From IMG/VR virus record IMGVR_UViG_3300026512_000006, positions 1 through 64,000 of that record: a stretch of DNA of 64,000 nucleotides; one strand, given 5' to 3'. Positions 1 through 64,000 of this stretch are shown in pieces. Made by a program: the position numbers and the translations under genes. Below the pieces are notes generated by a model that saw nothing but the letters and a program-made list of their open reading frames with translations, did not search any database and was not told where the DNA came from. Numbering within the stretch: the first letter of the stretch is position 1; each line of letters begins with the position of its first letter. The stretch comes from a virus.

Positions 1-1000
1 GGTTAGTAATTAATTTATAGAGATTTTAGTATATATAATAAAGAATAATACTCGTTAATACGTCCATACAACTATACTAGTATAATTCTATAGATGTATT
101 TATTAAGGTATTCCCACACTTACATCAGCGGACTATGGTATCTTCTTTTACTCATTGAAGCAATAAAAGGTTATTTTGTTTTTAGACCGGGACTAGAGAA
201 TCGCACTCTAGTATATTAACCATTCCACTATAGATTGTAGTCAATATGTGAGCCACTAAGCTCCCGGATATTTAGATATTATAGGTAGCTGGAGGCCAGT
301 TGCTAGCTGACATAACTAGTATAGGCATGAGTTATATTCCCACCGCTTTAAGCATTTAAGCTACTCCAGCATATTAATGGCGGCCTTTTCCAAGTACTAA
401 GTCTTGTACTGAGTAACCTAACTCAGGACCAATTCAGGTCTGGAGTGTAGAAAGTTTTATAATACTGCTATTCTCTATAATTACTTTGATAAGAGAGTTT
501 ACGTAGTTATTCCGCTTCTGTATATGCCCTAGTTCAAGTCCAGGGTAAATGACTAACTTGTTTGTATTGACGTCTGTAAGTCAAACATTCGTGTCTTAAC
601 GTTATACTCCGATGAAGACAAATGGAGTACCTTTTTTGGAACGCTTTCTCAGCTAAAGGTTAACCATACTTGCAGTTCTTTTATATAGCGTCGTTGCAAG
701 TGCCAACGCTAACCACTCATTATTATCCGAATGGTAGCGGATATCTCTAACTACACGATGGTAGTTGAGCAAATTACTATTTACATCTAGTTGATGCTTC
801 ATGGTGAGTTTTAAGCCATCTCAAGGCTGCAAGGTGTAGGGAGCTTACTTAGACAATACCTCACGGTATTGAATTGCAATGATAGTAGCATTTTCCCACT
901 CTCTACGTGAGTAATTTAGATTACAGGGCCCATTCGCGGTATTCATAGTACCCAATGGTTCTCAGTCTCGTATAGCTATGAACAGTCCTGAGCAGTTTGT
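1..1000 (-). other. ORF-free, GC-elevated, hairpin-dense region (candidate large structured RNA, or regulatory/terminal region)
   Basis: No ORF >=60 aa in any frame over ~1 kb, although flanking DNA is densely coding. All three stop types occur in every frame. Sampled GC is ~40-43% vs ~28-30% in adjacent genes. Stems at 192-212, 409-426, 527-545, 725-742, 749-766 and 854-871. Some are fully paired (G-U) or GNRA-looped only when read on the minus strand. Confidence 0.3.
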
Positions 1001-1072
1001 GTTACCACCATAAAGTGTCATTGTATATGTTGTAATGCTTTGTTTAAATTTCATAATATTTTCTGAGTTATA

Positions 1073-1363
1073 TTAAAAGGGTATGTCATCATAAATATTA
1101 ATCGAAACTGATTTAGGCAGCTTTTTAGTAGCTTTTAGTTTTGGTTTAGAGTTACTGAACCAATCTTTAGAAGTATTCCCTAACACTTCTATATTGTACA
1201 TTTTTGTTATAATCTCTGTTTGCTCAGGGCTTAAATAATAGCCCGATTTTCATTTATTTAGGATATCTTTTTTAGTTTGCAACCATTTATTATTTTCTGC
1301 TTTGCCTTTTATGATGTAATTAAAACATGCCTCGCATATCTTGTTTATGTGTGTTGGGTTCAT
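1073..1363 (-). CDS. hypothetical protein, 96 sense codons with one in-frame TGA (1250-1252)
   Basis: ATG at 1363 lies one nt after the stop of the upstream gene, with an AAAGG SD. The frame is continuous to TAA at 1073 if TGA is read through (MNPTHINKICEAC...LNK[TGA]KSGYYLSPEQ...DDIPF). The gene uses TGG for Trp elsewhere. Confidence 0.4.
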
Positions 1364-1364
1364 A

Positions 1365-1893
1365 TTATACCTTTGTGTATATTAAATTATTATCAAGGCT
1401 CTCTTTAATGTCTTGGAAGTCTACAGAGCAGTAGTTACAGTTTTCTAGAGAAACGTTTGCATATCTTGGACCGTCCATATTGATGTCATAGGTATATCCA
1501 TGTATGTTGTACTTGTTACATAATTTATCTGGATGGGCTAGTGCATGGTTTAGTCATCAGCCTTCACGGCTATGTAGTCCATATACTTCATTAAAAGTAT
1601 CGTGTAGTTTTATAGTACGAAATTCTCCGAACTGATTCTCATGATTGCCCATTACTAAGTGGTTATCCCCTGGTAAAGATTTAATGAGGTCTAGTGAGTG
1701 CTCTTTAAAGCAGATATCCCAAGGAAGAATAGTACGTTTTGTTTGCCTATGGTACTTAAATAATTATCTAAGATGCACTCGTTATGTATTTTATCTGATT
1801 TGAATATTGGCTTGAATTTTTTAGTTATTCCAAGATGGCCTATATGTCAGTCTGATGTGTAAAATACTTTATTTGCGATAACCCCTTATACAT
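1365..1893 (-). pseudogene. calcineurin-like metallophosphoesterase, reading frame disrupted as sequenced
   Basis: Minus-strand translation shows VFYTSD[TGA]HIGH, LFFLG/DICF (GD motif), LVMGNHENQ and NIHGYTY. The frame needs +1 G in G-runs (plus-strand C-runs 1882-1885 and 1718-1720); 529 nt + 2 = 177 codons. It also needs read-through of TGA at 1847-1849, 1557-1559 and 1554-1556. Confidence 0.6.
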
Positions 1894-1901
1894 TTATATC
1901 G

Positions 1902-2135
1902 CTATTTTTCAGTTGGTTCATTTTCTAGTAAAGGATACCAGGATATCCCACCGAAGTCCTCTATGTTTATAGTTTGTATAGGTAACATCGTATTAATAGG
2001 AATAGATACTATAAAGCATTCTGTACAGTTACTTTGTATTACTGCATCTATTGCTTTATCTTTATGTGTGAAGATGCCTTGCATCTCCCACTCTGTATCG
2101 CTTATACGTTTACCTACGTACCATATCTTATTCAT
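1902..2135 (-). CDS. hypothetical protein (77 aa)
   Basis: ORF track; AAAGGAC SD upstream of the ATG; packed in a co-oriented array. Confidence 0.6.
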   Translation of the reverse strand: MNKIWYVGKRISDTEWEMQGIFTHKDKAIDAVIQSNCTECFIVSIPINTMLPIQTINIEDFGGISWYPLLENEPTEK

Positions 2136-2475
2136 TGTAGTCCTTTATAATTTTATAGGCTGTTTCTATATCTACAGTGAGATGCACATTAAATGTATCA
2201 GGAATAGCAAATTGAGGTAAGCCTTTTGTGGATCCCTTTAATTTTATATATCTATCTACTGCTGCTCTAAATAGTTTTAAATGGTATATTGAGTTTTTTA
2301 TTCTAATTTTACTATTAGGACTTAAGTCATAAATATCTAAAAAGTTGTGAGCCTTGTAGGAAGTATTACTGTTGGACATATGATAAGATATTTGAGATTT
2401 TAGCCATGTTGTACGGGTAGTACTATTAATTTTTTCTAACTGTACTTTATACGTAAAATTATTTAGTTTGTTCAT
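2128..2475 (-). CDS. hypothetical protein (115 aa)
   Basis: ORF track; start overlaps the stop of the upstream gene (translational coupling). Confidence 0.6.
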   Translation of the reverse strand: MNKLNNFTYKVQLEKINSTTRTTWLKSQISYHMSNSNTSYKAHNFLDIYDLSPNSKIRIKNSIYHLKLFRAAVDRYIKLKGSTKGLPQFAIPDTFNVHLTVDIETAYKIIKDYNE

Positions 2476-3095
2476 AACTTTATTATCCTTTCTATTTCAG
2501 AACGTATCCTTTCTGAGGGTACTTTAGTTGTTATTTTAAAATACCTACGTACTGCTTTTAAGGAAGCTGAATGTGGTATTAAGCTTTTAGTAGCTAAAAG
2601 ACGATAGAAACGATAGATACGTAAGGGGTCTTCCATTATACGAGATACTGGATTATCTATAAAGCGAAGGCAATGATTCTGTATGTCTGTTTTACCTTTT
2701 CCAGTAGGATCCAGAATAGTGTTATCAGTAAGAGACATATAAAGAGCATTAATAGTAAAATCCCTTCTATCAGCATCAGTGGTAACAGTGCCAAGCTTGC
2801 CACCATTATTGTCAGTATCTTTACGAAAGTTTGAAAGTTCAAAGTGATGCCCTTGTTTTGAGATATTTAATACTAAGTAATGCTTGCCAGTTTGTTTTAC
2901 ATTCCAGCCAGCTTCTACGAAGGCTGTAGCCATTGCGTCATAAGGTGCATCTGTTACTATGTCAATATCTTTAGAGGGTAGACCTAGTAACAAGTCTCTT
3001 ACGTACCCTCCCACTATGTAGGATGATGCATTTAGTGAGCGTAGAATTATAGCTAGCTGTAGGATTATTAAATCTCTATGGTGTAGTGATTTCAT
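2472..3095 (-). CDS. class II nucleotidyltransferase, CCA-adding / poly(A) polymerase head-domain protein
   Basis: GGYVRDLLLG..DIDIV, RRDFTINA and EDPLRIYRFYR motifs typical of tRNA nucleotidyltransferase/PcnB head and neck. Only 207 aa (minimal form). Confidence 0.75.
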   Translation of the reverse strand: MKSLHHRDLIILQLAIILRSLNASSYIVGGYVRDLLLGLPSKDIDIVTDAPYDAMATAFVEAGWNVKQTGKHYLVLNISKQGHHFELSNFRKDTDNNGGKLGTVTTDADRRDFTINALYMSLTDNTILDPTGKGKTDIQNHCLRFIDNPVSRIMEDPLRIYRFYRLLATKSLIPHSASLKAVRRYFKITTKVPSERIRSEIERIIKL

Positions 3096-4066
3096 AATAA
3101 TTTAAGTAATAATTGTTTATAGACCTTACTATCGGCTTTTGCTGGTAACGTAGTTGATTTTACTAAGTTATCTACCTCTTCAATAGTGGTAAGTATAACT
3201 TCCATAACATCTTCTAATTGTTCATTTCCTTCTTTAATAGATTTAATGTAAGTTCTATCAAGTAAAGGAAAAGTTATTGTATTAACAGTTAATAGCTCTC
3301 GTACTTCAAATAAAACTCGTACGGCATGACTAAGTGCTTTATAGTCAATAGAAGTAACTGCGTTTTTAGTACGATTACCATATTGTGTTTTTATTAATTG
3401 TAGACGAGATATAATATAATCACGATCTAATGAGATATCAAATAATTTTCCTAATACAGAAAGATAGGTAGTATTTCCTTTAGTATTATTTTTAGTGTTT
3501 TTGGCTTGTATTATTTTTATATAACTGTAAGTATTATTAGCAATTATTGTTTCTAATGAAGTATTTGGGTATTCTTTAATTTGTTCTAAAAAATTTAGCA
3601 ATTCTTTATAACGTTTACCTTTAACATTGTATCGTTTACTTTGTCCTATTGCATAACCTAGGAAGGCATGAACATTACTATGAAGTAAGTTAGGGAGTTC
3701 TTTTAAAATTTCTTCTGATTGCTTAGTATAAAGTAATTGAGTATCTTTATGTTGCATACTGAATAGTAAATCAAGCGCTCCTGTTTCACCTTTTTTTAAA
3801 AGATGTAGAAACTTGTGGATAGACCATAGTTGAATATCTATATCTTCTAAATCATTACGGGATTTATTATTACCTGTAGTAGTAGTATAATGTTCTGCAT
3901 CTGTTTTAAGTAATAAAGATTCTTTAGATGGTATAAATATTCCTTTGTAATCTTTATCTGAATTAGAATTTTTAGTTCCATAAAGTCTTGAGCCTGACAA
4001 TGTCACGTAGATTACCTTGTAATCAGGGAATTGTTTATAAAATGGTTCTAGTAATTTAGCTATCAT
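3092..4066 (-). CDS. Pol-beta superfamily nucleotidyltransferase (RlaP-like, RNA-repair associated type)
   Basis: N-terminal LSGSRLYGTKNSNSDKDYKGIF matches the GS-x10-DxD NTase signature. Size and helical C-terminal half fit the 'predicted nucleotidyltransferase' family found next to RNA repair genes. Confidence 0.55.
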   Translation of the reverse strand: MIAKLLEPFYKQFPDYKVIYVTLSGSRLYGTKNSNSDKDYKGIFIPSKESLLLKTDAEHYTTTTGNNKSRNDLEDIDIQLWSIHKFLHLLKKGETGALDLLFSMQHKDTQLLYTKQSEEILKELPNLLHSNVHAFLGYAIGQSKRYNVKGKRYKELLNFLEQIKEYPNTSLETIIANNTYSYIKIIQAKNTKNNTKGNTTYLSVLGKLFDISLDRDYIISRLQLIKTQYGNRTKNAVTSIDYKALSHAVRVLFEVRELLTVNTITFPLLDRTYIKSIKEGNEQLEDVMEVILTTIEEVDNLVKSTTLPAKADSKVYKQLLLKLL

Positions 4067-4266
4067 TTTGATGCCTCACATTGTTTTTTAAAGCTTAGTT
4101 TCCAGTATTTAACTTGATGTTCTAATTGACTTAGTTGTTTATCAAAATCGTTAAAAATTGCATGTAAGATATTATCGTGTTCAAATTTTGTGATAGCATC
4201 TATATTCCCTGAACAGTCTACTTTTACTTTTTGTATATTTATATTTAGGGCTTCTTCTCTTGTCAT
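4063..4266 (-). CDS. hypothetical protein (67 aa)
   Basis: ORF track; ATGA overlap with the upstream exonuclease gene. Confidence 0.55.
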   Translation of the reverse strand: MTREEALNINIQKVKVDCSGNIDAITKFEHDNILHAIFNDFDKQLSQLEHQVKYWKLSFKKQCEASK

Positions 4267-5081
4267 AGCTTAGTTCCTAATAATGGTTTATAGTTATTGT
4301 TTGGTAAATATTTTTTAATTTTACTAAGTTTATTATAAGTTTTAACAGGACCATCTTTTAAAAACTTAGGACTGAATATGGCAGAAAGTTCTCTAGCTAA
4401 TTCTCCTTTTTCTTGTAGAAGTTTAGTATTAAGAGCTTTAGCCATTTTAATGTCTATATAAAAACCATTAGAAGTTTGTTCAGCTATTATAGAAGCTGCT
4501 TTATGCTCTATATCTATAACTGACTCTATTGGAAAGTTATTTTTTTCCATGAGGAATAATAGTAGTCTAGTTGTTAAATCAACATCTTGATTACAGTAGA
4601 TAGCCATTTCTTCTGTTAGTTTTGAAAAGTCATTAAAGTCTATTTTAAAATCTCCTAGACGTTGCCCGAAAGCTTTCAAGGAATAAGAACCATAAAGATC
4701 TTTGTCTATGCCTAATTGAGGGTCCATAGCGTATAAGTCATCTTTTGAAAATATTATTTTTGATATAATAAGTGTATCAAGTGGCTTAGGAGTTATATCA
4801 ACTCCTAGATGCTTACGAAGTTCATTGCAATCAAATCCTATAATATTATGTCCACATATATAATCACATTTATTTAGTTGTGTTATTGTTTGCATTAAAG
4901 ACCCATTTGAGTATGGTGTCCAATATTGTGTATAAGCTTTTGAGGGTGTTATTTTAGTGTTACCTTTTGAATCAATATCAATAAATGCTATACCATTACA
5001 GAAAATTTCTGTTGTAGGTATTCGATCTGTCTCTAAGTCAAATATTCCTATTCTTTTATTATGTAGCCATTTAGGTATCAT
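4263..5081 (-). CDS. family A DNA polymerase-type 3'-5' exonuclease domain protein (no polymerase domain)
   Basis: ExoI FDLETD, ExoII GHNIIGFD, ExoIII YCNQDVDLT. The ORF ends at a TGA that overlaps the next ATG. No motif A/B/C of a PolA palm/fingers anywhere in the window. Confidence 0.75.
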   Translation of the reverse strand: MIPKWLHNKRIGIFDLETDRIPTTEIFCNGIAFIDIDSKGNTKITPSKAYTQYWTPYSNGSLMQTITQLNKCDYICGHNIIGFDCNELRKHLGVDITPKPLDTLIISKIIFSKDDLYAMDPQLGIDKDLYGSYSLKAFGQRLGDFKIDFNDFSKLTEEMAIYCNQDVDLTTRLLLFLMEKNNFPIESVIDIEHKAASIIAEQTSNGFYIDIKMAKALNTKLLQEKGELARELSAIFSPKFLKDGPVKTYNKLSKIKKYLPNNNYKPLLGTKL

Positions 5082-5115
5082 TTAGTTTCCTTAAAAGTAA
5101 TAGTTAGTATATATT

Positions 5116-5421
5116 TTATTTGACTTGAAGTGTATTTTTTATTGTATTTATTTTATCTTTTACTATTGCTAGTTCTTGATTAACTGTAACTAAACGATTA
5201 GATAAATTGTCTTTTTCTTTTAAACAGGTATTTAGTGAGTCTTTTAGTTTAGGTGTTTCAGTATCAATGATTGTTTCAGAGTTATCGTAAAGTTCTATAA
5301 TATCTTTAGCCTTGAAATAGGCTTTGACTAAGATATCATAAAGTTCTTCTTTAGTTGCTTCTTCGTCTAAGTTATTTTCTATTTCTATTATTTCATCTTT
5401 AAGTTGTTGAATTTTATTCAT
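5116..5421 (-). CDS. hypothetical coiled-coil protein (101 aa)
   Basis: ORF track; heptad-rich, charged sequence; AAAGGAC SD. Confidence 0.6.
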   Translation of the reverse strand: MNKIQQLKDEIIEIENNLDEEATKEELYDILVKAYFKAKDIIELYDNSETIIDTETPKLKDSLNTCLKEKDNLSNRLVTVNQELAIVKDKINTIKNTLQVK

Positions 5422-5464
5422 GGTAGTCCTTTAATGTATGTATAAGTGTAATCGAATTCTTTAG

Positions 5465-5644
5465 CTAAATCGTGCCAGCACGTTTAGCTTCGAAGAACTC
5501 TGATACAGCTACAGCTGCTTTATAGGCGTCTGAGTCTAGACGTTGATTTAGTGTTTGTATTTCTTGAGCTGATAGTCCAATACATGAGTATTCTAAAGAG
5601 TCTCTAATATATTGGGTTAGTTGTTGAAGTTCTTGTGCGTTCAT
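5465..5644 (-). CDS. hypothetical protein (59 aa, below the ORF-track cutoff)
   Basis: Own translation: MNAQELQQLTQYIRDSLEYSCIGLSAQEIQTLNQRLDSDAYKAAVAVSEFFEAKRAGTI. It fills an otherwise empty gap between co-oriented genes. Confidence 0.45.
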   Translation of the reverse strand: MNAQELQQLTQYIRDSLEYSCIGLSAQEIQTLNQRLDSDAYKAAVAVSEFFEAKRAGTI

Positions 5645-5662
5645 TGGGTATGCTTTAATATT

Positions 5663-6148
5663 TTAAGTTTCTTTTAATGCGATAAAAGGAATTGTAATAT
5701 CGTGATTTTTTAAAGTTACATTACCATCACTGTCTGTTTGACTGAATTCTAATTCTTCAGGATTATTAAATGCTTTTGAATTACAAATTTTATCTATCTC
5801 TTTTAGTGGTATAATTTCATGCCAATATGGATTTAATATAAATTTTTTACCTAGTAAAGATTCTGTAGGTTCTACTATGTCATTAGCAGGAGTTTGCTGC
5901 ATTGATATTTTTAGCAGTACTAGATAGCCTAAGAGGTCTTGCAAGACATCTTCATCTTCAGTGATACTTTGAGTCCTAAGACGACTAAGTTTGTCGTCTA
6001 GGCGTACTAAGAGTTGCTCTGTAGCACTTGCTTTAGAGAATACTCTTACAGGTTCTAGTGCTGAATTACCATATTTTTCATTTTTTGAAATAAGTAATTC
6101 AGCAAGATCGTTAGTAACCTTATGTACTTTTTCTGCGAAGGTATTCAT
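5663..6148 (-). CDS. hypothetical protein, possible MazG-like/DUF1599-type all-alpha NTP pyrophosphohydrolase domain
   Basis: N-terminal KNEKYGNS...RLDDKLSRL...LLGYLVLL pattern resembles MazG-like helical bundles; weak by-eye call. Confidence 0.35.
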   Translation of the reverse strand: MNTFAEKVHKVTNDLAELLISKNEKYGNSALEPVRVFSKASATEQLLVRLDDKLSRLRTQSITEDEDVLQDLLGYLVLLKISMQQTPANDIVEPTESLLGKKFILNPYWHEIIPLKEIDKICNSKAFNNPEELEFSQTDSDGNVTLKNHDITIPFIALKET

Positions 6149-6150
6149 AA

Positions 6151-6957
6151 TTAGTTACTTCCGCTATTAAAACTTAGTTCAGGATATACTTCGTTTTCAA
6201 AGGTTTCTTTTAGTTTATTAAGTTTTTGATGTGCTATTTCTGCTTGAAGGTATTCTTCCATTGAGCTAGAAGCATCATTGATGTCTGCTAAGAAGCGAAG
6301 AGCTTTCATATCGTCTGACTTGTGTACTGGCTCTGCGATGATACTATAAAAGATGTCCCATGAACCTAATAGGAAATATGCTTGAGACATTTTTTCAGTA
6401 AACTCTTGACGACCTTCAGGGTGTAGTCGTTGAGCATCTAAGATTAATGCTTCAGTCATATTGTGTTCTGATAGGAGCCACTCGTGGAGGGCTTTCTTTT
6501 TCATAGCTTCAATACTGATAGCAGCATCTGACATACGTTTTGGCATAGTACCAGTTGTTTCAGCAGCTTTTTTAAGGTTGTCTGCAGTTGGTTTGCCAAA
6601 TTTAGCAAGACATACGTCTAGGAGTGCCATAGCATCTTCGATACTGTCTGGGATGTATTCTGCAGCTGAAAGGGATAAGGCTACATAGTATTTAGTTTTA
6701 ATAGCTTCTAGTATTACTCTTTTTTGTAAATAGCTGATATAAGTATTAGCTGTTTCTACCGTGTAGCCTAGATCGTTGATTGATTGCTCGAAGCCAGAGG
6801 CTGAGAGGTTTGTTTGTAACATGAAGAAGATTTCTCCACGACCATAGTTAAGTAGTTCTTGTGAAAATACGTCTACACGAGATAATTGCTCTTGTGCCCA
6901 TTTAGTATCAATGATATTGTCTTCTGGTAAGATTACCCCTGTATTTGATTCGTTCAT
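6151..6957 (-). CDS. hypothetical protein (268 aa)
   Basis: ORF track; higher GC than neighbours (core-like composition); the antisense ORF 6461-6688 is judged a shadow. Confidence 0.65.
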   Translation of the reverse strand: MNESNTGVILPEDNIIDTKWAQEQLSRVDVFSQELLNYGRGEIFFMLQTNLSASGFEQSINDLGYTVETANTYISYLQKRVILEAIKTKYYVALSLSAAEYIPDSIEDAMALLDVCLAKFGKPTADNLKKAAETTGTMPKRMSDAAISIEAMKKKALHEWLLSEHNMTEALILDAQRLHPEGRQEFTEKMSQAYFLLGSWDIFYSIIAEPVHKSDDMKALRFLADINDASSSMEEYLQAEIAHQKLNKLKETFENEVYPELSFNSGSN

Positions 6958-7211
6958 TTAGTCTCCTTTGGTGTTGTGTATATTAATGATTTAATTGTGC
7001 GTTCTGACAATCCAGTAGCAAGCTTTGCTGCTTTCATAAACATTGTGTAGTTGGGTGAGGCTTCTTTAGCCTCTTTTAGTATTAATTGTTTTGCTTCTAG
7101 TATTGATTCTTTATCAAATGGATTAATATTAAATGATTTTTGTTTAATAAAAAAGAATATTTGTCCGTACGTAAGTTCTTTATGAGGGTAGTAAGGACTG
7201 CTCTTAGGCAT
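6954..7211 (-). CDS. hypothetical protein (85 aa), possible HTH
   Basis: ORF track; ATGA coupling; C-terminal AAKLATGLSERTIKSLIY looks helix-turn-helix-like. Confidence 0.5.
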   Translation of the reverse strand: MPKSSPYYPHKELTYGQIFFFIKQKSFNINPFDKESILEAKQLILKEAKEASPNYTMFMKAAKLATGLSERTIKSLIYTTPKETK

Positions 7212-7212
7212 A

Positions 7213-7779
7213 TTACGCTCCCAGTTTTAAGCCGGCTACATGATAAGTTGTAGATTCACATGCGTTTTCGTTGAATTTTATTGCCCATTCATTAAGTGTT
7301 TCAATTGTTTTAGGTAGTGCTACTTTTGTAACATCTCCTGAGATATGATTTACTTGTACTAAAGTAGGTTCAATAAATTCTTTTAATTTAGTATTAATGT
7401 TAGTATGAATAATTCTGCTTGAATTAGAATTAAATACCATGCTTATTTTTTTAACTAAGAAGCTATAATCTTGATAAAAATCCCCAGTACCTGTAAATAC
7501 GCTATTACGATAATTAGAGAAATAACGATGAGTTAATATACACATTGCAATTTCATGCTGAGTTGTTTTACCCATCATATTAACTGATACTTCAATAGCT
7601 TTTCTATGATCTTCATAAGTAGTTTTTAATGGAGTATTTTGATATTGTCTTTGAATTTCATCACGGTTATACCAAAAGATATTTCTATCAAATGTTGTAA
7701 GTGTTTCTTCGAATTTTTTAGGGGGACGTTTGGCTACATTTTGAAAATATTTTTCGAGTTGATAGTCTATGAGTGTCAT
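7213..7779 (-). CDS. hypothetical protein (188 aa)
   Basis: ORF track; tightly packed. Confidence 0.6.
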   Translation of the reverse strand: MTLIDYQLEKYFQNVAKRPPKKFEETLTTFDRNIFWYNRDEIQRQYQNTPLKTTYEDHRKAIEVSVNMMGKTTQHEIAMCILTHRYFSNYRNSVFTGTGDFYQDYSFLVKKISMVFNSNSSRIIHTNINTKLKEFIEPTLVQVNHISGDVTKVALPKTIETLNEWAIKFNENACESTTYHVAGLKLGA

Positions 7780-7968
7780 TTAGTTTCCTTGTGTTATATA
7801 GGTTAAGAGTAATTGTGATAAAGCTATAAATATTGAGCCTATTATTATTATTTGTATTAGTACTCTGTCATGTACTTTTTGATGCGCTTCTATGGGATGC
7901 ATTTTGCGTTGTTTTACTAGTTTTAGTAAATCATCTGCTTTTATCCATCGAACTAGTCTATGTAGCAT
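7780..7968 (-). CDS. hypothetical small membrane protein (62 aa)
   Basis: ORF track; C-terminal hydrophobic helix IIIIGSIFIALSQLLLTYI. Confidence 0.5.
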   Translation of the reverse strand: MLHRLVRWIKADDLLKLVKQRKMHPIEAHQKVHDRVLIQIIIIGSIFIALSQLLLTYITQGN

Positions 7969-8127
7969 ATATAAAATCCTTTAATAGTAGTATTGTATCA
8001 GAATTATTTTAAAAGTGCAATATCCACTTCTAAGCCGTATAATTTTATTGCTTGTTCTAGTGCAGATTTTTCTGAGTAAGTTTTTATTGTTGTCTTTTTT
8101 GTACCATATAAACTTATTATATAAGTT

Positions 8128-8325
8128 CTATAAAGTAACATTTAAGTTCTTTGCAAAAGTTTCAGCTATTGCTTTGTTTGAGTATACTCCGTGCAATATT
8201 CCTAAATTATCTTTTATTGCATATCTGCCATATGCAGATGTTGTTATATAGAATTGATTCGAGTATGCTTGTGATTTATTAGCTTCTTTTAGTTGTGCTA
8301 TTACGGGATTAGATTCATGTATCAT
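8128..8325 (-). CDS. hypothetical protein (65 aa)
   Basis: ORF track; AAAGGACTCC SD upstream. Confidence 0.5.
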   Translation of the reverse strand: MIHESNPVIAQLKEANKSQAYSNQFYITTSAYGRYAIKDNLGILHGVYSNKAIAETFAKNLNVTL

Positions 8326-8343
8326 AGGGAGTCCTTTAGGGAG

Positions 8344-8805
8344 TTACAACTCCCAAGGTTTCTTAGGGAGCGGTTCTGTTATTGATTGTTGGGCTTTAAT
8401 GGCTTTTACTTCTTCTTTAGTTTTATTATCTGCAGCTGCCTTAGTTTTTAGTTTATCTGCTTTTAGTTTTTCTTTTTCTGCTATTAAAGTTAGTCGTTTT
8501 TCCTCTTGCTTTGCAAAGGAGTCTATTTGAGATTGAGTTCTACCGAATGTTGGCATTTTAGTTTTCTTGCCAGCCGTTGGTGTTACAGACGGTTTAGAGC
8601 TAGCTGAAGGCTTAGAAGTAGTAGGTGCTGATGATTCATCCTCTGCAGCTTGTTTGAGGGCTGAGTAGCTTCTATTGAAGTCTGACGGCATGTTATTTAA
8701 GAAAGCCATTACAGCCGCTACTTCTTTGTATGTTAAGTTTAATGTTATTGATACTGTTTTCAAATTAATCTCCTTTAGTATTCTATTGAAGCGTACACTG
8801 TACAC
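8344..8805 (-). CDS. hypothetical protein with S/T/P-rich linker and Lys-rich coiled coil (153 aa)
   Basis: ORF track; AAAGGAG SD. Confidence 0.55.
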   Translation of the reverse strand: MYSVRFNRILKEINLKTVSITLNLTYKEVAAVMAFLNNMPSDFNRSYSALKQAAEDESSAPTTSKPSASSKPSVTPTAGKKTKMPTFGRTQSQIDSFAKQEEKRLTLIAEKEKLKADKLKTKAAADNKTKEEVKAIKAQQSITEPLPKKPWEL

Positions 8806-9057
8806 TTCTCACAATACTATATTTATTGTTCTCATCCGTTTTTCCTCTAACGGTTTGTCTAAAAGTATAGTTTCTCTTGAGTAGGGCTGGAAACATATAA
8901 AACAGAAGCCAAGCAGTTTTATTGAGTGTCAGACTATTCCTCTAGCAAAATAATATTTATCGTCTTCTATTTTCAATTAGACTAGCTATAATTATCATCT
9001 ATAGCAAAGAGCATACTTATTATTTAATCGACATATTAGTATACAAATATTGTCCAT

Positions 9058-9079
9058 AAGATACTCCGAAGAGTACCTT
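9058..9079 (-). terminator. stem-loop with UUCG tetraloop just after the JAMM gene stop
   Basis: Minus strand AAGGUACUC-UUCG-GAGUAUCUU (9 bp incl. one G-U). No clear U-tract, so it may be a stabiliser rather than a terminator. Confidence 0.35.
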
Positions 9080-9088
9080 AGGACAGTA

Positions 9089-10294
9089 TTAGTAACGAAA
9101 TAATGTATCTTCGTAGCTGTAGGTAATTTTTTCATCGATTTTAGTGTATTCTTCTTCTTGAAGCCATAAAATATCTTGTAAGTATAAGATATTTTTTATC
9201 GGGTTTATGGAAGTTAAAACATATTCATCTACTACGCATTCAAGATCTTTTAAAATCATTTTTAATTTTTCTTTAGACATTTTCTTTAATTCTTTTTCAG
9301 TATATAAAGAGATAGTATATTCTTCTTGAATTGCAGCAGCTATTGCTTTATATTCTAAAGAGGTAGGTGCTGGTATTTTTGTTATCGGTTTACTGAAAGA
9401 TTTAGTAGAGTTTATTTCGTAGTTATACTTTGAAATAAATGATTTTTCTTCTAAGTTTTCTTCTTTAACAAATTGAGTAGATGCATTGTATTTCAGCTTT
9501 TTAAAAAGTTCTCTAATATTATTTACTAATGTATTTATAGGAATATTATCCGCTACAGTGTAAGATAAATCGACAGGAACTACTCCTAAAAGTTTTTCTA
9601 CTTCTGAAGGATTTGTTGTTTCAGCATGAATTATTGAAGCACATCTATTCTTATGGTAAGTTATAGTATTAGATGTAGTTGTATTAGCTAGGCGATACTC
9701 TGTATGACAAATTTCTGTTCTATCTGATTTGTGTAACATAATGGAGCTAAATGATGGTTTTTGAAAATCTTTTTCTATTTCTGCTAAAGGAAAACAAATA
9801 CCTGGATCAGGGAATGTTGTAGATAAGTCAGTGCCACTAAATGTTGCCAAGTTACCAGGATGGCGATGTATTGTGCCAAGGTTCACAGATATCCATTCAA
9901 AAGATGCTGAAGGGAACTGTGCTTTTAGTTTGGTGCCAAATGTGGATTTTGTTAATTCATTAACTTTAGTGTTGTGAATTATTTTTAAGGAGTCACTCAT
10001 AGTATCAACATCTTTAAGATTGAAATCAATAGCTGCTGAACTTACAGTTTGTTTATAATTAAAATAGACTGTTGGTATTGCTATATCAATTATAGAACCA
10101 TCTTTAAATGTAAATCTACCATTGAGAAACCAGTAGTGTACTTGGTATTCATTGTGATGTGTAAGTGGTCCTGAATTAGTGGTGATAGCATTAATATCCA
10201 AATCTTTAAATAGAATTATACCTAAATTTTTAGTGTTAGTGTAATCTTCAATTGTTGGTAAGGTTATTGCGGTTGGTAGTACAAGTTTTTTCAT
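9089..10294 (-). CDS. JAB/JAMM (MPN+) metallopeptidase domain protein (401 aa)
   Basis: HRHPGNLATFSGTD = H-x-H-x7-S-x2-D JAMM signature at ~aa 154-167; AAGGAG SD; long C-terminal extension with a coiled coil. Confidence 0.7.
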   Translation of the reverse strand: MKKLVLPTAITLPTIEDYTNTKNLGIILFKDLDINAITTNSGPLTHHNEYQVHYWFLNGRFTFKDGSIIDIAIPTVYFNYKQTVSSAAIDFNLKDVDTMSDSLKIIHNTKVNELTKSTFGTKLKAQFPSASFEWISVNLGTIHRHPGNLATFSGTDLSTTFPDPGICFPLAEIEKDFQKPSFSSIMLHKSDRTEICHTEYRLANTTTSNTITYHKNRCASIIHAETTNPSEVEKLLGVVPVDLSYTVADNIPINTLVNNIRELFKKLKYNASTQFVKEENLEEKSFISKYNYEINSTKSFSKPITKIPAPTSLEYKAIAAAIQEEYTISLYTEKELKKMSKEKLKMILKDLECVVDEYVLTSINPIKNILYLQDILWLQEEEYTKIDEKITYSYEDTLFRY

Positions 10295-11366
10295 TTGGTA
10301 TCTCCTTAATTATGTTTGCTCTAATATATATTTCTAAAGATTTATCGACACATGCTGCTGCGTATGTTAGTGCTCCAGTGTGCATTATCCTATGAGTATA
10401 TGGAGAGGACGCATTTGAATGTGTTAGTGTTCTTATACCCTTTAGAGTCTTATTATCTAATGAACCTGTACATACTGATCTAAATACTATTTTGGGGAAT
10501 TCACAAGAAGTATTTACCCATTCATCTAGGCCAATAGTACAGTTTGAAGATATGTTACAAGACCACATAGGAGTAAGGTAGGTACCAGAGGTAGTATTAC
10601 CTAGTTTTATTAGTGATGTTCCGTAATAAGGCATGATAATGCCTTTTGTAAGGATTTGATGTGCAACTATATAGCATTCTTCATCAGGATACTCACCAGG
10701 TACTTTATTAATTTTATAATTTAAATTTGAAGTATTATCTTCAGGTAAACGTTGTATTTTTGTAGGAACTGTATTTGTAAATATTAGTAATTGATTATTG
10801 ATATTTTTATCTATTCTATCTTTACATGCTCTATGTTCTTCATATTTTTCAAATAAATTTTCTTTTTCTTCTATTGAACTATACGCATAAATTACAAGTT
10901 TAAAAATAGTCTTAGAAGTTAGTTCATTTGCAGATAGAAGACTCATAGCAGTTAATGGATGTAATGGATTTAATATTGTTTTATCATCAATTAATAGAGC
11001 GCCATAAAATCTTTCTTCTAGAGATACTTTAATTTTATTAATCTTATTTAGACATTCTTTAATTGTGCCTGCTTTATTTATAGTTATAATTGTAGAAGTT
11101 ATATTATTCATAGCAATATCGTAGTGTTCAGCAGAAAGTAAATTATTAGGATTTCTATCTTTAGCTACTATTCTATTTTCATTTAATAGTTCTTGGAATG
11201 CTTTAGTTTTAGGTATTGTTCTGAAACAAACATTACCATCTTTAAAAGTATCATCCGGGTATTCTAATAAAAAATCTATATCGATTGAATCTTTATATTT
11301 TGCTGATTCTTTAAATAATGTTGATTGTAGAACAGTGTTATGACTAAGTGCTGTTAAAGTGCTCAT
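10248..11366 (-). CDS. Cys-rich hypothetical protein (372 aa) between the E1-like and JAMM genes
   Basis: ORF track; ATGA overlap with the E1-like gene and 47-nt overlap with the JAMM gene; 10 Cys. The segment YPDDTFKDGNVCFRTI is only faintly E2-like. Confidence 0.6.
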   Translation of the reverse strand: MSTLTALSHNTVLQSTLFKESAKYKDSIDIDFLLEYPDDTFKDGNVCFRTIPKTKAFQELLNENRIVAKDRNPNNLLSAEHYDIAMNNITSTIITINKAGTIKECLNKINKIKVSLEERFYGALLIDDKTILNPLHPLTAMSLLSANELTSKTIFKLVIYAYSSIEEKENLFEKYEEHRACKDRIDKNINNQLLIFTNTVPTKIQRLPEDNTSNLNYKINKVPGEYPDEECYIVAHQILTKGIIMPYYGTSLIKLGNTTSGTYLTPMWSCNISSNCTIGLDEWVNTSCEFPKIVFRSVCTGSLDNKTLKGIRTLTHSNASSPYTHRIMHTGALTYAAACVDKSLEIYIRANIIKEIPNEKTCTTNRNNLTNN

Positions 11367-12364
11367 AAAGTTACTCCGGTTTCTGGTGTTATTAGGCCAT
11401 CATGGTTTAGTTGGAATGCGTAGTTTCTATCTGCTTTACGAACTGCGGTGCCGTCAAAGCTGAACTCTAATAATTCTTTATTTTGTTCTAAAGGATCGAA
11501 TGAAGGATCTGCTAATATTTCTAAGAATCCTATAGCCATACGTAGCTGGTTCATGAAGAAATTACTTAGTTGAATTACCCCATAAGATTCTACTTGTAAT
11601 GAAGTATCTTGAATAGGATTTAGATGTAAACTACATGAAGCATTACCATGAGTTGCTGAAATGAAACCGCCAAGTTTTGATAAAGATATTCTAGTTTCAA
11701 TATTTGGTGCTCCGTAGAATATATGTTGTTTATCCTTATTTAGTGTTCCATAATAGTCTCTCCAATAATGTCTGTTAGTTGTTGTTTTGTAAGATAGTCT
11801 AGTTAATTCATCTTCTAATAATTCTAGTTTGTGATTGTACCCAAGTGTTGCACTAGGATTTTTAGGAAATCTTATTAGGTTACTTACATCGATGTAGTCA
11901 TCCTCATAAATTACTGACTCATTAAATATATTAATTACATTAGTAAATTTAGATATTTCACTTAACCAATGTAATGTATTTACATTTGTACCTCCATAAC
12001 CTATAAAGCTAACTGAGTATTTAGCTGTTTTTACTTTTTTTAATAAAGTAGTTAAGTCTTTTTTTGTATACCCTAGTATTAGACATAATTGCTCAGTTGG
12101 AATTTGTTTTACATTAAATGTAGATGCAAACCATGGTGATATAGCGCATGCTGTTTTAGGTAAGTTAGCTTGTTCTTTAGCATAATTCATATTTAAATTA
12201 GAGGAAACAAATAATCTAGGTACAAATGAATCAATTACTGGATTTAATTTTCCTTCTACAGGTCTTTCATACATTGCGTATCTTGTTCTTATTTGATTTA
12301 TTAAATATTCAGTAAAATCTACGTAGTATGTTCGTGGAGTTGACCATTCTTGTTCTGTGTTCAT
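11363..12364 (-). CDS. ThiF/MoeB/E1-like adenylyltransferase (333 aa)
   Basis: VSFIGYGGTNVNTLHWL (GxGGxG Rossmann) followed by VIYEDDYIDVSNLIRF (D-x-D...SNL-x-R), the E1-superfamily nucleotide-binding signature. A ~115-aa N-terminal extension precedes it. Confidence 0.7.
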   Translation of the reverse strand: MNTEQEWSTPRTYYVDFTEYLINQIRTRYAMYERPVEGKLNPVIDSFVPRLFVSSNLNMNYAKEQANLPKTACAISPWFASTFNVKQIPTEQLCLILGYTKKDLTTLLKKVKTAKYSVSFIGYGGTNVNTLHWLSEISKFTNVINIFNESVIYEDDYIDVSNLIRFPKNPSATLGYNHKLELLEDELTRLSYKTTTNRHYWRDYYGTLNKDKQHIFYGAPNIETRISLSKLGGFISATHGNASCSLHLNPIQDTSLQVESYGVIQLSNFFMNQLRMAIGFLEILADPSFDPLEQNKELLEFSFDGTAVRKADRNYAFQLNHDGLITPETGVTL

Positions 12365-12443
12365 GTTGTTTTCCTATGTTAATAAATGTTTAATTTAGTG
12401 TGACTAAGTAAGACCTCCTGAGAGGCCTTTATAGACAAACTAG

Positions 12444-12560
12444 TTAGATACCTGATTTTGATGAAGTCTGTAAAGATGCTCCACTTGATTGAGTTACTGA
12501 TGTATTTTCTGTAGTATCTGTGCCTGCAATTGCTGCTGCGATTTCTTCTGCTAATGTCAT
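12444..12560 (-). CDS. 38-aa peptide ORF (not in ORF track): MTLAEEIAAAIAGTDTTENTSVTQSSGASLQTSSKSGI
   Basis: ATG 2 nt after the stop of the 85-aa ORF, with a GGAGA SD inside that ORF's end. Helical N-terminal half, Ser/Thr-rich C-terminal half. Lies directly upstream of the E1-like gene. Confidence 0.4.
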   Translation of the reverse strand: MTLAEEIAAAIAGTDTTENTSVTQSSGASLQTSSKSGI

Positions 12561-12562
12561 AG

Positions 12563-12820
12563 TTATTCTCCTTTTTCTTCGTCTGGTTTAATATTTACTG
12601 GAATATCTACTTCTACAGTGCCTTCAAGTTTGAATACATTAATAGCTGCAGTTGAGCATGCAAGAGCTTTTACTTGTTTTAGAAGTTCTTTTTTAGTCAT
12701 ACGTTTAGTAATAATCTTACCATTAATTTCTAGTACATATTTACCTGGTTTAGCAGTACGCTGTTTTTTAGCGGATAGTTCTGTTAAGAGTTGATCGATT
12801 AGTGATGTTGGTTTAGACAT
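12563..12820 (-). CDS. hypothetical protein (85 aa), possible beta-grasp-like; ends ...EEKGE
   Basis: ORF track; first gene of the coupled block. The pattern KYVLEINGKIITK-helix-INVFKLEGTVEV is compatible with a small beta-alpha-beta fold (inference). Confidence 0.55.
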   Translation of the reverse strand: MSKPTSLIDQLLTELSAKKQRTAKPGKYVLEINGKIITKRMTKKELLKQVKALACSTAAINVFKLEGTVEVDIPVNIKPDEEKGE

Positions 12821-12875
12821 GAATGTCTCCTGTATTGATTTATGAGAGGAATCTCTCTACAAAGTAATATTGCTA

Positions 12876-13139
12876 TTACTTTATAGAAGTATTCTTTTTT
12901 AGTAGTAGTTTATACTTATTTTGTAATTGTTTAGCATATTTAATCTCTGCATTTGCTTGGTGTACTTTAATATTTGTATTAGTTATTGAAGTAGTTATTT
13001 TAGAAGTATAAATTACAGATGTTACACTGCCTCCTATAGCAAAGCCTAGGAGTATAGTAGTGGGTATTAATGTAAGCATGCAGGAAGACATTTCTTTTTT
13101 GAGAAGATGCTCATGTTGCTCTATAGTCAGTACATTCAT
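12876..13139 (-). CDS. hypothetical membrane protein (87 aa)
   Basis: ORF track; one TM helix (MLTLIPTTILLGFAIGGSVTSVIY). Confidence 0.55.
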   Translation of the reverse strand: MNVLTIEQHEHLLKKEMSSCMLTLIPTTILLGFAIGGSVTSVIYTSKITTSITNTNIKVHQANAEIKYAKQLQNKYKLLLKKNTSIK

Positions 13140-13141
13140 AG

Positions 13142-13348
13142 TTAAGGTTCTAAACGTAGATAATGCCCAGTATCTTCAACTACTTTGACTCTATTATTTA
13201 ATGCATCTGTTATATGTGATATATCATTTACCCATGCCATACATTTAGTTGTAATGCATTTATACTTTAAATCTATTTCTTGATAATCCATAATTGCTAC
13301 AGATGTAATGAATGGACATATTTTAGTTCTTGCTATTGCTTCTTTCAT
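13142..13348 (-). CDS. hypothetical Cys-containing protein (68 aa)
   Basis: ORF track; four Cys (KICPF...KYKCITTKCMAW). Confidence 0.5.
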   Translation of the reverse strand: MKEAIARTKICPFITSVAIMDYQEIDLKYKCITTKCMAWVNDISHITDALNNRVKVVEDTGHYLRLEP

Positions 13349-13371
13349 GAATTTCCTTTAGTTGTAGTATA

Positions 13372-13459
13372 TTATCAATGCAACCTACTATATTTTATAG
13401 GAGAAAATATGTTAGTGTAGGAGGACTAAATTAGTTTGATTAGTAGGCTGCATTGATAA
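13372..13459 (-). repeat. 19-bp inverted repeat (arms 13372-13390 / 13441-13459) with a 50-nt loop
   Basis: TTATCAATGCAACCTACTA vs the reverse complement of TAGTAGGCTGCATTGATAA: one mismatch, which is a G-U pair only in minus-strand RNA. Confidence 0.6.
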
Positions 13460-13596
13460 TACAGGTGTTGAAGAGACTTATGCGTGAGCTGCTCTTCTAT
13501 TTAGTAGTTGTATAGGGGGTTTAATCCCGCATCGTCTTTTGTAAACAATGTAAATCCTTGTTGTGAGGTATTCCCCTCACTAAAGGAGAATTAATA

Positions 13597-13860
13597 TTAA
13601 AAATCAGTTGCAGGAATAGGTTCTTTGTCTTCTGTTAGGTCAGTAATTACGCATGATACATAATCATTCCCTAATAAGTCTGGTAGAACTTCTGCTGCTT
13701 GTGCTGCTGTTACTTCTGATGCATTTTGTACACCAAATACTTTACGTGCAAAATCGTCTGTGATATGACTCCAACTAACTGTAGCTTGTGTCTTGTTAGA
13801 TACTAAACGTGCTACAAATTGATTTTTATTTTTGGTTGTTTGTTGACTATTAAATGCCAT
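13597..13860 (-). CDS. small abundant-type protein, paralog family A (87 aa), acidic-aromatic C-terminus ...EPIPATDF
   Basis: ORF track; near-identical N-terminus to 21680-21940 (MAFNS..T.KNKNQFVAR.VS); AAGGAG SD. Confidence 0.7.
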   Translation of the reverse strand: MAFNSQQTTKNKNQFVARLVSNKTQATVSWSHITDDFARKVFGVQNASEVTAAQAAEVLPDLLGNDYVSCVITDLTEDKEPIPATDF

Positions 13861-13947
13861 TAATGCTCCTTATGCCCTATGGGTCTTTTTATTTGTAGAG
13901 GAGTAATGCCTCATTGCCTCCAGTTTAAAGACGTTAGTGGTCTTAGA

Positions 13948-14193
13948 TTACTTTTTAAAGCAGAATACTGCTGGAGAAGAATTTTCGTTTGATGATGCCA
14001 TTACTACTAGGCATTTGTTACCGTTAGTAGTTGTCCATTCATATACTCGTGGATTAAAACCCGGTGTTTCTACTGTGTAAGCTGCTTGAGGTTTAATAGT
14101 CTTTGAAGGGCCTGTTGCGACTGACCATAGACCTGCGTGTGCTGTAAATGTTAGCATACACAATGCTGTTAGAGATAGTATTAATTTTTTCAT
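13948..14193 (-). CDS. secreted small protein (81 aa)
   Basis: N-terminal signal peptide MKKLILSLTALCMLTFTAHA. Confidence 0.6.
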   Translation of the reverse strand: MKKLILSLTALCMLTFTAHAGLWSVATGPSKTIKPQAAYTVETPGFNPRVYEWTTTNGNKCLVVMASSNENSSPAVFCFKK

Positions 14194-14205
14194 TTAGATT
14201 CCTTT

Positions 14206-14442
14206 TTATTTTATTGGTGCCTTATCATAATGATAAATATCATATGTTGGGGCTCTATAATCGTACATTACGTTAGGAGCGGGTGTTGTTTGAGTAGGGT
14301 AATATTTCGGTTGTTTGAGTTGTTGTTCTACTTTGTAAGACTGATAAGTAGTATCCCACGGATTAGTAGAAGGTAGATTATCTTGAAAGTTTGATGCGTA
14401 AGTTAAACTCACTAAACTTAATAATAATAGTAATTTATACAT
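14206..14442 (-). CDS. secreted small protein (78 aa)
   Basis: Signal-peptide-like MYKLLLLLSLVSLTYAS. Confidence 0.55.
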   Translation of the reverse strand: MYKLLLLLSLVSLTYASNFQDNLPSTNPWDTTYQSYKVEQQLKQPKYYPTQTTPAPNVMYDYRAPTYDIYHYDKAPIK

Positions 14443-14872
14443 TAGGAGCCTTTATAGGAGGATAATAGCTAGCGCCTTTACCTGCCATTTTATGAGTGTA
14501 TTCGTGGCAATCTCTGCATAGAGTTGTTAAATCCTCTGTATGTTCATTACCTAGATTTTTATAAGTTATATGGTGTACTTCAATAGTATCTGAGTTACCA
14601 CACATTCTACATTGGTAATGATCAGAATGCAATACATTTTTTCTAGCTTGATTTTCTTTCCATTTAGATGATTTTATATAAGTTTGATAATCTATCATAT
14701 CTTTAGGTTCTGTGTATATGTATTCTTGTTTATTATTACGTAATTCATACATATACTCTTGGAATTCATTTTTAGTTACTTCGTTAGAAATGTTGGTTGG
14801 AGTTGGAGCAGTGCCTATATTATATAGTATGAAAGCTATGAATGCAATTATTGCAATAGTTGTAAACATCAA
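14435..14872 (-). CDS. HNH endonuclease with N-terminal transmembrane helix (145 aa)
   Basis: CRMCGNSDTIEVHHITYKNLGNEHTEDLTTLCRDCHEYTH HNH/zinc motif; N-terminal MMFTTIAIIAFIAFILYNIG. Confidence 0.75.
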   Translation of the reverse strand: MMFTTIAIIAFIAFILYNIGTAPTPTNISNEVTKNEFQEYMYELRNNKQEYIYTEPKDMIDYQTYIKSSKWKENQARKNVLHSDHYQCRMCGNSDTIEVHHITYKNLGNEHTEDLTTLCRDCHEYTHKMAGKGASYYPPIKAPNV

Positions 14873-15126
14873 TTTCCTTTAATGGGTTTTGGCATTTTAT
14901 GTACTCTACGTGTCAAAATGAGTTTTATCTTGTAGAAGAAGCCTTGGCGTCTAGCTGTTCTCCAAGTGAGTTGTCTTAAAGAATATGGCTTTTTTCTATG
15001 AGAAGAAGTATAATAATTACCTAGGAATTTAAAGGTAATTGTATATTGGCGTAATTCAAATAATACAATACCTTCTTCGTATGCTTGAAGACGATTAGAT
15101 TGTCCGTTGATACTAATATTTTTCAT
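14869..15126 (-). CDS. hypothetical basic protein (85 aa)
   Basis: ORF track; overlaps both neighbours by a few nt. Confidence 0.45.
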   Translation of the reverse strand: MKNISINGQSNRLQAYEEGIVLFELRQYTITFKFLGNYYTSSHRKKPYSLRQLTWRTARRQGFFYKIKLILTRRVHKMPKPIKGN

Positions 15127-15748
15127 GTTTTGCCTTTAATGTTTGTACAAATTCTAATGGAGCAATATTGTCCCAATCTCCTTTTTGTTGTAAATATCTA
15201 TAATGGTTGTCAAATTCATCCCCAAATGTTTCTTTAAAGCATAAAGCTCCATATCTACCAATGTAGTATTCATTACAATTATTATCCCAAAACACACATA
15301 ACTCGGTATATTTAGGTTTCCATAATTCAACATTATCTATCCTGTAGTGTTCAGATGTACTAGAATGTACATAAGTAGCATCTATAGCATTTATTTGTAT
15401 TATTATAGAATAACCTTTTCTTTGTACCCAATCACCGACTTTAAATTCAGGTTCTTCTGGTTTTATACGTATATTTTTGGTATTAAACCAAGTATCTAAT
15501 TTACGGTAATGCGTAGACCAAGTTTTACCATCATCTTCTGTATATTGTAATTCCTTGCCATCTACTAATGCTTTTCTAAATTCAGCATATTTATCGTTTT
15601 GTACATAAAAGTAATCTTTACACCAGTTAGGTGTATTGTCTATATGCCATTCACTGTAGGGAGTCTTTTTTTTCCATACACCTTTAGTTGGATTATCAAC
15701 AAACCATTTTATAACTTCTTTATGTTTTTCAACTTGTTCTATTGTCAT
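15113..15748 (-). CDS. Trp-rich paralog family B protein (211 aa)
   Basis: The N-terminal 100 aa are ~80% identical to 15798-16133 (EQVEKH..VIKWFVDNP.KGVW.K.TP...IDNTPNW...YVQNDKYAEFRKALVDGKELQYT). Confidence 0.65.
   Translation of the reverse strand: MTIEQVEKHKEVIKWFVDNPTKGVWKKKTPYSEWHIDNTPNWCKDYFYVQNDKYAEFRKALVDGKELQYTEDDGKTWSTHYRKLDTWFNTKNIRIKPEEPEFKVGDWVQRKGYSIIIQINAIDATYVHSSTSEHYRIDNVELWKPKYTELCVFWDNNCNEYYIGRYGALCFKETFGDEFDNHYRYLQQKGDWDNIAPLEFVQTLKAKHEKY
15541..15608. repeat. 68-nt exact duplicate of 15926-15993
   Basis: Identical string tatattgtaattccttgccatctactaatgcttttctaaattcagcatatttatcgttttgtacataa in both paralogs. Confidence 0.9.
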
Positions 15749-15797
15749 TATTTTTTCCTCATTTTTTAATATTTATTTATAAATTTTAAAAATAATA

Positions 15798-16133
15798 TTA
15801 TCTATAATATGCCCAGTCATTAATTTCAAATCTAAGTTCTTCTGGTTTTATGCGAATATTTTCAGGAGTATAAAAAGTATTTAATTTATTATAATTAGTA
15901 AACCAAGTCTTACCATTATTTATTGTATATTGTAATTCCTTGCCATCTACTAATGCTTTTCTAAATTCAGCATATTTATCGTTTTGTACATAAGTATAAT
16001 CTTCGTACCAATTAGGTGTGTTATCTATATACCAGTCATTAGTAGGAGTATCTTTTCTCCATACTCCTTTATCAGGATTATCCACGAACCATTTGATTAC
16101 TGTACCATGTTTTTCTACTTGTTCTTTAGTCAT
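15798..16133 (-). CDS. Trp-rich paralog family B protein (111 aa)
   Basis: See 15113-15748; carries the second copy of the 68-nt exact repeat (15926-15993). Confidence 0.65.
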   Translation of the reverse strand: MTKEQVEKHGTVIKWFVDNPDKGVWRKDTPTNDWYIDNTPNWYEDYTYVQNDKYAEFRKALVDGKELQYTINNGKTWFTNYNKLNTFYTPENIRIKPEELRFEINDWAYYR

Positions 16134-16150
16134 GTAATATCCTTTTAACT

Positions 16151-16549
16151 TTATCTATATTGTTTTAAAATAGCGAGTATTTTATCTTGATTAGGTAAGA
16201 TTGGATTGCCTATATGTTTAATATACCATTTTAATGATTTTTCAATTTCATTTAATTGGCTTATGCTAAACCAGCGGTCTAATTCACATAAACCAAATTC
16301 ATATAATTCAGAGGTTATTTCATAAATATGGTCTATTGGTATGAATAATTCGTCGTTAAAAAATGCTAAAGCTTCTTCGAGTGTTTTCACTTTAACTACT
16401 TTACTGTTTTTCATAATTACTTTATAAAATAAAGTATTATTTGCCAAATTTGCTCCTAGTAAAATTTCTTTATTATTTTTCGCAGCAAGTACAGTAGTAC
16501 AGTTAATTCTGTATTCAACCATATTATTTAATATTTCTTCTCTAGTCAT
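16151..16549 (-). CDS. hypothetical protein (132 aa)
   Basis: ORF track. Confidence 0.6.
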   Translation of the reverse strand: MTREEILNNMVEYRINCTTVLAAKNNKEILLGANLANNTLFYKVIMKNSKVVKVKTLEEALAFFNDELFIPIDHIYEITSELYEFGLCELDRWFSISQLNEIEKSLKWYIKHIGNPILPNQDKILAILKQYR

Positions 16550-16563
16550 TATTTATCCTTGTT

Positions 16564-16932
16564 TTAAAATCCATTCACAAGCTTTAAAACAGCTTCTGGT
16601 TCTGTATTTTCTACAAATGTATCTACTTTATCTAAAAATATGTTTAAAGCTACATAATCCTTATGATAAATTATCTGAATAGCTTTATTGTGGTGTTGAA
16701 TAGCCCATTCTTTACACTTATGAACTAATTCATAAAGATTGAAATATCTTAAATGAGTACTTTTTTGATCTTGATATTTAAAATTTAAATAAGTTCCGTC
16801 ATAGTCACTCGTAATATTTACAACTCTTGTAATTCCTAATTCATTTATAGATTTAGAAATAGGAATGCCTGTAATTACACTTAATAATTTTTTACTTGGT
16901 AATACCATTATAACCTCCTTAACAATAGTCAC
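16564..16932 (-). CDS. hypothetical protein (122 aa)
   Basis: ORF track. Confidence 0.6.
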   Translation of the reverse strand: MTIVKEVIMVLPSKKLLSVITGIPISKSINELGITRVVNITSDYDGTYLNFKYQDQKSTHLRYFNLYELVHKCKEWAIQHHNKAIQIIYHKDYVALNIFLDKVDTFVENTEPEAVLKLVNGF

Positions 16933-17007
16933 TAAATCTAATAAGACTTTTTACTTTCTTAACGATTATTTGTGCATAGCTAGCTTTTTACATATTCCAT
17001 TTAAACT

Positions 17008-17193
17008 TTAGCGCTTTTTGTTTAATAATTTGGCAGCTGTTATATCCCAGTCATAGCTCTGTAATCCTTTAAGGGCTTGTGCAAACTCGCCTACTGATAT
17101 ATCTTCTGATACACTAAGACGATTTAAAGCATATTCCCAATCAGTTCGTAACTTATATTCTATATAAGCATCTTCTTTTGCTTCTTGTTTCAT
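17008..17193 (-). CDS. hypothetical protein (61 aa)
   Basis: ORF track. Confidence 0.5.
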   Translation of the reverse strand: MKQEAKEDAYIEYKLRTDWEYALNRLSVSEDISVGEFAQALKGLQSYDWDITAAKLLNKKR

Positions 17194-17250
17194 TTCTTCT
17201 CTAATTTCTCTAGGTATTATTTTGTTCCCCTTTATATAATTATATATCTA

Positions 17251-17580
17251 TTATTCATTTCTGATAAGCATTAAATCATCGTACATTTCATCAATAAGTT
17301 GTTGTGCTAATTCTTCTGTTTTAAGATATTGCCAATTAGGATATTGCCAATTAGGATAACATTTGTTTGCTAGCCACCCTTGAGATACTAGACGAGTATT
17401 GTTTAAGTTTAAACTAAATGATCAATTATTCTCATTTAGTTTAAATTCAATAATTTCTCCATTATTTAGTTCCCAAATACGTTTCTTAACTCTGTATTTA
17501 GCAGCACGAAGTTTTACTTCTTTTTCTGCTTCTTCCCTAGTTTTAAATACATTTCCTTGTTTAATAGTATCTTTATCCAT
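17251..17580 (-). CDS. hypothetical protein, 109 sense codons with one in-frame TGA (17422-17424)
   Basis: Own translation: MDKDTIKQGNVFKTREEAEKEVKLRAAKYRVKKRIWELNNGEIIEFKLNENN[TGA]SFSLNLNNTRLVSQGWLANKCYPNWQYPNWQYLKTEELAQQLIDEMYDDLMLIRNE, then TAA. The plus-strand ORFs listed here look like low-complexity shadows. Confidence 0.5.
17411..17442 (-). promoter_or_regulatory. perfect 11-bp stem / 10-nt loop hairpin with the in-frame UGA in its loop
   Basis: Minus strand AAACUAAAUGA-GAAUAAUUGA-UCAUUUAGUUU. The last three loop nucleotides are the UGA codon. Confidence 0.6.
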
Positions 17581-17644
17581 TTTATAATTCCAATGATTAC
17601 TTGTATCTATATACCCTGCTATACCTATAAAATAAGCTCTTTTA

Positions 17645-17869
17645 TTATTTTTTGGTTTCCACCATTTTGGTGTTTTTTATATATATTTTCCATTTTGTTT
17701 CATCCCATGACTTGTTCATTGGAATATTATATGAAAGAATATCTATAAATCGAAAAGGTTTAGTGTATGTCTCATCGTAATAACAATAGGTTATATTATT
17801 ATAATTTTTGGGAGTTAATTTTTCTCCATTTATCAGTCTTTGTATTAATTCTTTTTTAGTTAATGTCAT
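17645..17869 (-). CDS. hypothetical protein (74 aa from MTLTKKELIQ...)
   Basis: ORF track 17645-17929. The internal ATG at 17869 gives the usual short overlap with the upstream gene end (17856). Confidence 0.5.
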   Translation of the reverse strand: MTLTKKELIQRLINGEKLTPKNYNNITYCYYDETYTKPFRFIDILSYNIPMNKSWDETKWKIYIKNTKMVETKK

Positions 17870-18341
17870 TTTTTTCTCCTTGATATAAATCTTCAGGCTT
17901 AACAGGTTTAGCGTATTGCCAACTAGCACCTCCTCGTACTACGAAAGGATATTTAGTATCTTTTTCATAGTTTTTAAAAGTTCTTAAAAGCCATTCTCTT
18001 TCTTTAAAATCTCTAACCCATACAGGCTTATCTATCATATCAGGGTCTTCATACCATTCTTTAGGTTTAATACGATATCTAGTACAAATATTCCAAGTAG
18101 GGGTACATTCTACCCATTTTCTTAAACTTACGTCATACATTTGAAATTGAGTTTCTGGTTTATCTATTTGTAATTTTTTAAGTTTTGCTTGTTTATCATC
18201 TACTATATAAATTTCAGTTTCATTCCAAGTTGGTATATTTTTTAAACTCCAAAATTTTTCATGAGGATACCTACACCATACATTGTCTCTTCTTATACTT
18301 ATCCATCTACTAAATTCTTTTCTAATTTCTTCATTAGTCAT
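17856..18341 (-). CDS. Trp-rich protein distantly related to family B (161 aa)
   Basis: Shared pattern W..P.W....Y.V.D..A......Q......W......W...YRIKP with 15113-15748 and 15798-16133. Confidence 0.6.
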   Translation of the reverse strand: MTNEEIRKEFSRWISIRRDNVWCRYPHEKFWSLKNIPTWNETEIYIVDDKQAKLKKLQIDKPETQFQMYDVSLRKWVECTPTWNICTRYRIKPKEWYEDPDMIDKPVWVRDFKEREWLLRTFKNYEKDTKYPFVVRGGASWQYAKPVKPEDLYQGEKNDIN

Positions 18342-18342
18342 T

Positions 18343-18810
18343 TTATTTTCCTTTATAAATTAAATTTTTTAATTTAGCAAAATCTTGTTTTACTAATCCA
18401 TAATCACCGTTTGGTTGATATGTATGTATATAGCTATTTATACGAATATTTTGACCTTTACACCCTTTTTTTAATATTACAGATATTTCATCATCTATTA
18501 CTATGGAATAATCGTAGTTTAATGAAATTAAGTTTACATTTGATATTAGTTTATTTGTATCTCCTTTTAATTTGAAAGGTAGATGTGGCTGAAGTTTTTC
18601 TAGTTTCCATGCACTGAATACAAATACATCAATATTATATTTTTTAATTAGTCTAGCTAGTCTTGTTACTTTTTTAGGGTAAGGATTAAAGCAATTGTAT
18701 TCTTTTTTGAAGTTATTTCTTTTATATTTTTTATACCTTTTAATTCTTTCATGTGCTCGATACTGATTCAATACTCCGTCAACATCTAAAAAAATAGCTG
18801 TAGTTTTCAT
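18343..18810 (-). CDS. HAD-superfamily phosphatase-like protein (155 aa)
   Basis: N-terminal FLDVDGVLN = HAD motif I (DxDGx). Confidence 0.6.
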   Translation of the reverse strand: MKTTAIFLDVDGVLNQYRAHERIKRYKKYKRNNFKKEYNCFNPYPKKVTRLARLIKKYNIDVFVFSAWKLEKLQPHLPFKLKGDTNKLISNVNLISLNYDYSIVIDDEISVILKKGCKGQNIRINSYIHTYQPNGDYGLVKQDFAKLKNLIYKGK

Positions 18811-18860
18811 TTCTTTCCTTTATTTATTTATATTCATCAAGGTTTATAGGTCTTATATGG

Positions 18861-18947
18861 TATTAGAGATATTTATCCATACCATTAATCAGAGCTTACA
18901 AAGATTATAAAGATATTTATTCATATTATTTATCAAAACTATACAAG
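18861..18947 (-). repeat. imperfect ~43-nt tandem direct repeat upstream of the HAD gene
   Basis: tattagAGATATTTATcCATAccATTaATCAgAgCTtaCAAG / ttataaAGATATTTATtCATAttATTtATCAaAaCTatacAAG. Confidence 0.6.
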
Positions 18948-19003
18948 AAAGCCTCCGGCAAGAACTAGCAGTAGCGATTAGATAGTATAAGCATTACTAT
19001 GGA

Positions 19004-19016
19004 ATCCCATAGGGAT
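19004..19016 (-). promoter_or_regulatory. 5-bp stem / 3-nt loop DNA hairpin ATCCC-ATA-GGGAT
   Basis: Perfect palindromic arms; lies just downstream of the RNAP terminator and upstream of the next operon. Confidence 0.25.
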
Positions 19017-19038
19017 GGAATTGGAATGATTCTATTTA

Positions 19039-19069
19039 GAAAAAAAAAGAAGTAGTACCCAAAGGGTAC
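19039..19069 (-). terminator. intrinsic terminator after the RNAP C-terminal subunit gene
   Basis: Minus strand GUACCC-UUU-GGGUAC followed by UACUUCUUUUUUUUUC; begins 4 nt after the stop codon. Confidence 0.75.
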
Positions 19070-19072
19070 GTA

Positions 19073-19822
19073 TTAGCAGAGAGCATATGAAGATTTTTCA
19101 AGACCTTTTACTAACTTTGTTGTATTTATACTAAAGTCTTTTTCACAAAATTCTTCAAGATAATTGCCTTCAGCTATAACTTTGAGAGCTTCTTTGTAGA
19201 GTTCTCGTAATTTAGACATGTTATTAGGATGAGCTTGTAGTTCATCATGTATATGCGATACTTGAAAGTCTGCATTTTCTACTACGTAACGTATTACAAA
19301 GGCGTCTAAACTATGCACTACATTAGGAGCTAATGAAGTTTTTACATTTGATGGCATATTCTTTTCATAACGATAAGGTAAGTTAAGGCCTTCTTGTTCG
19401 ATAATTCCATCTATGTGTTGAGTTACTTTGACATGAGCTACATGTCCATCTGGGAGAGCCCATTCGTGGAACATAGTAGTATTATCCCATCTATCGTTGA
19501 GAGCTTTTAGGACATTCATAGCGCCGGGGAATAACTCTTGAAGGGTATCGTAGAAAGCATGAAGTTCTTCAGTATCTTCTCCAAAGGCTTCAAGAGGTTG
19601 TAGACGACTATTATACATAGTAGTCATTACAGGCTTTTTACAGAAAGAGCGTACTTGTTTAAATGACATTCCATCGAAGATAGTAGAGTGAGGTATTTTT
19701 TCTAACATACGTGTAGCTACTAGACTATAAGGGTCGGCTCTAATAGTTGTTTCGATATAGTTATTTTTATTTGTTTTAATATTACGTATTTCTGCTAAAA
19801 TTTGTTGTTTAGTGCGTTTCAT
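19073..19822 (-). CDS. T7-like (N4 RNAPII-type) RNA polymerase, C-terminal catalytic subunit (249 aa)
   Basis: RSFCKKPVMTTMYNS ~ T7 motif B RSVTKRSVMTLAYGS. APNVVHSLDA ~ APNFVHSQDG. SHIHDELQ ~ motif C IHDSFGT. C-terminal SSYALC ~ DFAFA. Has its own AGGAGG SD 4 nt upstream of the ATG. Confidence 0.85.
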   Translation of the reverse strand: MKRTKQQILAEIRNIKTNKNNYIETTIRADPYSLVATRMLEKIPHSTIFDGMSFKQVRSFCKKPVMTTMYNSRLQPLEAFGEDTEELHAFYDTLQELFPGAMNVLKALNDRWDNTTMFHEWALPDGHVAHVKVTQHIDGIIEQEGLNLPYRYEKNMPSNVKTSLAPNVVHSLDAFVIRYVVENADFQVSHIHDELQAHPNNMSKLRELYKEALKVIAEGNYLEEFCEKDFSINTTKLVKGLEKSSYALC

Positions 19823-19837
19823 ATTTCCTCCTACGGA

Positions 19838-19975
19838 TTATAAAGAAGCTAATTCTGCTTCTAATTCTTCAAGGCGTAATTGAGCCTCCTCTGTGTACTC
19901 ACGTATTATTTTAGGGTTTACATTAGAATTTTCAGCTGTAGTTGTACATCCACTTAGTAGAGACATTATTTGGAG
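19838..19975 (-). CDS. T7-like RNA polymerase middle subunit, exon 2 (45 codons + TAA)
   Basis: LQIMSLLSGCTTTAENSNVNP continues T7 ...SGIQHFSAMLRDEVGGRAVNL after motif A; ends EEAQLRLEELEAELASL-stop. Confidence 0.7.
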   Translation of the reverse strand, partial: LQIMSLLSGCTTTAENSNVNPKIIREYTEEAQLRLEELEAELASL

Positions 19976-20347
19976 CGTTGTATTCAAGTAAGGGCGTTAA
20001 TCTTACTTCGTTATTAAGTTACCAAATACATAACCACGTAACTCTTTAGGTATTCTACCATCATAAAGGTCTGCGCGTTTATTTATATTTATTTAACTTA
20101 ATAACTGCTTAATATTTCTATTAAGACTAGACTATATCATCTCCCGTTCTGGGAGTTCCGCACTTCGAATACACTTGTATTCTACGGACTTCATCTACTG
20201 TTCTAGTAGGTATGTCCTAGTCGTTGCACCTTCAAAGAGATTCCTCTCTAAGCTTGGCTCATGATTGCCTTCAGCGTTATCTGTTAAGGGTTCCCATGAA
20301 TTCACGGAATATTTTTAGAATAGCATTCCTGTTAAACTGGGCGATTC
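19976..20347 (-). mobile_element. group I intron (372 nt, no ORF) inside the RNAP middle-subunit gene
   Basis: The intron interrupts the conserved DATASG|LQ motif A. The exon ends in U and the intron ends in G. An R-like element GUGCAACGACUAGGAC (20214-20230) and an S-like element GAUGAUAUAGUCUAGUC (20125-20141) have complementary GACUA/UAGUC (P7). GCCC 5 nt into the intron can pair with exon GGGU (P1). The region is GC-rich and structured relative to the exons. Confidence 0.8.
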
Positions 20348-21019
20348 ACCCGAAGCTGTTGCGTCTAACCCCATATTATGTCCTATTGGATTGCCTTTTA
20401 TAACACCTTCGTACCATGCGTAGATAGCTTTTATAAGAAGTTGTGGGGTATCTGCTATAGCTATATACTTATTTAAAGCTTCTTCATTAATTTCATTATT
20501 TATAAAGATTTCTTTAATGACTTTATTAGCTTCTGTGATACGTTTAAACCATACATCTTTATCATAGCCTAAGCAATTTGCTATATCTATTTTGAGGTAT
20601 GTCATGCCCTCTGAGGTTAGTAATTCTTTGTCTGAGAAGCTTAACATAGCTTTACGGTATTCATTGCCTTGTATGTTACAGTGATACCCTTGTGAGTACA
20701 TTCGGCCTCTTTTGTCATATTTCCATCCAAAGTAGAATTTATTGCCATTTTCTAGTAAGTAGTCTATTACGTTGTTTGTTTCTTTGTCACGTAGCTTATA
20801 AGACTTTACACGTTCTTTTTCTTCTATAGCTGATAGAGGTTTGCTTGATGGCTTTAATGTATCTGTAAGTAAATGTAGAATATTCTCATTTAATTCCCAT
20901 GGAATTGCTTGAAGTTTATTGATTGCATTTTTATTTACTCGTTGCCCTACAAAGTTTCCTCTGCCTAATACTAGTGTGTCTTTGTCTTTAGTTAATAAAT
21001 GAGATACGATACGTTTCAT
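20348..21019 (-). CDS. T7-like RNA polymerase middle subunit, exon 1 (224 codons)
   Basis: WKYDKRGRMYSQGYHCNIQGNEYRKAML ~ T7 DWRGRVYAVSMFNPQGNDMTKGLL (T/DxxGR). LKIDIANCLGYDK ~ LKIHGANCAGVDK. GLDATASG ~ motif A FDGSCSG. The track ORF then runs into intron-encoded ESPSLTGMLF-stop. Confidence 0.85.
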
Positions 21020-21053
21020 AGAATTCCTTTAAGTATGTGGGGATAAGACTACA

Positions 21054-21644
21054 TTAGTAGTCTAGTGGTTTAATTAACATTGGCGGCAAGTATTGTGTAA
21101 ATTTGATACGTTTATATAAGTCTATTGAGACATGCATAGTTGGAATTACTACGGCAGAGTCTCCATGTATTTCTGTATGTCCTCCACGGTTTACTGCACG
21201 GTCTTCTTCTTTTACTACTCGTACATCAAATATTCCCATATCATGGAATTCTGATAGTATATCAATACCTGTTTGTACTGCGTCTATTTGGTCGTGATGA
21301 AGTGCTAGGCCTATTTGAGTTGCTACTGCTTGTAATGGAGCTACACCTGCAAAGGCTACCTCTTTACCTCCACGAATTAAGATATCTGGTTTGATAAGAA
21401 TTATAGAAGATAGCAGTGTATTTACTATAAGCTGTTTAGCGTCTTCTAAGGTATATAGAAGGCAAAGTTCTTCTATTCTGGCTTTACTGTCTAAGTCACT
21501 GCGTTCTTTTGTTAAGAAGAGCTCTGCACGGTCTAAGGCTAAGTCAATAGATGCTTGGTCTATTGATGATATTTCTTCTTGAATCCATTTAGTTATGTTA
21601 TGTTTACCTTGTACTGCTTCTGTTAGTAGTTGTGTTGAATACAT
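21054..21644 (-). CDS. T7-like RNA polymerase N-terminal piece (196 aa)
   Basis: The C-terminus TQYLPPMLIKPLDY ~ T7 FQPCVVPPKPW, which precedes the region aligned by the next ORF. Separate stop, 34-nt spacer and AAAGGA SD before the next gene. Confidence 0.6.
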   Translation of the reverse strand: MYSTQLLTEAVQGKHNITKWIQEEISSIDQASIDLALDRAELFLTKERSDLDSKARIEELCLLYTLEDAKQLIVNTLLSSIILIKPDILIRGGKEVAFAGVAPLQAVATQIGLALHHDQIDAVQTGIDILSEFHDMGIFDVRVVKEEDRAVNRGGHTEIHGDSAVVIPTMHVSIDLYKRIKFTQYLPPMLIKPLDY

Positions 21645-21679
21645 TTAATTTTCCTAATATTTATTTTTTGTGAAAGATA

Positions 21680-21940
21680 CTAGAATTCTGTTGGGTCTAC
21701 TACTTTTACTTCTTCTGTGAGGTCTGTGATTGCTACTTTTAAGTAGTCGTTACTGTAAAGTTTTGGGAGTACTTCCATTGCTTGTTGAGCAGTTACCATT
21801 GATAGTTCGCTACCGAATACGTTACGTGAGAATTCATCTGTAAGGTTAATCCAAGAAGCTGTTTTACCTGATTTTCTTGATACTTGTCTTGCTACGAATT
21901 GGTTCTTATTTTTAGATGTGTTTGTTGAATTGAATGCCAT
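21680..21940 (-). CDS. small abundant-type protein, paralog family A (86 aa), C-terminus ...VVDPTEF
   Basis: See 13597-13860; CCGTAGGAGG leader upstream. Confidence 0.7.
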   Translation of the reverse strand: MAFNSTNTSKNKNQFVARQVSRKSGKTASWINLTDEFSRNVFGSELSMVTAQQAMEVLPKLYSNDYLKVAITDLTEEVKVVDPTEF

Positions 21941-21979
21941 GATGTATGTTCCTCCTACGGAATTGATGTTTAGTTAAAA

Positions 21980-21992
21980 GCCTATATTAGGC
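21980..21992 (-). promoter_or_regulatory. 5-bp stem / 3-nt loop DNA hairpin GCCTA-TAT-TAGGC, 40-52 nt upstream of the family A gene start
   Basis: Perfect arms; loop-centre purine on the template (plus) strand; geometry like N4 vRNAP promoter hairpins. Confidence 0.3.
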
Positions 21993-22023
21993 AACTTGTA
22001 TACATAGTTTAAGTAATTGGTAA

Positions 22024-22182
22024 TTATGCTTTAATGTAATTATTATGTTGATTATGCGTTAGTGTAGCTACAAGAGCTTCTAAGGTATGTACACGTTGTT
22101 CTAAAGTCTTTTTAGAGTTAGTAGTTGGTTTAATTGGTTCGTAACGTCCTGTGGCTTTATTTAGTACTCTAATTAGTGCCAT
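22024..22182 (-). CDS. hypothetical protein (52 aa, below track cutoff)
   Basis: Own translation MALIRVLNKATGRYEPIKPTTNSKKTLEQRVHTLEALVATLTHNQHNNYIKA; ATG 2 nt after the upstream stop. Confidence 0.4.
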   Translation of the reverse strand: MALIRVLNKATGRYEPIKPTTNSKKTLEQRVHTLEALVATLTHNQHNNYIKA

Positions 22183-22184
22183 TG

Positions 22185-22373
22185 TTATTTCCTTTTTCTT
22201 TTGGAGATTTTGTAGTATTCATCTAAGGATTGCATGTGTTCACATAGTTCTGGAATGAATCCTAATTTTTCAGCTTGTTTGTAAGCAACTGAGTCTTCTC
22301 TTTGGAAGTCTATTTGTCTTGAGTATTTAGTAGCAATGTCTACTAGTTCTTCTATGGGATATCGTTTGGCCAT
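22185..22373 (-). CDS. hypothetical protein (62 aa) = single copy of the ~42-aa repeat found twice in the GIY-YIG protein 34655-35305
   Basis: YPIEELVDIATKYSRQIDFQREDSVAYKQAEKLGFIPELCEHM vs WTQENVLKEALKYKFRGEFSNLSKVAYEKAREFGILDCVCSHM. Confidence 0.6.
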   Translation of the reverse strand: MAKRYPIEELVDIATKYSRQIDFQREDSVAYKQAEKLGFIPELCEHMQSLDEYYKISKRKRK

Positions 22374-22501
22374 TAGAGTCCTTATAACTTAGGGAAAGCT
22401 TAAATGTAGTATTAGCTTATTGAAGTTAGATTATTGATAATTTTATAGTGAAACTTGAAGTCCCCTATGGAAATGCGGGAAGGAATTAGTAAGGAATTTT
22501 A

Positions 22502-22756
22502 CTAATACTCTTCTGCTGGAATTGGTTGTTTATCTTGTTGAATACCTGTGATTTCTATATGCATTTTCTTTAGGTATTCTTCGAAGTTACCATTGTTAAT
22601 TTGTTCTATGTCTGAGACTGTAACCATGTCTTCTCGTTTACCTATTACTGAGCGAATGAATTGACTTGAAAGGTTTATGAAACCTACTGTATTACCGTTA
22701 GGTGACTTGATTGTTATGCTGTATTGTTTTTCTGGTTTATTGTGTTGATTAAACAT
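22502..22756 (-). CDS. small protein, divergent member of paralog family A (84 aa), C-terminus ...QPIPAEEY
   Basis: Same length and same middle pattern as the other two (INLS.QF.R.V.G....VT...). Shares the I-P-A core of its acidic-aromatic tail with 13597-13860; 21680-21940 shares only the acidic-aromatic ending. Confidence 0.6.
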   Translation of the reverse strand: MFNQHNKPEKQYSITIKSPNGNTVGFINLSSQFIRSVIGKREDMVTVSDIEQINNGNFEEYLKKMHIEITGIQQDKQPIPAEEY

Positions 22757-22985
22757 TTTATCTCCTTTGATATTGTTTCATTTCTCAAGTAGAGGGTACT
22801 ACTTATTGAAAAGGTTTGTTGGCTGAGGTCTCTGAGCGTATAAAAAGAATTAAAAAAAGTTGTAGGTAAGTTAGTTAGTAAGTATGTTAGTATGTTGTTG
22901 TAGGGTACTTTCAGGAGAGTTTAAGAATACTCTATAGAAAGTCTCTTGTTTACGCTGTTAGAAGCTGTACTTATATTTATTATAA

Positions 22986-23369
22986 TTAATCTGTATACTT
23001 AACTTTACTCCATTCGTAGATGGTTGGCATAGCTTTTTGCATATTATCAAAGAGTAACCTTTGAAGGTGCTCGTTACTTACTAAGGCATTTAGTCTTGTA
23101 GGTAGTGAGGCTCTGTATATAAAAGTAGCTAGTGCTTTAACTCGTAGTTCAGCTCCGCAGTATTTACATCCTAGGATAATGTAACGAAGGTTACGATAAG
23201 TAAGGTCTTTGAAGGTTTTACCACGTGTCTTGCTTGCTAGGCTTCTACTGGTTACTTCCTCATTTTGAATGTCTGTATAGATATTTTCTGCTGTTTCGAA
23301 GTCCATGTCTTCTAACATTTCAAGGTACATAGCCTCGTCGTCTGAGTCTATAAAGTAGTCTTTAGGCAT
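22986..23369 (-). CDS. hypothetical protein (127 aa)
   Basis: ORF track; acidic N-terminus; AAAGGACTC SD. Confidence 0.6.
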   Translation of the reverse strand: MPKDYFIDSDDEAMYLEMLEDMDFETAENIYTDIQNEEVTSRSLASKTRGKTFKDLTYRNLRYIILGCKYCGAELRVKALATFIYRASLPTRLNALVSNEHLQRLLFDNMQKAMPTIYEWSKVKYTD

Positions 23370-23378
23370 TTGAGTCCT

Positions 23379-23606
23379 TTAATTTCCTCTATTGTTACGT
23401 TCATACATTACTGCTATAAGTATTTCTATATCATCTTTAAGAGTAGCTTCAATTTTATTGAATTCTACAATAGTAGTACTTATATCAGTATTTTTCATTA
23501 GTTTTGCTTTATCTAATATTCTTGAAGAGACTTTAATTAGGTAGTCTATGTATCTTTCGTTGACTGGTTTACCGTGAGGTACTAATGGTATTTCTATTGT
23601 TTGCAT
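23379..23606 (-). CDS. hypothetical protein (75 aa)
   Basis: ORF track; AAAGGACTC SD. Confidence 0.55.
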   Translation of the reverse strand: MQTIEIPLVPHGKPVNERYIDYLIKVSSRILDKAKLMKNTDISTTIVEFNKIEATLKDDIEILIAVMYERNNRGN

Positions 23607-23789
23607 AAGAGAGTCCTTTTAAGGTGGGTAGAAGGCTTTAAATAATCTTTTAGGAGTATTTGTATACCTTGAGGAGTTTGAAGCCTTGTAGGGCTTTATA
23701 TAGAGTTTAGTACTATGCTGAAAGTTATAGTAGCTATTCCAAACATTAATATCATTAACGGGAGTGAGTATGATTCCATAGTTAGTCCT

Positions 23790-23954
23790 TTATTTGTAGT
23801 CTTTAAGGATTGCCATACATTCAAGACATAGGAATTTAGAGCCTATTGTGTGTATTGTAGCTCCTTTGGAGATGAAGAAGCTTGTGGTAGCTTCAGGGCG
23901 TATTAGTAACTTGTTATTTAATGCAAGTAGTATGAAGGATTGTTCCTGAGGCAT
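23790..23954 (-). CDS. hypothetical protein (54 aa)
   Basis: The internal ATG of track ORF 23790-24077 lies 4 nt after the stop of 23959-24183; the longer version would overlap that gene by >100 nt. Confidence 0.4.
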   Translation of the reverse strand: MPQEQSFILLALNNKLLIRPEATTSFFISKGATIHTIGSKFLCLECMAILKDYK

Positions 23955-23958
23955 AATA

Positions 23959-24183
23959 TTAAGATTCTGATTGCATTTCATTGAATCTATATTCGAAATA
24001 GAAGATTTTACAGTAAGATTGAGCCTCTTCAGGAGAGATTTCTTTCCATTTAGTGCCGTTGAAGTAGAACCATACATTTGAAGTAGTTAGTACTAAATGA
24101 ATGTTTCTATTTGCGTCTAGGCAAGTGTAGGCTTTAGTTGTTGTATGAGCTTTGATACGTTTAGTGAGAGTTTGAGTTTTCAT
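23959..24183 (-). CDS. hypothetical protein (74 aa)
   Basis: ORF track; AAAGGACTC SD. Confidence 0.55.
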   Translation of the reverse strand: MKTQTLTKRIKAHTTTKAYTCLDANRNIHLVLTTSNVWFYFNGTKWKEISPEEAQSYCKIFYFEYRFNEMQSES

Positions 24184-24367
24184 TTGAGTCCTTTGGTGAG
24201 TTATCTAGGGTAGTATCCTGTAAGGTTGTATAGGCTCCATTGAGCCATGCTATTAGAAGTAAGTCTTTGATTGCTTTATAGTTTGTCGAAGGTATTGAGG
24301 GAGGTATTAGGGATTTACCTTCCTTTTGGAACCATGTATTGAATTGGGTTATTTCTTTTTCTTGCAT
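24161..24367 (-). CDS. hypothetical protein (68 aa)
   Basis: ORF track; AAGGACAC SD. Confidence 0.55.
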   Translation of the reverse strand: MQEKEITQFNTWFQKEGKSLIPPSIPSTNYKAIKDLLLIAWLNGAYTTLQDTTLDNSPKDSNENSNSH

Positions 24368-24574
24368 TAGGTGTCCTTGATTTAGTTTTTGAAGTGTCTT
24401 TATTGTTTTAAGTACAGGGAAACCGCATGGTTTACGGGATTATGGATGATAGGGGTGCAGTAAACTAGTGCTTCAGAGGCCCATACAGCGTCTATAAGGG
24501 CTAAACTAATTTTCCAGGTACAAAACCATAGATTATTGAAGTCGGAGCTTCTAGGTACCTTAAAATGAGTTATA

Positions 24575-24784
24575 CTAGGATAGTGTATTTTTGAGGAATA
24601 AAGCATATCTTACTTCATCTTCGTCAGGGCTTGCTAAGTATGTATTAAGGATAGCATGAATGCTACGTTGGTCTCTAGAGCCAAGTACTTTGTACTTGCT
24701 CTTAACTAGTTCTGATATCATTGGACTGGTTAGCCCGCTAGTGCCTTTTATATGGCTTATTATTAGTGCTTTAAGTTCTTTCAT
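24575..24784 (-). CDS. hypothetical protein (69 aa)
   Basis: ORF track; AAAGGACTCC SD. Confidence 0.55.
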   Translation of the reverse strand: MKELKALIISHIKGTSGLTSPMISELVKSKYKVLGSRDQRSIHAILNTYLASPDEDEVRYALFLKNTLS

Positions 24785-24941
24785 GGGAGTCCTTTAAGTT
24801 TACTAGAAGGTATCTAAGCCCTTTTGTGGTGTAACTACATTATCATGCTACTTGACCGAAGCTTCTAGTATTGTTAGATACAATAGTATCGCTCCTAAAG
24901 TAATAGTAAGTGCGTAAGAGGAGTCCTTGCTTGTAGGGAAT

Positions 24942-24956
24942 ACTACCTGCGGTAGT
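24942..24956 (-). promoter_or_regulatory. 6-bp stem / 3-nt loop DNA hairpin ACTACC-TGC-GGTAGT (candidate vRNAP-type early promoter)
   Basis: Perfect arms, with G at the loop centre on the template (plus) strand. Flanked by direct repeats GTCCTTGCTT (24924-24933, 24977-24986). Lies between the early terminator and the next early gene. Confidence 0.35.
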
Positions 24957-25047
24957 TTCGTCTCTCCTCTAGGACGTCCTTGCTTCTTTAATGTGAGCTA
25001 GGAAGTGTACTCGTAACTAGAGGAGCGATAGCGATACGTGAGCTCTT

Positions 25048-25083
25048 AAAAAAAGAAGAAGTAACTACCCGAAGGTAGCTACT
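25048..25083 (-). terminator. intrinsic terminator after the first early operon
   Basis: Minus strand AGUAGCUACC-UUCG-GGUAGUUACU followed by UCUUCUUUUUUU. Confidence 0.8.
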
Positions 25084-25108
25084 GGAGAAGTTATAAGATT
25101 TTGCAAGG

Positions 25109-25216
25109 TTAGAGGGAGTTGATTGAGCGAATTGCTTTAAGGTAGTAAGCGAAGTCTGATACTGTACCTTTAGGGAAATTAGCAAGGAATTGTTGTAAGT
25201 GTTTATTATGTTTCAT
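25109..25216 (-). CDS. hypothetical peptide (35 aa)
   Basis: Own translation MKHNKHLQQFLANFPKGTVSDFAYYLKAIRSINSL. ATG 1 nt after the upstream stop; ends 25 nt before the terminator hairpin. Confidence 0.4.
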   Translation of the reverse strand: MKHNKHLQQFLANFPKGTVSDFAYYLKAIRSINSL

Positions 25217-25217
25217 C

Positions 25218-25352
25218 TTAGTGTCCTGTGAATACTGCGGTGACTTTAGCACCTGTTGTGATTAGTCCCGCTATGATAGTAGCAGAACGTTTATAAGTTA
25301 CTCTAGTTCTATAAGTACGATTATTCATTCTATAAATTATTACTACTACCAT
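25218..25352 (-). CDS. hypothetical peptide (44 aa)
   Basis: Own translation MVVVIIYRMNNRTYRTRVTYKRSATIIAGLITTGAKVTAVFTGH; AAAGGAT SD. Confidence 0.4.
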   Translation of the reverse strand: MVVVIIYRMNNRTYRTRVTYKRSATIIAGLITTGAKVTAVFTGH

Positions 25353-25363
25353 AGTGGTATCCT

Positions 25364-25630
25364 TTATGAAGTTTTACGTTTAGGAGTTGGGTTAACTGCT
25401 TTGCGTATTAATTTAGCTTCAGCTTGCGCTGTTGCCACTCTAGCGTCTCTTTTAGCGTTGTCCACAATGGAATCGCATTGTAAGTCCGCTAACATATTTT
25501 TACTTGGTATTTCAATAGCGTCGAACCCGATGTCTAATAAACTTGCTGTTCTTGTGACAGCGTTGTCTACTACATCTACTAATGTTCCTGCTGTATTGAA
25601 TACTTTACCTAATGCTTGAAATGGTCCCAT
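25364..25630 (-). CDS. first minus-strand (early) gene, hypothetical protein (88 aa)
   Basis: ORF track; CCGTAGGAGG leader 5 nt upstream of the ATG. Confidence 0.65.
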   Translation of the reverse strand: MGPFQALGKVFNTAGTLVDVVDNAVTRTASLLDIGFDAIEIPSKNMLADLQCDSIVDNAKRDARVATAQAEAKLIRKAVNPTPKRKTS

Positions 25631-26445
25631 GAATGCCTCCTACGGCTTTGATTTATATAGAGTGTGTGATTCCGTCAAGTAGTACAGTATTTAAACCCTG
25701 CGATAGTGATGCTATGTTTTAGCTAGTATCCGACTAACACGTCTAGTGACTATATCGAACTGTAAGTGACATCTGTACATTTGTATCTCCTATGTAATTT
25801 ATCTATTGATATCTCACCACTATAGTAGTAGGTTATGCGTACAGAAATGATATACATTTGGTATGTAGTACTACGGAATTTTTATGGGTCCCTTTTCAAA
25901 GTTATTAGGGGGGGGGGTATATTTGGTATGAGTCCCCTTGGGGACCTATACTGCACGCACCTCACAAAATAACAATCCAAACTATAAGCCCCCCTTAAAA
26001 AGTAATCCATGTAAACTACTAATACCTATATGTTAATTAGACCTTCGGCCCAATTCCCGGCTTACTAATCCTACAATCTCAAAAAATAAAAAATTAACTA
26101 TAAAGGCCTAAAGGCTGCCCAGCAATAGATACAAGTATCAGATAACCCTAATACAACGAACAAGTAAGCCAGCTATACGAGCTAGTGAGGGAAGCCGATA
26201 GGCTAACCGAATTAGTGAGTAGAGCGAGTGGTAACTAGACGAAGGCTATGTTACATTGTATGGATCATTTTAAGGTACATTGTGCAACTTCTTTCCCAGA
26301 GACTAGTGATTTACTCCCTTGGTACCGATAAAGCCTTCAAGAGCTCCAGAGAGTTCTCTAGTAGTATTGAAGTACATGCACTAATTTTTAAGCTAAGACT
26401 AAGAAAGCTGTACTATACTGCTATAATTAATATAAAGGAGCTTTA
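25631..26445. other. divergent ORF-free control region / possible genome-end junction
   Basis: 815 bp without credible ORFs between oppositely oriented arrays. Contains a G10 run (25908-25917), the palindrome GTCCCCTTGGGGAC (25932-25945), a C6 run (25989-25994) and five exact TAGTGA hexamers on one strand. Confidence 0.5.
26419..26427 (+). promoter_or_regulatory. extended -10 promoter element TGcTATAAT
   Basis: Ends 18 nt upstream of the first plus-strand ATG (26446). Confidence 0.45.
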
Positions 26446-26568
26446 ATGGAAACTACAGAAGTAAGTAACCCAGATAAAGATATGGTAGTATATGTAACTA
26501 AATGTGTAGATAGTAAAATAGTGGCTGTACAGGAAACTACGTTAGAAGAGGTAGGTATACAGCTATGA
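26446..26568 (+). CDS. hypothetical peptide (40 aa)
   Basis: Own translation METTEVSNPDKDMVVYVTKCVDSKIVAVQETTLEEVGIQL; AAGGAG SD; ATGA coupling to the next ORF. Confidence 0.4.
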   Translation: METTEVSNPDKDMVVYVTKCVDSKIVAVQETTLEEVGIQL

Positions 26569-26702
26569 GTAAGAAAACAGTTTATTGTAAGATTTGTAAG
26601 AAAGATGTAGTACCAATTGTTAAGATATTTAATACTAAGGTATGTCCTAAATGCAATATAATTCTTAGTAGTGATAAAGGTATCGACAAGGCAGGAATAT
26701 GA
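26565..26702 (+). CDS. zinc-ribbon peptide (45 aa)
   Basis: Own translation MSKKTVYCKICKKDVVPIVKIFNTKVCPKCNIILSSDKGIDKAGI (CxxC...CxxC); ATGA coupling on both sides. Confidence 0.45.
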   Translation: MSKKTVYCKICKKDVVPIVKIFNTKVCPKCNIILSSDKGIDKAGI

Positions 26703-26995
26703 GTTACATAGGGTACGGCATTAAAACTCCATGTAGTGTATGTGGCAAGTTCGTCAGTATAGGTGAGCCATGTGACTGTAATGCTAAAAAGACTATCAAA
26801 TACAGAGTCTTAGGTCCTTCAGTTAGCGAGACACACAATACAGGTACAAGTGCTGTAAATACTTCAGCTACCTCTATGTGCCGTTTAGAAGACTTGTATA
26901 ATGATCTTGGTACTCTTAAATGGCTTGGTAGTGATGATGGCTGGGATAGAGCTATAGAAGCTGTAAGGGCTGAAATTAAGAAGAGGTTGGAATAA
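26699..26995 (+). CDS. hypothetical Cys-containing protein (98 aa)
   Basis: ORF track; CSVCGKFVSIGEPCDC. Confidence 0.55.
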   Translation: MSYIGYGIKTPCSVCGKFVSIGEPCDCNAKKTIKYRVLGPSVSETHNTGTSAVNTSATSMCRLEDLYNDLGTLKWLGSDDGWDRAIEAVRAEIKKRLE

Positions 26996-27001
26996 GTAAC
27001 A

Positions 27002-27430
27002 ATGGCCTTTCTTACTGTTGGTGCCGGAGTGCCTAAAAAGAAACAAAGACTTTACCTTATGGAGATAACCTTACCATCTGGCATGGTAGTTATCAAATGC
27101 GGTAAAGCTTCAGGTAGTTCTTCTAAAGAAAGAATGCTGCAGATATGTAGTAGTATCTATGATAAATTTAGAAGAACCCCTATGATTAAGATACAAAGGG
27201 ACCGAGAAGTAAATGCTGACCTAGTATTCAAGTATGAGACAATTATGCATAGATTCTTTAGTGATTATAGGTATGAGTCTAAGCATAAGTTTGATGGTAT
27301 TAGTGAATGCTTCGTAGTGCCCTTAGATGATATGGTACAGGCCTATGAAGCTGTAATGGAAGGACTAGAACCTGATGGAGTGTATAAACGTGCTCCTATA
27401 GTGTTAGACAAGTATGATCTGCCTTTTTAA
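27002..27430 (+). CDS. T5orf172 / GIY-YIG-superfamily domain protein (142 aa)
   Basis: LYLMEITLPSGMVVIKCGKASGSSSKERM ... ETIMHRFFSDYR ... DGISECFVV pattern typical of T5orf172-type domains. Confidence 0.5.
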   Translation: MAFLTVGAGVPKKKQRLYLMEITLPSGMVVIKCGKASGSSSKERMLQICSSIYDKFRRTPMIKIQRDREVNADLVFKYETIMHRFFSDYRYESKHKFDGISECFVVPLDDMVQAYEAVMEGLEPDGVYKRAPIVLDKYDLPF

Positions 27431-27578
27431 TGATAAGCTAAGTAAGGTGTAAGTATACTACGTAAATTTAACAAAAGGATGGTAGTGAAAGAAAAAGATA
27501 CTGATGTAATCAGGACTAGTGATAATACGGTAGAGACAATATAATACCTACAGAATAAACAATAATAAAGGAAGTAAT

Positions 27579-27908
27579 ATGGAAGAAATAGAGGATATGG
27601 AAGAATTAGCAATGGCTGGTAATAAGATGGAAAAGAAAGCTATGTTGGAAAAGAAGAAGAAGCGTGAGCATATTAGAAAGCTTAAACGACTTGTAGGCCT
27701 GGATTCATGGGAGAACCCAGATGAACTAATTGTAAGTGAAGCTGGTGAGAAACTAATTAATTACGTAAAGTTTATTAAAGATCCAATGGTTAAGAAAGAG
27801 TTCACTAAAGCCCAGTTCAAGACTGTTAACAACTGTCTAGTGGATATCATTAATGTATTTAGTGAACTTGAGGTGGCTTACGAGGATAACTTACTAAAGA
27901 AGGTCTAA
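27579..27908 (+). CDS. hypothetical protein (109 aa)
   Basis: ORF track; Lys/Glu-rich. Confidence 0.5.
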   Translation: MEEIEDMEELAMAGNKMEKKAMLEKKKKREHIRKLKRLVGLDSWENPDELIVSEAGEKLINYVKFIKDPMVKKEFTKAQFKTVNNCLVDIINVFSELEVAYEDNLLKKV

Positions 27909-28260
27909 AAGAAGTAAGAACTCTTTAAGGAAAAGTTGCCTACAATGGTGACCAAGGACAATCAGAGCTCCTACTTAAGTCTCTGGTAACTATGGGAGGT
28001 GCAAATTAAAGCCCTCCAACTACAAGTGCTGTAGCTAGTATATTTTGATAAATTAGCTAAAGTACTTCGTCTTAGGAAGACACTAAACTCACTACCTTTT
28101 TGATTTGATGGATAGAACTATCCTTGAGAAGAATTAACTAATCTTCCTTTACAGCACCTCCGTGGCGCTTAAACTTCATATATAATTAAACACACATTAC
28201 TTTTAAACATAGATTAAGCTTTACATAGTTATTATTGCAATAATTAAATAAAGGATAACT

Positions 28261-28518
28261 ATGCATATAGAGAGATTATCTCCCATAGACTGGCTTACAG
28301 CTATGGATAGACTAAGTGTTGGTGCCTTCTACTTACTGAATGTAATATACCGTAAAGATATAGATGTAAGTGATGAGAACCTTATGGACCTTACAGGGTA
28401 TGGTATTAGCACTCATAGAAAGCAGAAGAAGGAATTACTGGATTGTGATTACCTTAGTATCGAACAGATAGGTAAAGGTGTCTATCAATATACAGTAAAG
28501 GATAATAATGTCAAGTAA
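28261..28518 (+). CDS. hypothetical winged-helix-like protein (85 aa)
   Basis: ORF track; AAAGGA SD; precedes the terminase genes. Confidence 0.5.
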   Translation: MHIERLSPIDWLTAMDRLSVGAFYLLNVIYRKDIDVSDENLMDLTGYGISTHRKQKKELLDCDYLSIEQIGKGVYQYTVKDNNVK

Positions 28519-29290
28519 GTTAATAGATACCCCCCATAAGGACGCTAGAAGAATGGCGCCAGACACACGACAATATGTAACTGTAGAAAAGATAAAGAAC
28601 TTACTACCTAAGAAAACTAATATAGCAGTTACGGAAGAAGTTGTTGAGCTAATAAATAGAATGGAAGATGATACTGGACTTCCTCAAGAGCTATTGGAAG
28701 AAGATGTAATGTCTTATACCCATTTACTGGGCGGAATGAGAGGAGTAGGATTAAAAGACTTAGTGAATGCTGTTAAGTACTGTAACCTACGTAGAAATTA
28801 TGGCAATAAAGAAGCATGGTCTATAGTATTTCCAGAGAAGTACAACGCTTTAGTAGAAGCTAATAAGCAAATTGATAACCATGTAAGTATGTATACTAGC
28901 AGTAAGCTAGTCGTTGCTATGGATAAAGAAATGCTTATTCCTATACACTTACAGTATGCCCCTTACTTCCATGCAGCTGTTAAGAAGCAATTTGATTTAA
29001 TGAATGGCAATGCCTCTAAAGATACTAAAGGTAATGAGATGAATGTATCTCCTATGGTTCAACATTTAGCTGCTAAAGAATTAGCTAATCTTACCAGACA
29101 GCCTGAGGAGCAGAAGCTTGCTGTATCTATTACTCCTAGTGACGCAGCTATGGGATTACAAAGTGATATGAATGACCAGTTGAAGCAGATAGTGGCTAAT
29201 CAGAAAAGACAGCTTGAGGATGGTGCAGATATTCTAGATGTACAAGTACTTGGCATTGACTTCTCTGATGTTGGGAAAGACAATGAGTAA
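28508..29290 (+). CDS. putative terminase small subunit (260 aa)
   Basis: Called by position only: it lies immediately upstream of the large terminase gene and overlaps it. Confidence 0.35.
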   Translation: MSSKLIDTPHKDARRMAPDTRQYVTVEKIKNLLPKKTNIAVTEEVVELINRMEDDTGLPQELLEEDVMSYTHLLGGMRGVGLKDLVNAVKYCNLRRNYGNKEAWSIVFPEKYNALVEANKQIDNHVSMYTSSKLVVAMDKEMLIPIHLQYAPYFHAAVKKQFDLMNGNASKDTKGNEMNVSPMVQHLAAKELANLTRQPEEQKLAVSITPSDAAMGLQSDMNDQLKQIVANQKRQLEDGADILDVQVLGIDFSDVGKDNE

Positions 29291-31001
29291 CATTAGAAAG
29301 GCACAGAAGAAATTTGACCTAGATAAAGCATTAGATAGTATAGATCTATCGTTCAATGGGTATGTGCCTTCAGAAGATGCTTTGGAGTTCTTTGCATTGA
29401 TGAGACTAGTGCAAGGAGAGGATTTTGAATTTAGTACTCCACTTTTTCACTATTGGTTAGTTGACCTAATGTTTGGTAATATAACCAGAGATCACTATCC
29501 GTATTCTAAGGAAGTTAGAGATACTATTACTATTAACGCTAAGAGGATATGTATTGTGGCATCTCGTGGCGTTGCAAAATCTACTGTAGTCACTGCTTTT
29601 TACCCAGTGTATTGTGCTATTAAAGGCAAGACTCCTGATGGGATTAAGTCTGAGTTTCACTTACTAGTTGCTGCTTCACAGCAAGGTGGTGGTAGAGTAA
29701 TGGCAAAGGCTGTACAGTCTTTATGTGAGGACAGTGTGTTCTGTCAGAATTACTTTGAGTCAATGAGGTTTACTGAAACTGAAAGTGAGTTCATTCGTAA
29801 AGGAAATACAAAAGTAAAGAATAGAGTATTTCTTGCTAGGTATATAGGTATTGGTGGAGGCATCCGGGGGGTGCGTTCTAACATAGGGTCAGAGAGACCA
29901 GACCATATAATCTTTGATGATGTTATCCTAAATTCAGACACAGCATACTCAGATACTATAATGAATAGTTTAAGAACTACTATAAAAGCAGATGCGATAA
30001 ATGCGCTTAGAGGCGGTGGACGTGGTAAGATATTCTCTGTTGCAACCCCCTTTCATTTACTTGATCCAGTTATTGAGATGCTAACAGGAGGTGCGTACAC
30101 TCCAGTGGCTATACCTATATGTGAGAAGATATATGAAGGTATGCCTGAGGAGGAGTTTGTAGGTGTTTGGCCTTCTATGCACCCGTATGAGGCTGTAATA
30201 GAACAGTATGAGTCAGCAGTTGCTTCTAATGCTACGAGGGAATTTAATCAGGAAAGAATGCTTAGAATTAGTTCAGATGAAGACAGAATGATAAGTGATA
30301 ATATGATTGAGTGGTATAGCAGAAAAGATTTGCTAAAGAATATAGGTGCTTATAATATCTACATAACTACAGACTTTACAACAACTTCTGAAGCTAAGTC
30401 GGACTTCTCTGCGTTAGCTGCATGGGCTGTTAATAGCAACCGAGACTATTACTTAGTAGACTTATGTGTAAAGAGGCAAGGCATAGCAGAGCAGTATAAT
30501 GAGTTGTTTAGGATGGTAAATTTCTGGTTAAGTCATGGTAGGTCTGTAGAGGTAGGCATTGAGGTAGATGGCCAGCAGAAGGCTCATTTATTTGCACTAA
30601 AGGAGATGATGCTTAAAAGGTCCGAGTGGTTTACCTTTGCTAGACAGAAAGGAACTAAGATAGGTAGTCAGGGAATTCTTAGCAGAAACTCTGGAGGGAA
30701 TAAGCATGAGAGATTTAGGATGATGCTTCCACAGTTCCAGAACCATAAGATACATTTTCCATATGAATTAGAGAATACACCGGATATGAGAGAAGCACTG
30801 ACTCAACTTAAGTATACTACTTGGGAAGCTTTTGGAGGGCACGACGATTTCCCGGACACTATCAGTCAATTAGGAATGATAGAGTTGGTATTCCCTATGG
30901 TAAGTCCTGGAAGCTATAGTGCTAATAGTAGAAAGGATAGGTCACTATGGGATGATATCGAAGATACAAGTGATAGTTCTGCTTACTCAAGTTACACTTA
31001 G
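29283..31001 (+). CDS. terL: terminase large subunit
   Basis: Walker A-like IVASRGVAKST, Walker B-like HIIFDDV, C-terminal nuclease-like TTDFTTTSEAKSDFSA...EVDGQQ. ATG 29283 overlaps the upstream stop. Confidence 0.8.
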   Translation: MSNIRKAQKKFDLDKALDSIDLSFNGYVPSEDALEFFALMRLVQGEDFEFSTPLFHYWLVDLMFGNITRDHYPYSKEVRDTITINAKRICIVASRGVAKSTVVTAFYPVYCAIKGKTPDGIKSEFHLLVAASQQGGGRVMAKAVQSLCEDSVFCQNYFESMRFTETESEFIRKGNTKVKNRVFLARYIGIGGGIRGVRSNIGSERPDHIIFDDVILNSDTAYSDTIMNSLRTTIKADAINALRGGGRGKIFSVATPFHLLDPVIEMLTGGAYTPVAIPICEKIYEGMPEEEFVGVWPSMHPYEAVIEQYESAVASNATREFNQERMLRISSDEDRMISDNMIEWYSRKDLLKNIGAYNIYITTDFTTTSEAKSDFSALAAWAVNSNRDYYLVDLCVKRQGIAEQYNELFRMVNFWLSHGRSVEVGIEVDGQQKAHLFALKEMMLKRSEWFTFARQKGTKIGSQGILSRNSGGNKHERFRMMLPQFQNHKIHFPYELENTPDMREALTQLKYTTWEAFGGHDDFPDTISQLGMIELVFPMVSPGSYSANSRKDRSLWDDIEDTSDSSAYSSYT

Positions 31002-31006
31002 TAGTG

Positions 31007-31035
31007 TTGACAAACTTATCTAATTACACTATTAT
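31007..31035 (+). promoter_or_regulatory. sigma70-type promoter TTGACA-17-TATTAT
   Basis: Exact -35 consensus, 17-nt spacer; ends 25 nt upstream of the ATG at 31061. Confidence 0.6.
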
Positions 31036-31060
31036 GCTGTTAATAAATTAAGGAAGGTAA

Positions 31061-31513
31061 ATGACATACTCTATGTTAAAGAATATAACTACTGGTTTAC
31101 TAACAGGTGATAATGTATTACCATCTGATAGTGATGTATTATCAGGGCTACTGCAGTATGCACTGACTACTGTTGCTATGCAAGCAGACTCACTTCATTT
31201 AATGACATTGAGTACTACAGCAGATGTATTAAGGCTAGCACAAGGGGATTACTTAATTAGAACTCCTGCTACTCCTATTTTAGATACAGATCTAGTAGAT
31301 ATTGACGAAGAGTTAATGTTTGCAGTAGCAAGATATCTAGCTAGCTATATTAGTAAGGAGAAAGGCGGGATACACGTTCAAGCAGCTGATAGGATAATTA
31401 AGGACTACAATGCTAAGACTTGGGAAATACTTGAACAAATGCAATTAGAAGCTGCTGCAGCTGATGTGGAAGATGTTTGCTATACTGCCTCTTCGACGGA
31501 ATGGACACTATGA
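31061..31513 (+). CDS. virion-module hypothetical protein (150 aa)
   Basis: ORF track; AAGGAAGG SD. Confidence 0.6.
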   Translation: MTYSMLKNITTGLLTGDNVLPSDSDVLSGLLQYALTTVAMQADSLHLMTLSTTADVLRLAQGDYLIRTPATPILDTDLVDIDEELMFAVARYLASYISKEKGGIHVQAADRIIKDYNAKTWEILEQMQLEAAAADVEDVCYTASSTEWTL

Positions 31514-31534
31514 TATATTCTTTAAAGGCATATT

Positions 31535-31984
31535 ATGGCAGGTAACAGAGCATTACAAGGAGGCACACTGGCCCCTATCAGTAGAGTAGGTGATCTGGAA
31601 AATAGAATATCTATAGGTACTGCAGGTGCATTTTTAGCAAGAGACTTATTTAAAGAAAGTACACCTTACTATAAAGAGTATGATGATACTGGTTTAGTTA
31701 TTTATATAACTTACCATTTTTTAAGAGAATTAAGGAGACAACTTAGTGGTGATATTGTAGAGGGGACATCTACATTCAGCCCTGAAGAAGCAGTATTTTA
31801 CAACGAGTACCAAGAATGGGCTGAGGGAGTAGCTAAGGCAGGAGAACTACTACAGGCTATAGAAACTTTAGATACTTGGTTGTTAGATGAGTTGCGAGGT
31901 AACACCCATCCTACACTAAACAGAGATTACTCAGTTACGCATCCTTGGCGTAAAACACTCACAAGAGAAATACCATGGCCTTAA
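31535..31984 (+). CDS. virion-module hypothetical protein (149 aa)
   Basis: ORF track. Confidence 0.6.
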   Translation: MAGNRALQGGTLAPISRVGDLENRISIGTAGAFLARDLFKESTPYYKEYDDTGLVIYITYHFLRELRRQLSGDIVEGTSTFSPEEAVFYNEYQEWAEGVAKAGELLQAIETLDTWLLDELRGNTHPTLNRDYSVTHPWRKTLTREIPWP

Positions 31985-32015
31985 CCCATATAACTAAACT
32001 TACAGGAGGTGTGAT

Positions 32016-33056
32016 ATCGCATCAGATTTATTAAAGGTACTTCGTGAAGTACGTGGAACGGGTGCTCCAGAGGCTGCTTATACCGATGGAATATACTGGG
32101 AACTTACACAGCAATTACTAAACGGTAATGCAGGTGTTTATGGGGATATAAAAGCAATATATGCTGCATTAGGTAGTGGTGATTTCAAAGCTGACTACTT
32201 AGACTTTATTGCTAAGTATGAAGACTTCACACCAAAGTATGATGATTTCGTAATCAAATACGCAGATGTGTTAGTTAAATGGCAAGAGACTGTTGACAAT
32301 GCAACTGCTACCGCAAGTGATAGAGCAGCTACTCAGGTAGATAAGTGGGAGTCAACTGCTACTAAAATGACTGCTGATAGTTACGCTACTGAGCCGGAAG
32401 ATGTCTTAGTAAAAGTATGGAGTTCTAATGGGGATGGTACGTTTAGTTCAGTTGATACTACTGAGTACAGTGCATTACATCACAAGTCTAAGGCAGAAAC
32501 TGCTGAAGCTTTAGTGGCTCCGCACTACACAGCTATAGAAGCAGTTAGTGCTAATGAAGTTAATGTTAATAAAGTAGCTGATGTCACTTCAGATGTTACT
32601 ACAGTAGCAGCCAGTATTGCTGACGTAAGCACAGTAGCAGCGATAGATGACGCTGTTATTTCTCTAGCAGATATCAAAATTGGATTAGATAGTCTGTATG
32701 CTGATAAAACTACACTAGATAGTTTGTATACTGATAAAGCTACTTTAGACAATGTAGCTAGTAATCTCCCAACTATTGTTGCAGTTAATGATAATGAAAC
32801 TAATATAAATGATGCTGTTAATGTTACAGTGCCATTACTACTAAGTAGAATGAATATAGATAATATGGTCTATACCGATGGAAATCTTACGAAGATAGAG
32901 TATGCAGGTACCGATAATTATGAAGATTTTTCATATAATAAAGATGGAAATTTATCTACTATTAAGCATACAAAAGATGGTGTATTAGCTGGTTCTACTG
33001 CATTTAATTATGATACTGATGGAAACTTAGTATCTTCAATATTCACAGAAGCATAA
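32016..33056 (+). CDS. tail fibre protein with YD-type repeats; likely non-canonical ATC start
   Basis: The frame is open from 31998. A perfect AGGAGG lies at 32004-32009, 6 nt before ATC 32016. The first canonical start is GTG 32268. The C-terminus has YTDGNL / YNKDGNL / YDTDGNL repeats. Confidence 0.55.
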   Translation: MASDLLKVLREVRGTGAPEAAYTDGIYWELTQQLLNGNAGVYGDIKAIYAALGSGDFKADYLDFIAKYEDFTPKYDDFVIKYADVLVKWQETVDNATATASDRAATQVDKWESTATKMTADSYATEPEDVLVKVWSSNGDGTFSSVDTTEYSALHHKSKAETAEALVAPHYTAIEAVSANEVNVNKVADVTSDVTTVAASIADVSTVAAIDDAVISLADIKIGLDSLYADKTTLDSLYTDKATLDNVASNLPTIVAVNDNETNINDAVNVTVPLLLSRMNIDNMVYTDGNLTKIEYAGTDNYEDFSYNKDGNLSTIKHTKDGVLAGSTAFNYDTDGNLVSSIFTEA

Positions 33057-33065
33057 GGAGATTAA

Positions 33066-34658
33066 ATGGATGCAGTAAGTTATGCTCATAGTGCTAAACA
33101 AGCCAAGAGAATCACAGATTTAATTAGGGTAGGAGAGCTTGAACCTGCTAGTGTTGAGTTAGGTACTGAATGGTATGTACCAACAACAGGTAAAACATAT
33201 AAACGTATTAATGATGGTTCTAATGATGTTTGGGTAGATATTAATAGTAGTGGAGCTAATGCTGCTATTAAACAAAGTGAAGAATTTATAGTAGGTACTG
33301 CAAGTGGTAATTACGATGGCAGCAGTTTAAACACCTTTCCTATACAAGCAGGATATTATCCTGAGTATGTACTAGTAACTCTTAACGGTAGAGTATTAGC
33401 TAAAGGGGATTTTACAGCTACTGACGGGTATACAATTGTATTATCTTCAGACGCTGCTAATACAGATATTATAGAAGTTCTTGCATTTGGTACATTTGTT
33501 ATAGCAGACCACTACAGAAAGGCCGAAACTGATAATTTATTGGGAACTAAAGCAGATAAAAATGGTAGTGTGAGTGATACTTTTAAAGCGGCAATAGCTA
33601 CTAGTAATGATGAAGTATTGCCTAAGGGACAGTATATATCACTAACTTCAAAATATATAAAGCCGTCTAATAATGTCTTATTTACTAAGACAGCTCCTGC
33701 TGAATTCAGCATTCCTGAGGGGTTTAAGGTTACTGTAAATGACACTATTGTAGAGGTAACTGCAGAAGCTACATTAAACTTAAATGATGATTTAGACACT
33801 GGCACTAAAACAGCCGGTACAGACTACTATGTTTATGTAAAAGCAGATAGCACCTTTTACATTAGTGCAGACAAAACTATAACAGCTGATAGACTTATTG
33901 GTGGTTTTCATTATGGTTTAACCGCTGAAGATGAAGCAAAGACTGGGAATAAAACAGATGATGATATGGTTGCTATTCGTGGTATCAATCAGTATAGTTT
34001 TTGGGACTTGAAATTTAGACCAGTAGCAAACCCAGAAGGTATGGTTTTTGTTGGTGGTCATTGGTATGATATTTATCTTTTAAATAGCGAACATATCACA
34101 AATGGAACTTCTAAAGCTGGTGCTGTTATAGCTGGTGGTGCTACAGATAACGGTCGTGGAGTTCCAAAAATACCATTGGCTTATGGTGGTGATGGAGATG
34201 TTGATTATGGAAAGTTTACTTGGTTTCAAGCTTGTGAAATTGCTAAATCACACGGTAAAGAACTTATAGACTATGCGGAATTTCCTACTATCGCCTATGG
34301 TGTTGATGAGGGCAAATCATCTGATGACTATGAAACAACTGCTGGAAAAATTGAACACTACTCTCATCTTACTTCAAAGTTTGGTATTGAACAAGCTACT
34401 GGTGCTCAACACATTTGGGGTAAAGATGTGGGAGGTAATAGAGACGAGGATTCTACATCGTGGGGATGGAGAGACAAAGCAGATGCTAGAGGTCAAATAT
34501 ATGCACTTAATGATAAACATATTACAGCGGTGCTTCTGGGTGCGACTCGTGGCAGTGGTGCTCATGCTGGTTCTCGTGCCTCGTATTGGAGCAGTTATGT
34601 TTGGAGCTCGAGCTGGAGCATTGGTTCTCGTTTCGCTTGTGAAGGGATATTCGAATGA
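33066..34658 (+). CDS. tail fibre / receptor-binding protein with C-type-lectin (Mtd/FGE-like) C-terminal domain
   Basis: The C-terminus AVLLGATRGSGAHAGSRASYWSSYVWSSSWSIGSRFACEG fits the GG.W..G...GSR...W......G.R..C pattern of CLec-fold phage receptor-binding domains. Confidence 0.6.
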   Translation: MDAVSYAHSAKQAKRITDLIRVGELEPASVELGTEWYVPTTGKTYKRINDGSNDVWVDINSSGANAAIKQSEEFIVGTASGNYDGSSLNTFPIQAGYYPEYVLVTLNGRVLAKGDFTATDGYTIVLSSDAANTDIIEVLAFGTFVIADHYRKAETDNLLGTKADKNGSVSDTFKAAIATSNDEVLPKGQYISLTSKYIKPSNNVLFTKTAPAEFSIPEGFKVTVNDTIVEVTAEATLNLNDDLDTGTKTAGTDYYVYVKADSTFYISADKTITADRLIGGFHYGLTAEDEAKTGNKTDDDMVAIRGINQYSFWDLKFRPVANPEGMVFVGGHWYDIYLLNSEHITNGTSKAGAVIAGGATDNGRGVPKIPLAYGGDGDVDYGKFTWFQACEIAKSHGKELIDYAEFPTIAYGVDEGKSSDDYETTAGKIEHYSHLTSKFGIEQATGAQHIWGKDVGGNRDEDSTSWGWRDKADARGQIYALNDKHITAVLLGATRGSGAHAGSRASYWSSYVWSSSWSIGSRFACEGIFE

Positions 34659-35305
34659 GTAATATAATATGGACACAAGAAAATGTATTAAAAGAAGCTT
34701 TAAAGTACAAATTCAGAGGAGAGTTTTCGAACTTATCCAAAGTTGCGTACGAGAAAGCAAGAGAGTTCGGTATACTAGATTGTGTATGCTCCCATATGCA
34801 ATCAAAACATATAAAGTATACAAAGAGTATTGTTCTAGATATAGCAAAAGAGTATTCTTCAAAAACAGAGTCTATTAAGGCAGAAAGAAAAGCTTATAGG
34901 TATGCACAAAGAAATGGATTTGTAGAAGATGTATTTTCCAATATGAGAGTAGTTAGTACTAATCATATGTTTACTGATTTCAGGTATAAGACAGGCATCT
35001 ATATGTTACTAGCAAAAGATGAGATAGTGTATATAGGTAAATCACTATCGTCTGTATCTCACCGTCTTTACGCACATTACAACAATACAGATATGTTATT
35101 TGATGCTATCACAATACATGAAATAAATAATACAGCAGATATAAATGTGTTGGAAACATATTTAATAGAGAAGTTTAAACCAATTTATAATTCTGATACA
35201 AAAAGCGAATGCTCGTGTAATATAAATATAAATAATTGGGCAGTATATGTAGAAAACTCTACCGATATACCATGTCCACTTGGAACTTACATAAAGGAAT
35301 TATAA
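34655..35305 (+). CDS. GIY-YIG (homing-type) endonuclease with two N-terminal ~42-aa repeats
   Basis: GIYMLLAKDEIVYIGKS...SHRLYAH...NVLETYLIEKFKPIYN; ATGA/TAATG overlaps with the flanking tail-fibre genes. Confidence 0.7.
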   Translation: MSNIIWTQENVLKEALKYKFRGEFSNLSKVAYEKAREFGILDCVCSHMQSKHIKYTKSIVLDIAKEYSSKTESIKAERKAYRYAQRNGFVEDVFSNMRVVSTNHMFTDFRYKTGIYMLLAKDEIVYIGKSLSSVSHRLYAHYNNTDMLFDAITIHEINNTADINVLETYLIEKFKPIYNSDTKSECSCNININNWAVYVENSTDIPCPLGTYIKEL

Positions 35306-35742
35306 TGAATGAAATAAATAAAATACCATTAGTGGATATATTAAGTAAAAAATTAAATAAGCAAATAGTAATGAAAGATAATAACTATGTGGAGTTAGGT
35401 ACTTTAGAGTTAGTTTCTCAAGAAGATATTAATACAGCTTTAGAAGAACAAGGAAACTTATATGTGGAAGAGTTACAGCAAACTTTTAATAAAGCTATAC
35501 AAAACCACTTAGACACTAAAGCACAAAGTCTTAAATATGATGATATAAATGCTATTGGTAAATATGTAGGTTATGATAATGACTTTAGAGTTGAAGCAGA
35601 AGCACTTGGTGCTTGGGCTAGTGCTTGTTGGAAAGTTGCTGGAGAGATTGAAGCAGATGTAAAAGCTGGTAATAGAGATATGCCTACAGTTGAAGGGGTA
35701 CTTGAAGAATTACCTAAATATGATGATGATGGAGGTGAGTAA
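35305..35742 (+). CDS. tail-fibre-associated protein (possible assembly chaperone), paralog of 39783-40259
   Basis: The internal ATG overlaps the upstream stop. The C-terminal ...AWASACWKVAGEIEADVKAGNRDMPTVEGVLEELPKY resembles ...NALVWAETRTIQKDILAGNIEVPTDEEFIAMLPAY. Confidence 0.45.
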   Translation: MNEINKIPLVDILSKKLNKQIVMKDNNYVELGTLELVSQEDINTALEEQGNLYVEELQQTFNKAIQNHLDTKAQSLKYDDINAIGKYVGYDNDFRVEAEALGAWASACWKVAGEIEADVKAGNRDMPTVEGVLEELPKYDDDGGE

Positions 35743-36470
35743 TGAGTTTTCCAACAAGTCCTAGTACAGGCAACAGGTACACATTAGGCAATACTCAGTA
35801 TGAGTTTAATGGAGTTGCTTGGGATATAGTAGGAACAGTTAGTGGCAATGCTGTAGAAGAGATAGAAAGTAGAGTTACTGTTAACGAAATCATGATAGAA
35901 ACAAATAAGAGTGGAGATGCTACTCAAACTTTCAAAGTAGCCAATGCAATTAATGCGGATGAAGCAGTAAATAAAGCTCAAGCAGTAATGAAGAATGGCG
36001 ACACAATGACAGGGGCTTTAACTAATATTGAGCATACAATACAGCCAATATCAAGTGCTGATAACGGAAGATTGAATTATAAAAGAAGTGATGGCACAAA
36101 AGCTTATGATATTGCTTGGAATTATAGTAATGATACATTGATAGTTAGAAAATTTGATACAGATGGTACAACAATATTATCTAATTTTGAATTAGATGGT
36201 GGAATAGGCGTAAATCAATCTTGGATAGATGAAACAGCAAATAGAGAGGTTAGTACAACTTACACGAACTCTACAAATAAACCTATTGTGGTAAGTGTTT
36301 CAAATAACTATGGTGGTTATTTTTATGTTGATGGAAATAAAGCAGGAAGATATAAGGTATCAAATACAATTATATCTATGACAATAATAGTTCCTAGTGG
36401 AAGTACGTATAAATTTGAACAAGACGATACAGGTGGAACTGATACATTCACTTGGTTTGAATTAAAATAA
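35742..36470 (+). CDS. tail fibre protein (242 aa)
   Basis: N-terminal FPTSPSTGNRYTLGNTQYEFNGVAWDIV is typical of phage fibre N-termini. Confidence 0.55.
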   Translation: MSFPTSPSTGNRYTLGNTQYEFNGVAWDIVGTVSGNAVEEIESRVTVNEIMIETNKSGDATQTFKVANAINADEAVNKAQAVMKNGDTMTGALTNIEHTIQPISSADNGRLNYKRSDGTKAYDIAWNYSNDTLIVRKFDTDGTTILSNFELDGGIGVNQSWIDETANREVSTTYTNSTNKPIVVSVSNNYGGYFYVDGNKAGRYKVSNTIISMTIIVPSGSTYKFEQDDTGGTDTFTWFELK

Positions 36471-36483
36471 AAGGAATTAAAAT

Positions 36484-36963
36484 ATGATTTACTATAAAGA
36501 CACAAACAATAAACCGTTTGTATTTGAAGATAATGTAACTGATGAAATAATCACTAAAGTAGAAGCTACACATAATACTACTTTGACAAAAATCACTAAA
36601 GAAGAGTTTAATGTTATAAAGGCTCCTACATTTGAGCAATTACAATCAAAGAAGTTATCTGAAATTAAGTCTTCATACTTACAAGCTAATCAACAAGATA
36701 TAGCTTATATGGATACTACATTTCAAGCAGATAGTAAGAGTCAAGCATTGATAGTATCTGTACTTAGTGCAGGAAGTGTGCCAGATGGTTTCTATTGGCT
36801 AGATATAGATAACAATCAAGTAAGTATGAGCTATGCAGATTTACAAGGCTTAAGTGGAATTATATTAGAAAGAAGTCAAAGTAACTTTACAAAGTTACAA
36901 GACTTAAAGAAACAAGTAAAAGATGCCACTACTCAAGATGACCTTGATAGTATAGTTTGGTAA
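36484..36963 (+). CDS. DUF4376-like tail-fibre-associated protein (159 aa)
   Basis: The segment FQADSKSQALI...GFYWLDIDNNQVSMSYADLQGLSGIILERSQSNF resembles the DUF4376 pattern. Confidence 0.4.
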   Translation: MIYYKDTNNKPFVFEDNVTDEIITKVEATHNTTLTKITKEEFNVIKAPTFEQLQSKKLSEIKSSYLQANQQDIAYMDTTFQADSKSQALIVSVLSAGSVPDGFYWLDIDNNQVSMSYADLQGLSGIILERSQSNFTKLQDLKKQVKDATTQDDLDSIVW

Positions 36964-36973
36964 AGGATAATAA

Positions 36974-39310
36974 ATGAGTTTAATAAGAAATATAATTGAG
37001 AATGAAAGACCTGATATACATGGTACAGGTCGGTTATCTACAGTAGCTAGTAATGTGTTGCTTAGTGGTAATTTAGCATTAGAAGATTACGCAGTTACTA
37101 AGAACTTTGCTACTGTATTATATACAGGTAATGGAGATACTCAAGATATCACCACAGGTATTAGTTCAGTAGATTTTACAGTAAGTGGTAATGGTAGTGG
37201 TTATTGGTTAGATAGAGATACATTTGAAGTAAAGACTGATGCAGGAGATGTTGTAACTAATGGGGAGTGTTTAGTTAATACTAGTAAGGTGCATATTAAG
37301 AGTAGGAGTGAAGCTCATAATAATGTCGTATATGACAGTCTTAGAGGTGCAGCTAAAGAGATATACACTAATGATACAACTGCTGAAACTGGCAATACAG
37401 ATAGTGTAACATCATTTAGTACTACCCAAGTAAGTATAGGTGCTGATGCACTAGTTAATGAAGATGGTACAACTTATGTCCTCTACCAAACTCTATACAC
37501 TCATCTTAAATGGGGAACTACAAACCAAGATAAGAAATATGTAGAAGCATTTAATCCTGTTACTAGAGAAACTATGGTAATGTACGAGGGGTCAGGTAAT
37601 GATGAACATGAGATACCACATAGTTTGGGTGTTGAATTAGACTACATGGAAGAAAAGATTTTATCAACAAATGGTAATTGGGTATCTAGAGGTCAGTCAT
37701 GGCAGCAGTTATACTTGAATACTGATACGGCTAATAACACTGCCAATATACCGGAAGATGGGTGGGGGATATCTTCTACATCCATTACTGCTTATTGTAA
37801 TGCCCAAGACAGTTCCTACATTCTCTACGGTAAAGCTAAATCAGAAAACTGGACTATTGTACAATATACAGGTACAGGAGCAGCAGGTAACTTTATAGAA
37901 ACTAAAGATGTTTATGGAGTAGCCAGGAAACCTAGAAGAGTTATACTAAAAGTTACAAGTACTAGTGGCGACTGGATTGTATATGACAGTAAGAGACTAA
38001 CAAGCTCGGAGAACATAGAATTAAATACTGATAATGCTGAACTTGTGAATAGTGGGTATAATATAACTCTCGATACTTATGGTATAACTATAAATGGTAC
38101 TACAGGAGCAATAAATGCTTCAGGTGAACAATACATAGCCCTAGTAGAATTCGACACTAACTCAAATGGTGGAGATGGTTACTTCAATATGCCAACAGAT
38201 GATAGTAACTTAAATCTTACAGACGGTGTATTTAGCTATACAGATGGTAAAGACTCTAATGGTTATGTAAGAAGTACAGAGAGTTTAGCTGGTACAACTA
38301 CAATAGATTTTGCAGGTGTAAATGATGGTAAGCATTGGGTAGCTAGGGCTAAAGATGGTGATTATGGTTTTTATAAAGGCTTATCAAATGGGCTTTATAA
38401 TAAAGAATATGCAGATGATAATAGGTTAGTATTTAATCCTGATGATGGTAAAGTATATAGTACAACTGGTGGAGAGTTAGTTACTAATGGTACTTTTGAT
38501 GTTGATACTAGTGGTTGGACTGCTGTTAATGACGCAAACCTATCTATTGATAATGGTAGATTGGCAGTAAATGCTAATGATACAGATTACCCTTATGCTG
38601 TGCAAAATTTTCCTGTTGAGGTAGGAGTCTCATATAAGGTTAAATGTAATATGAGTGGTGCTTCCCCAAAGCTTAGAGTGTACACATCTAACTTTTTAGG
38701 AGAACTAGCATCAGGAGGAGAACTAGAAGTAACTGCAACAAATACTAATTTTATTATTAGGTGCTATATGTATGGCACAGGAGATGACGATACAGCATAC
38801 TTTGACGCCATCTCAGTCTACAAACTAGAAGCAACACTAGACCAACCAATATCTCCAATAAGCTTCTTACCTAATCCTATTATGGTAACAAGTGAAACAC
38901 CTCAGTATATTGATTATACTGAGGAATTAGCTGCTAATGTTATGGATAGCTTAGAAGTAAGTAATACTATCAAATGTAATAACTACTTAGGTAAAAATGC
39001 TTGTACAGCTTGGGTTAATTTTGATGGTACTACAACTCCGCCTACGATACGAGATAGTTTTAATGTTAGCGATGTTGTGAGGATTGCTACAGGGTTATAT
39101 GAATTATATTTTAATGAAAATATGAATAATGAAAATTACTCAGTAAATGGATCGGCAAATTATATGGGAGTTAATCACCCTAGAGTTATTATGGGTATTA
39201 ACAACAACTTGGATCATATTTACTTTGCATCTACTAGAATGTATGATGATACAGAGGAATTTTCTAATAATCCAGAGATTTCAATACAAGTATTTGGAGG
39301 TAAAGAATAA
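36974..39310 (+). CDS. large tail fibre/spike protein with carbohydrate-binding-module-like segment (778 aa)
   Basis: LVTNGTFDVDTSGWTAVNDANLSIDNGRLAVNA... is CBM4/9-like. The N-terminal FATVLYTGNGDTQDITTG is common in podovirus fibres. Confidence 0.55.
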   Translation: MSLIRNIIENERPDIHGTGRLSTVASNVLLSGNLALEDYAVTKNFATVLYTGNGDTQDITTGISSVDFTVSGNGSGYWLDRDTFEVKTDAGDVVTNGECLVNTSKVHIKSRSEAHNNVVYDSLRGAAKEIYTNDTTAETGNTDSVTSFSTTQVSIGADALVNEDGTTYVLYQTLYTHLKWGTTNQDKKYVEAFNPVTRETMVMYEGSGNDEHEIPHSLGVELDYMEEKILSTNGNWVSRGQSWQQLYLNTDTANNTANIPEDGWGISSTSITAYCNAQDSSYILYGKAKSENWTIVQYTGTGAAGNFIETKDVYGVARKPRRVILKVTSTSGDWIVYDSKRLTSSENIELNTDNAELVNSGYNITLDTYGITINGTTGAINASGEQYIALVEFDTNSNGGDGYFNMPTDDSNLNLTDGVFSYTDGKDSNGYVRSTESLAGTTTIDFAGVNDGKHWVARAKDGDYGFYKGLSNGLYNKEYADDNRLVFNPDDGKVYSTTGGELVTNGTFDVDTSGWTAVNDANLSIDNGRLAVNANDTDYPYAVQNFPVEVGVSYKVKCNMSGASPKLRVYTSNFLGELASGGELEVTATNTNFIIRCYMYGTGDDDTAYFDAISVYKLEATLDQPISPISFLPNPIMVTSETPQYIDYTEELAANVMDSLEVSNTIKCNNYLGKNACTAWVNFDGTTTPPTIRDSFNVSDVVRIATGLYELYFNENMNNENYSVNGSANYMGVNHPRVIMGINNNLDHIYFASTRMYDDTEEFSNNPEISIQVFGGKE

Positions 39311-39312
39311 AA

Positions 39313-39783
39313 ATGAAAGATTACCTTAGAAAATGTAGGATATGTGATAAAAAAGCAACCACTAGTGAAGAGCTAGAATACTTCATTAAGGATAAAGCTT
39401 CGAAGCACGGAAGAGCTAACTGCTGTATAGATTGCCGTAGAGAAGAGTATAATAAATACGACAGCGACAATAGAGAAGACAGAAACGAAAAAGCATTAAG
39501 CCTATATCACACATCTGGTTGGAAATACAATATGAAAAAGAAGTATGGAATAACTGAAGAAGATTATGACAAAATGTACAATGAGCAGAAAGGTTCTTGC
39601 AGGATTTGTGGTGTTCATTCCTCTCATCTTACTGAGAGATTATCGGTAGACCACTGCCATACAACTAAGAAAGTTAGAGGACTACTTTGCAGACATTGTA
39701 ATCTAATGCTAGGTAATGCTAGTGATAGAATTGAGATACTAGAAAATGGCATTAAATACTTACAAGAAATAAAGGATAAATAA
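39313..39783 (+). CDS. endonuclease VII-type HNH nuclease (156 aa)
   Basis: CRICGVHSS...LSVDHCHTTKKVRGLLCRHCNLMLG = Endonuclease_7 signature; an extra N-terminal Cys cluster. Confidence 0.75.
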   Translation: MKDYLRKCRICDKKATTSEELEYFIKDKASKHGRANCCIDCRREEYNKYDSDNREDRNEKALSLYHTSGWKYNMKKKYGITEEDYDKMYNEQKGSCRICGVHSSHLTERLSVDHCHTTKKVRGLLCRHCNLMLGNASDRIEILENGIKYLQEIKDK

Positions 39784-40259
39784 TGGCATATGGTAAACTA
39801 AATGAACAAGGGCAGTTAATATCTACCAACACACAACTAGATGATAGCTTTCAAGAGCTATCACTATTTGAGATTAAAGATGAAGACGGTAATGGGACTG
39901 GTGAATACTATGAGTTCTATAATCAGGATGGTACTCCTGATGTAGACAAATGTAGTGCTAAAGCTCTAGAAGACTTAGTAACAACAGGCGAGCGCTTAGT
40001 TAAACAGTATATACAAGATGTAATAGATGCTTATAATAAAGCTTATGGAGTTAAGTTTGAGAGTGTCTATAACTGTACTATGTATAAAGATATAACTGAT
40101 TATGAACATCAACAGTTTTGTATTGATGCATTAGCTTTTAATGCACTTGTATGGGCAGAGACTAGAACCATACAAAAAGATATCTTAGCAGGAAATATAG
40201 AGGTACCTACCGATGAAGAGTTTATAGCAATGTTACCTGCATATGAAGGTGTAGTGTAA
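39783..40259 (+). CDS. tail-fibre-associated protein, paralog of 35305-35742
   Basis: See 35305-35742. Confidence 0.45.
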   Translation: MAYGKLNEQGQLISTNTQLDDSFQELSLFEIKDEDGNGTGEYYEFYNQDGTPDVDKCSAKALEDLVTTGERLVKQYIQDVIDAYNKAYGVKFESVYNCTMYKDITDYEHQQFCIDALAFNALVWAETRTIQKDILAGNIEVPTDEEFIAMLPAYEGVV

Positions 40260-40262
40260 CAT

Positions 40263-40586
40263 ATGTTTAATATACAGCTAAAGCCTACTACTAATGATAA
40301 GTTTATATTATTAGAAGATTATTCCTATAGAGAAATAACTATACCTGCTGGGTACGAGACTAATGGCGCTGACGTACCCTGGTTAGCTACTTTAATAATA
40401 CCTAGATATTTGCCTAGTAATTTGCCTATGGTAGCTATGCATGACTACCTAACAGATAGGGAAGAATATAAGTTAGCAGATGATACGTTTGAGCAAATGT
40501 TTATAGAAGCTGGCTATACATTAAGAAGAAAGTTAGCAGTTAAGTCTGTAAGACTTTATCACAAAATTAGATATGGAGTTAAATAA
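40263..40586 (+). CDS. DUF1353-like protein (107 aa)
   Basis: GYETNGADVPW...MVAMHDYL pattern. Confidence 0.45.
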   Translation: MFNIQLKPTTNDKFILLEDYSYREITIPAGYETNGADVPWLATLIIPRYLPSNLPMVAMHDYLTDREEYKLADDTFEQMFIEAGYTLRRKLAVKSVRLYHKIRYGVK

Positions 40587-41285
40587 ATGAAATACTTAAA
40601 TTATATGTTTGTACTGTTTACAGTTGTGCTCAGGAGATTGGTATTCCCATTAGTTTTTATTGCTATCCCTTTTAGGAAGTATTTAAGGAATGTAGTCTAC
40701 AACTACCATCTAAATAATGGTATAGTGCTAAAGAGGTTATATGAACGTAGCCCTGAGCTAAGCGAAGATGGTACAAAGTGGCTACTTAATGGAGGTACAC
40801 ATAGTTCTATTGTAGGCACAGTACAAAAGCGAAATATACCTAAGTTATTATATTGGGGTGTACTGCCTATGTGGTTGTTGTTGGACGATGATTCTAATGA
40901 AGATACGTACTGTAAAGGTTTTAATGAAACTATACTAAAAGGTGAACGCAAAACATGGATGCCTAAATTTATTAAGAAGAGTTTACAGAAAGATGTCGAT
41001 GCTGCTTATGCTTGTGAAAATAGTTGTAATATAAAAGGCAATAGTTTTGATTTAGGCGATGAACGTGCTAAGTGTTCTCTATATGGTTTTTGGTCTGTAT
41101 TTTGGTGGACATTAAGAAATCCTGCGTATAACTTTAACTATAAGTTTAATCAATTGTGTAGACCTGAACTAGCTTTTAAGGTAGTAATATTTAATAGAGT
41201 ATTTGGATGGTGTGAGGACGGGGTGCTTAAGGGTGTACAAACTTACTCATGGGAATTCGGAAGATTATACAAGAAGGAGATATAA
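40587..41285 (+). CDS. hypothetical membrane protein (232 aa)
   Basis: ORF track; N-terminal TM helices. Confidence 0.55.
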   Translation: MKYLNYMFVLFTVVLRRLVFPLVFIAIPFRKYLRNVVYNYHLNNGIVLKRLYERSPELSEDGTKWLLNGGTHSSIVGTVQKRNIPKLLYWGVLPMWLLLDDDSNEDTYCKGFNETILKGERKTWMPKFIKKSLQKDVDAAYACENSCNIKGNSFDLGDERAKCSLYGFWSVFWWTLRNPAYNFNYKFNQLCRPELAFKVVIFNRVFGWCEDGVLKGVQTYSWEFGRLYKKEI

Positions 41286-41758
41286 TGGCAGACTTTAATA
41301 AAGCCATAGAGAAGACCTTAGTTAATGAAGGTGGGTACGTATGGGACAAAGATGATCGAGGTGGAGAGACTAACTTTGGTATATCTAAGAGAGCTTACCC
41401 TAATGTAGATATTAAGAACTTAACCGTGACTGGGGCTAAAGAGATTTACAAGAGAGACTACTGGGATAAAGTTAAAGGAGATTCTATTGAGTCACAAGTA
41501 GTGGCTGAAGAGCTGTTTGATACAGCAGTTAATATGGGTGCTAGAACAGCGTCTAAGCTCCTTCAGGGCTGCGCAGGAGTTACACCTGATGGATTCATAG
41601 GGGATAAGAGTTTGGAGGCTATAAACGCTATAGATGAAGAGCTGTTGATGCTTAGATTTAAACTAGCTAAGATTGCAAGATATGCCTATTTGGCTAAGAA
41701 TAGACCTGCTAATAGAAAGTACCTATTAGGCTGGCTAAATAGAACGTTAGGAGCATAG
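41285..41758 (+). CDS. endolysin, glycoside hydrolase family 108-like with peptidoglycan-binding C-terminus
   Basis: LVNEGGYVWDKDDRGGETNFGIS matches the GH108 EGGY..D..D.GG.T.YGI motif. Confidence 0.75.
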   Translation: MADFNKAIEKTLVNEGGYVWDKDDRGGETNFGISKRAYPNVDIKNLTVTGAKEIYKRDYWDKVKGDSIESQVVAEELFDTAVNMGARTASKLLQGCAGVTPDGFIGDKSLEAINAIDEELLMLRFKLAKIARYAYLAKNRPANRKYLLGWLNRTLGA

Positions 41759-42220
41759 ATGGGATTTTTTGATTTTTTAGGTGGTGGTATAGTTGAGAGT
41801 GTAGGTAAGGTAGCAGATGCTTTAATCACTAGTGATGAAGAAAGAATGGAGAAGGAGAATGAGAAGCAAAAGACTGATCTAAGTTATAAGGCTGAGATGC
41901 GTAAGTCAGATGTAAGAGAAACAGAGGCTTATTTAGAAGATACTCAAAGTGCTAGGAAGATGAATAGTGATTTAGTTGTCTCTAAGGATTGGCTTGTAAG
42001 AAATACAGGAAGCTTATTAGCATGGTTTGTAATCTTAGGAACTTTTGCTTTAGATTACATGGTGGCATTCCAAGGACTTAAAGAGGTCGTAGGGGATAAA
42101 GAAGTATTGATGTTTATACTAGGTAGTATGAATACGTATACAGCAGGAGTTATAAGTTTTTACTTCGGTAGCTCAAAGACTGAGGCAGACGCTAAGCGCG
42201 CGGTAGTTAGTAAGCATTAG
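41759..42220 (+). CDS. holin-like membrane protein (GTA-holin 3TM-like)
   Basis: N-terminal MGFFDFLGGG..., C-terminal TM helices; adjacent to the lysin. Confidence 0.5.
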   Translation: MGFFDFLGGGIVESVGKVADALITSDEERMEKENEKQKTDLSYKAEMRKSDVRETEAYLEDTQSARKMNSDLVVSKDWLVRNTGSLLAWFVILGTFALDYMVAFQGLKEVVGDKEVLMFILGSMNTYTAGVISFYFGSSKTEADAKRAVVSKH

Positions 42221-42222
42221 TG

Positions 42223-42251
42223 TTGACTTTACCTAGCCTTCTAGGTATACT
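42223..42251 (+). promoter_or_regulatory. sigma70-type promoter TTGACT-17-TATACT
   Basis: 17-nt spacer; ends 44 nt upstream of the ATG at 42296. Confidence 0.55.
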
Positions 42252-42295
42252 TTCGTCACTTTAAAACAGTATAAATAAAATAGAATGGAGAGTTA

Positions 42296-42667
42296 ATGGA
42301 AGGTGTACTATTTGGATGGTTAGGAGAAATGATTTATTCTAATGGTCATCTTACGCCTATAGCAGGGTTTATTATAGTGGCAATTGTTATGGGAGCTATT
42401 ACTAAGTATTTTATCTACCCTACTCACAAGAGACTAGAGCGTATAGAAGAAGAGATGTTTCCAGATGTGATACATAACGTGGAAACTTCTTTTGAGGTTA
42501 CTCAGGAAATACTCCATAATCAGAGTAAAGTTATATCAGATACTATACTGCATAACAAGACAGTATGTGATATGGATAAAGATGTATCAGATATTAAGTC
42601 GGCTGTTGGAAAGATAGAAGCAATGTTTTCAATACTCGGACTAAATACTAATAGAGGTATAAAATAA
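42296..42667 (+). CDS. membrane protein, possible spanin/lysis accessory (123 aa)
   Basis: One N-terminal TM helix followed by a helical periplasmic part; the position follows the lysin/holin pair. Confidence 0.4.
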   Translation: MEGVLFGWLGEMIYSNGHLTPIAGFIIVAIVMGAITKYFIYPTHKRLERIEEEMFPDVIHNVETSFEVTQEILHNQSKVISDTILHNKTVCDMDKDVSDIKSAVGKIEAMFSILGLNTNRGIK

Positions 42668-43410
42668 TGATTTTTGATAGCAAAACGTTTCTTCCTAATA
42701 ATATAGAATTCAGAGAATTATCTAGTCTGTGTATTAGTAAGTACAAAGAAGCTCAGGCATTTGCACTTGGAGAGCTTGTAAATAATCCTACGCATAAGTT
42801 TAGTAAGACCGCGAGAGAGATATTGTTGTTAAAGTATGATGTTTGGTTTAGATGGCTAGTTGAGGTAGAAGATATACTTAGACGTAGTGATAGAAACACT
42901 AACATTCACGCAGAAGTTATACGTGTAAGTAATGAATTGGAACTAGAGTATGACAAAGTACTAGAGAGTAATTCTGATATATTTGATATAAAGTATGTTG
43001 AAATATGGACTAAATCACATAAGTTTATTTATGAGTATTTTAAAGCTAAGGTAGTTAATACACCTACAAATGATATAGGTAAGTTTATGGCTGGCATCAC
43101 AGATATGCTAGTAACAATTATGGATAACACTTTATTTGAGCTTCACGAGATAGATAGTCTTATAGAGGGTAACAGAGTATTTGTCAGCTTTGATGACATA
43201 TGTCTTGATTACCCAGAAGTGATGGGAACGCACTCGTGTCTTTTAGCTGATAGGTTGAACGTGTACAAAGAATATTTCCCGAAGATGGGTAAAGAGGTAA
43301 CTGTTAAAGACTACTCTAGAGGTAACACTTTAAAGCATAGTCTCGAGATGATTAAAGAAATAACAGAGCAGTTCTATAAAATAGGATTAGAGTTGGAAGT
43401 TGTTATATAG
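42667..43410 (+). CDS. hypothetical protein (247 aa)
   Basis: ORF track. Confidence 0.6.
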   Translation: MIFDSKTFLPNNIEFRELSSLCISKYKEAQAFALGELVNNPTHKFSKTAREILLLKYDVWFRWLVEVEDILRRSDRNTNIHAEVIRVSNELELEYDKVLESNSDIFDIKYVEIWTKSHKFIYEYFKAKVVNTPTNDIGKFMAGITDMLVTIMDNTLFELHEIDSLIEGNRVFVSFDDICLDYPEVMGTHSCLLADRLNVYKEYFPKMGKEVTVKDYSRGNTLKHSLEMIKEITEQFYKIGLELEVVI

Positions 43411-43432
43411 GGCTTTCATAGTTGTATATAGG

Positions 43433-43461
43433 TTGACTTTACTAAAGTAGTTGAGTATAAT
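43433..43461 (+). promoter_or_regulatory. sigma70-type promoter TTGACT-17-TATAAT
   Basis: Consensus -10, 17-nt spacer; upstream of the portal gene. Confidence 0.65.
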
Positions 43462-43520
43462 TCAGCAATTAAATATTTAGAGCGTTTATTAAGCTACGTA
43501 CAAACTAAAGGGATATAAAT

Positions 43521-45698
43521 ATGACAGAAGAAACTACTGAAGTAGAAGACTTGCCTAAACGTAAGAAAGTACTGCAGAAAGGATGGAAGAATGCTCCTAC
43601 ACGTTCAGATCTTTACAACGACTATGCCAGTGCAGAGAATAGTCAAGAAGAGTTAAAGACTAAGCTATTAGAGTGGAAAGAAACCAGAGATGGTGGTCCT
43701 AAGATTAAAGTACAAGGACTTGGTAAATCTACTGCTAGACCTAAACTAGTTAGAAAACAAAACGAGTGGAAATACCCTGCGTTAGAAGACCCTTTTTTAA
43801 GCACATCTAATTTATTTAGAGTAGCTCCTGCTACATCTATGGATACAGACGCTGCTAAGCAAAATGCTAGAGTACTTAACTACCAATGGAATACTAAAGT
43901 ACAGAAGACTAAGCTAGTTAATGACATTGTAAGAACTGTAGTAGATGAAGGTACAGTTATTGTAAAGACTGGGTGGGAAGCTGAGACAGTGTTCAAAGAG
44001 GTAGAAGAAGAAGTCCCTGTATATGCAAGTCCTGAAGAGTCAGTAATGATGATGCAGCAAGCAGTACAATCAGGACAAATGACCCCTGAACAAGCTCAAG
44101 CTATGCTAGAAACTGGAGAGCCTATGCAAGTAGGTACAGCTATGGAGATGGTAGAGAAAGAGGTCTTAGTAAAGAATCAACCATCTTACGAAGTGTGTGT
44201 TACAGCTAATGTAACTGTAGACCCTACTTGTGATGGAGTAGCAGCTGATGCATTGTTTGTTATACATGAATACGACACTTCATATGCTGAACTTAAGAAT
44301 GAAGAGTTTGGTGTAGATGAGGATGGAGACGAGTACGGTGTTTATCATAATCTAGATTTTATCAATGATGCTGGTGAAGATACTTACGACGAACATGTGA
44401 GTGATGCTTCTAATAATTTTGAGTTTAAGGATAAGGCTAGAAAGAGACTTAGAGCTTATGAGTATTGGGGATATTGGGATATTCAAGGAGATGGTGCACT
44501 AGTTGGTATAGTGGCTACTTGGATAGGTAATACTTTGATACGCTTAGAGGAGAATCCATTCCCTCATGGCAGATTACCATTTAGTATAGCTACTTATATG
44601 CCAGTGTCTAAGAGTGTTCATGGGGAGCCTGATGCTGAATTGTTAAAAGAGAATCAAGATGCTGTAGGAAAAATGACTAGAGCTATTCATGATATAACAG
44701 CTAAGCAAGCAGTTGGACAGGAGTTTATAGATGAGAACTTCTTTCCTAGTCCTAGTCAAAAGAATAGTTATGAGAAAGGTAATACAGTTTATTATAGAAC
44801 TGGTTTCAATCCTAAGACAGCGATACACAGACAAGATGTACAACAAGTAGGTAATACTCCTTTCGAGATAATTAATTGGCAGTCAGCAGACGCTAGCGAG
44901 CTTACAGGTACTAAAGCATTTGCAGGTCCTGGTGGACCTAAGATGGGTGGAGGTACTAGAGAGAGAGACTCTATGGATGCTACAGCTAAAAGAGAGCTAT
45001 CTATACTAAGAAGACTTAGTGATCTGTTGTTTGTGGATATGGCTAGAATGACTATAGCTATGAATCAGGTGTTTTTATCTGAGGAAGAAGTTGTAAGGAT
45101 TACTGATAAAGAGTTTGTCACGGTTAAAAGAGACGATCTTCAGGGAGACTTTGACTTAAGAGTTCAAGTGTCTACTCCAGAGAAAGATGAAGACCAAGCT
45201 AATAAGATAATGAAGTTGATGCAGACTAATGCAGCTAACATGGATCCTAGTATTGCTAAGATGCATTACGTTAAGATGGCAGAGTTGTGGAAGCTAAATG
45301 ACTTAGCTGAAGCAGTAGACTCCTTTGAGCCTCAGGCTAACCCTCAACAACAACAGTTGCTGGAGTTGCAGATTGAAGAACAGAAACTTAAGAATGCATT
45401 AGCTATGAAACAGTTAGATGATTACGATAGTCGTATAGCAGAACGTGTAAGCAGAGCTACTGAGAATCAATATGATCAGCAGTTAAAATCTTCTAAAGCT
45501 GAACAGCAGTTAGCTGTAGCAGAAAAATTAAGAAGTGAAACAGATATTCTCGATGCTTCATTTATGAGGCTGCAGGATGGGACAGATAGATTAGAGAAGG
45601 TACAGGATGAAGAGTATAAAGCTAGTGTAGATATGGCTAAGCAACAGTTTCAGAAAGCTGCCTTGAATGTTCCAGCTAAGACAATTAGTGAGATTTAA
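43521..45698 (+). CDS. portal protein (725 aa)
   Basis: Size, position upstream of the scaffold-like and capsid genes, and a Gln/Glu-rich C-terminal coiled coil; N4-like gene order. Confidence 0.6.
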   Translation: MTEETTEVEDLPKRKKVLQKGWKNAPTRSDLYNDYASAENSQEELKTKLLEWKETRDGGPKIKVQGLGKSTARPKLVRKQNEWKYPALEDPFLSTSNLFRVAPATSMDTDAAKQNARVLNYQWNTKVQKTKLVNDIVRTVVDEGTVIVKTGWEAETVFKEVEEEVPVYASPEESVMMMQQAVQSGQMTPEQAQAMLETGEPMQVGTAMEMVEKEVLVKNQPSYEVCVTANVTVDPTCDGVAADALFVIHEYDTSYAELKNEEFGVDEDGDEYGVYHNLDFINDAGEDTYDEHVSDASNNFEFKDKARKRLRAYEYWGYWDIQGDGALVGIVATWIGNTLIRLEENPFPHGRLPFSIATYMPVSKSVHGEPDAELLKENQDAVGKMTRAIHDITAKQAVGQEFIDENFFPSPSQKNSYEKGNTVYYRTGFNPKTAIHRQDVQQVGNTPFEIINWQSADASELTGTKAFAGPGGPKMGGGTRERDSMDATAKRELSILRRLSDLLFVDMARMTIAMNQVFLSEEEVVRITDKEFVTVKRDDLQGDFDLRVQVSTPEKDEDQANKIMKLMQTNAANMDPSIAKMHYVKMAELWKLNDLAEAVDSFEPQANPQQQQLLELQIEEQKLKNALAMKQLDDYDSRIAERVSRATENQYDQQLKSSKAEQQLAVAEKLRSETDILDASFMRLQDGTDRLEKVQDEEYKASVDMAKQQFQKAALNVPAKTISEI

Positions 45699-45720
45699 TT
45701 TAAATATAAAGGAGGCTTAG

Positions 45721-46164
45721 ATGCCACAAGTTAATATGCCAGTACATCCTGCTAGACAGCAGGGCTTAGGAGCTCCACAAGAGCAAGGGAATCAAAACCC
45801 ATACTATCGACCGTCTACAGCTTTAGATGGCTACAACGCAAGCTTACAGCAAGCTCAGGCTATGCAAGCACAGGCTCAAGCTGAGAAGGCAGCAGCAGAG
45901 ACAGCAATCCTAAGAGGTGGCCTTGGTTCTCCAGCACAGATGGCTCCACAAGAAGCTCCTGAAGTATCCCCACAGCAAGTTCAAGCTGAGCAGATAGCTG
46001 ATGGGATAATTAAGGGGCAAGTAAGTCAAGGGGATATTCAAGGACTTATACATGCTGGGCAAATAGACCCGGCTGTAGCGGATGCTGCAGTAGGTATGGC
46101 ACATCAGTTTTTACAGGCCGATCAGGCTAGATTGCAACAATCACAGGGTTTAGGCGGGCTTTAA
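45721..46164 (+). CDS. Gln/Ala-rich hypothetical virion-module protein (147 aa)
   Basis: ORF track; AAGGAGG SD. Confidence 0.55.
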   Translation: MPQVNMPVHPARQQGLGAPQEQGNQNPYYRPSTALDGYNASLQQAQAMQAQAQAEKAAAETAILRGGLGSPAQMAPQEAPEVSPQQVQAEQIADGIIKGQVSQGDIQGLIHAGQIDPAVADAAVGMAHQFLQADQARLQQSQGLGGL

Positions 46165-46259
46165 TATAACTTTAAGGATTAAGTTATTATAATCCCCTTA
46201 CTTATTAACACAGGCCAAATATTGACTGCCTCTAAAAGCTACAATAAAAGGAATGACTA

Positions 46260-46538
46260 ATGACTCAATTAGCTGTAAATAAATATAACGGTGTCGCTAA
46301 AGGTGAACTAACAATTAAAGATGATAGATCAGAACCTTCTACCGCTACTGCCGCTAAACTTAGCATAGAAAGTGCTACTGGGAATAAAGTAACATTTGAT
46401 TTTAGTAAGTTCAATGACTTATCTAAAGTAAATACTGTTGCAGTAGCTGATAGTGTTGCTGATGATGTAGCAGGAGTAGTGGCTGATTTAAATCTCTTAC
46501 TTGCTGCCTTACGCACATCTAAAGTATTAAGTGTTTAA
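46260..46538 (+). CDS. hypothetical protein (92 aa)
   Basis: ORF track; the antisense ORF 46265-46516 is judged a shadow. Confidence 0.5.
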   Translation: MTQLAVNKYNGVAKGELTIKDDRSEPSTATAAKLSIESATGNKVTFDFSKFNDLSKVNTVAVADSVADDVAGVVADLNLLLAALRTSKVLSV

Positions 46539-46558
46539 ATAACACTTTATAATAAAAT

Positions 46559-47023
46559 ATGAGCCAAACTACTGTACGCTCTAAAACTCTGACATACCGG
46601 GCAATGTTAAGACATCCCATATTAAAGGATCAAGCAATGGATGGGGCATCATCAAACTTGAAAGAAACACTAGAAGCTATCGACGCTGCTATAGCTAGAA
46701 AGAAAGAAGCTATAAAAGCAGGAGAGGCGTTAAATCGTCTTATGAACAACCCAGACTTTAAAACAGTAATCCTTGATGGTTACATTGAAGCTGAAGCAAA
46801 CAAGTTATTTAAAATCTTGACAGACCCTAGTGGTACTAGTCCGTATACCGATGATCAGGTTAAACTGAAGTTAGCGGCTATTAGTCACTTTAGAGGGTAT
46901 GTAGGTACTGAGGACTTTCCTGGTACTATAAAGATTGAAGCGGAACAAGCTCCACTAGATATACTTAGTGAAGAGAATTATCGTAAAGAAGTAACAGCAA
47001 TGTATGCTGAAAGTGGAGAGTAA
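46559..47023 (+). CDS. hypothetical head-module protein (154 aa)
   Basis: ORF track. Confidence 0.55.
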   Translation: MSQTTVRSKTLTYRAMLRHPILKDQAMDGASSNLKETLEAIDAAIARKKEAIKAGEALNRLMNNPDFKTVILDGYIEAEANKLFKILTDPSGTSPYTDDQVKLKLAAISHFRGYVGTEDFPGTIKIEAEQAPLDILSEENYRKEVTAMYAESGE

Positions 47024-47025
47024 TT

Positions 47026-48411
47026 ATGAGTGATACTATTAATAAAGATGAAGTAGAATTTGATGAAGATGTATTTGAGTCAATGTTACACGGGACGTTC
47101 GAGGCAGAGACTTCAGATACCGACGAGGTAGAGGAAGAAGGTGTTGAAGAAGATGCAGATACTGCGGAAGACTTTGACGAAGAAGACAATGAAGACCAAG
47201 AGGACACAGACCAAGAAGAGGATTCTGAGGATGATGAGGAACTTGATGAGGCTGACGACGGTGAGCTTGATGAAGACTCTGAAGACGAAGATGATGATGA
47301 GGAAGAAGACTCTCTAGTAGAAGATTATGATTCAGATGATGAAGATAGTGATGGCGAAGACGAAGATGATACAGATACTGACGAAGTAGCTGAAGAGTCT
47401 GAGGATGGTGACACTGACGAGGAATCAGAAGACGAAGCAGACACAGAAGAGACTAGCGACGGCGAAGCTCAGGACACAGACGGAGTTGATTATAAGGCCT
47501 TCTATGACGCTGTAGTGAATACAGAATTTGTTGTTAACGGAAGAAAGACTAAAGGCTTTGCAGATCCTCAGAAGATTATACAGTCACAACAGATGGCTGG
47601 TGGTTTCTCTGAGAAAATGGCAGGCTTTAAGCAGTATCGACCATTCATGGCTCCTCTGAAAGAGAGAGGTATGCTTGAAGATCAGACTAAGTTTGACTTA
47701 GCAATGAACCTTATCGATGGAGATAAGGAAGCTATCAAGAAGCACTTGCAGTCATTAGAGATTGATCCGTTAGATTTAGATATGGAGAAGATTGAGTATA
47801 GTGGTAAACCCACTGTAGCTAGTCAAGAGTCTTTAGTTATCGAAGATGTAATGGAGAGAGCTAAGGCTACAGGTATTGAAGATCGCGTTAGACAAGTAGT
47901 TGGCAAAGATTGGGATGCTGAAAGCTTCCAAGAATTTGTTTCTAATGATGCTGTACGTGAAGATTTACTTAACCACATTGAAACCGGAGCATATGATGCT
48001 GTACAGGATAAGATGTTAGAGATGAGTAGACTTGACGTAAACGGTTCGTTTGGTGCTATGAATACTATTTCAAAGTATAGAGCAGCTGTAAGAGAGTTAC
48101 AAGCTGAGCAGCCAGCTGCACAACCAAGTACTCCCGTTGTAGAGCCAAAAGCCACAACTCCTAAGAAGGTTGCTAAGAAGCCTACAGTGAAAGCTGAGAA
48201 GGCTAAAATCGAGCAAGCTAGGAAGGAAGAAGAGTATAAGGCTAAAGCAGCTAAACGTGAAGCTAAGTTAACACAGCAACGTAAGAAAGCTGCTTCAATG
48301 AGTAGAAAGAAAGCTAAGGCTAAGCCTAAGCCTAAATTCGACCCATTAAAGGTAGAAGGTGAAGAGTTAGATAATCTCATGGATTTTCTTATATCAGGCG
48401 GTAGAGGGTAA
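47026..48411 (+). CDS. scaffold-like protein with ~130-aa poly-acidic N-terminal region and Lys-rich C-terminus (461 aa)
   Basis: Composition, and position immediately upstream of the major capsid gene. Confidence 0.45.
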   Translation: MSDTINKDEVEFDEDVFESMLHGTFEAETSDTDEVEEEGVEEDADTAEDFDEEDNEDQEDTDQEEDSEDDEELDEADDGELDEDSEDEDDDEEEDSLVEDYDSDDEDSDGEDEDDTDTDEVAEESEDGDTDEESEDEADTEETSDGEAQDTDGVDYKAFYDAVVNTEFVVNGRKTKGFADPQKIIQSQQMAGGFSEKMAGFKQYRPFMAPLKERGMLEDQTKFDLAMNLIDGDKEAIKKHLQSLEIDPLDLDMEKIEYSGKPTVASQESLVIEDVMERAKATGIEDRVRQVVGKDWDAESFQEFVSNDAVREDLLNHIETGAYDAVQDKMLEMSRLDVNGSFGAMNTISKYRAAVRELQAEQPAAQPSTPVVEPKATTPKKVAKKPTVKAEKAKIEQARKEEEYKAKAAKREAKLTQQRKKAASMSRKKAKAKPKPKFDPLKVEGEELDNLMDFLISGGRG

Positions 48412-48451
48412 GACCTCACTCCTAAAACAATAATTTTAAAGGAATTTATTA

Positions 48452-49780
48452 ATGGCTACAAAATCATTATTTAACACAGGCGGACTTACTTCAACAGATA
48501 TCGATGAGCAGTACAACGACCATTTCTGGTCAAAGGGTGCAATTCGTGAAGCTGCTAAAAAGCGTGTGTTTACACAACTTGGAGATCGTTTAACTCAGCC
48601 TAAGCACTATGGTGACGAAATTGTTAAAGAACGTCAGTTCCCAATTTTACATGAACTTAATAAGCTTGATGGTGGTGTTGATGCTACTACTGCTTCTGTT
48701 GTTCAAGCTGTATTTTATGCTTATAACACTTCAGGTGTTTTAGTTGGTACATTTGAGACTCGTGATTATGCCGATGCTGCTGCTGCAGAAGCTGATGCAG
48801 TTACTGCTGCTGATGGTGGTAAAGTACTTAATGGTACTGGTGCTATCTATGGTGGAGATGCTGACTATTCAGTTGTATCTGGTACTTTTCCTTCGTTGAC
48901 TGAGGAAGGTGGAAACGTTAATGGCGTTAACACTAAGTCTGTTACTGTTAAAGGTAAAGTTAACGAGTTCGGTATGCACATGAAGTTTACTCAGAAATCT
49001 ATTGATATGGATTCTAGAGTTGGTGTTCTTGCACAAAAAACTAAAGCGCTTGGTGAAGCTAAGGGCGATATCTATGAAGCTCAAGTACAGTCAGACTTAA
49101 TTGCTGCTTCTGAGATTAATAGAACTTTCGCTGGTACAGCTGCTTCTTCTTTACTAACTTGTAATAGAGATGCTGTTCTTACTTTCGCTGACTTACGTCT
49201 TATGGAACAAGAACTTAAGCGTTTACTAGTGCCTCGTGATACTAAGATCATCACTGGTTCGACTAAGATTGATACTCGTGTTGTTGGTAAGTCTTATTAT
49301 GCATATGTAGGTCAAGAGCTTACTCCTATGTTAGAAGATATGACACATAATGGTATTAATGTATGGGTTCCAGTTGAAGCTTACGCTGACTCAGGTGTAG
49401 TTGCTGATGGAGAGATCGGTAAGATTGGTCGTTTCCGTTTCATCGAAGTTGACAATATGCAAAAGTACCGTGGTGTCGGTGCTAATGACAGTGGTAATGA
49501 CGATGCTGATGATGTTGCTGGTTACCACTCATCTAATGCAGCTGGCGGTGGTGAAATTTCTTTCGACGTATTCCCAGTATTGTTTGTTGGTTCAGACTCA
49601 TTCGCAACTGTAGGTTTTGAGGGGGATTCTTCTAAGATTAAAACTGCTATGCCTAAAGCTGATGCACATAATGATCCATTTGGTAAAAATGGTTCTATGA
49701 GTATCTCTTGGTATTTCGGTACTTTGATCTATAGAGCTGAGCGTATCCGTCAAGTAGCGTGTACTGCACCAATTAGCTAG
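48452..49780 (+). CDS. major capsid protein (442 aa)
   Basis: Size, strong codon bias and high GC, position after portal and scaffold, and strong hairpins downstream. Confidence 0.6.
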   Translation: MATKSLFNTGGLTSTDIDEQYNDHFWSKGAIREAAKKRVFTQLGDRLTQPKHYGDEIVKERQFPILHELNKLDGGVDATTASVVQAVFYAYNTSGVLVGTFETRDYADAAAAEADAVTAADGGKVLNGTGAIYGGDADYSVVSGTFPSLTEEGGNVNGVNTKSVTVKGKVNEFGMHMKFTQKSIDMDSRVGVLAQKTKALGEAKGDIYEAQVQSDLIAASEINRTFAGTAASSLLTCNRDAVLTFADLRLMEQELKRLLVPRDTKIITGSTKIDTRVVGKSYYAYVGQELTPMLEDMTHNGINVWVPVEAYADSGVVADGEIGKIGRFRFIEVDNMQKYRGVGANDSGNDDADDVAGYHSSNAAGGGEISFDVFPVLFVGSDSFATVGFEGDSSKIKTAMPKADAHNDPFGKNGSMSISWYFGTLIYRAERIRQVACTAPIS

Positions 49781-49789
49781 ACAGGTTAG

Positions 49790-49843
49790 TTAGTAGCGTA
49801 AGCTACTAATTAGTTACTGTTAAGGCTCCTCTAAGGAGTCCTT
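49790..49843 (+). terminator. two tandem stem-loops after the capsid gene
   Basis: UUAGUAGC-GUAA-GCUACUAA (GNRA loop) and AAGGCUCC-UCUAA-GGAG(U)CCUU. U-tracts are weak, so these may be mRNA-stabilising hairpins. Confidence 0.45.
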
Positions 49844-49935
49844 AACTATAATACAACTTGATTTATGAGAGGTGTAGCAATAGCTAGAACATATGGCAAT
49901 AGGTTAGTACCTACCCACAATAAAGGAACAATTTA

Positions 49936-50517
49936 ATGAATAAAACATTTGAAGATATGACTAACGCAGAGCTTAAAGAAGCTTGTGGAGATTTTGGTTT
50001 AGAAGTAAAAGCTAAGAACCCGGCTAAGCCTAACAAGGCAGAGTACTTAGAAGCTCTTAATACATTTAAAGCTGAGCAAGATAAGATGCACGGTAAGGAT
50101 GATAATGAGGAAGAAGAAAAGAAAGAGGTTAAAGAAGTAACTGATGGTTCTAAACGAAAACCTCAAAATAAGTTTCAATTGATGAAGTTAGATTTATTTA
50201 GAAAAGATAGAGTTATCATACATGATCAGCAAGAGTCTCAAACTAAAGACGAGATGATTTCAGTATCATGGGGTAACAGAGCAATTGGGGGGCAAACTGA
50301 TTGGGTAGACTTAAGTGGAGAGCCTCAGTATGTTAGACGTGGTGCCTTGAATAACTTAAAGGAAGCTAATATGGTTATTCAAATGCCTAAGCCTAATGGT
50401 GGTGTACATTCAGTACATAAGAAGCGTTTCATAGTTGTTGAAGTAGATGGTTTAACTACTGAAGAGTTTGAAGACTTAAAATCTCAACAAAAGATGCGTA
50501 ACAGCAAACTCGCTTAG
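49936..50517 (+). CDS. virion-module protein with N-terminal SAP/HeH-like motif (193 aa)
   Basis: MTNAELKEACGDFGLEVKAKNPAKPNKAEYLEAL resembles Rho-N/HeH helix-extension-helix motifs. Confidence 0.45.
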   Translation: MNKTFEDMTNAELKEACGDFGLEVKAKNPAKPNKAEYLEALNTFKAEQDKMHGKDDNEEEEKKEVKEVTDGSKRKPQNKFQLMKLDLFRKDRVIIHDQQESQTKDEMISVSWGNRAIGGQTDWVDLSGEPQYVRRGALNNLKEANMVIQMPKPNGGVHSVHKKRFIVVEVDGLTTEEFEDLKSQQKMRNSKLA

Positions 50518-50526
50518 TACTTATAG

Positions 50527-50550
50527 AAGTCTCCTCGGAGGCTTTTATTA
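50527..50550 (+). terminator. intrinsic terminator
   Basis: AAGUCUC-CUCG-GAGGCUU followed by UUAUUAAUUAUU. Confidence 0.5.
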
Positions 50551-50571
50551 ATTATTAAAAAGGATTTTTAT

Positions 50572-51042
50572 ATGGCTGATATACTATGGAGTGATATAGT
50601 TGGTGCTGCTACTGTTTCTGATGGTGGGTACGTAGGAGATTTACTTAAACTTGCTAGAGCTCATATAGATGAAGCTATAAGGAATAATGAGCTCACGCAA
50701 GGAGACGCTGGTCAAATTTATACAGCAATGATACCTGCCGCATTTCAGAATGGTATAGGATTTTCTATGCAAGAGGAACTGACAGAGGCTAAGATAGCTA
50801 ATGAAGAAGATAAACTCCTTACAAGCGAACAGCAACGTGCAGTATTGGTCAAGCAGGAAGCATTGTACCAGAGACAAGCAGCAGCATTTGATGATAAGAA
50901 ATATCAAAATATTTTAGATACACAGATGAATGCATGGGGTATCACATTCCAAGATACCGATACAACTTTTATACCTTCACAACTCACACAGTCTGAATTC
51001 GATACTTCAATGGCAGCTGTTAGAGCAGATTACGATGTTTAA
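50572..51042 (+). CDS. hypothetical virion-module protein (156 aa)
   Basis: ORF track. Confidence 0.6.
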   Translation: MADILWSDIVGAATVSDGGYVGDLLKLARAHIDEAIRNNELTQGDAGQIYTAMIPAAFQNGIGFSMQEELTEAKIANEEDKLLTSEQQRAVLVKQEALYQRQAAAFDDKKYQNILDTQMNAWGITFQDTDTTFIPSQLTQSEFDTSMAAVRADYDV

Positions 51043-51283
51043 TAGAGAAGAAGTACTAGGTTTCATTAATGATGTTATTGAGGACAACCACGGTAATGTT
51101 GTTACGGAAGAAACTATAGTTAGAGACAGTGGTATTGATAGCTTTGGCTTTGCAGTACTATTCCTAGAACTTGACGAAGAGTATGAGTGCTTCGATACAG
51201 AGTATGTAGATAAAATGTATAAGACACTTAGTAGTGGTGTAACTGTTAAAGAGCTTATAGATAGAGTAGAGCAATGTTCGTAG
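51035..51283 (+). CDS. acyl/peptidyl carrier protein-like (82 aa)
   Basis: DSGIDSFGFAVLFLELDEEY matches the ACP phosphopantetheine site D-L-G-x-D-S-L-x-x-V-E-L-x-x-x-L-E-E-x-F (Ser36). ATG 51035 overlaps the upstream stop; small and acidic. Confidence 0.65.
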   Translation: MFNREEVLGFINDVIEDNHGNVVTEETIVRDSGIDSFGFAVLFLELDEEYECFDTEYVDKMYKTLSSGVTVKELIDRVEQCS

Positions 51284-52134
51284 AAAGTTATACGTATCAT
51301 ACAGCAGACGTTAAAAGCGAACTGTTTATGCGTATAGATGGTATTGCTAGAAATAAATACATGACTTCAGAGTACCTTAAAAAGTTTCCAGATTTACTAG
51401 GTGCGGATACTGTAGGGAGTGTAGCTTTTCTATATGCTGGAGGTCCAGCTAGTCACCATAGTGATATAAGAGATATAAATGATTTATCAGATAGTGGTAG
51501 AATAGTTATTAAAGGGCAATTAGGATTTAATGCTTTTAACTTGGCTAAAAAGTTTGGGGATGTGCAGCATGTTAGTATAAATGCTAATACTTGTGCTAGT
51601 AGTATGTTCAGTCTTCACGAGGCTAAGGCACTACTTAAGGTATATGACAACGTAATAATATATGCTGAGGAACGAGTAGATAATGCTCTATTGCTGCTAT
51701 TTAACCAACTAGGAGTAGATTTAGTATGTGGAGATGCTGTAGCTATGATGCATTTAACTAGTGCTAAGACTAGTAATACTATAGCTGAAATAACTGATAC
51801 AGCATGGGGATGGTACCCTGATGACTCCCCTATGGGAGTTAGTAAAGAAGGGTACTTAAGCGTACTTAGTAAGATAGATTGCAGTGATGTGACTATTGTC
51901 AAACCTCATGGTACTGGGACACCTAGAAATGATGCAGAAGAAGATAGCGCTATTGCTGAGGTATTTCCTAATGTTGAGGTAGTAAAATTTAAACCTGCTA
52001 TAGGGCATACACAAGGAGCTAGTGCTTTAGTGGAACTATGCATGCTGTTGGATAAGTATGAGGATAGCTTTACAGGTGTTTGTATGGCGTCAGGACTAGG
52101 AGCTATGTATGGTTGTTGTAAAGTCATTAAATGA
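51274..52134 (+). CDS. compact beta-ketoacyl synthase (KAS I/II / PKS-KS type, 286 aa)
   Basis: Cys-His-His triad in the correct order and spacing: NANTCASS (C107), VKPHGTGTPRNDAEE (H212), KPAIGHTQGAS (H245). Overlaps the ACP gene end by 10 nt. Confidence 0.65.
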   Translation: MFVESYTYHTADVKSELFMRIDGIARNKYMTSEYLKKFPDLLGADTVGSVAFLYAGGPASHHSDIRDINDLSDSGRIVIKGQLGFNAFNLAKKFGDVQHVSINANTCASSMFSLHEAKALLKVYDNVIIYAEERVDNALLLLFNQLGVDLVCGDAVAMMHLTSAKTSNTIAEITDTAWGWYPDDSPMGVSKEGYLSVLSKIDCSDVTIVKPHGTGTPRNDAEEDSAIAEVFPNVEVVKFKPAIGHTQGASALVELCMLLDKYEDSFTGVCMASGLGAMYGCCKVIK

Positions 52135-52573
52135 GTATGCAATAGCATTCGCAGAAAATGTTGACACTGAAGATACGTATAAGATACTGCAGGAAGCTGT
52201 AGTAGGAAAAGAGGGTACAGCTAATTCGCGAATGCGAAAGGCCAGAATATTACGTGCAAGGATAGTAAAAGCTATAGCCGAGAATAAGCTTATATGCCTC
52301 ATGTACCTGAGTAAGCCTATCGCTGCATGTATTGTAGATGATAGAAAAGGTAATATGCTTATTAATATAAATGTATTGAAAGCATACAGGTTATTGCCTA
52401 AAACTGGATTGCTTATGCACTACATTGTAAATAATGTATTTAAAGGTGAGGATGTATACTTCATGGACACCACCGGACAATTTGCTAGTGTAGGCGAATT
52501 AGTTGATGACAGTATATACAAAGTTAAACCAACTGTTGCTGCCACGTTACAAAAACTATATGGAGAAATATAA
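52109..52573 (+). CDS. hypothetical protein coupled to the ketosynthase gene (154 aa)
   Basis: ORF track; 26-nt overlap with the KS gene and ATG overlap with the next gene. No motif recognised. Confidence 0.5.
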   Translation: MVVVKSLNEYAIAFAENVDTEDTYKILQEAVVGKEGTANSRMRKARILRARIVKAIAENKLICLMYLSKPIAACIVDDRKGNMLININVLKAYRLLPKTGLLMHYIVNNVFKGEDVYFMDTTGQFASVGELVDDSIYKVKPTVAATLQKLYGEI

Positions 52574-54864
52574 TGGGAGGGCATACACTAGTAGGTAAAA
52601 TATTTAATGCTATACTAGACCCTATAGATGCCTTATTAGACAGCATATTCGGTAGTACAGAAACTATGGTCGACGTCCAAATAACTAATTTACTTACTCC
52701 TGGGGAAGCAGATAACAGGGCTAGAAGACAAAGTATTAGGAACTCTCATGGAGAACTATCCGTTTACGGATCTCAATATAGAGCATTTCAAAGAAACTAC
52801 AGACAGAAGTACAGTGCTAAATTTTTAACTAATCTTGGATACCTACCGTCAGATACTGCAACTACAAGGGTTCTAGATCCTGTAGCAGTTAAAGACTATG
52901 TAGCTACATATGACGACGCTATTGTCGGCGTATCCCAAACATTTATTAAGTATATGTCCGAGGAAGAAGCTGCATGGGACTGGATGGAAGATAATATAGG
53001 ATGGAGTAATGCTAATAATATAGCTATTAATGATGATAAGACATGGATAGATCTAGTAGTTACTAATGATTCTACAGATATTACTATGGATTTTACTAGG
53101 GAGCCTGAAGAAACTATATATGATAATTTAACTACTAATTATTCATATGATGCAGAAGAACGTACTGTCGAACTGTTTACTGGTCCAAATACTTATGATG
53201 TAACAGGCACGACAGATAGTGGTACTACAAATATAAGAGTGACTATTGATGATACTGAATTTTATAATGAAGATATAGACGAACTTACAGATTATGTTAT
53301 TACTACACCGTTAGAAGAGCCAGGCAGTTACACTATAAAAGTATATGAAACTGCTGACGACACAGAATCTCTTACATCAGAGACTACAATTGATATCATT
53401 GCTACTGCAGAACTGTATGATGTACCAGCATTGGATACTACAGATCTAGACGGTTTCTACAGGACTATAGTAGTGTTGCAAAGTGACGATACAACTTCAG
53501 TTAATATAGATACTTCTGTAGAGACAGCGTCTTGGGATATACCATCCTCTACTATAGAAAATGAAAAAATGATTGTAATGTATGATAGAGGAGAAACCGA
53601 ATGGTATTACTACTCGGAAGATTTGAGTACTGTTCCTGATTCTTTGTATACATTAGCTGCTGTAGATATAACCGCAATTATTCCTCTCAAAGAAGATAAC
53701 CATATTTTTAATGAGAATAGAAAAATGGAACGAATGTTAGATAAATTAAATATAACAAGAGCTTCACTGTTGCCTACATTACATAACGGGGATATAGACT
53801 CGGCCTACTTAATGACTGGGATTTATCCTCACACACAAAGTCAGGCAGGGATCAAAGCAATATTTAATATATTTGATTTAATGCTTGAAGGTAGTGGAGA
53901 TGTTAGTATAGCTATGAGTAAGCTGAGTATGGTATACGCATTTACTATAGGTAAGTCTACCGTAAATGCTAAAGTGTTAAAAACGGGTACTTATAGTAAC
54001 TCTACATCTAATGGTGTTAAGACTCTGATTTATCAAGCAACTTCTACACAGTATAAAAAAATAGTTATTAGCAACTACTCCCATACTTACACAATTAGTG
54101 GGCAAACTATTAGTGCAACTTTCAGTGATGCTAAAGATATCTCTAGAATGGTCTTACCGCTTACTGTATTAAACGGACTAGTGTATAAAGATTTTGTAGC
54201 AGTGTATGAGGATAGCTTAAGCTTGTTAGCATACTCTGTTGAGGTAGTAGAGATATCTTGGGAAGAGAGCGCTGCTTTTTCTGTTATATTAAAGATAGCG
54301 GCAGTAGTGGTAGCAGTATGGTCATTGGGTACGGCAATACAAGTATCTTATGCTTTATGGACTGCAGGAGCATACCTATCATTGGCTATATATGTAGCAA
54401 CTACGATAGCAATAGGTATTGTAGTAAGTATAGGCGTTACTTTAGCTATGGATTTTCTTGTCAATACTCTTGGGCTTGATCCTTCTATAGCTGCACTAGT
54501 TGCAATGGCAGCTGCCTACGCAGGTGCTAAGTTTGCAAATATATCCTTTGGAAAGGAACAGTGGCTACAATTAGCTAATACTATTGTTGAAGAGGGTTCT
54601 GATATAACTAGTGAGCAAACACTAGCAGTACTTAGGGAAAGTGAAGAGTACTCCAAGGAGATGCAAGAAAAGAATGAAAGTATAATGGAGCTACTGCAAG
54701 CATTTGATACTGGTGTAGTAGGAATGTTTAATATGAGTCTTACTAAGGAGTACTCTCCCTATCAAATAGCTGAAGTTTATGTTGATAGTAAAGTAAATAT
54801 TACCGATTTAGAGATGTTGCTAGATGTCAATGGGGTTGTTCGCAGTAAATTAGAATTAGAGTAA
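52573..54864 (+). CDS. large virion protein with C-terminal cluster of transmembrane helices (763 aa)
   Basis: ORF track; ~110 aa of hydrophobic helices (AAFSVILKIAAVVVAVW...AMAAAYAGAKFA). Confidence 0.6.
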   Translation: MGGHTLVGKIFNAILDPIDALLDSIFGSTETMVDVQITNLLTPGEADNRARRQSIRNSHGELSVYGSQYRAFQRNYRQKYSAKFLTNLGYLPSDTATTRVLDPVAVKDYVATYDDAIVGVSQTFIKYMSEEEAAWDWMEDNIGWSNANNIAINDDKTWIDLVVTNDSTDITMDFTREPEETIYDNLTTNYSYDAEERTVELFTGPNTYDVTGTTDSGTTNIRVTIDDTEFYNEDIDELTDYVITTPLEEPGSYTIKVYETADDTESLTSETTIDIIATAELYDVPALDTTDLDGFYRTIVVLQSDDTTSVNIDTSVETASWDIPSSTIENEKMIVMYDRGETEWYYYSEDLSTVPDSLYTLAAVDITAIIPLKEDNHIFNENRKMERMLDKLNITRASLLPTLHNGDIDSAYLMTGIYPHTQSQAGIKAIFNIFDLMLEGSGDVSIAMSKLSMVYAFTIGKSTVNAKVLKTGTYSNSTSNGVKTLIYQATSTQYKKIVISNYSHTYTISGQTISATFSDAKDISRMVLPLTVLNGLVYKDFVAVYEDSLSLLAYSVEVVEISWEESAAFSVILKIAAVVVAVWSLGTAIQVSYALWTAGAYLSLAIYVATTIAIGIVVSIGVTLAMDFLVNTLGLDPSIAALVAMAAAYAGAKFANISFGKEQWLQLANTIVEEGSDITSEQTLAVLRESEEYSKEMQEKNESIMELLQAFDTGVVGMFNMSLTKEYSPYQIAEVYVDSKVNITDLEMLLDVNGVVRSKLELE

Positions 54865-54868
54865 AGTA

Positions 54869-54877
54869 TGGTATAAT
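54869..54877 (+). promoter_or_regulatory. extended -10 promoter TGgTATAAT
   Basis: The 11-mer TATGGTATAAT (54867-54877) recurs exactly at 57370-57380. Confidence 0.5.
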
Positions 54878-54899
54878 ACAAAACTTAAAGAGGTGAAGC

Positions 54900-55079
54900 A
54901 TGGGTAAAAGGCTAATTAACATTGACGAGAAAAATGAAGACACATTTACTAAGTACTGTAAAGGACTTGGAGAGCTGTTAGTAACTAAGAAATGTATTGA
55001 AAAAGGTAAAAAGTCTAAGAATAAGACTACTAAAAAGAGAGCAGTCTTTGCAGACAACGCTAAGAAGTGGAAACACTAA
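54900..55079 (+). CDS. hypothetical Lys-rich protein (59 aa, below track cutoff)
   Basis: Own translation MGKRLINIDEKNEDTFTKYCKGLGELLVTKKCIEKGKKSKNKTTKKRAVFADNAKKWKH; GAGGTG SD; the listed antisense ORF 54827-55057 is rejected. Confidence 0.45.
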   Translation: MGKRLINIDEKNEDTFTKYCKGLGELLVTKKCIEKGKKSKNKTTKKRAVFADNAKKWKH

Positions 55080-55100
55080 TTAAATTAGAAAGGAAGTAAC

Positions 55101-55541
55101 ATGGCAGAAACAAGTAATTTATATATGGGGTACACTCCTGAGCAATGGCAGGCTTTTGGAGCTAGTGGCGGTACTGTGAATGATGGTTACCAGATAACTG
55201 GAGGATTAGGCTCTGATATTGGCAAATCATTACAAGGTCAGGGAGGGTTAACTAATGGAGAATTCTCGCTAGGTAATACAGATCCTGGTGGGTTTTCATT
55301 AAAAAGTGTTGGAGGAATAAAAGGGCTCACAGGTATAGGTAAGCTAGGCATAGGTCTAGGGCAGTTGTACTTAGGCGGACAACAACTGGGACTAGCTAAA
55401 GATCAGTTTGCCTATAATAAGATGGCAAAGGATAGAGAATATGCTGCTAATGTTGCTGAGTATAATAACTCATTAGCTAGAACTGCTGCAGTGGATAAGT
55501 TTTACGGAACTCAGTCTGCTGGAACTCCGATAAAGGCTTAA
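55101..55541 (+). CDS. Gly-rich virion-module protein (146 aa)
   Basis: ORF track; AAGGAAG SD. Confidence 0.55.
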   Translation: MAETSNLYMGYTPEQWQAFGASGGTVNDGYQITGGLGSDIGKSLQGQGGLTNGEFSLGNTDPGGFSLKSVGGIKGLTGIGKLGIGLGQLYLGGQQLGLAKDQFAYNKMAKDREYAANVAEYNNSLARTAAVDKFYGTQSAGTPIKA

Positions 55542-55544
55542 TAA

Positions 55545-57362
55545 ATGTCATTAAAAAGTAGAGCTGCTTTTAGTGGCAGTGGAGTTGTAGCACCTAATTT
55601 AGCACCTGCTATGCAAGCATTGAATAACGTTGGCAATATGCTAACTGATTACGAAAAGTCTCAAGCGTTAGCTACACAGCAAGCTATAGCGAATAAAAGA
55701 GCTGATGCTCTGTTAGGCATTCAGCAAGCACAAGAAGGTAGACAACAGTCAGCTTTTGACGAAACTCAAGCTAAGAAACAAGCTATAGCTGCTGCTGCTG
55801 GTTTGCAGACTAATGTGCTTAGTGGGCAACCAGGACAGCAACGCTTTGAAGAAGCTATGACTAGCGCAGTACCTAAGTTCGAGACACCTAAACAGCAGAA
55901 GTTTGATTACTACAAGCAATCAGATGCGATAGCTCAGTTGCCTGCAGAGCAAAGGCAGGCTGCTACAGCTAAGTTACAAGCGGACTACGCTGCTCTTGGG
56001 GATAAAGACTTGATAACTGCTAGAGATAAGTACTTTGAAGATATGGGTACTAAGTACGCTCACGTAAGTGAGGCTAGTAATTTTGATGGGCTAAAAGTCA
56101 ATAAGGCTGATGCTGGTTATAAGAATAGAGTTTACAATGAATTAGTTAAGTCAGGTACAATGACACCGGCAGAGGCAATGCAGCAAGCTACTATACAAGC
56201 ATCGCTGTATGCACCTGCCCCACTTACTAAGGCTCAACAAAAAGATAAAGAAGCTGCTATGAAGAGAGCTGATGAGCAATTGAAGATGGACTTAGATATT
56301 GCTAAGACTGCTACTGAGAAGATGAAAGTCACTGGTGGTAAAAGCTCTACAGGTAGTAAGTCAAGATTTGGTAAATATACAATAGAGAAAGCTGCTGATA
56401 CTTTGAAGCTAGAGGACGGATGGACAGAAGACACAAGACAAAATGCTATAGACGCGGCTGAAAAACTTAGAGTTAAACACGGGCTACCTGAAGGGTTAGT
56501 TGCTGACGCGTTATTTCAAGCTGCAGAAAAAAAAGGCTGGATTAATAAAGACAAGAGTGTAGATAAAGATATTCTTGAAACATACGTATTAAATCTACAG
56601 AAGATTAAAGAGAAAATGGGGGATAACTTTAGCACAAAACTGTATAGTAAGTACGGCCCAGATTACTTAACTAAGGCCGAAGGAGCACTAGAGAAGCATG
56701 CTAAGCAGCTTCAAGCTATCACGGCAGGGTACTCACAAGCAGATGCAGGGGATACTGGACTAGCTACGTTAGAGTCACAATATGGTAGATTAGGACTACC
56801 AGTTAAGGATAATCTTAAGAGCACTAAGGAACCTATAAAAAAGACTAAAGTACCTGTAGAAGATATACCTGAAAAAGACGTCACCGTACCTCCTGTGGTT
56901 ACTCAGGACATATTTAATAAGAAACAAAGCAAAAATGCTATTGATGCTTATAAGAGAAAGAGTTCTTATGATAACATTTCAGAAAGTACAGCTGCCGATG
57001 GATCTCCAATCTATACAGCCACGAGTCACGGTAGGAAAGTAGACGTGACAGACGATGTTATAGAAGAAATGCGGACTAATGAGTATAGAAATGCTGCTAA
57101 GGCTTTTGCTACTAAAAAAGGTGCAAATGGTTTAAAGAATACAACTGAAGATATGCTACAAGAAATATTAGACGAAGAGTACGGCAGACATCCTGCAGGT
57201 ACTAAAGGTTCATACGCTATTGAGAAAGAGCTAGAGCGTAGAGAACTTTTAAAAAGAAAATGGCTTAAAGATAATAATAAACTTATACCAACATCTAGTG
57301 CTGTTAGAGATATTAGCCCTGCAGAGCAGGAAACTCTTAGAAAATATCTGCTAAATAACTAA
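55545..57362 (+). CDS. large virion/internal protein (605 aa)
   Basis: ORF track; Ala/Gln/Lys-rich helical sequence. Confidence 0.6.
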   Translation: MSLKSRAAFSGSGVVAPNLAPAMQALNNVGNMLTDYEKSQALATQQAIANKRADALLGIQQAQEGRQQSAFDETQAKKQAIAAAAGLQTNVLSGQPGQQRFEEAMTSAVPKFETPKQQKFDYYKQSDAIAQLPAEQRQAATAKLQADYAALGDKDLITARDKYFEDMGTKYAHVSEASNFDGLKVNKADAGYKNRVYNELVKSGTMTPAEAMQQATIQASLYAPAPLTKAQQKDKEAAMKRADEQLKMDLDIAKTATEKMKVTGGKSSTGSKSRFGKYTIEKAADTLKLEDGWTEDTRQNAIDAAEKLRVKHGLPEGLVADALFQAAEKKGWINKDKSVDKDILETYVLNLQKIKEKMGDNFSTKLYSKYGPDYLTKAEGALEKHAKQLQAITAGYSQADAGDTGLATLESQYGRLGLPVKDNLKSTKEPIKKTKVPVEDIPEKDVTVPPVVTQDIFNKKQSKNAIDAYKRKSSYDNISESTAADGSPIYTATSHGRKVDVTDDVIEEMRTNEYRNAAKAFATKKGANGLKNTTEDMLQEILDEEYGRHPAGTKGSYAIEKELERRELLKRKWLKDNNKLIPTSSAVRDISPAEQETLRKYLLNN

Positions 57363-57371
57363 AATAACTTA

Positions 57372-57380
57372 TGGTATAAT
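57372..57380 (+). promoter_or_regulatory. extended -10 promoter TGgTATAAT
   Basis: Ends 29 nt upstream of the ATG at 57410; second copy of TATGGTATAAT. Confidence 0.5.
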
Positions 57381-57409
57381 GCCCTTAATAATTTAAAAGG
57401 ACATTATCC

Positions 57410-60400
57410 ATGCCAAGAACTGATGCATTCGGTAACATAATACCAGAACCGACTATCAATATCTCCGATAGTTGGTCGTTCCTCAATACCCCTACAATAC
57501 AAGATACAAAACAAGCAAGATTACAGCAACGTACAGCAGAAAAGCAAGCTAAATTATCAATGGCTAAAGATACTTTGCTTGGTATGAATGATGCAGATAC
57601 AGTAGTTACCAGTAACTTAGGAACAGTACGTACTAGTACTCCAGCTGCAGGTTATAACTATGATGCTATCGAGTCTGACCATATTACTAGGGTACTTGGC
57701 CGTGATGGTAAGTACGTAGAAGCTCCAACAGCAGACCCTTTAGAAGAGATACAAGCTAGTAGGTATAAGCAACGAGTTCAGCCAGATGCTGTAGCTAGAG
57801 TGCTGGGCAAGCCTGTAAATGAGCTTACTAAGCAAGATTACATAGATGTTGCTAATCAACAACAAATACAAGCTTTAGCTGATATGGCTAATGGCAACAA
57901 TGATTGGAAAGCCCCATTGATTCATGGTGTAACTAGCACTAATCTTACAGGTAAGTATGTGGATGAGTTTGGTAATAAAGTTGATGCACCTTTAAATGTC
58001 CCAATTACTAGTGCAGCCTTTGGTAAAGGTGCGTACGGGCGTACAGTAGCTTCTCTCGGAAGTGCGGATGGAACTAACACTACAGCGTTGGAAGTTAATG
58101 ATCCAACACAAAATGCTTATACTAATATACCTAGTACTAAATCTAGTGGTCAAATGACTCCCGAGGAATATGCTAAGGCAGTTACAGCCGGTATAAAAGA
58201 TACCCCAAGGAGTGACTCAAGTTGGTATTCTGATCTTATAAGTGGGATTGTTAAAGGTTTTACGTCTGGAGAGATGGAAACTGCTAATCTAGTAGAGGAC
58301 TTAGGCAGAGCGGCAGTAGGGGCTAAAGGTGAGGGGCTGCTTACTAATGAGGCTATAGATAAAGCAAGTACAGAGATAGCTAACAAGTTCGGATATGATG
58401 AAGCTGCTGTGAGAGCTGATATGATAAAACAGAAAAAGCTAGCCAATGAAGCATTTAAAGACACATATAATCCTGTAGAATGGGATTATGATAAGATACT
58501 AGATTTAGTAGGGCATTCGTTTAGCTCATTTTCAATGACAGGTAATTCAGTAGGTGCTATGTTAGCAGCTGTAGCCGGCGGAGGCGGAGTAAAACTAGTT
58601 GCTAAAGGTCTCAGTAAAGCAGTACTAAAGAAGACTACACAAGAAGCTATTAAAAAATCTGCAGAGAGTAGAGCAATAATAGAGGCAGCAAAAGCTAAGT
58701 TAAAAGATAAAGCAGTTAGCGGTGCCGATAAGTTTGCGCTTAAAAAAGAGATAGTTAAAAACAGAAAGAATTTAGTAGCTACTGAAGCTGCTTTTAAAGC
58801 TGCTAAAGAAATGGCTACACCAGTAGCATATGGTATGGCAATTACTGAACAAGATTTAGCAGAGTTAAGAAAGAATGGGGAAGAGATTACTCCTCAAAGA
58901 ATAATATCGGCTACTATTGCTAATACACTGGCTATAGCAGTTCCAGAACTAGCTGTGGCTAAGTTCCAATTAGGGTTTGCAGTTGATGCGACCGGTAAAG
59001 TATTAAAGGGCGATACACTTAAGAAGAGAGCAGCTGACGCGTTTAAAGGAGCAGTAACTGCCTATGGCACTAGTGTAGGGTTTGAAGTGCCTCAGGAAAT
59101 GTTACAGCAGGGAGTGCAAGCACTAAATCAGAAATGGGGTACAAAAGAGTATGAAGGAAAGTCGCCATTAGATATAGTAAAAGAAGAGGCCAGTAATGTG
59201 CTTAGTGCTGGTGTAGCAGCTGTAGGGATGAGTTCACATATGATGGCTCCCGGTGTTGCTATTAAAACAGCTAAGATACCATTTGGTGCTAAATTGAATG
59301 ATAAGTTTAAACCAAAAGATAAAGATACCCAAGTAGATATAGCTGAAGAGACTATAAAAGCTAACCCTAGTGTGAGTCCAGAAGCTATTAAGAAAGTATC
59401 CGAAAAGATGGTTAAGGTTGAAGGAGATTCGCTAGCAACACCTACTGACGCTGACTTGAAGTCTACTCCGATAGCTCCTACTGAGGTTAATAAGGAGGCA
59501 CATGCAGCTGTGGCTAAGCAATTGCATGATAATGAAGGTGGTGTAGCAACTGTTGAAGAAATAACTCCTGTAAGTAAAGAGAAAGAAGACGCATTGAATG
59601 GCTCACTAAAGCAATTTGACAGTGTATATGAAGATGCATTAGGACGCCTTACTAAACCTGTTGCAGATATTACTAAAGCTAATACTATACGAGAGGAAGC
59701 TGGACTACCAATTGATGAAGCTAAGAATAAGCAGTATACAGAAGCTGTTGCTAGAGGGTCTAAGGATTTCTTAGGCTATATCATAAAAGCTAAAGATGAG
59801 GCTATTAAGCAAGGTGCTGGGCCTAATCAGATAGCAGCTATGGATGCTAAGATAGAGAGACTTGTACCTTTAGCTACAGCGTCTAATGCTAAAGAGCTTC
59901 ACGCTATATTAACAGATGATAAGGTTACTAATTCAGAGAAAGTAATGAATATACTTGGTAGTTCAGCTGCGTCACTAGAGGATGTAGAGAGTGCTATTAA
60001 GCTTGAGGGCATATCTGAGAATGAGAAGAAACTACTTAAGTACAAAGCTAACGCATTAAAGAACTATAAGGAAGTTGCTGGTGAGAAGTTACTAGGAGGT
60101 GGTAGTAAACCTGGAGCGTTACAGTGGGCTGCAATGTTAGTAGAGGGTATAAAAGATAAGAAAGCTTTAGAGAATCTAAATGACTTTATTGGAGGGCAGT
60201 ACGATAAGGTAAAAGCTTTTCAGAATGAAGTATCTAGATGGGATAGAGAGAACAAGATGCCTTGGACTATTGACGGGCATAAAGATGCAAGTAAGTATTC
60301 TGAAGACCCTAAGGCTATGAAAGATACTAAAAGACTATATAGGAGTGAGTATCTTAAAGACCATAAGTCAGCAGATGATGCAATAGTCAGATACGGTAAT

Positions 60401-61402
60401 ACGACTATAAGAGGTATCGCTAGTATAGACGCATTGCTAGATACCCTTAAAACTGAACATAAGAGTATGCAAGATTTAAGAGAGTTAGCTGATAGTTTTG
60501 GTAAGCCAGAAGATGGGTTCCCTGCGGGCAAGACTGAGAAGATTACCGAGGCAGATACTACTGAAAAACCTAGTGATACTAATACACAAGTAGACAGTAT
60601 TAAAGAGGAAGTTGTTACCGAGACTGCTAAGCCTAAAGAGGTGTCACCAGAAGCACAGAAACCTACGGAGAAGGCAAAGAAAGAAGTTAAAGGTAAAAGT
60701 ACTAAGGAAGAGCCTAAGAGAGCTCCTAGAGTAGCTAAGGAGGCTGTAGCACCTACTAATGGTGATGGAGTTATACTAGAGAATCTTAAACCTTCTGACC
60801 AGAAATGGATTAAGGCTTTTAGAAATAAAATAGCTATATATGCTAATATTACTGAAGCAAGTAAACGAAAGTTTATAAAATTAAAGGAAGAGTCTAAGAA
60901 GCCTTATAAGAAGAAGATTAATAGACGAGCAGAGGAAGTGAAAGCAGCATCTGAAATACCTATTGGAGGATCTGAGGATGCAAAAAATACAGCTGTAAAA
61001 ACTGCAATGAAAAAAGATATTACTAAATCAAAGTATGAAAAATATACTAAAGAAGATATAGCTGAAGAGTCTGAAATATTTGAAAGAGAGTATGCTAGAG
61101 TTGTAAAGAAATTAGAAGCTTTTACTACAGAAAAAGAGCTTGCTGGTACTATTAAAGTTTTTAAAGATATAGATGGGCTAGTTGGCGAAGATCTATTAGC
61201 AGCATTAGTTGAAGAGCTAGTCAAGTTAGAAAGTAATGAAGTTGTAGTTAATCCTGTAATAGAAAAGACTACATCCGTTAAAATTGATACTATGAAAGCT
61301 TTAACTAACAAAAGAGAAGTTATAATAAATAAATTAAAAACAGCACCAGCAGGTATTCGTAAGATAATTATGGATAACCTTAGTAAGTGTAGTGGAGTAT
61401 AG
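57410..61402 (+). CDS. giant virion/internal (ejection-type) protein (1330 aa)
   Basis: ORF track; no TGA/TAG/TAA over 4 kb; lies immediately upstream of the virion RNAP gene. Confidence 0.65.
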   Translation: MPRTDAFGNIIPEPTINISDSWSFLNTPTIQDTKQARLQQRTAEKQAKLSMAKDTLLGMNDADTVVTSNLGTVRTSTPAAGYNYDAIESDHITRVLGRDGKYVEAPTADPLEEIQASRYKQRVQPDAVARVLGKPVNELTKQDYIDVANQQQIQALADMANGNNDWKAPLIHGVTSTNLTGKYVDEFGNKVDAPLNVPITSAAFGKGAYGRTVASLGSADGTNTTALEVNDPTQNAYTNIPSTKSSGQMTPEEYAKAVTAGIKDTPRSDSSWYSDLISGIVKGFTSGEMETANLVEDLGRAAVGAKGEGLLTNEAIDKASTEIANKFGYDEAAVRADMIKQKKLANEAFKDTYNPVEWDYDKILDLVGHSFSSFSMTGNSVGAMLAAVAGGGGVKLVAKGLSKAVLKKTTQEAIKKSAESRAIIEAAKAKLKDKAVSGADKFALKKEIVKNRKNLVATEAAFKAAKEMATPVAYGMAITEQDLAELRKNGEEITPQRIISATIANTLAIAVPELAVAKFQLGFAVDATGKVLKGDTLKKRAADAFKGAVTAYGTSVGFEVPQEMLQQGVQALNQKWGTKEYEGKSPLDIVKEEASNVLSAGVAAVGMSSHMMAPGVAIKTAKIPFGAKLNDKFKPKDKDTQVDIAEETIKANPSVSPEAIKKVSEKMVKVEGDSLATPTDADLKSTPIAPTEVNKEAHAAVAKQLHDNEGGVATVEEITPVSKEKEDALNGSLKQFDSVYEDALGRLTKPVADITKANTIREEAGLPIDEAKNKQYTEAVARGSKDFLGYIIKAKDEAIKQGAGPNQIAAMDAKIERLVPLATASNAKELHAILTDDKVTNSEKVMNILGSSAASLEDVESAIKLEGISENEKKLLKYKANALKNYKEVAGEKLLGGGSKPGALQWAAMLVEGIKDKKALENLNDFIGGQYDKVKAFQNEVSRWDRENKMPWTIDGHKDASKYSEDPKAMKDTKRLYRSEYLKDHKSADDAIVRYGNTTIRGIASIDALLDTLKTEHKSMQDLRELADSFGKPEDGFPAGKTEKITEADTTEKPSDTNTQVDSIKEEVVTETAKPKEVSPEAQKPTEKAKKEVKGKSTKEEPKRAPRVAKEAVAPTNGDGVILENLKPSDQKWIKAFRNKIAIYANITEASKRKFIKLKEESKKPYKKKINRRAEEVKAASEIPIGGSEDAKNTAVKTAMKKDITKSKYEKYTKEDIAEESEIFEREYARVVKKLEAFTTEKELAGTIKVFKDIDGLVGEDLLAALVEELVKLESNEVVVNPVIEKTTSVKIDTMKALTNKREVIINKLKTAPAGIRKIIMDNLSKCSGV

Positions 61403-61403
61403 A

Positions 61404-64000
61404 ATGGCATGTAGTATAAAGAGTATTATAAGAGAACTAGTAAGTAAGCCTACTATTAGTGAAGATAAATACCCAGAGGTGTTCAAAGACCTTAAAGAGC
61501 TTCAAGCAGTACAGCAAGAGATGGCTATACTAGCTAAAGCTATGCCTCCTAGGGAGTTGGTCACTTATAGGATAGAGAGTGATAATAGATACCAAGAGCT
61601 GCTGCAAGAGCGTGAAGATATTAATAACGCATCTAAAGAGAAGCTTGATAAGATATTCGAGAATCTAAAAGCTAAAGGCGGTAAGAAGTTTGCAGCTAAG
61701 CTGGAACTAAATACGAAGAAGCTACTAGGTTGGATTAATAACTACAAAACTGAACTTAAAGAACTTGAAGATGAATTAGATCCAGAACTATATTCTGCTA
61801 AAGAGATTACTAATACAAAGAAAGCTATTAAACGAATAACTAGTAAGATAACTGAGTATGAAGTGTTTATAGCTAAAGGTAAGAGAGACGCTACGTCAGC
61901 AAAGTCTAGAGACACTAAGGCGTTCAATACTAAAGAGAAAGAGGCATTGAAAAAAGCTGAAGCTTTAGAAGACGTTAATAGACGCATTAGAGAGCTTAAG
62001 CAAACTTACAGTGCAGGATTTTTATCTATAAATAATACTCCATCTAAGTTAAAAGCTAGGAAGGATAAGTTACTAAATTACATGAGAGCTAAACCTGTAT
62101 ACAACAACTTAGTAAGATTTAAAGAGGATGTGAATTCATTTACAAAGTTACTAGGAAAGGTTGAAGTAACTGATGAACATATGCCAGAGGCTAAAGAAGT
62201 TATGGAATTTCTAGAGAAAGCTATTAACTATACTACAGCAGATAAGATGTATCAAGGTATAGACTTAAGAGATTACAGCATCCCAGACGGAGCTGAAGCT
62301 TATCAGAATATATCTAGACTAATGTTTGTGGAAAATGCTGACAGGAAACTAATACTAAGACCTGAGGCAGTTACAGCTTTAGCTGCAGCTTCTACAGATT
62401 GGTTAGCTAATTCGGTTGATAGATGGAATGAAAGAACTGACGACGATGTAAACAGATTCTTTGGCATTCCTGCAGGAGCACAAGTTACAGCAGAGCAGCG
62501 TAAAAGGCTAGTTGACGTAGACACACTTACTAGTACTGCTGCTAATGCTATAGGGCAAGCTGTAGTTAAGTCTCTTGGTATTAAACCGGATTTAGATAAG
62601 TCTGACGTGTCAGAGATATTAGTTGCTAAGCTAAGCACAGAGCTAGGACTGATAGGGCTAGAGTCGATGAAAAGTGGTAAGCTACTAGACATGAATACTA
62701 AAAATGACACAGAAGTGTATGGTGAAGCTGGTAAAGGAAACAAGATAGGTATTGCTACCTTGACAAGTATTGACAAACTTAAAGCTAATCAAAGAACTAA
62801 GGTATTTGGTTCTAAAGTAAGTTTAGGTTTAGCTACTAAAGCTATTACAAAAATACTAGCTGCTGAAAGTAGCAGTAAAGGCCCTAGGTTTAGCAAAACT
62901 AGAGGAGATAAAGAAGTAATAAATCAGTCAGCTCAAGGTAAATACTTTACTACAGCACCAAAAACTCAAGAAGCTCTTAATAAGCACGAGAATGTTGAAT
63001 GGAATTGGAATGATGATTTCATGACAGATTTTAATAGTATAGTAGCTGACGAAAAAGAAAAGCAGAGACTTAGAGTATTTCTAGGATGGCAAGACCCTGA
63101 GAAAGTACATAGTACTAACAGGGAGGGCGTCAACGGCAAGAATTTAGCTATAGAAGCTAACATAGATCACATGATGACTCTAGAGGCTGACATGAAGAGT
63201 ACTGGTAAGACTAAGATGTTTTTCAATTACTTCTTTGGGAAGAATGGTAGATTTTATATAGACTCTAATACTTTTAACCCACAAGGTACAAAACTACATA
63301 GATTTGCTATTAATACTAAGCCTGAGGTAATAGAGACACAAGAAGATAAAGACATGATGTTATTATCTTTAGGTATGGCATTTGGTCTTGACATAGATAA
63401 GATGACTAAAGATAGCTCTATCAAAGAATGGGATAATATTAAAAGTCAAATAATTGAAATGGTTAAAGGCCATGAGAGCACATTGGATATAATGGATTTA
63501 CTGTACAGTAAAGATGTTAAAGACTCTAAAGGTAAAGGTGTCACACCTCACGATCCAGAGCATGCTTTAGCTGGGATAGCCGAGCTTAGAAGATACATAG
63601 AGTATATTGAGGCTAACAATGGGGATAGTAAGGGCTTTGAGGCTAAGCTAGTGCTTGAGGTAGATGCAGTAACTTCAGGATATATACTAAAGACATTACA
63701 GATGCCACTAATTGACAATCCAGAGTACCACTTAGAAGGTGGTGGAGTATTTGTTGGAGAGATGGTAGATGGCAAACCAGCATTCAAGTACAGCTCATTT
63801 GGTGAGCAAGCAGAAGATAAAGGTACTTTAGATGCATATCAGAAGCCTGCTAAAGAGATGGGTGAACGTATGCCTAAAATAGTTAAGAAGTATAAAGGCT
63901 CTGAAGCTATAGGAAGAGCTGTAGAGCTAGCACTAGGTAGTGACCTGGGATCAGCTGAAAATATAGCAGAGATATCTAGAAAGTTTATGAAGTCTCCGTT
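61404..64000 (+). CDS. N4-like virion-encapsidated RNA polymerase (vRNAP), 5' part; continues beyond the window
   Basis: The frame is open from ATG 61404 to the window end (865 codons). FFGKNGRFYIDSNTFNPQGTKLHR ~ T7 DWRGRVYAVSMFNPQGNDMTKG (T/DxxGR). LVLEVDAVTSGYILKTLQM ~ motif A LPLAFDGSCSGIQHFSAM. Minus-strand ORFs listed here are low-complexity shadows. Confidence 0.8.
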   Translation, partial: MACSIKSIIRELVSKPTISEDKYPEVFKDLKELQAVQQEMAILAKAMPPRELVTYRIESDNRYQELLQEREDINNASKEKLDKIFENLKAKGGKKFAAKLELNTKKLLGWINNYKTELKELEDELDPELYSAKEITNTKKAIKRITSKITEYEVFIAKGKRDATSAKSRDTKAFNTKEKEALKKAEALEDVNRRIRELKQTYSAGFLSINNTPSKLKARKDKLLNYMRAKPVYNNLVRFKEDVNSFTKLLGKVEVTDEHMPEAKEVMEFLEKAINYTTADKMYQGIDLRDYSIPDGAEAYQNISRLMFVENADRKLILRPEAVTALAAASTDWLANSVDRWNERTDDDVNRFFGIPAGAQVTAEQRKRLVDVDTLTSTAANAIGQAVVKSLGIKPDLDKSDVSEILVAKLSTELGLIGLESMKSGKLLDMNTKNDTEVYGEAGKGNKIGIATLTSIDKLKANQRTKVFGSKVSLGLATKAITKILAAESSSKGPRFSKTRGDKEVINQSAQGKYFTTAPKTQEALNKHENVEWNWNDDFMTDFNSIVADEKEKQRLRVFLGWQDPEKVHSTNREGVNGKNLAIEANIDHMMTLEADMKSTGKTKMFFNYFFGKNGRFYIDSNTFNPQGTKLHRFAINTKPEVIETQEDKDMMLLSLGMAFGLDIDKMTKDSSIKEWDNIKSQIIEMVKGHESTLDIMDLLYSKDVKDSKGKGVTPHDPEHALAGIAELRRYIEYIEANNGDSKGFEAKLVLEVDAVTSGYILKTLQMPLIDNPEYHLEGGGVFVGEMVDGKPAFKYSSFGEQAEDKGTLDAYQKPAKEMGERMPKIVKKYKGSEAIGRAVELALGSDLGSAENIAEISRKFMKSP

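Follow-up and report, generated by a model that had tools for sequence, protein, structure and literature searches.

Combining covariance-model searches, comparative RNA folding and protein-family alignment, our analysis of a 64,000-nt stretch of viral DNA (the window) identifies 372 nt on the minus strand, 20347..19976, that very probably are a phage group I intron of IA2-like architecture, placed within motif A of an N4 RNAPII-type RNA polymerase gene and predicted to splice. Several things can be read directly from the DNA and its relatives and are taken up in turn below: the family to which the fold belongs, its helices, the features of the splice sites, the reading frame that is restored and the remnant of a homing-endonuclease gene.

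An interrupted reading frame in motif A

On the minus strand, the 234-aa open reading frame at 21019..20315 follows the polymerase family as far as ..NPIGHNMGLDATASG and then runs into the extension ESPSLTGMLF and a stop; the frame reopens 372 nt downstream, at C19975, with LQIMSLLSGCTTTAENSNVNP.. (LQIMSLLSGC..VNP). The first-pass annotation had noticed both this divergence after GLDATASG and the resumption with LQIMSLLSG...VNP, and the coordinates bear it out exactly: the insert begins with G20347, ends with G19976 and is 372 nt long, and exon 1 closes with T at 20348. Exon 1 (20348..21019, minus strand; ORF list, PHROG 2166 and PF00940) has 224 codons ending in ..GLDATASG, with U at 20348 as its last base. 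Exon 2 (19838..19975, minus strand) has 45 codons and a stop (LQIMSLLSGC..ELEAELASL) and is colinear with the uninterrupted homologues P0002-P0016. Removal of the insert joins 672 to 138 nt in an 810-nt frame of 269 aa, in which the predicted ligated-exon junction reads GACGCAACAGCTTCGGGT followed by CTCCAAATAATGTCTCTAC.

Besides the window's own 234-aa ORF (P0001), a protein search returned upwards of 30 clusters of ~270-aa proteins, with identities of 55-71% and coverage of 93-100%. Because at least 15 uninterrupted ~270-aa homologues, of the form GLDxTASG[LI]QxMSALSGC..NSNVHAK..EAQxRLxELEAELASL, align with the spliced product without a gap, the junction SG/LQ is right to the nucleotide. It lies at the Gly/Leu codon boundary of motif A (DATASG/LQ), the equivalent of T7 G542/I543, and, since 'ldatasGlq' of the family profile aligns to T7 'FDGSCSGIQ', it falls five residues past the equivalent of the catalytic T7 Asp537. 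The proposal that motif A is split thus stands, the junction restoring the motif as it occurs in the uninterrupted homologues. A register one base upstream would encode the same protein, but it would need an exon-terminal G and an intron-terminal C, and we prefer the canonical register for that reason. The exon frame meets an in-frame TAA (20315..20317, minus strand) upstream of P3 that would halt ribosomes entering the unspliced intron, and a stop in the exon frame before P3 is common to all four intron copies compared (the window, L001, L003 and L042).

It is extremely improbable, in our view, that the gene is simply split, with the 234-aa and 49-aa ORFs translated apart and assembling like the subunits of N4 RNAPII while the RNA between them has some other role. 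The polymerase family does already come in separate pieces here (196, 269 and 249 aa), and a TTG-started ORF covers exon 2, but no Shine-Dalgarno sequence precedes the exon-2 TTG (19987) or ATG (19966), unlike the true subunit genes that neighbour it, which are preceded by AAGGA or AGGAGG. A division of this kind would also fall inside a catalytic motif, just past its aspartate, and would leave as a complete group I ribozyme, by score, the RNA in between. The ESPSLTGMLF extension has no counterpart in uninterrupted homologues and recurs, as ESPSLAGMLF, only in P0017, the only aligned relative bearing the same intron. An intein, a programmed bypass and a frameshift were considered as well and are excluded by the 372-nt insert, the stops in the exon frame and the ribozyme score.

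The host polymerase and its genome

On its profile matches, the host gene encodes the middle subunit of an N4 RNAPII-type, T7-like RNA polymerase. The spliced product matches PHROG 2166, 'N4-like RNA polymerase' (E 3.5e-46, positions 191-431), and PF00940 (positions 3-118). It is flanked by an N-terminal polymerase ORF, a separate gene of 196 aa at 21054..21644 (minus strand; PHROG 2166 positions 19-181, E 1.2e-07), and by a C-terminal ORF of 249 aa at 19073..19822 (minus strand; PHROG 2051, E 1.3e-44; PF00940 positions 287-365) that covers the motif B/C region and has its own AGGAGG ribosome-binding site. The polymerase is in this way laid out as three consecutive minus-strand ORFs of 196, 269 (spliced) and 249 aa; in the relative P0038, alignment places the N-terminal ORF in fusion with the middle part.

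The family profile aligns with both chains of N4 RNAPII in PDB 6dt7, at residues 146-268 of chain A (RNAP1, E 7.7e-28) and residues 6-101 of chain B (RNAP2, E 1.4e-15), and with residues 318-562 of T7 RNAP (E 1.2e-15). The initial description of a T7-like RNA polymerase gene is therefore sound as to homology with T7 RNAP and needs amending as to type and layout, the polymerase being of N4 RNAPII type and encoded in three ORFs rather than one gene. The break point between N4 gp15 and gp16 falls inside the middle ORF (profile positions 134-138, within one ORF), and instead of a two-subunit layout broken at that position we find three ORFs.

An open frame of at least 877 aa, running from 61368 to the window end, encodes an N4-type virion RNA polymerase (PHROG 2206, E 5.9e-51), and on the strength of this frame we regard the phage as a distant N4-like phage. 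Terminase, portal and tail genes also lie in the 64-kb window, and the source contig of P0001, the window's own 234-aa ORF, measures 102 kb. Among 50,697 phage records, megablast found nothing that matches the polymerase region; the closest isolates are N4-like phages with protein identity below 40%. By analogy with N4 RNAPII it is reasonable to view the polymerase as the middle-gene enzyme, and it is from this analogy that we infer its role in middle transcription.

The intervening RNA folds as a group I ribozyme

A full-length match to RF00028 (model positions 1-253) extends over 20414..20108 on the minus strand with 69.3 bits, above the gathering score of 50 (E 1.9e-17 on the 701 nt of a scan of 19800..20500), so that the covariance-model check suggested with the first-pass annotation comes out in favour of a group I intron. 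A permissive Rfam scan of all 64 kb returned the same match and no other (E 1.7e-15). A whole-window scan at the default gathering thresholds did not report it, a filter effect as we read it, because the focused and permissive scans both recover the match. That the insert is structured is evident from its minimum-free-energy (MFE) fold as well as from RF00028: the z-score is -4.67 and none of 100 shuffles folds as well. The accompanying remark that it is more GC-rich holds only marginally, for the core (40%) and the intron as a whole (37%) against 35% for the window, and fails for the 3' tail (31%). When the window was searched with an nhmmer profile of the intron core, no further copy came to light. 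An independent assembly (L043) has an identical intron, and the same sequence is present in three contigs.

The core helices all lie on the minus strand. P3 (20309..20303 with 20162..20156) is the outermost helix of 20156..20309 and encloses P4 (20299..20294 with 20264..20259), P5/P5a (20289..20268) and P6/P6a (20258..20228). The R element GTGCAACGACTAGGAC (20229..20214) and the S element GATGATATAGTCTAGTC (20141..20125; J8/7 and the P7 3' strand) are both present as originally called, and their complementary GACUA and UAGUC form P7 (GACTA 20222..20218 with TAGTC 20134..20130). Between the P7 5' strand and P3' the Rfam alignment has a 53-nt insertion that folds as two hairpins, P7.1 (20217..20186) and P7.2 (20182..20167), and it further places P8 at 20155..20141 and P9, with a GAAA tetraloop, at 20125..20108.

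The Rfam model stops at the P9 hairpin, 132 nt short of the proposed 3' splice site. In the MFE fold this remainder holds P9.1, a 12-bp stem of GUUAUUAAGUUA with UAACUUAAUAAC (20105..20094 with 20021..20010, minus strand), whose homologous stems flank the homing-endonuclease gene (HEG) in L003 and L042; in these related introns the loop enclosed by P9.1 holds that gene. The P9.2 hairpin (20008..19986, minus strand; MFE fold) follows and leads into the 3' tail GAAUACAACG, kept as GAAUAUAAUG in L042 and as GAAUAUAAAUG in L003. All three introns close on a terminal G (omega G), at 19976 in the window, as the first reading of the intron end had it.

P7.1 and P7.2 in this arrangement are typical of phage IA-type introns. 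With both hairpins present and covarying, we describe the intron as IA2-like, a subgroup assignment made on architecture rather than with subgroup-specific models. Pieces of the core show 73-85% blastn similarity to Twortvirinae structural-gene introns (annotated Intron_gpI) and to the I-BasI-encoding intron of the Bastille DNA polymerase gene; introns of these taxa used to be assigned to IA2, a class that is heterogeneous (PMC11878797).

At the 5' splice site, P1 (20339..20351, minus strand) pairs exon GGGU (20351..20348) with the internal guide GCCC (20342..20339) and places a U.G wobble at the site itself, in agreement with the exon-terminal U and the guide proposed at first reading. This P1 has only 4 bp in the window copy, and no canonical P10 can be drawn there, exon-2 base +1 (C) lying opposite C5; in L003 and L042 a P10 of 3 bp is possible by eye. 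P10 is common in group I introns and not obligatory.

The weak P1 and the missing P10 of the window copy would suit an intron that splices in vivo only with help from the ribosome, a chaperone or a phage or host protein, and is not strictly self-splicing. T4 intron splicing in vivo is said, in the title of a 2007 paper by Sandegren and Sjoberg to which PMC10914365 refers, to need translation of the pre-mRNA, which would support such a dependence. Four of eight Bastillevirinae phage introns, moreover, were spliced only in infected cultures (PMC11878797). We nevertheless think such a requirement unlikely, if worth keeping in view, as the peripheral elements P7.1, P7.2, P9.1, P9.2 and the L9 GAAA tetraloop are present and covary. 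Such peripheral elements usually stabilise an autonomous group I fold.

Compensatory changes across four homologous introns

We aligned the introns of the window, L001, L042 and L003 with the endonuclease body removed, the structure and its helices having been chosen with the window sequence in view. Across these four sequences, the whole of the sample, standard pairs fill 97.8% of 316 cells, and 35 of the 83 pairs change on both sides, a number reached by none of 500 shuffles; the covariation score is 0.508 against 0.197 for the shuffles. Shifting the 3' partners by 1-3 columns brings pairing down to 34-41% and leaves only 1-6 compensatory pairs. Two-sided changes are spread over the fold (P3, 4/7; P4, 3/6; P6a, 4/5; P7.1a, 4/5; P7.2, 4/6; P9.2, 4/6), and compensatory changes occur in every helix except P6 and P7, which are invariant, P7 being uninformative for covariation on that account. 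They extend to P1, P9.1 and P9.2, which lie beyond the Rfam model, and a helix-by-helix hand count agrees with the computed covariation. The guide covaries with the exon to which it pairs, GGCU/GGCC in L042 replacing GGGU/GCCC of the window.

Homologous introns, empty sites and signs of lateral spread

Among ~45 close protein clusters the intron is confirmed in four loci (P0001, P0017, P0041 and P0042), four truncated proteins in the search being the intron-bearing alleles; at least 15 of the aligned homologues are uninterrupted, and the distribution of the intron is therefore patchy. Two ENA contigs, L001 and L002, share both the intron and its insertion site with the window (73.6 bits; exon 1 protein identity 72%), and both end within the P9.1 loop, L001 right after AAGGAG and L002 slightly earlier. 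A Logan contig, L003, has the intron at the identical codon boundary (..ATASG/IQILSALACC; 88.4 bits), with exon 1 50% identical. In a JGI contig, L042 (62.8 bits; exon 1 52% identical), a homologous intron is inserted 6 nt upstream, at GLDATA/SGIQIMSAITGC, and its guide GGCC pairs with exon GGCU. The site is empty in the close IMG/VR relatives L004-L007 and in all N4-like isolates examined; the intron-less target, for example in L005 or L006, reads ..ACGGCATCGGGT/TTACAG...

Between the window and L001, nucleotide identity reaches 92.9% in the intron core but only 71.1% in the adjoining exon 1. This difference and the patchy distribution indicate that the intron has spread laterally by homing and not by vertical descent alone. 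Co-conversion, sought between the window and L001, was not apparent: by eye, the last 30 exon bases agree at roughly two positions in three, which is not above the 71% of the exon as a whole.

The 19-mer CGTGAATTCATGGGAACCC, looked for in JGI metagenome contigs, occurred at five loci; every one is a chance match in GC-rich unrelated DNA, and these were set aside. As a separate observation, the same 19-nt P3-P5 core recurs in Vibrio phage pVco-5, as part of an unannotated intron-like element with an endonuclease VII/HNH ORF; the element splits RNAP2 after ..RKDLKQPL, and the equivalent VCO139 gene is uninterrupted.

The 6-nt offset of L042 lends itself to a more far-reaching reading, which we consider quite unlikely as a whole: the motif-A site would be a contested homing site that one lineage invades repeatedly and shifts along, the window copy being kept by a splicing gate or by site protection. 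On this reading DATA/SG versus DATASG/LQ, with the matching guide change, might be the record of an ectopic re-targeting, by reverse splicing or imprecise endonuclease-driven repair. Splicing might then gate synthesis of the middle-gene polymerase, or the occupied site might protect against the endonuclease of co-infecting relatives, a protection shown for PhiPA3 and PhiKZ.

A remnant of the homing-endonuclease gene

Within P9.1, L003 and L042 contain ORFs of 230 and 236 aa, respectively, which are 53% identical to each other and match PHROG 314, 'homing endonuclease' (L003, E 1.9e-13; L042, E 6.8e-18). Pfam and PDB sequence searches with these two intron endonucleases gave nothing, and the resemblance of the N-terminus (YVYEI..KYIGVRS) to GIY-YIG enzymes is for that reason a reading by eye only.

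The window intron contains no intact homing endonuclease, and tblastn found no other copy of the family in the window. The statement in the first-pass annotation that no homing-endonuclease ORF is present is correct for an intact ORF; it overlooks the 3' end of the gene, of which 27 in-frame codons without a start codon are retained as NINKRADLYDGRIPKELRGYVFGNLIT (20009..20089, minus strand). With the L042 endonuclease as query, tblastn aligned nt 217-339 of the window intron (E 6e-13; E 4.6e-9 when the whole window was the target), 59% of 44 aa being identical. The match is convincing over nt 259-339 (20089..20009), where NINKRADLYDGRIPKELRGYVFGNLIT faces the L042 C-terminus NINKRASLTDGRIPEGLRGYVFGNLET and, by our own count, 22 of the last 27 residues are identical. 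The remnant codons overlap the P9.1 3' strand. Given this in-frame remnant, the window intron is a deletion derivative: directly downstream of the P9.1 5' strand, ~206 codons have been lost together with the ribosome-binding site. A join of the endonuclease start codon to the 3' end through TGAT microhomology, which would give a 16-codon mini-ORF (20064..20014), was dropped because tblastn shows the in-frame 27-codon remnant to begin further upstream; the mini-ORF is out of frame and probably meaningless.

Loss of the endonuclease gene could be taken as one sign of general decay, in which case the element would be a group I intron by descent and a splicing-incompetent relic, and the polymerase gene a pseudogene or one that works as fragments. 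The 4-bp P1 and the want of a canonical P10 could be counted in the same sense, but we judge such a relic very unlikely. All core helices are intact and pair almost throughout the homologues, the Rfam score is well over threshold, both exons are open and conserved with motif A exactly restored, and the same sequence recurs in three contigs; a broken essential polymerase subunit, furthermore, is unlikely to persist in a 102-kb phage genome.

Discussion

Our comparisons favour an intron that has kept its ribozyme and lost its means of movement, and we infer that it is catalytically active. In the mechanism that we propose, the pre-mRNA would fold into a ribozyme comprising P1-P9.2, and exogenous guanosine would attack on the 3' side of U20348, the base that the guide GCCC holds in P1. 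Once released, the exon would in turn attack after the terminal G 19976, joining 20348 to 19975 and giving the 810-nt reading frame and the 269-aa subunit. Without splicing, translation would stop at TAA 20317..20315, and the product would keep the motif-A aspartate but lose the remainder of the motif and the C-terminal 45 residues; production of the polymerase would on this account depend on splicing. The intron formerly had a homing-endonuclease gene in its P9.1 loop, from which a deletion left the last 27 codons, and since that gene is lost the window copy is unable to mobilise itself.

The introns of T4 td, nrdB and nrdD, of Twort and the Twortvirinae, and of the SPO1 and Bastille DNA polymerase genes belong to the same RF00028 ribozyme family as the window intron. 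Phage IA2-type introns share with it P7.1 and P7.2 between P7 and P3', the P9.1 and P9.2 extensions, an early in-frame stop and insertion in a catalytic motif of an essential phage enzyme. They differ in their host genes and sites, the site here being motif A of an N4 RNAPII-type, single-subunit-family polymerase, and in their endonucleases, those of the window intron's relatives being of PHROG 314 and without a Pfam or PDB sequence match. In phage PhiPA3 the gene for the multisubunit virion RNA polymerase is interrupted by a group I intron that encodes a homing endonuclease, and related phages differ in carrying this intron (PMC11620839). The likeness lies in a group I intron that interrupts a phage RNA polymerase gene and varies among relatives; by contrast, the PhiPA3 polymerase is multisubunit (beta/beta'-like) and its HNH enzyme active, whereas the window polymerase is T7/N4 RNAPII-like and the endonuclease has been lost.

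Mobile elements of this class are also familiar from N4-like phages, the broad group to which the window belongs. A td intron has been described in the N4-like Vibrio phage pVa5 (PMC5746245), and HNH insertions split gp24, the DNA polymerase and gp43 in JA1 and VCO139 (PMC3670811). According to a further report, Pseudomonas phage ZC08 has a homing endonuclease inside RNAP2, and G7C and EE36P1 have one between RNAP1 and RNAP2 (PMC5418858). RNAP2 was thus already a known endonuclease target; ZC08 is described in the section concerned as a homing-endonuclease insertion only, with no mention of a ribozyme (PMC5418858), and the papers on pVa5, JA1, VCO139, ZC08, G7C and EE36P1 describe no group I ribozyme in RNAPII motif A. 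Nor did the open-access literature that we searched yield any earlier report in which a group I intron interrupts motif A of a polymerase of N4 RNAPII or T7 type. The polymerase itself resembles N4 RNAPII (the gp15/gp16 heterodimer, PDB 6dt7) in its profile match and in the presence of a virion RNA polymerase ORF in the same genome, and departs from it in that the gp15/gp16 break is fused here and the gene is broken at two other places instead.

Decay of the endonuclease has a counterpart in the T4 nrdB intron, which holds a truncated I-TevIII gene that is intact in RB3. In nrdB and in ORF-less introns, as in the window, the ribozyme is kept while the endonuclease gene is decayed or deleted and relatives have it intact. 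The window copy differs from nrdB in the removal of ~206 codons together with the ribosome-binding site, in its clean 27-codon 3' remnant and in having no free-standing copy of the family in the window. ORF-less introns have been discussed in connection with 'collaborative homing' (PMC3984707).

Introns in the catalytic motifs of essential phage enzymes are expected, and with the present case motif A of an N4 RNAPII-type polymerase joins those essential active sites in phages that group I introns have colonised. The case also corrects the annotation of this clade, in which the exon-1 ORFs are stored as stand-alone truncated proteins of 220-235 aa (P0001, P0017, P0041 and P0042), named at source in the protein collection searched, where a name is given, only as 'DNA-directed RNA polymerase'. 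The intact endonuclease gene, the deleted gene, the copy shifted by 6 nt and the many empty sites together make a natural series suited to studying the homing cycle and the re-targeting of guide sequences. If the polymerase is indeed the middle-gene enzyme, as in N4, the infection programme of this phage would rely on a step catalysed by RNA.

Discussion

The window encodes an N4 RNAPII-type polymerase in three ORFs of 196, 269 (spliced) and 249 aa (21644..19073, minus strand), a layout also found in the related contigs L001, L042 and L043, which carry homologous introns at the same polymerase locus. Whereas the N4 enzyme is divided between gp15 and gp16, the window polymerase is broken at other points, and in the homologous protein P0038 (461 aa) the first and second parts are fused. 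The middle subunit has a conserved C-terminal tail, EAQxRLxELEAELASL (19838..19885, minus strand), that looks heptad-like by eye, and the C-terminal subunit has a basic N-terminal stretch, MKRTKQQILAEIRNIK (19822..19760, minus strand), that looks helical by eye. The tail of the one and the start of the other may act as docking helices in subunit assembly.

The virion RNA polymerase, a hallmark of N4, is represented by an open reading frame (61368..64000, plus strand) that matches PHROG 2206 'virion RNA polymerase' (E 5.9e-51); it spans at least 877 aa and continues past the window end. A 1330-aa ORF lying directly upstream and overlapping the start of this frame (57410..61402, plus strand) has no PHROG match; it could encode the N-terminal portion of this giant protein as a polypeptide of its own. 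Elsewhere in the window, a 272-aa ORF (4263..5081, minus strand) matches phage DNA polymerases in their exonuclease region only (PHROG 17 positions 670-892, and PHROG 403). The DNA polymerase, too, may be encoded in pieces.

The intron of L042 (1583..2614) is homologous to that of the window and has its 236-aa endonuclease gene intact. It is inserted between DATA and SG, 6 nt upstream of the window intron's site, and has an altered guide sequence, GGCC, which pairs with exon GGCU. This appears to be a naturally occurring insertion-site shift. In Vibrio phage pVco-5 (KY612839; 4490..5350 of record L034), and also in pVco-7 and Vibrio phage phi 1, we find an unannotated group I intron-like element. 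The pVco-5 copy contains a 182-aa endonuclease VII/HNH ORF, and its score against the Rfam group I model RF00028, 36 bits, falls below threshold. The 19-mer CGTGAATTCATGGGAACCC is common to this element and the window intron. The element interrupts RNAP2 after RKDLKQPL, adjoining MTHFYFS, which we read as the motif B region. RNAP2 of the N4-like Vibrio phage VCO139 is uninterrupted at this position.

Antisense to the window intron core lies a TTG-started 59-aa ORF (20224..20403, plus strand), and the related contig L003 has, at the corresponding position, a 36-aa antisense ORF whose protein sequence is similar. Most likely these frames do not represent a gene but arise incidentally from conservation of the intron sequence.

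A gathering-mode Rfam scan of the full window (1..64000) missed the 69-bit RF00028 match, which was recovered by permissive or focused scans. Routine whole-contig scans may under-call group I introns.

Follow-up and report, generated by a model that had tools for sequence, protein, structure and literature searches.

Within the 64,000-nucleotide window (the whole stretch analysed, positions 1 to 64,000 of IMG/VR virus record IMGVR_UViG_3300026512_000006, from an uncultured N4-like phage), three small genes on the + strand lie between two virion genes: a predicted acyl carrier protein (ACP; 51035–51283, 82 residues), a predicted minimal elongating-type β-ketoacyl synthase (51274–52134, 286 residues) and a putative GNAT-fold acyltransferase (ORF3; 52109–52573, 154 residues). 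Immediately upstream, the gene for a 156-residue virion structural protein (50572–51042, +; PHROG 2050 "virion structural protein", E = 1.8e-9) occupies the position of the N4 tail-tube gene gp54 by synteny, its product showing weak BLASTP similarity to the gp54 C-terminus (E = 0.064). Downstream follow a 763-residue protein (52573–54864, +) and then 146- and 605-residue proteins at the N4 gp52/gp51 positions (55101–57362, +; the former placed by PHROGs 18869 and 2646 and by N4 synteny, the latter by position alone). The virion RNA polymerase gene starts near 61404 on the same strand and continues past the window end at 64000, an assignment made from a match to PF21867 (vRNAP_dom_2) on the gene that follows a 1330-residue ORF in the identical contig L002. 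The 82-, 286-, 154- and 763-residue open reading frames were all present at the stated coordinates on the + strand, and the original prediction had correctly set the group between the major capsid gene (48452–49780; PHROG 1357, E = 5e-78) and the polymerase gene near 61404.

The ACP, ketosynthase and GNAT genes are all translationally coupled to the gene that follows them: at every boundary between the gene beginning at 50572 and the 763-residue gene (ending at 54864), start and stop codons overlap, the stop codon of the 156-residue gene itself overlapping the ACP start. A lone terminator-like hairpin (50523–50548, +) precedes the group and is the sole such site on the + strand of the region to 55600, none being found within the operon over that scan; the coupling originally proposed is borne out. 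The 763-residue product aligns colinearly with N4 gp53 residues 577–884 (BLASTP, E = 1e-4, hydrophobic segment included) and matches PHROG 2220 (E = 6e-26); together with synteny, this identifies it as a homologue of gp53, the tail plug. In the N4 ejection pathway, gp53 is a plug with a "hydrophobic knot" seen by cryo-EM, gp52 forms the outer-membrane pore and gp51 the periplasmic tunnel (PMC13434306). The hydrophobic C-terminal block expected of the 763-residue protein is present by hydropathy at approximately residues 564–650, and corresponds to the knot region. The protein being a gp53 homologue and not an internal head protein, the cassette falls in a tail tube/plug/ejectosome operon, which revises the head/ejection setting first suggested. 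Searches of the region against GenBank phages by tblastn and megablast returned no match for the DNA or for the 763-residue protein.

The 82-residue protein is acidic (pI 4.05; 20 Asp + Glu against 6 Lys + Arg) and carries the predicted phosphopantetheine motif DSGIDSFG, with Ser36 as the likely attachment site, both features having been noted in the original prediction. A word-indexed protein search recovered only six homologues of the ACP and four of ORF3; both families were built from genes flanking ketosynthase homologues in their loci, combined with exhaustive HMM search. Among 28 positional ACP homologues, Asp35–Ser36 are the sole invariant columns (followed by Phe or Leu), and the remainder of the protein drifts to 20–50% identity. 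The family profile retrieved 117 matches in the PDB, nearly all of them ACPs (best NodF, E = 2.3e-6), aligning the phage Asp–Ser with the DSL of NodF and of other ACPs (DSF on DSL). Taken singly, the window ACP gave no PF00550 (PP-binding) match at E ≤ 1 and reached no curated cut-off in Pfam or NCBIfam (TIGR00517, E = 0.003, 17 bits against a cut-off of 70), PF00550 being matched by 6 of the 28 relatives; PHROGs held no match for either the window ACP or ORF3. The profile and the invariant Asp–Ser support assignment of the 82-residue protein as an ACP, predicted to be phosphopantetheinylated.

The neighbouring 286-residue protein carries a Cys–His–His triad in the order and spacing that had been described for it—Cys107 of NTCASS, His212 of HGTGT (+105) and His245 of GHTQG (+33)—with Lys240 five residues ahead of the second His. 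Its C-terminal half matches the ketosynthase profile PF02801 (E = 3.2e-11, 43.7 bits against a cut-off of 20.8, residues 199–257), whereas the N-terminal ketosynthase domain (PF00109) was not detected by Pfam search and all NCBIfam matches fell far under their cut-offs (39 bits against 407 or more). The AlphaFold2 model is of high confidence (pLDDT 95.4, pTM 0.93), and the best 50 PDB matches found with Foldseek are all FabB, FabF or polyketide (PKS) ketosynthases (E ~4e-12, query TM 0.65–0.80); in a residue-level alignment with the nearest solved structure, 7f28_B, the phage motifs fall on TACSSS, HGTAT and K..GH. The phage protein thus has in common with FabB, FabF and type II PKS ketosynthases a predicted thiolase fold, the triad plus Lys, and the HGTGT..N..E and K...GH..G motifs; those enzymes, however, run to ~410 residues and contain PF00109 (~400–410 is canonical), whereas the phage enzyme is only ~15% identical to them and is ~120 residues shorter than any solved ketosynthase matched. 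We assign it as a minimal Cys–His–His ketosynthase with predicted condensation activity, representing a new minimal subfamily rather than a FabB/FabF orthologue. The original ACP and ketosynthase assignments are upheld by profile matching, family conservation and, for the ketosynthase, structure prediction; that prediction had looked to PP-binding and ketoacyl-synthase profiles, of which the latter matched the window protein directly, whereas for the ACP it was the family profile and not the single sequence that carried the assignment.

Conservation speaks to whether such a shortened enzyme could still act. Cys107, His212, His245, Lys240, Thr216, Asn219 and Glu223 are strictly invariant, completing HGTGT..N..E, in 64 ketosynthase sequences of 35–72% identity. 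Were these proteins instead non-catalytic relics with a structural or chaperone-like role, in which the helical ACP-like product and a scaffold of thiolase fold aided plug folding or assembly, then the truncation, the escape of the N-terminal domain from Pfam, the loss of the ketosynthase from some phages and the complete lack of invariant residues in the ORF3 family would all be accommodated, but such a scenario is very improbable, because catalytic residues and the ACP Asp–Ser held invariant while the rest drifts form the pattern of maintained catalysis and prosthetic-group attachment.

ORF3, originally listed as being of unknown function, is now assigned by profiles to the GNAT fold. The window protein (154 residues, pI 9.0) contains a motif-A-like INVLKAYRLLPKTGLLMHYIVN, and by itself has no Pfam match and nothing above threshold in NCBIfam. 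A broad family profile (A4, 36 very divergent sequences) failed to find a GNAT in PDB or Pfam, its best hits being chance matches to ficin and lipase, whereas two narrower profiles gave GNAT matches: A7 has 11 PDB matches, the best being 3bln (E = 7.5e-5, in an alignment spanning the β4–α3 motif A region, ...INILeeYRrk.g..LL.yiln), and A6 finds 3bln at E = 0.005. Judged by entry name, or by our own assignment where a PDB entry is unnamed, the matches to either profile all belong to the GNAT superfamily and are of the ordinary N-acetyltransferase type. PF00583 (Acetyltransf_1) is matched by 3 of 30 ORF3 relatives (best 1.7e-4), and divergent ORF3 subgroups are linked to one another by hhalign (A–D 97.7%, B–C 99.4%, A–B 67.6%). 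The structural model, built from a four-sequence alignment, is of low confidence (pLDDT 56) with an order of elements that fits the GNAT fold; its best 50 Foldseek matches are all GNATs (E ~1e-2, probability up to 0.99, TM ~0.45–0.55) and include SbzI, a carrier-protein-dependent GNAT (PMC11685415). Two other candidate functions, an AcpS-type phosphopantetheinyl transferase and a hot-dog dehydratase/thioesterase, found no support in motif, profile or fold matches. Family profiles and this low-confidence model together suggest that ORF3 is a GNAT-fold acyltransferase, and hence the predicted missing transfer enzyme of the set.

The cassette recurs among uncultured viruses. Upwards of 60 viral loci from metagenomes carry it, and they represent four or more phage lineages, N4-like and otherwise; the non-N4 loci include a P22-like layout beside an SLT-domain protein, a contig with a Phage_capsid_3 capsid and a contig bearing a DGR. 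Of 51 IMG/VR loci reached via the ketosynthase, nearly all keep the order ACP–ketosynthase–GNAT–large protein, as do 15 of 24 loci found independently via the plug protein (although some of these 24 are the same contigs as among the 51); the remaining plug-found loci have ACP or GNAT without ketosynthase (6 of 24), ACP and ketosynthase without a detected GNAT (1 of 24) or none of the three (2 of 24). Plug proteins taken together diverge too far to be aligned for a scan of the collection, so a narrower alignment was used. Invariance of the motifs in 64 homologues, and recurrence of the gene order in dozens of independent viral contigs, means that the cassette is not a chance grouping. ACP and GNAT nearly always occur together whereas the ketosynthase is optional; the ACP–ketosynthase pair that had been taken as the core does recur, but it is ACP with GNAT that makes the almost constant pairing, the ketosynthase being dispensable in some phages. 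The suspicion that the arrangement is not standard for N4-like phages proved sound: neither N4 nor any of six further cultured schitoviruses sampled has it, and any part of it is found in only 3 of 50,697 GenBank phage records. The cultured Alteromonas schitoviruses PT11-V19 and R22Y have an ACP directly ahead of an ORF3-type GNAT and the plug gene, the ketosynthase being missing; the R22Y cassette ACP is 39% identical to that of the window (E = 4e-6).

R22Y is the source of a metabolic alternative, in that its ACP (gp30) has been annotated as an auxiliary metabolic gene of host fatty-acid metabolism (PMC11705849). Judged by position (coordinates are not given in the paper), gp30 seems to be the cassette ACP, and ACP genes are known in other phages, so that genes boosting or redirecting host fatty-acid synthesis during infection might be envisaged here also. 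We consider this improbable. The ketosynthase is remote from the solved enzymes of that pathway in both identity and length, and has a single match in 185,579 species genomes; the nearly constant pair of ACP and GNAT includes an enzyme type without a role in fatty-acid synthesis; and the genes reside in a tail operon rather than a metabolic module. The published account makes no mention of the adjacent GNAT or of the tail-operon position, and the gene context found here does not support its host-metabolism annotation.

A bacterial homologue of the ketosynthase (P0076, 37% identical), located on a 265-kb bacterial contig, offers a cellular point of reference. P0076 sits between an ACP and a 299-residue GNAT-like protein, and adjoins three NHLP-type precursors (leader ends ...EVAGG, cores starting with Lys) as well as an outer-membrane efflux protein, a membrane-fusion protein and C39-peptidase ABC exporters. 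These surroundings have the architecture of acylated RiPPs, and apparently constitute a lipidated-RiPP cluster; phage ORF3 shows no similarity to the 299-residue protein by BLASTP or hhalign.

This peptide setting bears on a further possibility, that the product of the cassette is a small molecule, diffusible or packaged (a signal resembling a 3-oxo-acyl-homoserine lactone, an N-acyl amino acid, or a lipid), which acts on the host or its neighbours or is packaged in the tail. Acyl-ACP is the donor for acyl-homoserine lactone (AHL) synthases and likewise for those of N-acyl amino acids, 3-oxo-AHLs being made from 3-oxoacyl-ACP, the direct product of a ketosynthase; the acceptor of a GNAT, moreover, is unreadable from its sequence. 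A small lipid had been entertained in the original prediction. We nevertheless regard such a product as rather unlikely, as the closest cellular context is a peptide cluster, neither an AHL synthase nor a synthase of N-acyl amino acids is among the PDB matches of the ORF3 profiles, and the cassette is always found coupled to the plug in a late tail/ejection operon, not among early or metabolic genes.

If the acceptor is instead proteinaceous, the downstream gene product is the natural candidate, and its N-terminus has suggestive features. Of 40 distinct products of the gene after the GNAT, 38 begin with Met-Gly or Met-Ser; in a set of 31 distinct N-termini, position 2 is Gly in 19 and Ser in 10 (29 together), against a background over 513 ORFs of 10% Gly and 16% Ser. 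All nine non-N4 loci have a Met-Gly start, in five protein groups mutually without full-length similarity. The window plug begins MGGHTLVGKIF, in which Gly2 would be the proposed acyl acceptor, and two post-GNAT N-termini from cassette loci have no Lys in their first 45 residues, leaving the α-amine as the only amine there. We had considered a Met-Gly start as a mark specific to the cassette, and dropped this upon inspection of cassette-less controls: the gp53 homologues of N4 and of six other schitoviruses lacking the cassette all start MG[LFIV]F..., such that Met-Gly is family-wide and its conservation may have a different cause. The MGLFSSK start of N4-type plugs is like the G-x-x-x-S/T-K myristoylation consensus.

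The same chemistry of ACP, ketosynthase and GNAT could, as virions assemble or the cell lyses, be directed at a different acceptor: some other protein of the virion or of ejection, the side chain of a Lys, or an amine of the host envelope such as that of a phospholipid, of lipid A or of a peptidoglycan precursor. The enzyme identities fit this equally well; selidamide GNATs acylate Lys or Orn side chains (PMC8784127), the bacterial NHLP precursor cores begin with Lys, the window plug has a Lys at position 9, and the conserved N-terminal Gly of gp53 occurs without the cassette. We judge it unlikely all the same: the gene-order link is tight and specific to the downstream gene, across at least five groups without full-length similarity, some downstream N-termini are Lys-free over the 45-residue span, and no feature of the cassette suggests an envelope-modifying enzyme.

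Our tentative reading, which we put a little short of an even chance, is that of a self-contained three-gene cassette whose acyl transfer serves the tail plug, in which the ACP carries the chain and the GNAT acylates the plug N-terminus, an acceptor that we infer solely from gene order and N-terminal sequence. Acylation of a virion or ejection protein, as first suggested, is strengthened as a candidate explanation. A host phosphopantetheinyl transferase would modify Ser36 of the phage ACP to give the holo form, and host malonyl-CoA:ACP transacylase would charge it with malonate; Cys107 of the ketosynthase could then receive an acyl chain drawn from the host pool, for condensation with malonyl-ACP, giving a 3-oxoacyl chain on a private carrier (in phages without the ketosynthase, the ACP would be acylated directly by host enzymes). 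The GNAT, using acyl-ACP as donor, would N-acylate the α-amine of plug Gly2, bared by Met removal. The lipidated amphipathic N-terminus, with the C-terminal hydrophobic block, might allow the plug to seal the tail tube or to insert in the host outer membrane as ejection begins. Neither a phosphopantetheinyl transferase nor a malonyl transferase (FabD) was found by Pfam among 20 other window ORFs scanned (left arm), hence the scheme would work only if an ACP as strongly divergent as this one is accepted by the enzymes of the host. Also counting against plug acylation, what a lone ketosynthase makes would be 3-oxoacyl, and would be unusual as a lipid anchor if the phage ACP were not also a substrate of host reductases; the ~120 residues missing from the ketosynthase relative to a canonical enzyme, which bear on its substrate pocket and dimer interface, count against it as well.

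More broadly, it is possible, if again somewhat less than an even prospect, that several tailed-phage lineages encode their own lipidation machinery (ACP, optional 286-residue ketosynthase, GNAT) to modify the tail plug, or whichever protein is ejected first, at an N-terminal Gly or Ser, and that the MGLFSSK-type N-terminus, which is strictly conserved in cassette-less N4-like plugs, marks the same site. We found no paper describing phage-made protein lipidation of this kind; if true, phages would for the first time be seen to encode a system that covalently lipidates a virion protein, and a chemical step, fatty-acylation of the tail-gating plug, would be added to the recently resolved N4 ejection pathway, in which the virion RNA polymerase also takes part with gp53, gp52 and gp51. 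Whatever its function, a full catalytic set within so short a ketosynthase is of interest for enzymology and engineering, and the ACP/GNAT pair could serve as a compact tool for site-specific protein lipidation.

The closest parallels in working are found among lipidated peptides. Goadvionins and selidamides are made by ACP-dependent GNAT N-acylation of peptides (PMC8784127), and in lipoavitides a ketosynthase and an acyltransferase act on the peptide N-terminus (10.1101/2023.10.25.564083). Goadvionin GNATs, selidamide KspN/PhaN and lipoavitide ketosynthase III with LpvE are alike in that a dedicated carrier and/or ketosynthase supplies the acyl donor and a GNAT-type enzyme acylates a ribosomal polypeptide, often N-terminally, with a membrane-targeting product. 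Unlike these clusters, the phage window has no leader-peptide precursor, C39 exporter, reductase or dehydratase, and its presumed acceptor is a 763-residue virion protein; by analogy, the cassette would resemble a lipidated-RiPP system without being a member of that class. In the rhizobial NodF/NodE pair and the AcpXL system, a private ACP and its own elongating ketosynthase divert host fatty-acid synthesis, drawing on the other fatty-acid enzymes of the host to build a special chain, and an acyltransferase passes that chain on. The phage cassette has a comparable private ACP and ketosynthase (the comparison being made by ACP similarity alone), but those systems are cellular, use full-length ~400-residue ketosynthases and acylate lipo-oligosaccharide or lipid A. 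For the proposed function, an analogy lies in eukaryotic viruses: picornavirus VP4, a virion protein released at entry, is fatty-acylated at its N-terminal Gly by a cellular GNAT-fold enzyme using myristoyl-CoA, and helps to breach the membrane. A phage plug acylated as proposed here would, if the reading is true, be a bacterial-virus counterpart of such myristoylated entry proteins, by analogy of function with no homology claimed.

A cassette of three plus-strand genes, for a putative acyl carrier protein (ACP, 82 aa, 51035–51283), a minimal ketosynthase (286 aa, 51274–52134) and a likely GNAT (154 aa, 52109–52573), stands between the gene for a 156-aa virion structural protein (50572–51042) and that for a 763-aa protein (52573–54864). 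Start and stop codons overlap at each junction of this run (50572–54864), which has no break. On its 5′ side lie the major capsid gene (48452–49780; PHROG 1357, E = 5e-78; ~32% identity to N4-type capsids), a 193-aa gene and a terminator-like hairpin (50523–50548); on its 3′ side come genes for proteins of 146, 605 and 1330 aa, in that order, and then the virion RNA polymerase (from ~61404), all on the plus strand. The 1330-aa protein (57410–61402) falls between the gp51-like and virion RNA polymerase genes, where N4 has no gene. Just 5′ of the capsid gene, a 461-aa protein (47026–48411, plus strand) whose first ~150 residues are almost all Asp and Glu, and whose tail is Lys-rich, is probably of scaffolding type.

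By sequence, the 763-aa protein is the predicted tail plug, homologous to N4 gp53; it matches PHROG 2220 (E = 6e-26), its last 270 residues align colinearly with gp53 577–884 (E = 1e-4, hydrophobic segment included) and it holds the gp53 position of the N4 gene order gp56-55-54-53-52-51-50. In the N4 cryo-EM structure, gp54 is the tail tube and gp53 its plug; the tube is closed by a “hydrophobic knot” built from N-terminal (29–56) and C-terminal (670–716) segments of gp53, and the channel across the envelope consists of gp52 and gp51 (PMC13434306). Because its flanking genes are gp54-like and gp53-like, the cassette is an insertion between tube gene and plug gene. The original prediction did not count this arrangement among the standard features of N4-like phages, and indeed N4 and six other cultured schitoviruses have the gp53-like gene directly 3′ of the gp54-like gene, with nothing between.

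We assign the phage to the schitoviruses, as a distant member, because its left arm encodes a split T7-type RNA polymerase. The stretch recurs identically in public metagenome assemblies (contigs of 80 kb, up to 102 kb), and no DNA-level similarity to GenBank phages was found. Each of two separate minus-strand ORFs (19073–19822 and 20315–21019) shows a partial match to the T7-type single-subunit RNA polymerase family (PF00940), the pattern expected of the split RNAP II of schitoviruses. The early arm also carries minus-strand RNA-repair or tRNA-type genes (2472–4066 and 18343–18810), among them a poly(A) polymerase/CCA-adding head domain (E = 3e-26), an RlaP nucleotidyltransferase (E = 4e-18) and a HAD_SAK_2 domain protein (E = 4e-8); an HNH endonuclease is found at 14435–14872. 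The boundary of the divergent early and late arms lies at ~24000–27000, where the AT skew flips sign and coding turns from minus to plus, and ORFs of at least 100 aa are absent from ~23400 to 27000.

That the 286-aa protein is a ketosynthase, as first proposed from its motifs (whose positions here and in the 82-aa ACP proved exact on re-checking), is close to certain. Pfam recognizes the C-terminal ketosynthase domain only (E = 3.2e-11, over the cut-off), and NCBIfam matches are limited to residues 199–259, far under their cut-offs. A database search returned 148 homologues, the full-length ones nearly all 264–301 aa, and an alignment of 64 of these (35–72% identity to the window protein) leaves Cys107, His212, His245, Lys240, Thr216, Asn219 and Glu223 invariant. 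Profile-to-PDB alignment with 7f28_B places NTCASS on TACSSS, HGTGT..N..E on HGTAT..ND..E, and K...GH..G on K...GH..G. The AlphaFold2 model built on the 64-sequence alignment (pLDDT 95.4) finds elongating ketosynthases in all of its best 50 Foldseek PDB matches (FabB, FabF, type I and type II PKS, FAS; E ~4e-12), with a query TM of 0.65–0.80 and a target TM of just ~0.5; the modeled fold comprises the whole thiolase core and lacks ~120 residues of a normal ketosynthase. A viral structure library holds just two ketosynthase-like proteins, auto-annotated and from uncultured phages. We regard the protein as a real minimal ketosynthase of a new subfamily, probably catalytically active; a non-catalytic role for the cassette proteins is extremely unlikely.

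The 82-aa protein is very likely an ACP, in line with the original prediction, although this emerges from the profile of its family, the window protein alone being sub-threshold in Pfam and NCBIfam. A gene of 73–98 aa sits 5′ of nearly every ketosynthase homologue, and an alignment of 28 of the proteins at this position has just two invariant columns, Asp35-Ser36, with Phe or Leu as the next residue. The family profile matches 117 PDB sequences, of which nearly all are ACPs; NodF ranks first (E = 2.3e-6), its phosphopantetheine Ser pairing with the Ser of the profile. Six of the 28 members match Pfam PP-binding at E ≤ 0.1, and the window protein is acidic (pI 4.05).

The third ORF had been described as coupled to its neighbors and of unknown function; the coupling stands, through overlapping start and stop codons, and family profiles now make a GNAT the likely product. 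Single-sequence and broad-profile searches gave no assignment. Searching exhaustively with an HMM of the close subfamily retrieved 28 relatives, whose profile has the GNAT 3bln as best PDB match (E = 0.005), and three of 30 family members match Pfam Acetyltransf_1 (best 1.7e-4). Widening the profile with a second subgroup (joined by hhalign at 97.7% probability) yielded 11 PDB matches, the best again 3bln (E = 7.5e-5, the alignment spanning the motif A region); the named ones are GNAT-superfamily proteins by their names, and we take the unnamed entries to be so too. The AlphaFold2 model is poor (pLDDT 56, from 4 sequences); the best 50 Foldseek matches of this low-confidence model are all GNATs, including N-terminal acetyltransferases and the carrier-protein-dependent SbzI.

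Scanning IMG/VR with the ketosynthase gave 51 loci, nearly all ordered as ~80-aa ACP, ketosynthase, ~130–180-aa GNAT and large protein. An independent scan with plug proteins gave 24 loci (some on contigs of the 51-locus set): the full cassette in 15, ACP and GNAT without ketosynthase in five, GNAT only in one (cut at its upstream end), ACP and ketosynthase with GNAT not detected in one, and no cassette gene in two. Outside the N4-like phages, the cassette occurs in the P22-like layout of phage MW202545, where large proteins and one with an SLT domain are encoded 3′ of it, and on two contigs, one with a capsid of another family and one that carries a diversity-generating retroelement (DGR). 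At locus L062, the bAvd accessory protein and reverse transcriptase of a DGR (88–1754) lie a few kb 5′ of the cassette. Any cassette part is found in just three of 50,697 GenBank phage records, and the mini-ketosynthase has one match in 185,579 cellular species genomes, on a Sulfurospirillum sp. MAG contig (L060, 10001–10903), where it has no adjoining ACP or GNAT and is preceded by a terminator-like hairpin and a gene for a coiled-coil-like protein of 498 aa. The cassette genes are operon-coupled to the plug gene in the window and recurrently linked to plug or ejection-type genes; with such linkage, a small molecule as the product is rather improbable. The cultured Alteromonas phages PT11-V19 and R22Y have ACP, GNAT and plug, the ketosynthase being absent. 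The sole mention that full-text literature searches turned up is of an ACP of R22Y, by position apparently that of the cassette, read there as a metabolic gene; extending this reading to the cassette, as a fatty-acid auxiliary metabolic gene, is very doubtful.

The N-terminus of the protein after the GNAT is a candidate acceptor. Of 31 distinct N-termini, 19 have Gly and 10 have Ser as their second residue, 29 in all, against a background of 10% Gly and 16% Ser in 513 ORFs of the same loci, and Met aminopeptidase, given its specificity, would remove the initiator Met from all of them. At nine non-N4 loci, the downstream proteins (264–639 aa) form five groups with no full-length similarity among themselves or to gp53-like proteins; all nine begin MGG or MGK and continue with an amphipathic acidic/hydrophobic stretch, and two have no Lys in their first 45 residues. 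As a control, gp53 of N4 and of six cassette-less schitoviruses (L059, L087–L092) all start MG[LFIV]F..., mostly MGLFSSK, at an overall identity of just 22–47%. Because these cassette-less proteins share it, the N-terminal Gly is a family trait of gp53, which marks the N-terminus as important and is not cassette-specific evidence. The same chemistry acting on a different acceptor is unlikely. The MGLFSSK motif is similar to the G-x-x-x-S/T-K consensus of eukaryotic N-myristoylation, and in Roseovarius phage RPP1 the annotated plug start lies 18 codons 3′ of a conserved MGLFSSKK start.

We tentatively propose a scheme, somewhat short of probable as a complete chain, in which the host would phosphopantetheinylate and malonylate the phage ACP, the ketosynthase would capture a host acyl chain and extend it onto this ACP, and the GNAT would pass the product to Gly2 of the plug, where the lipid may seal the tube or insert in the membrane at ejection. 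Full-text literature searches turned up neither a description of a phage tail module that contains a ketosynthase, an ACP and a GNAT together nor any account of acylated ejection or plug proteins in phages.

A bacterial relative of the ketosynthase (P0076) lies on a 265-kb metagenome contig (L004, cluster 6034–16858). Its neighbors there are three paralogous NHLP-type precursors (ending ...ELEEVAGG, then short cores), an ACP of 79 aa and a GNAT-like protein of 299 aa (weak Acetyltransf_1 match), together with an outer-membrane efflux protein, a membrane-fusion protein and a pair of ABC exporters, of which one carries a C39 peptidase domain. This is apparently a lipidated-RiPP gene cluster, its ketosynthase belonging to the mini-ketosynthase family of the phages, and it has the architecture of acylated RiPPs, in which GNAT-catalyzed acyl transfer to peptides is established, the acyl donor for goadvionin being ACP-bound (PMC8784127); in lipoavitides, a ketosynthase III pathway and an acyltransferase act on the peptide N-terminus (10.1101/2023.10.25.564083). 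Because its proposed chemistry is clearly precedented in RiPP pathways, the phage cassette is a variant of known chemistry, with a new subfamily of minimal ketosynthase and in a biological setting without precedent.
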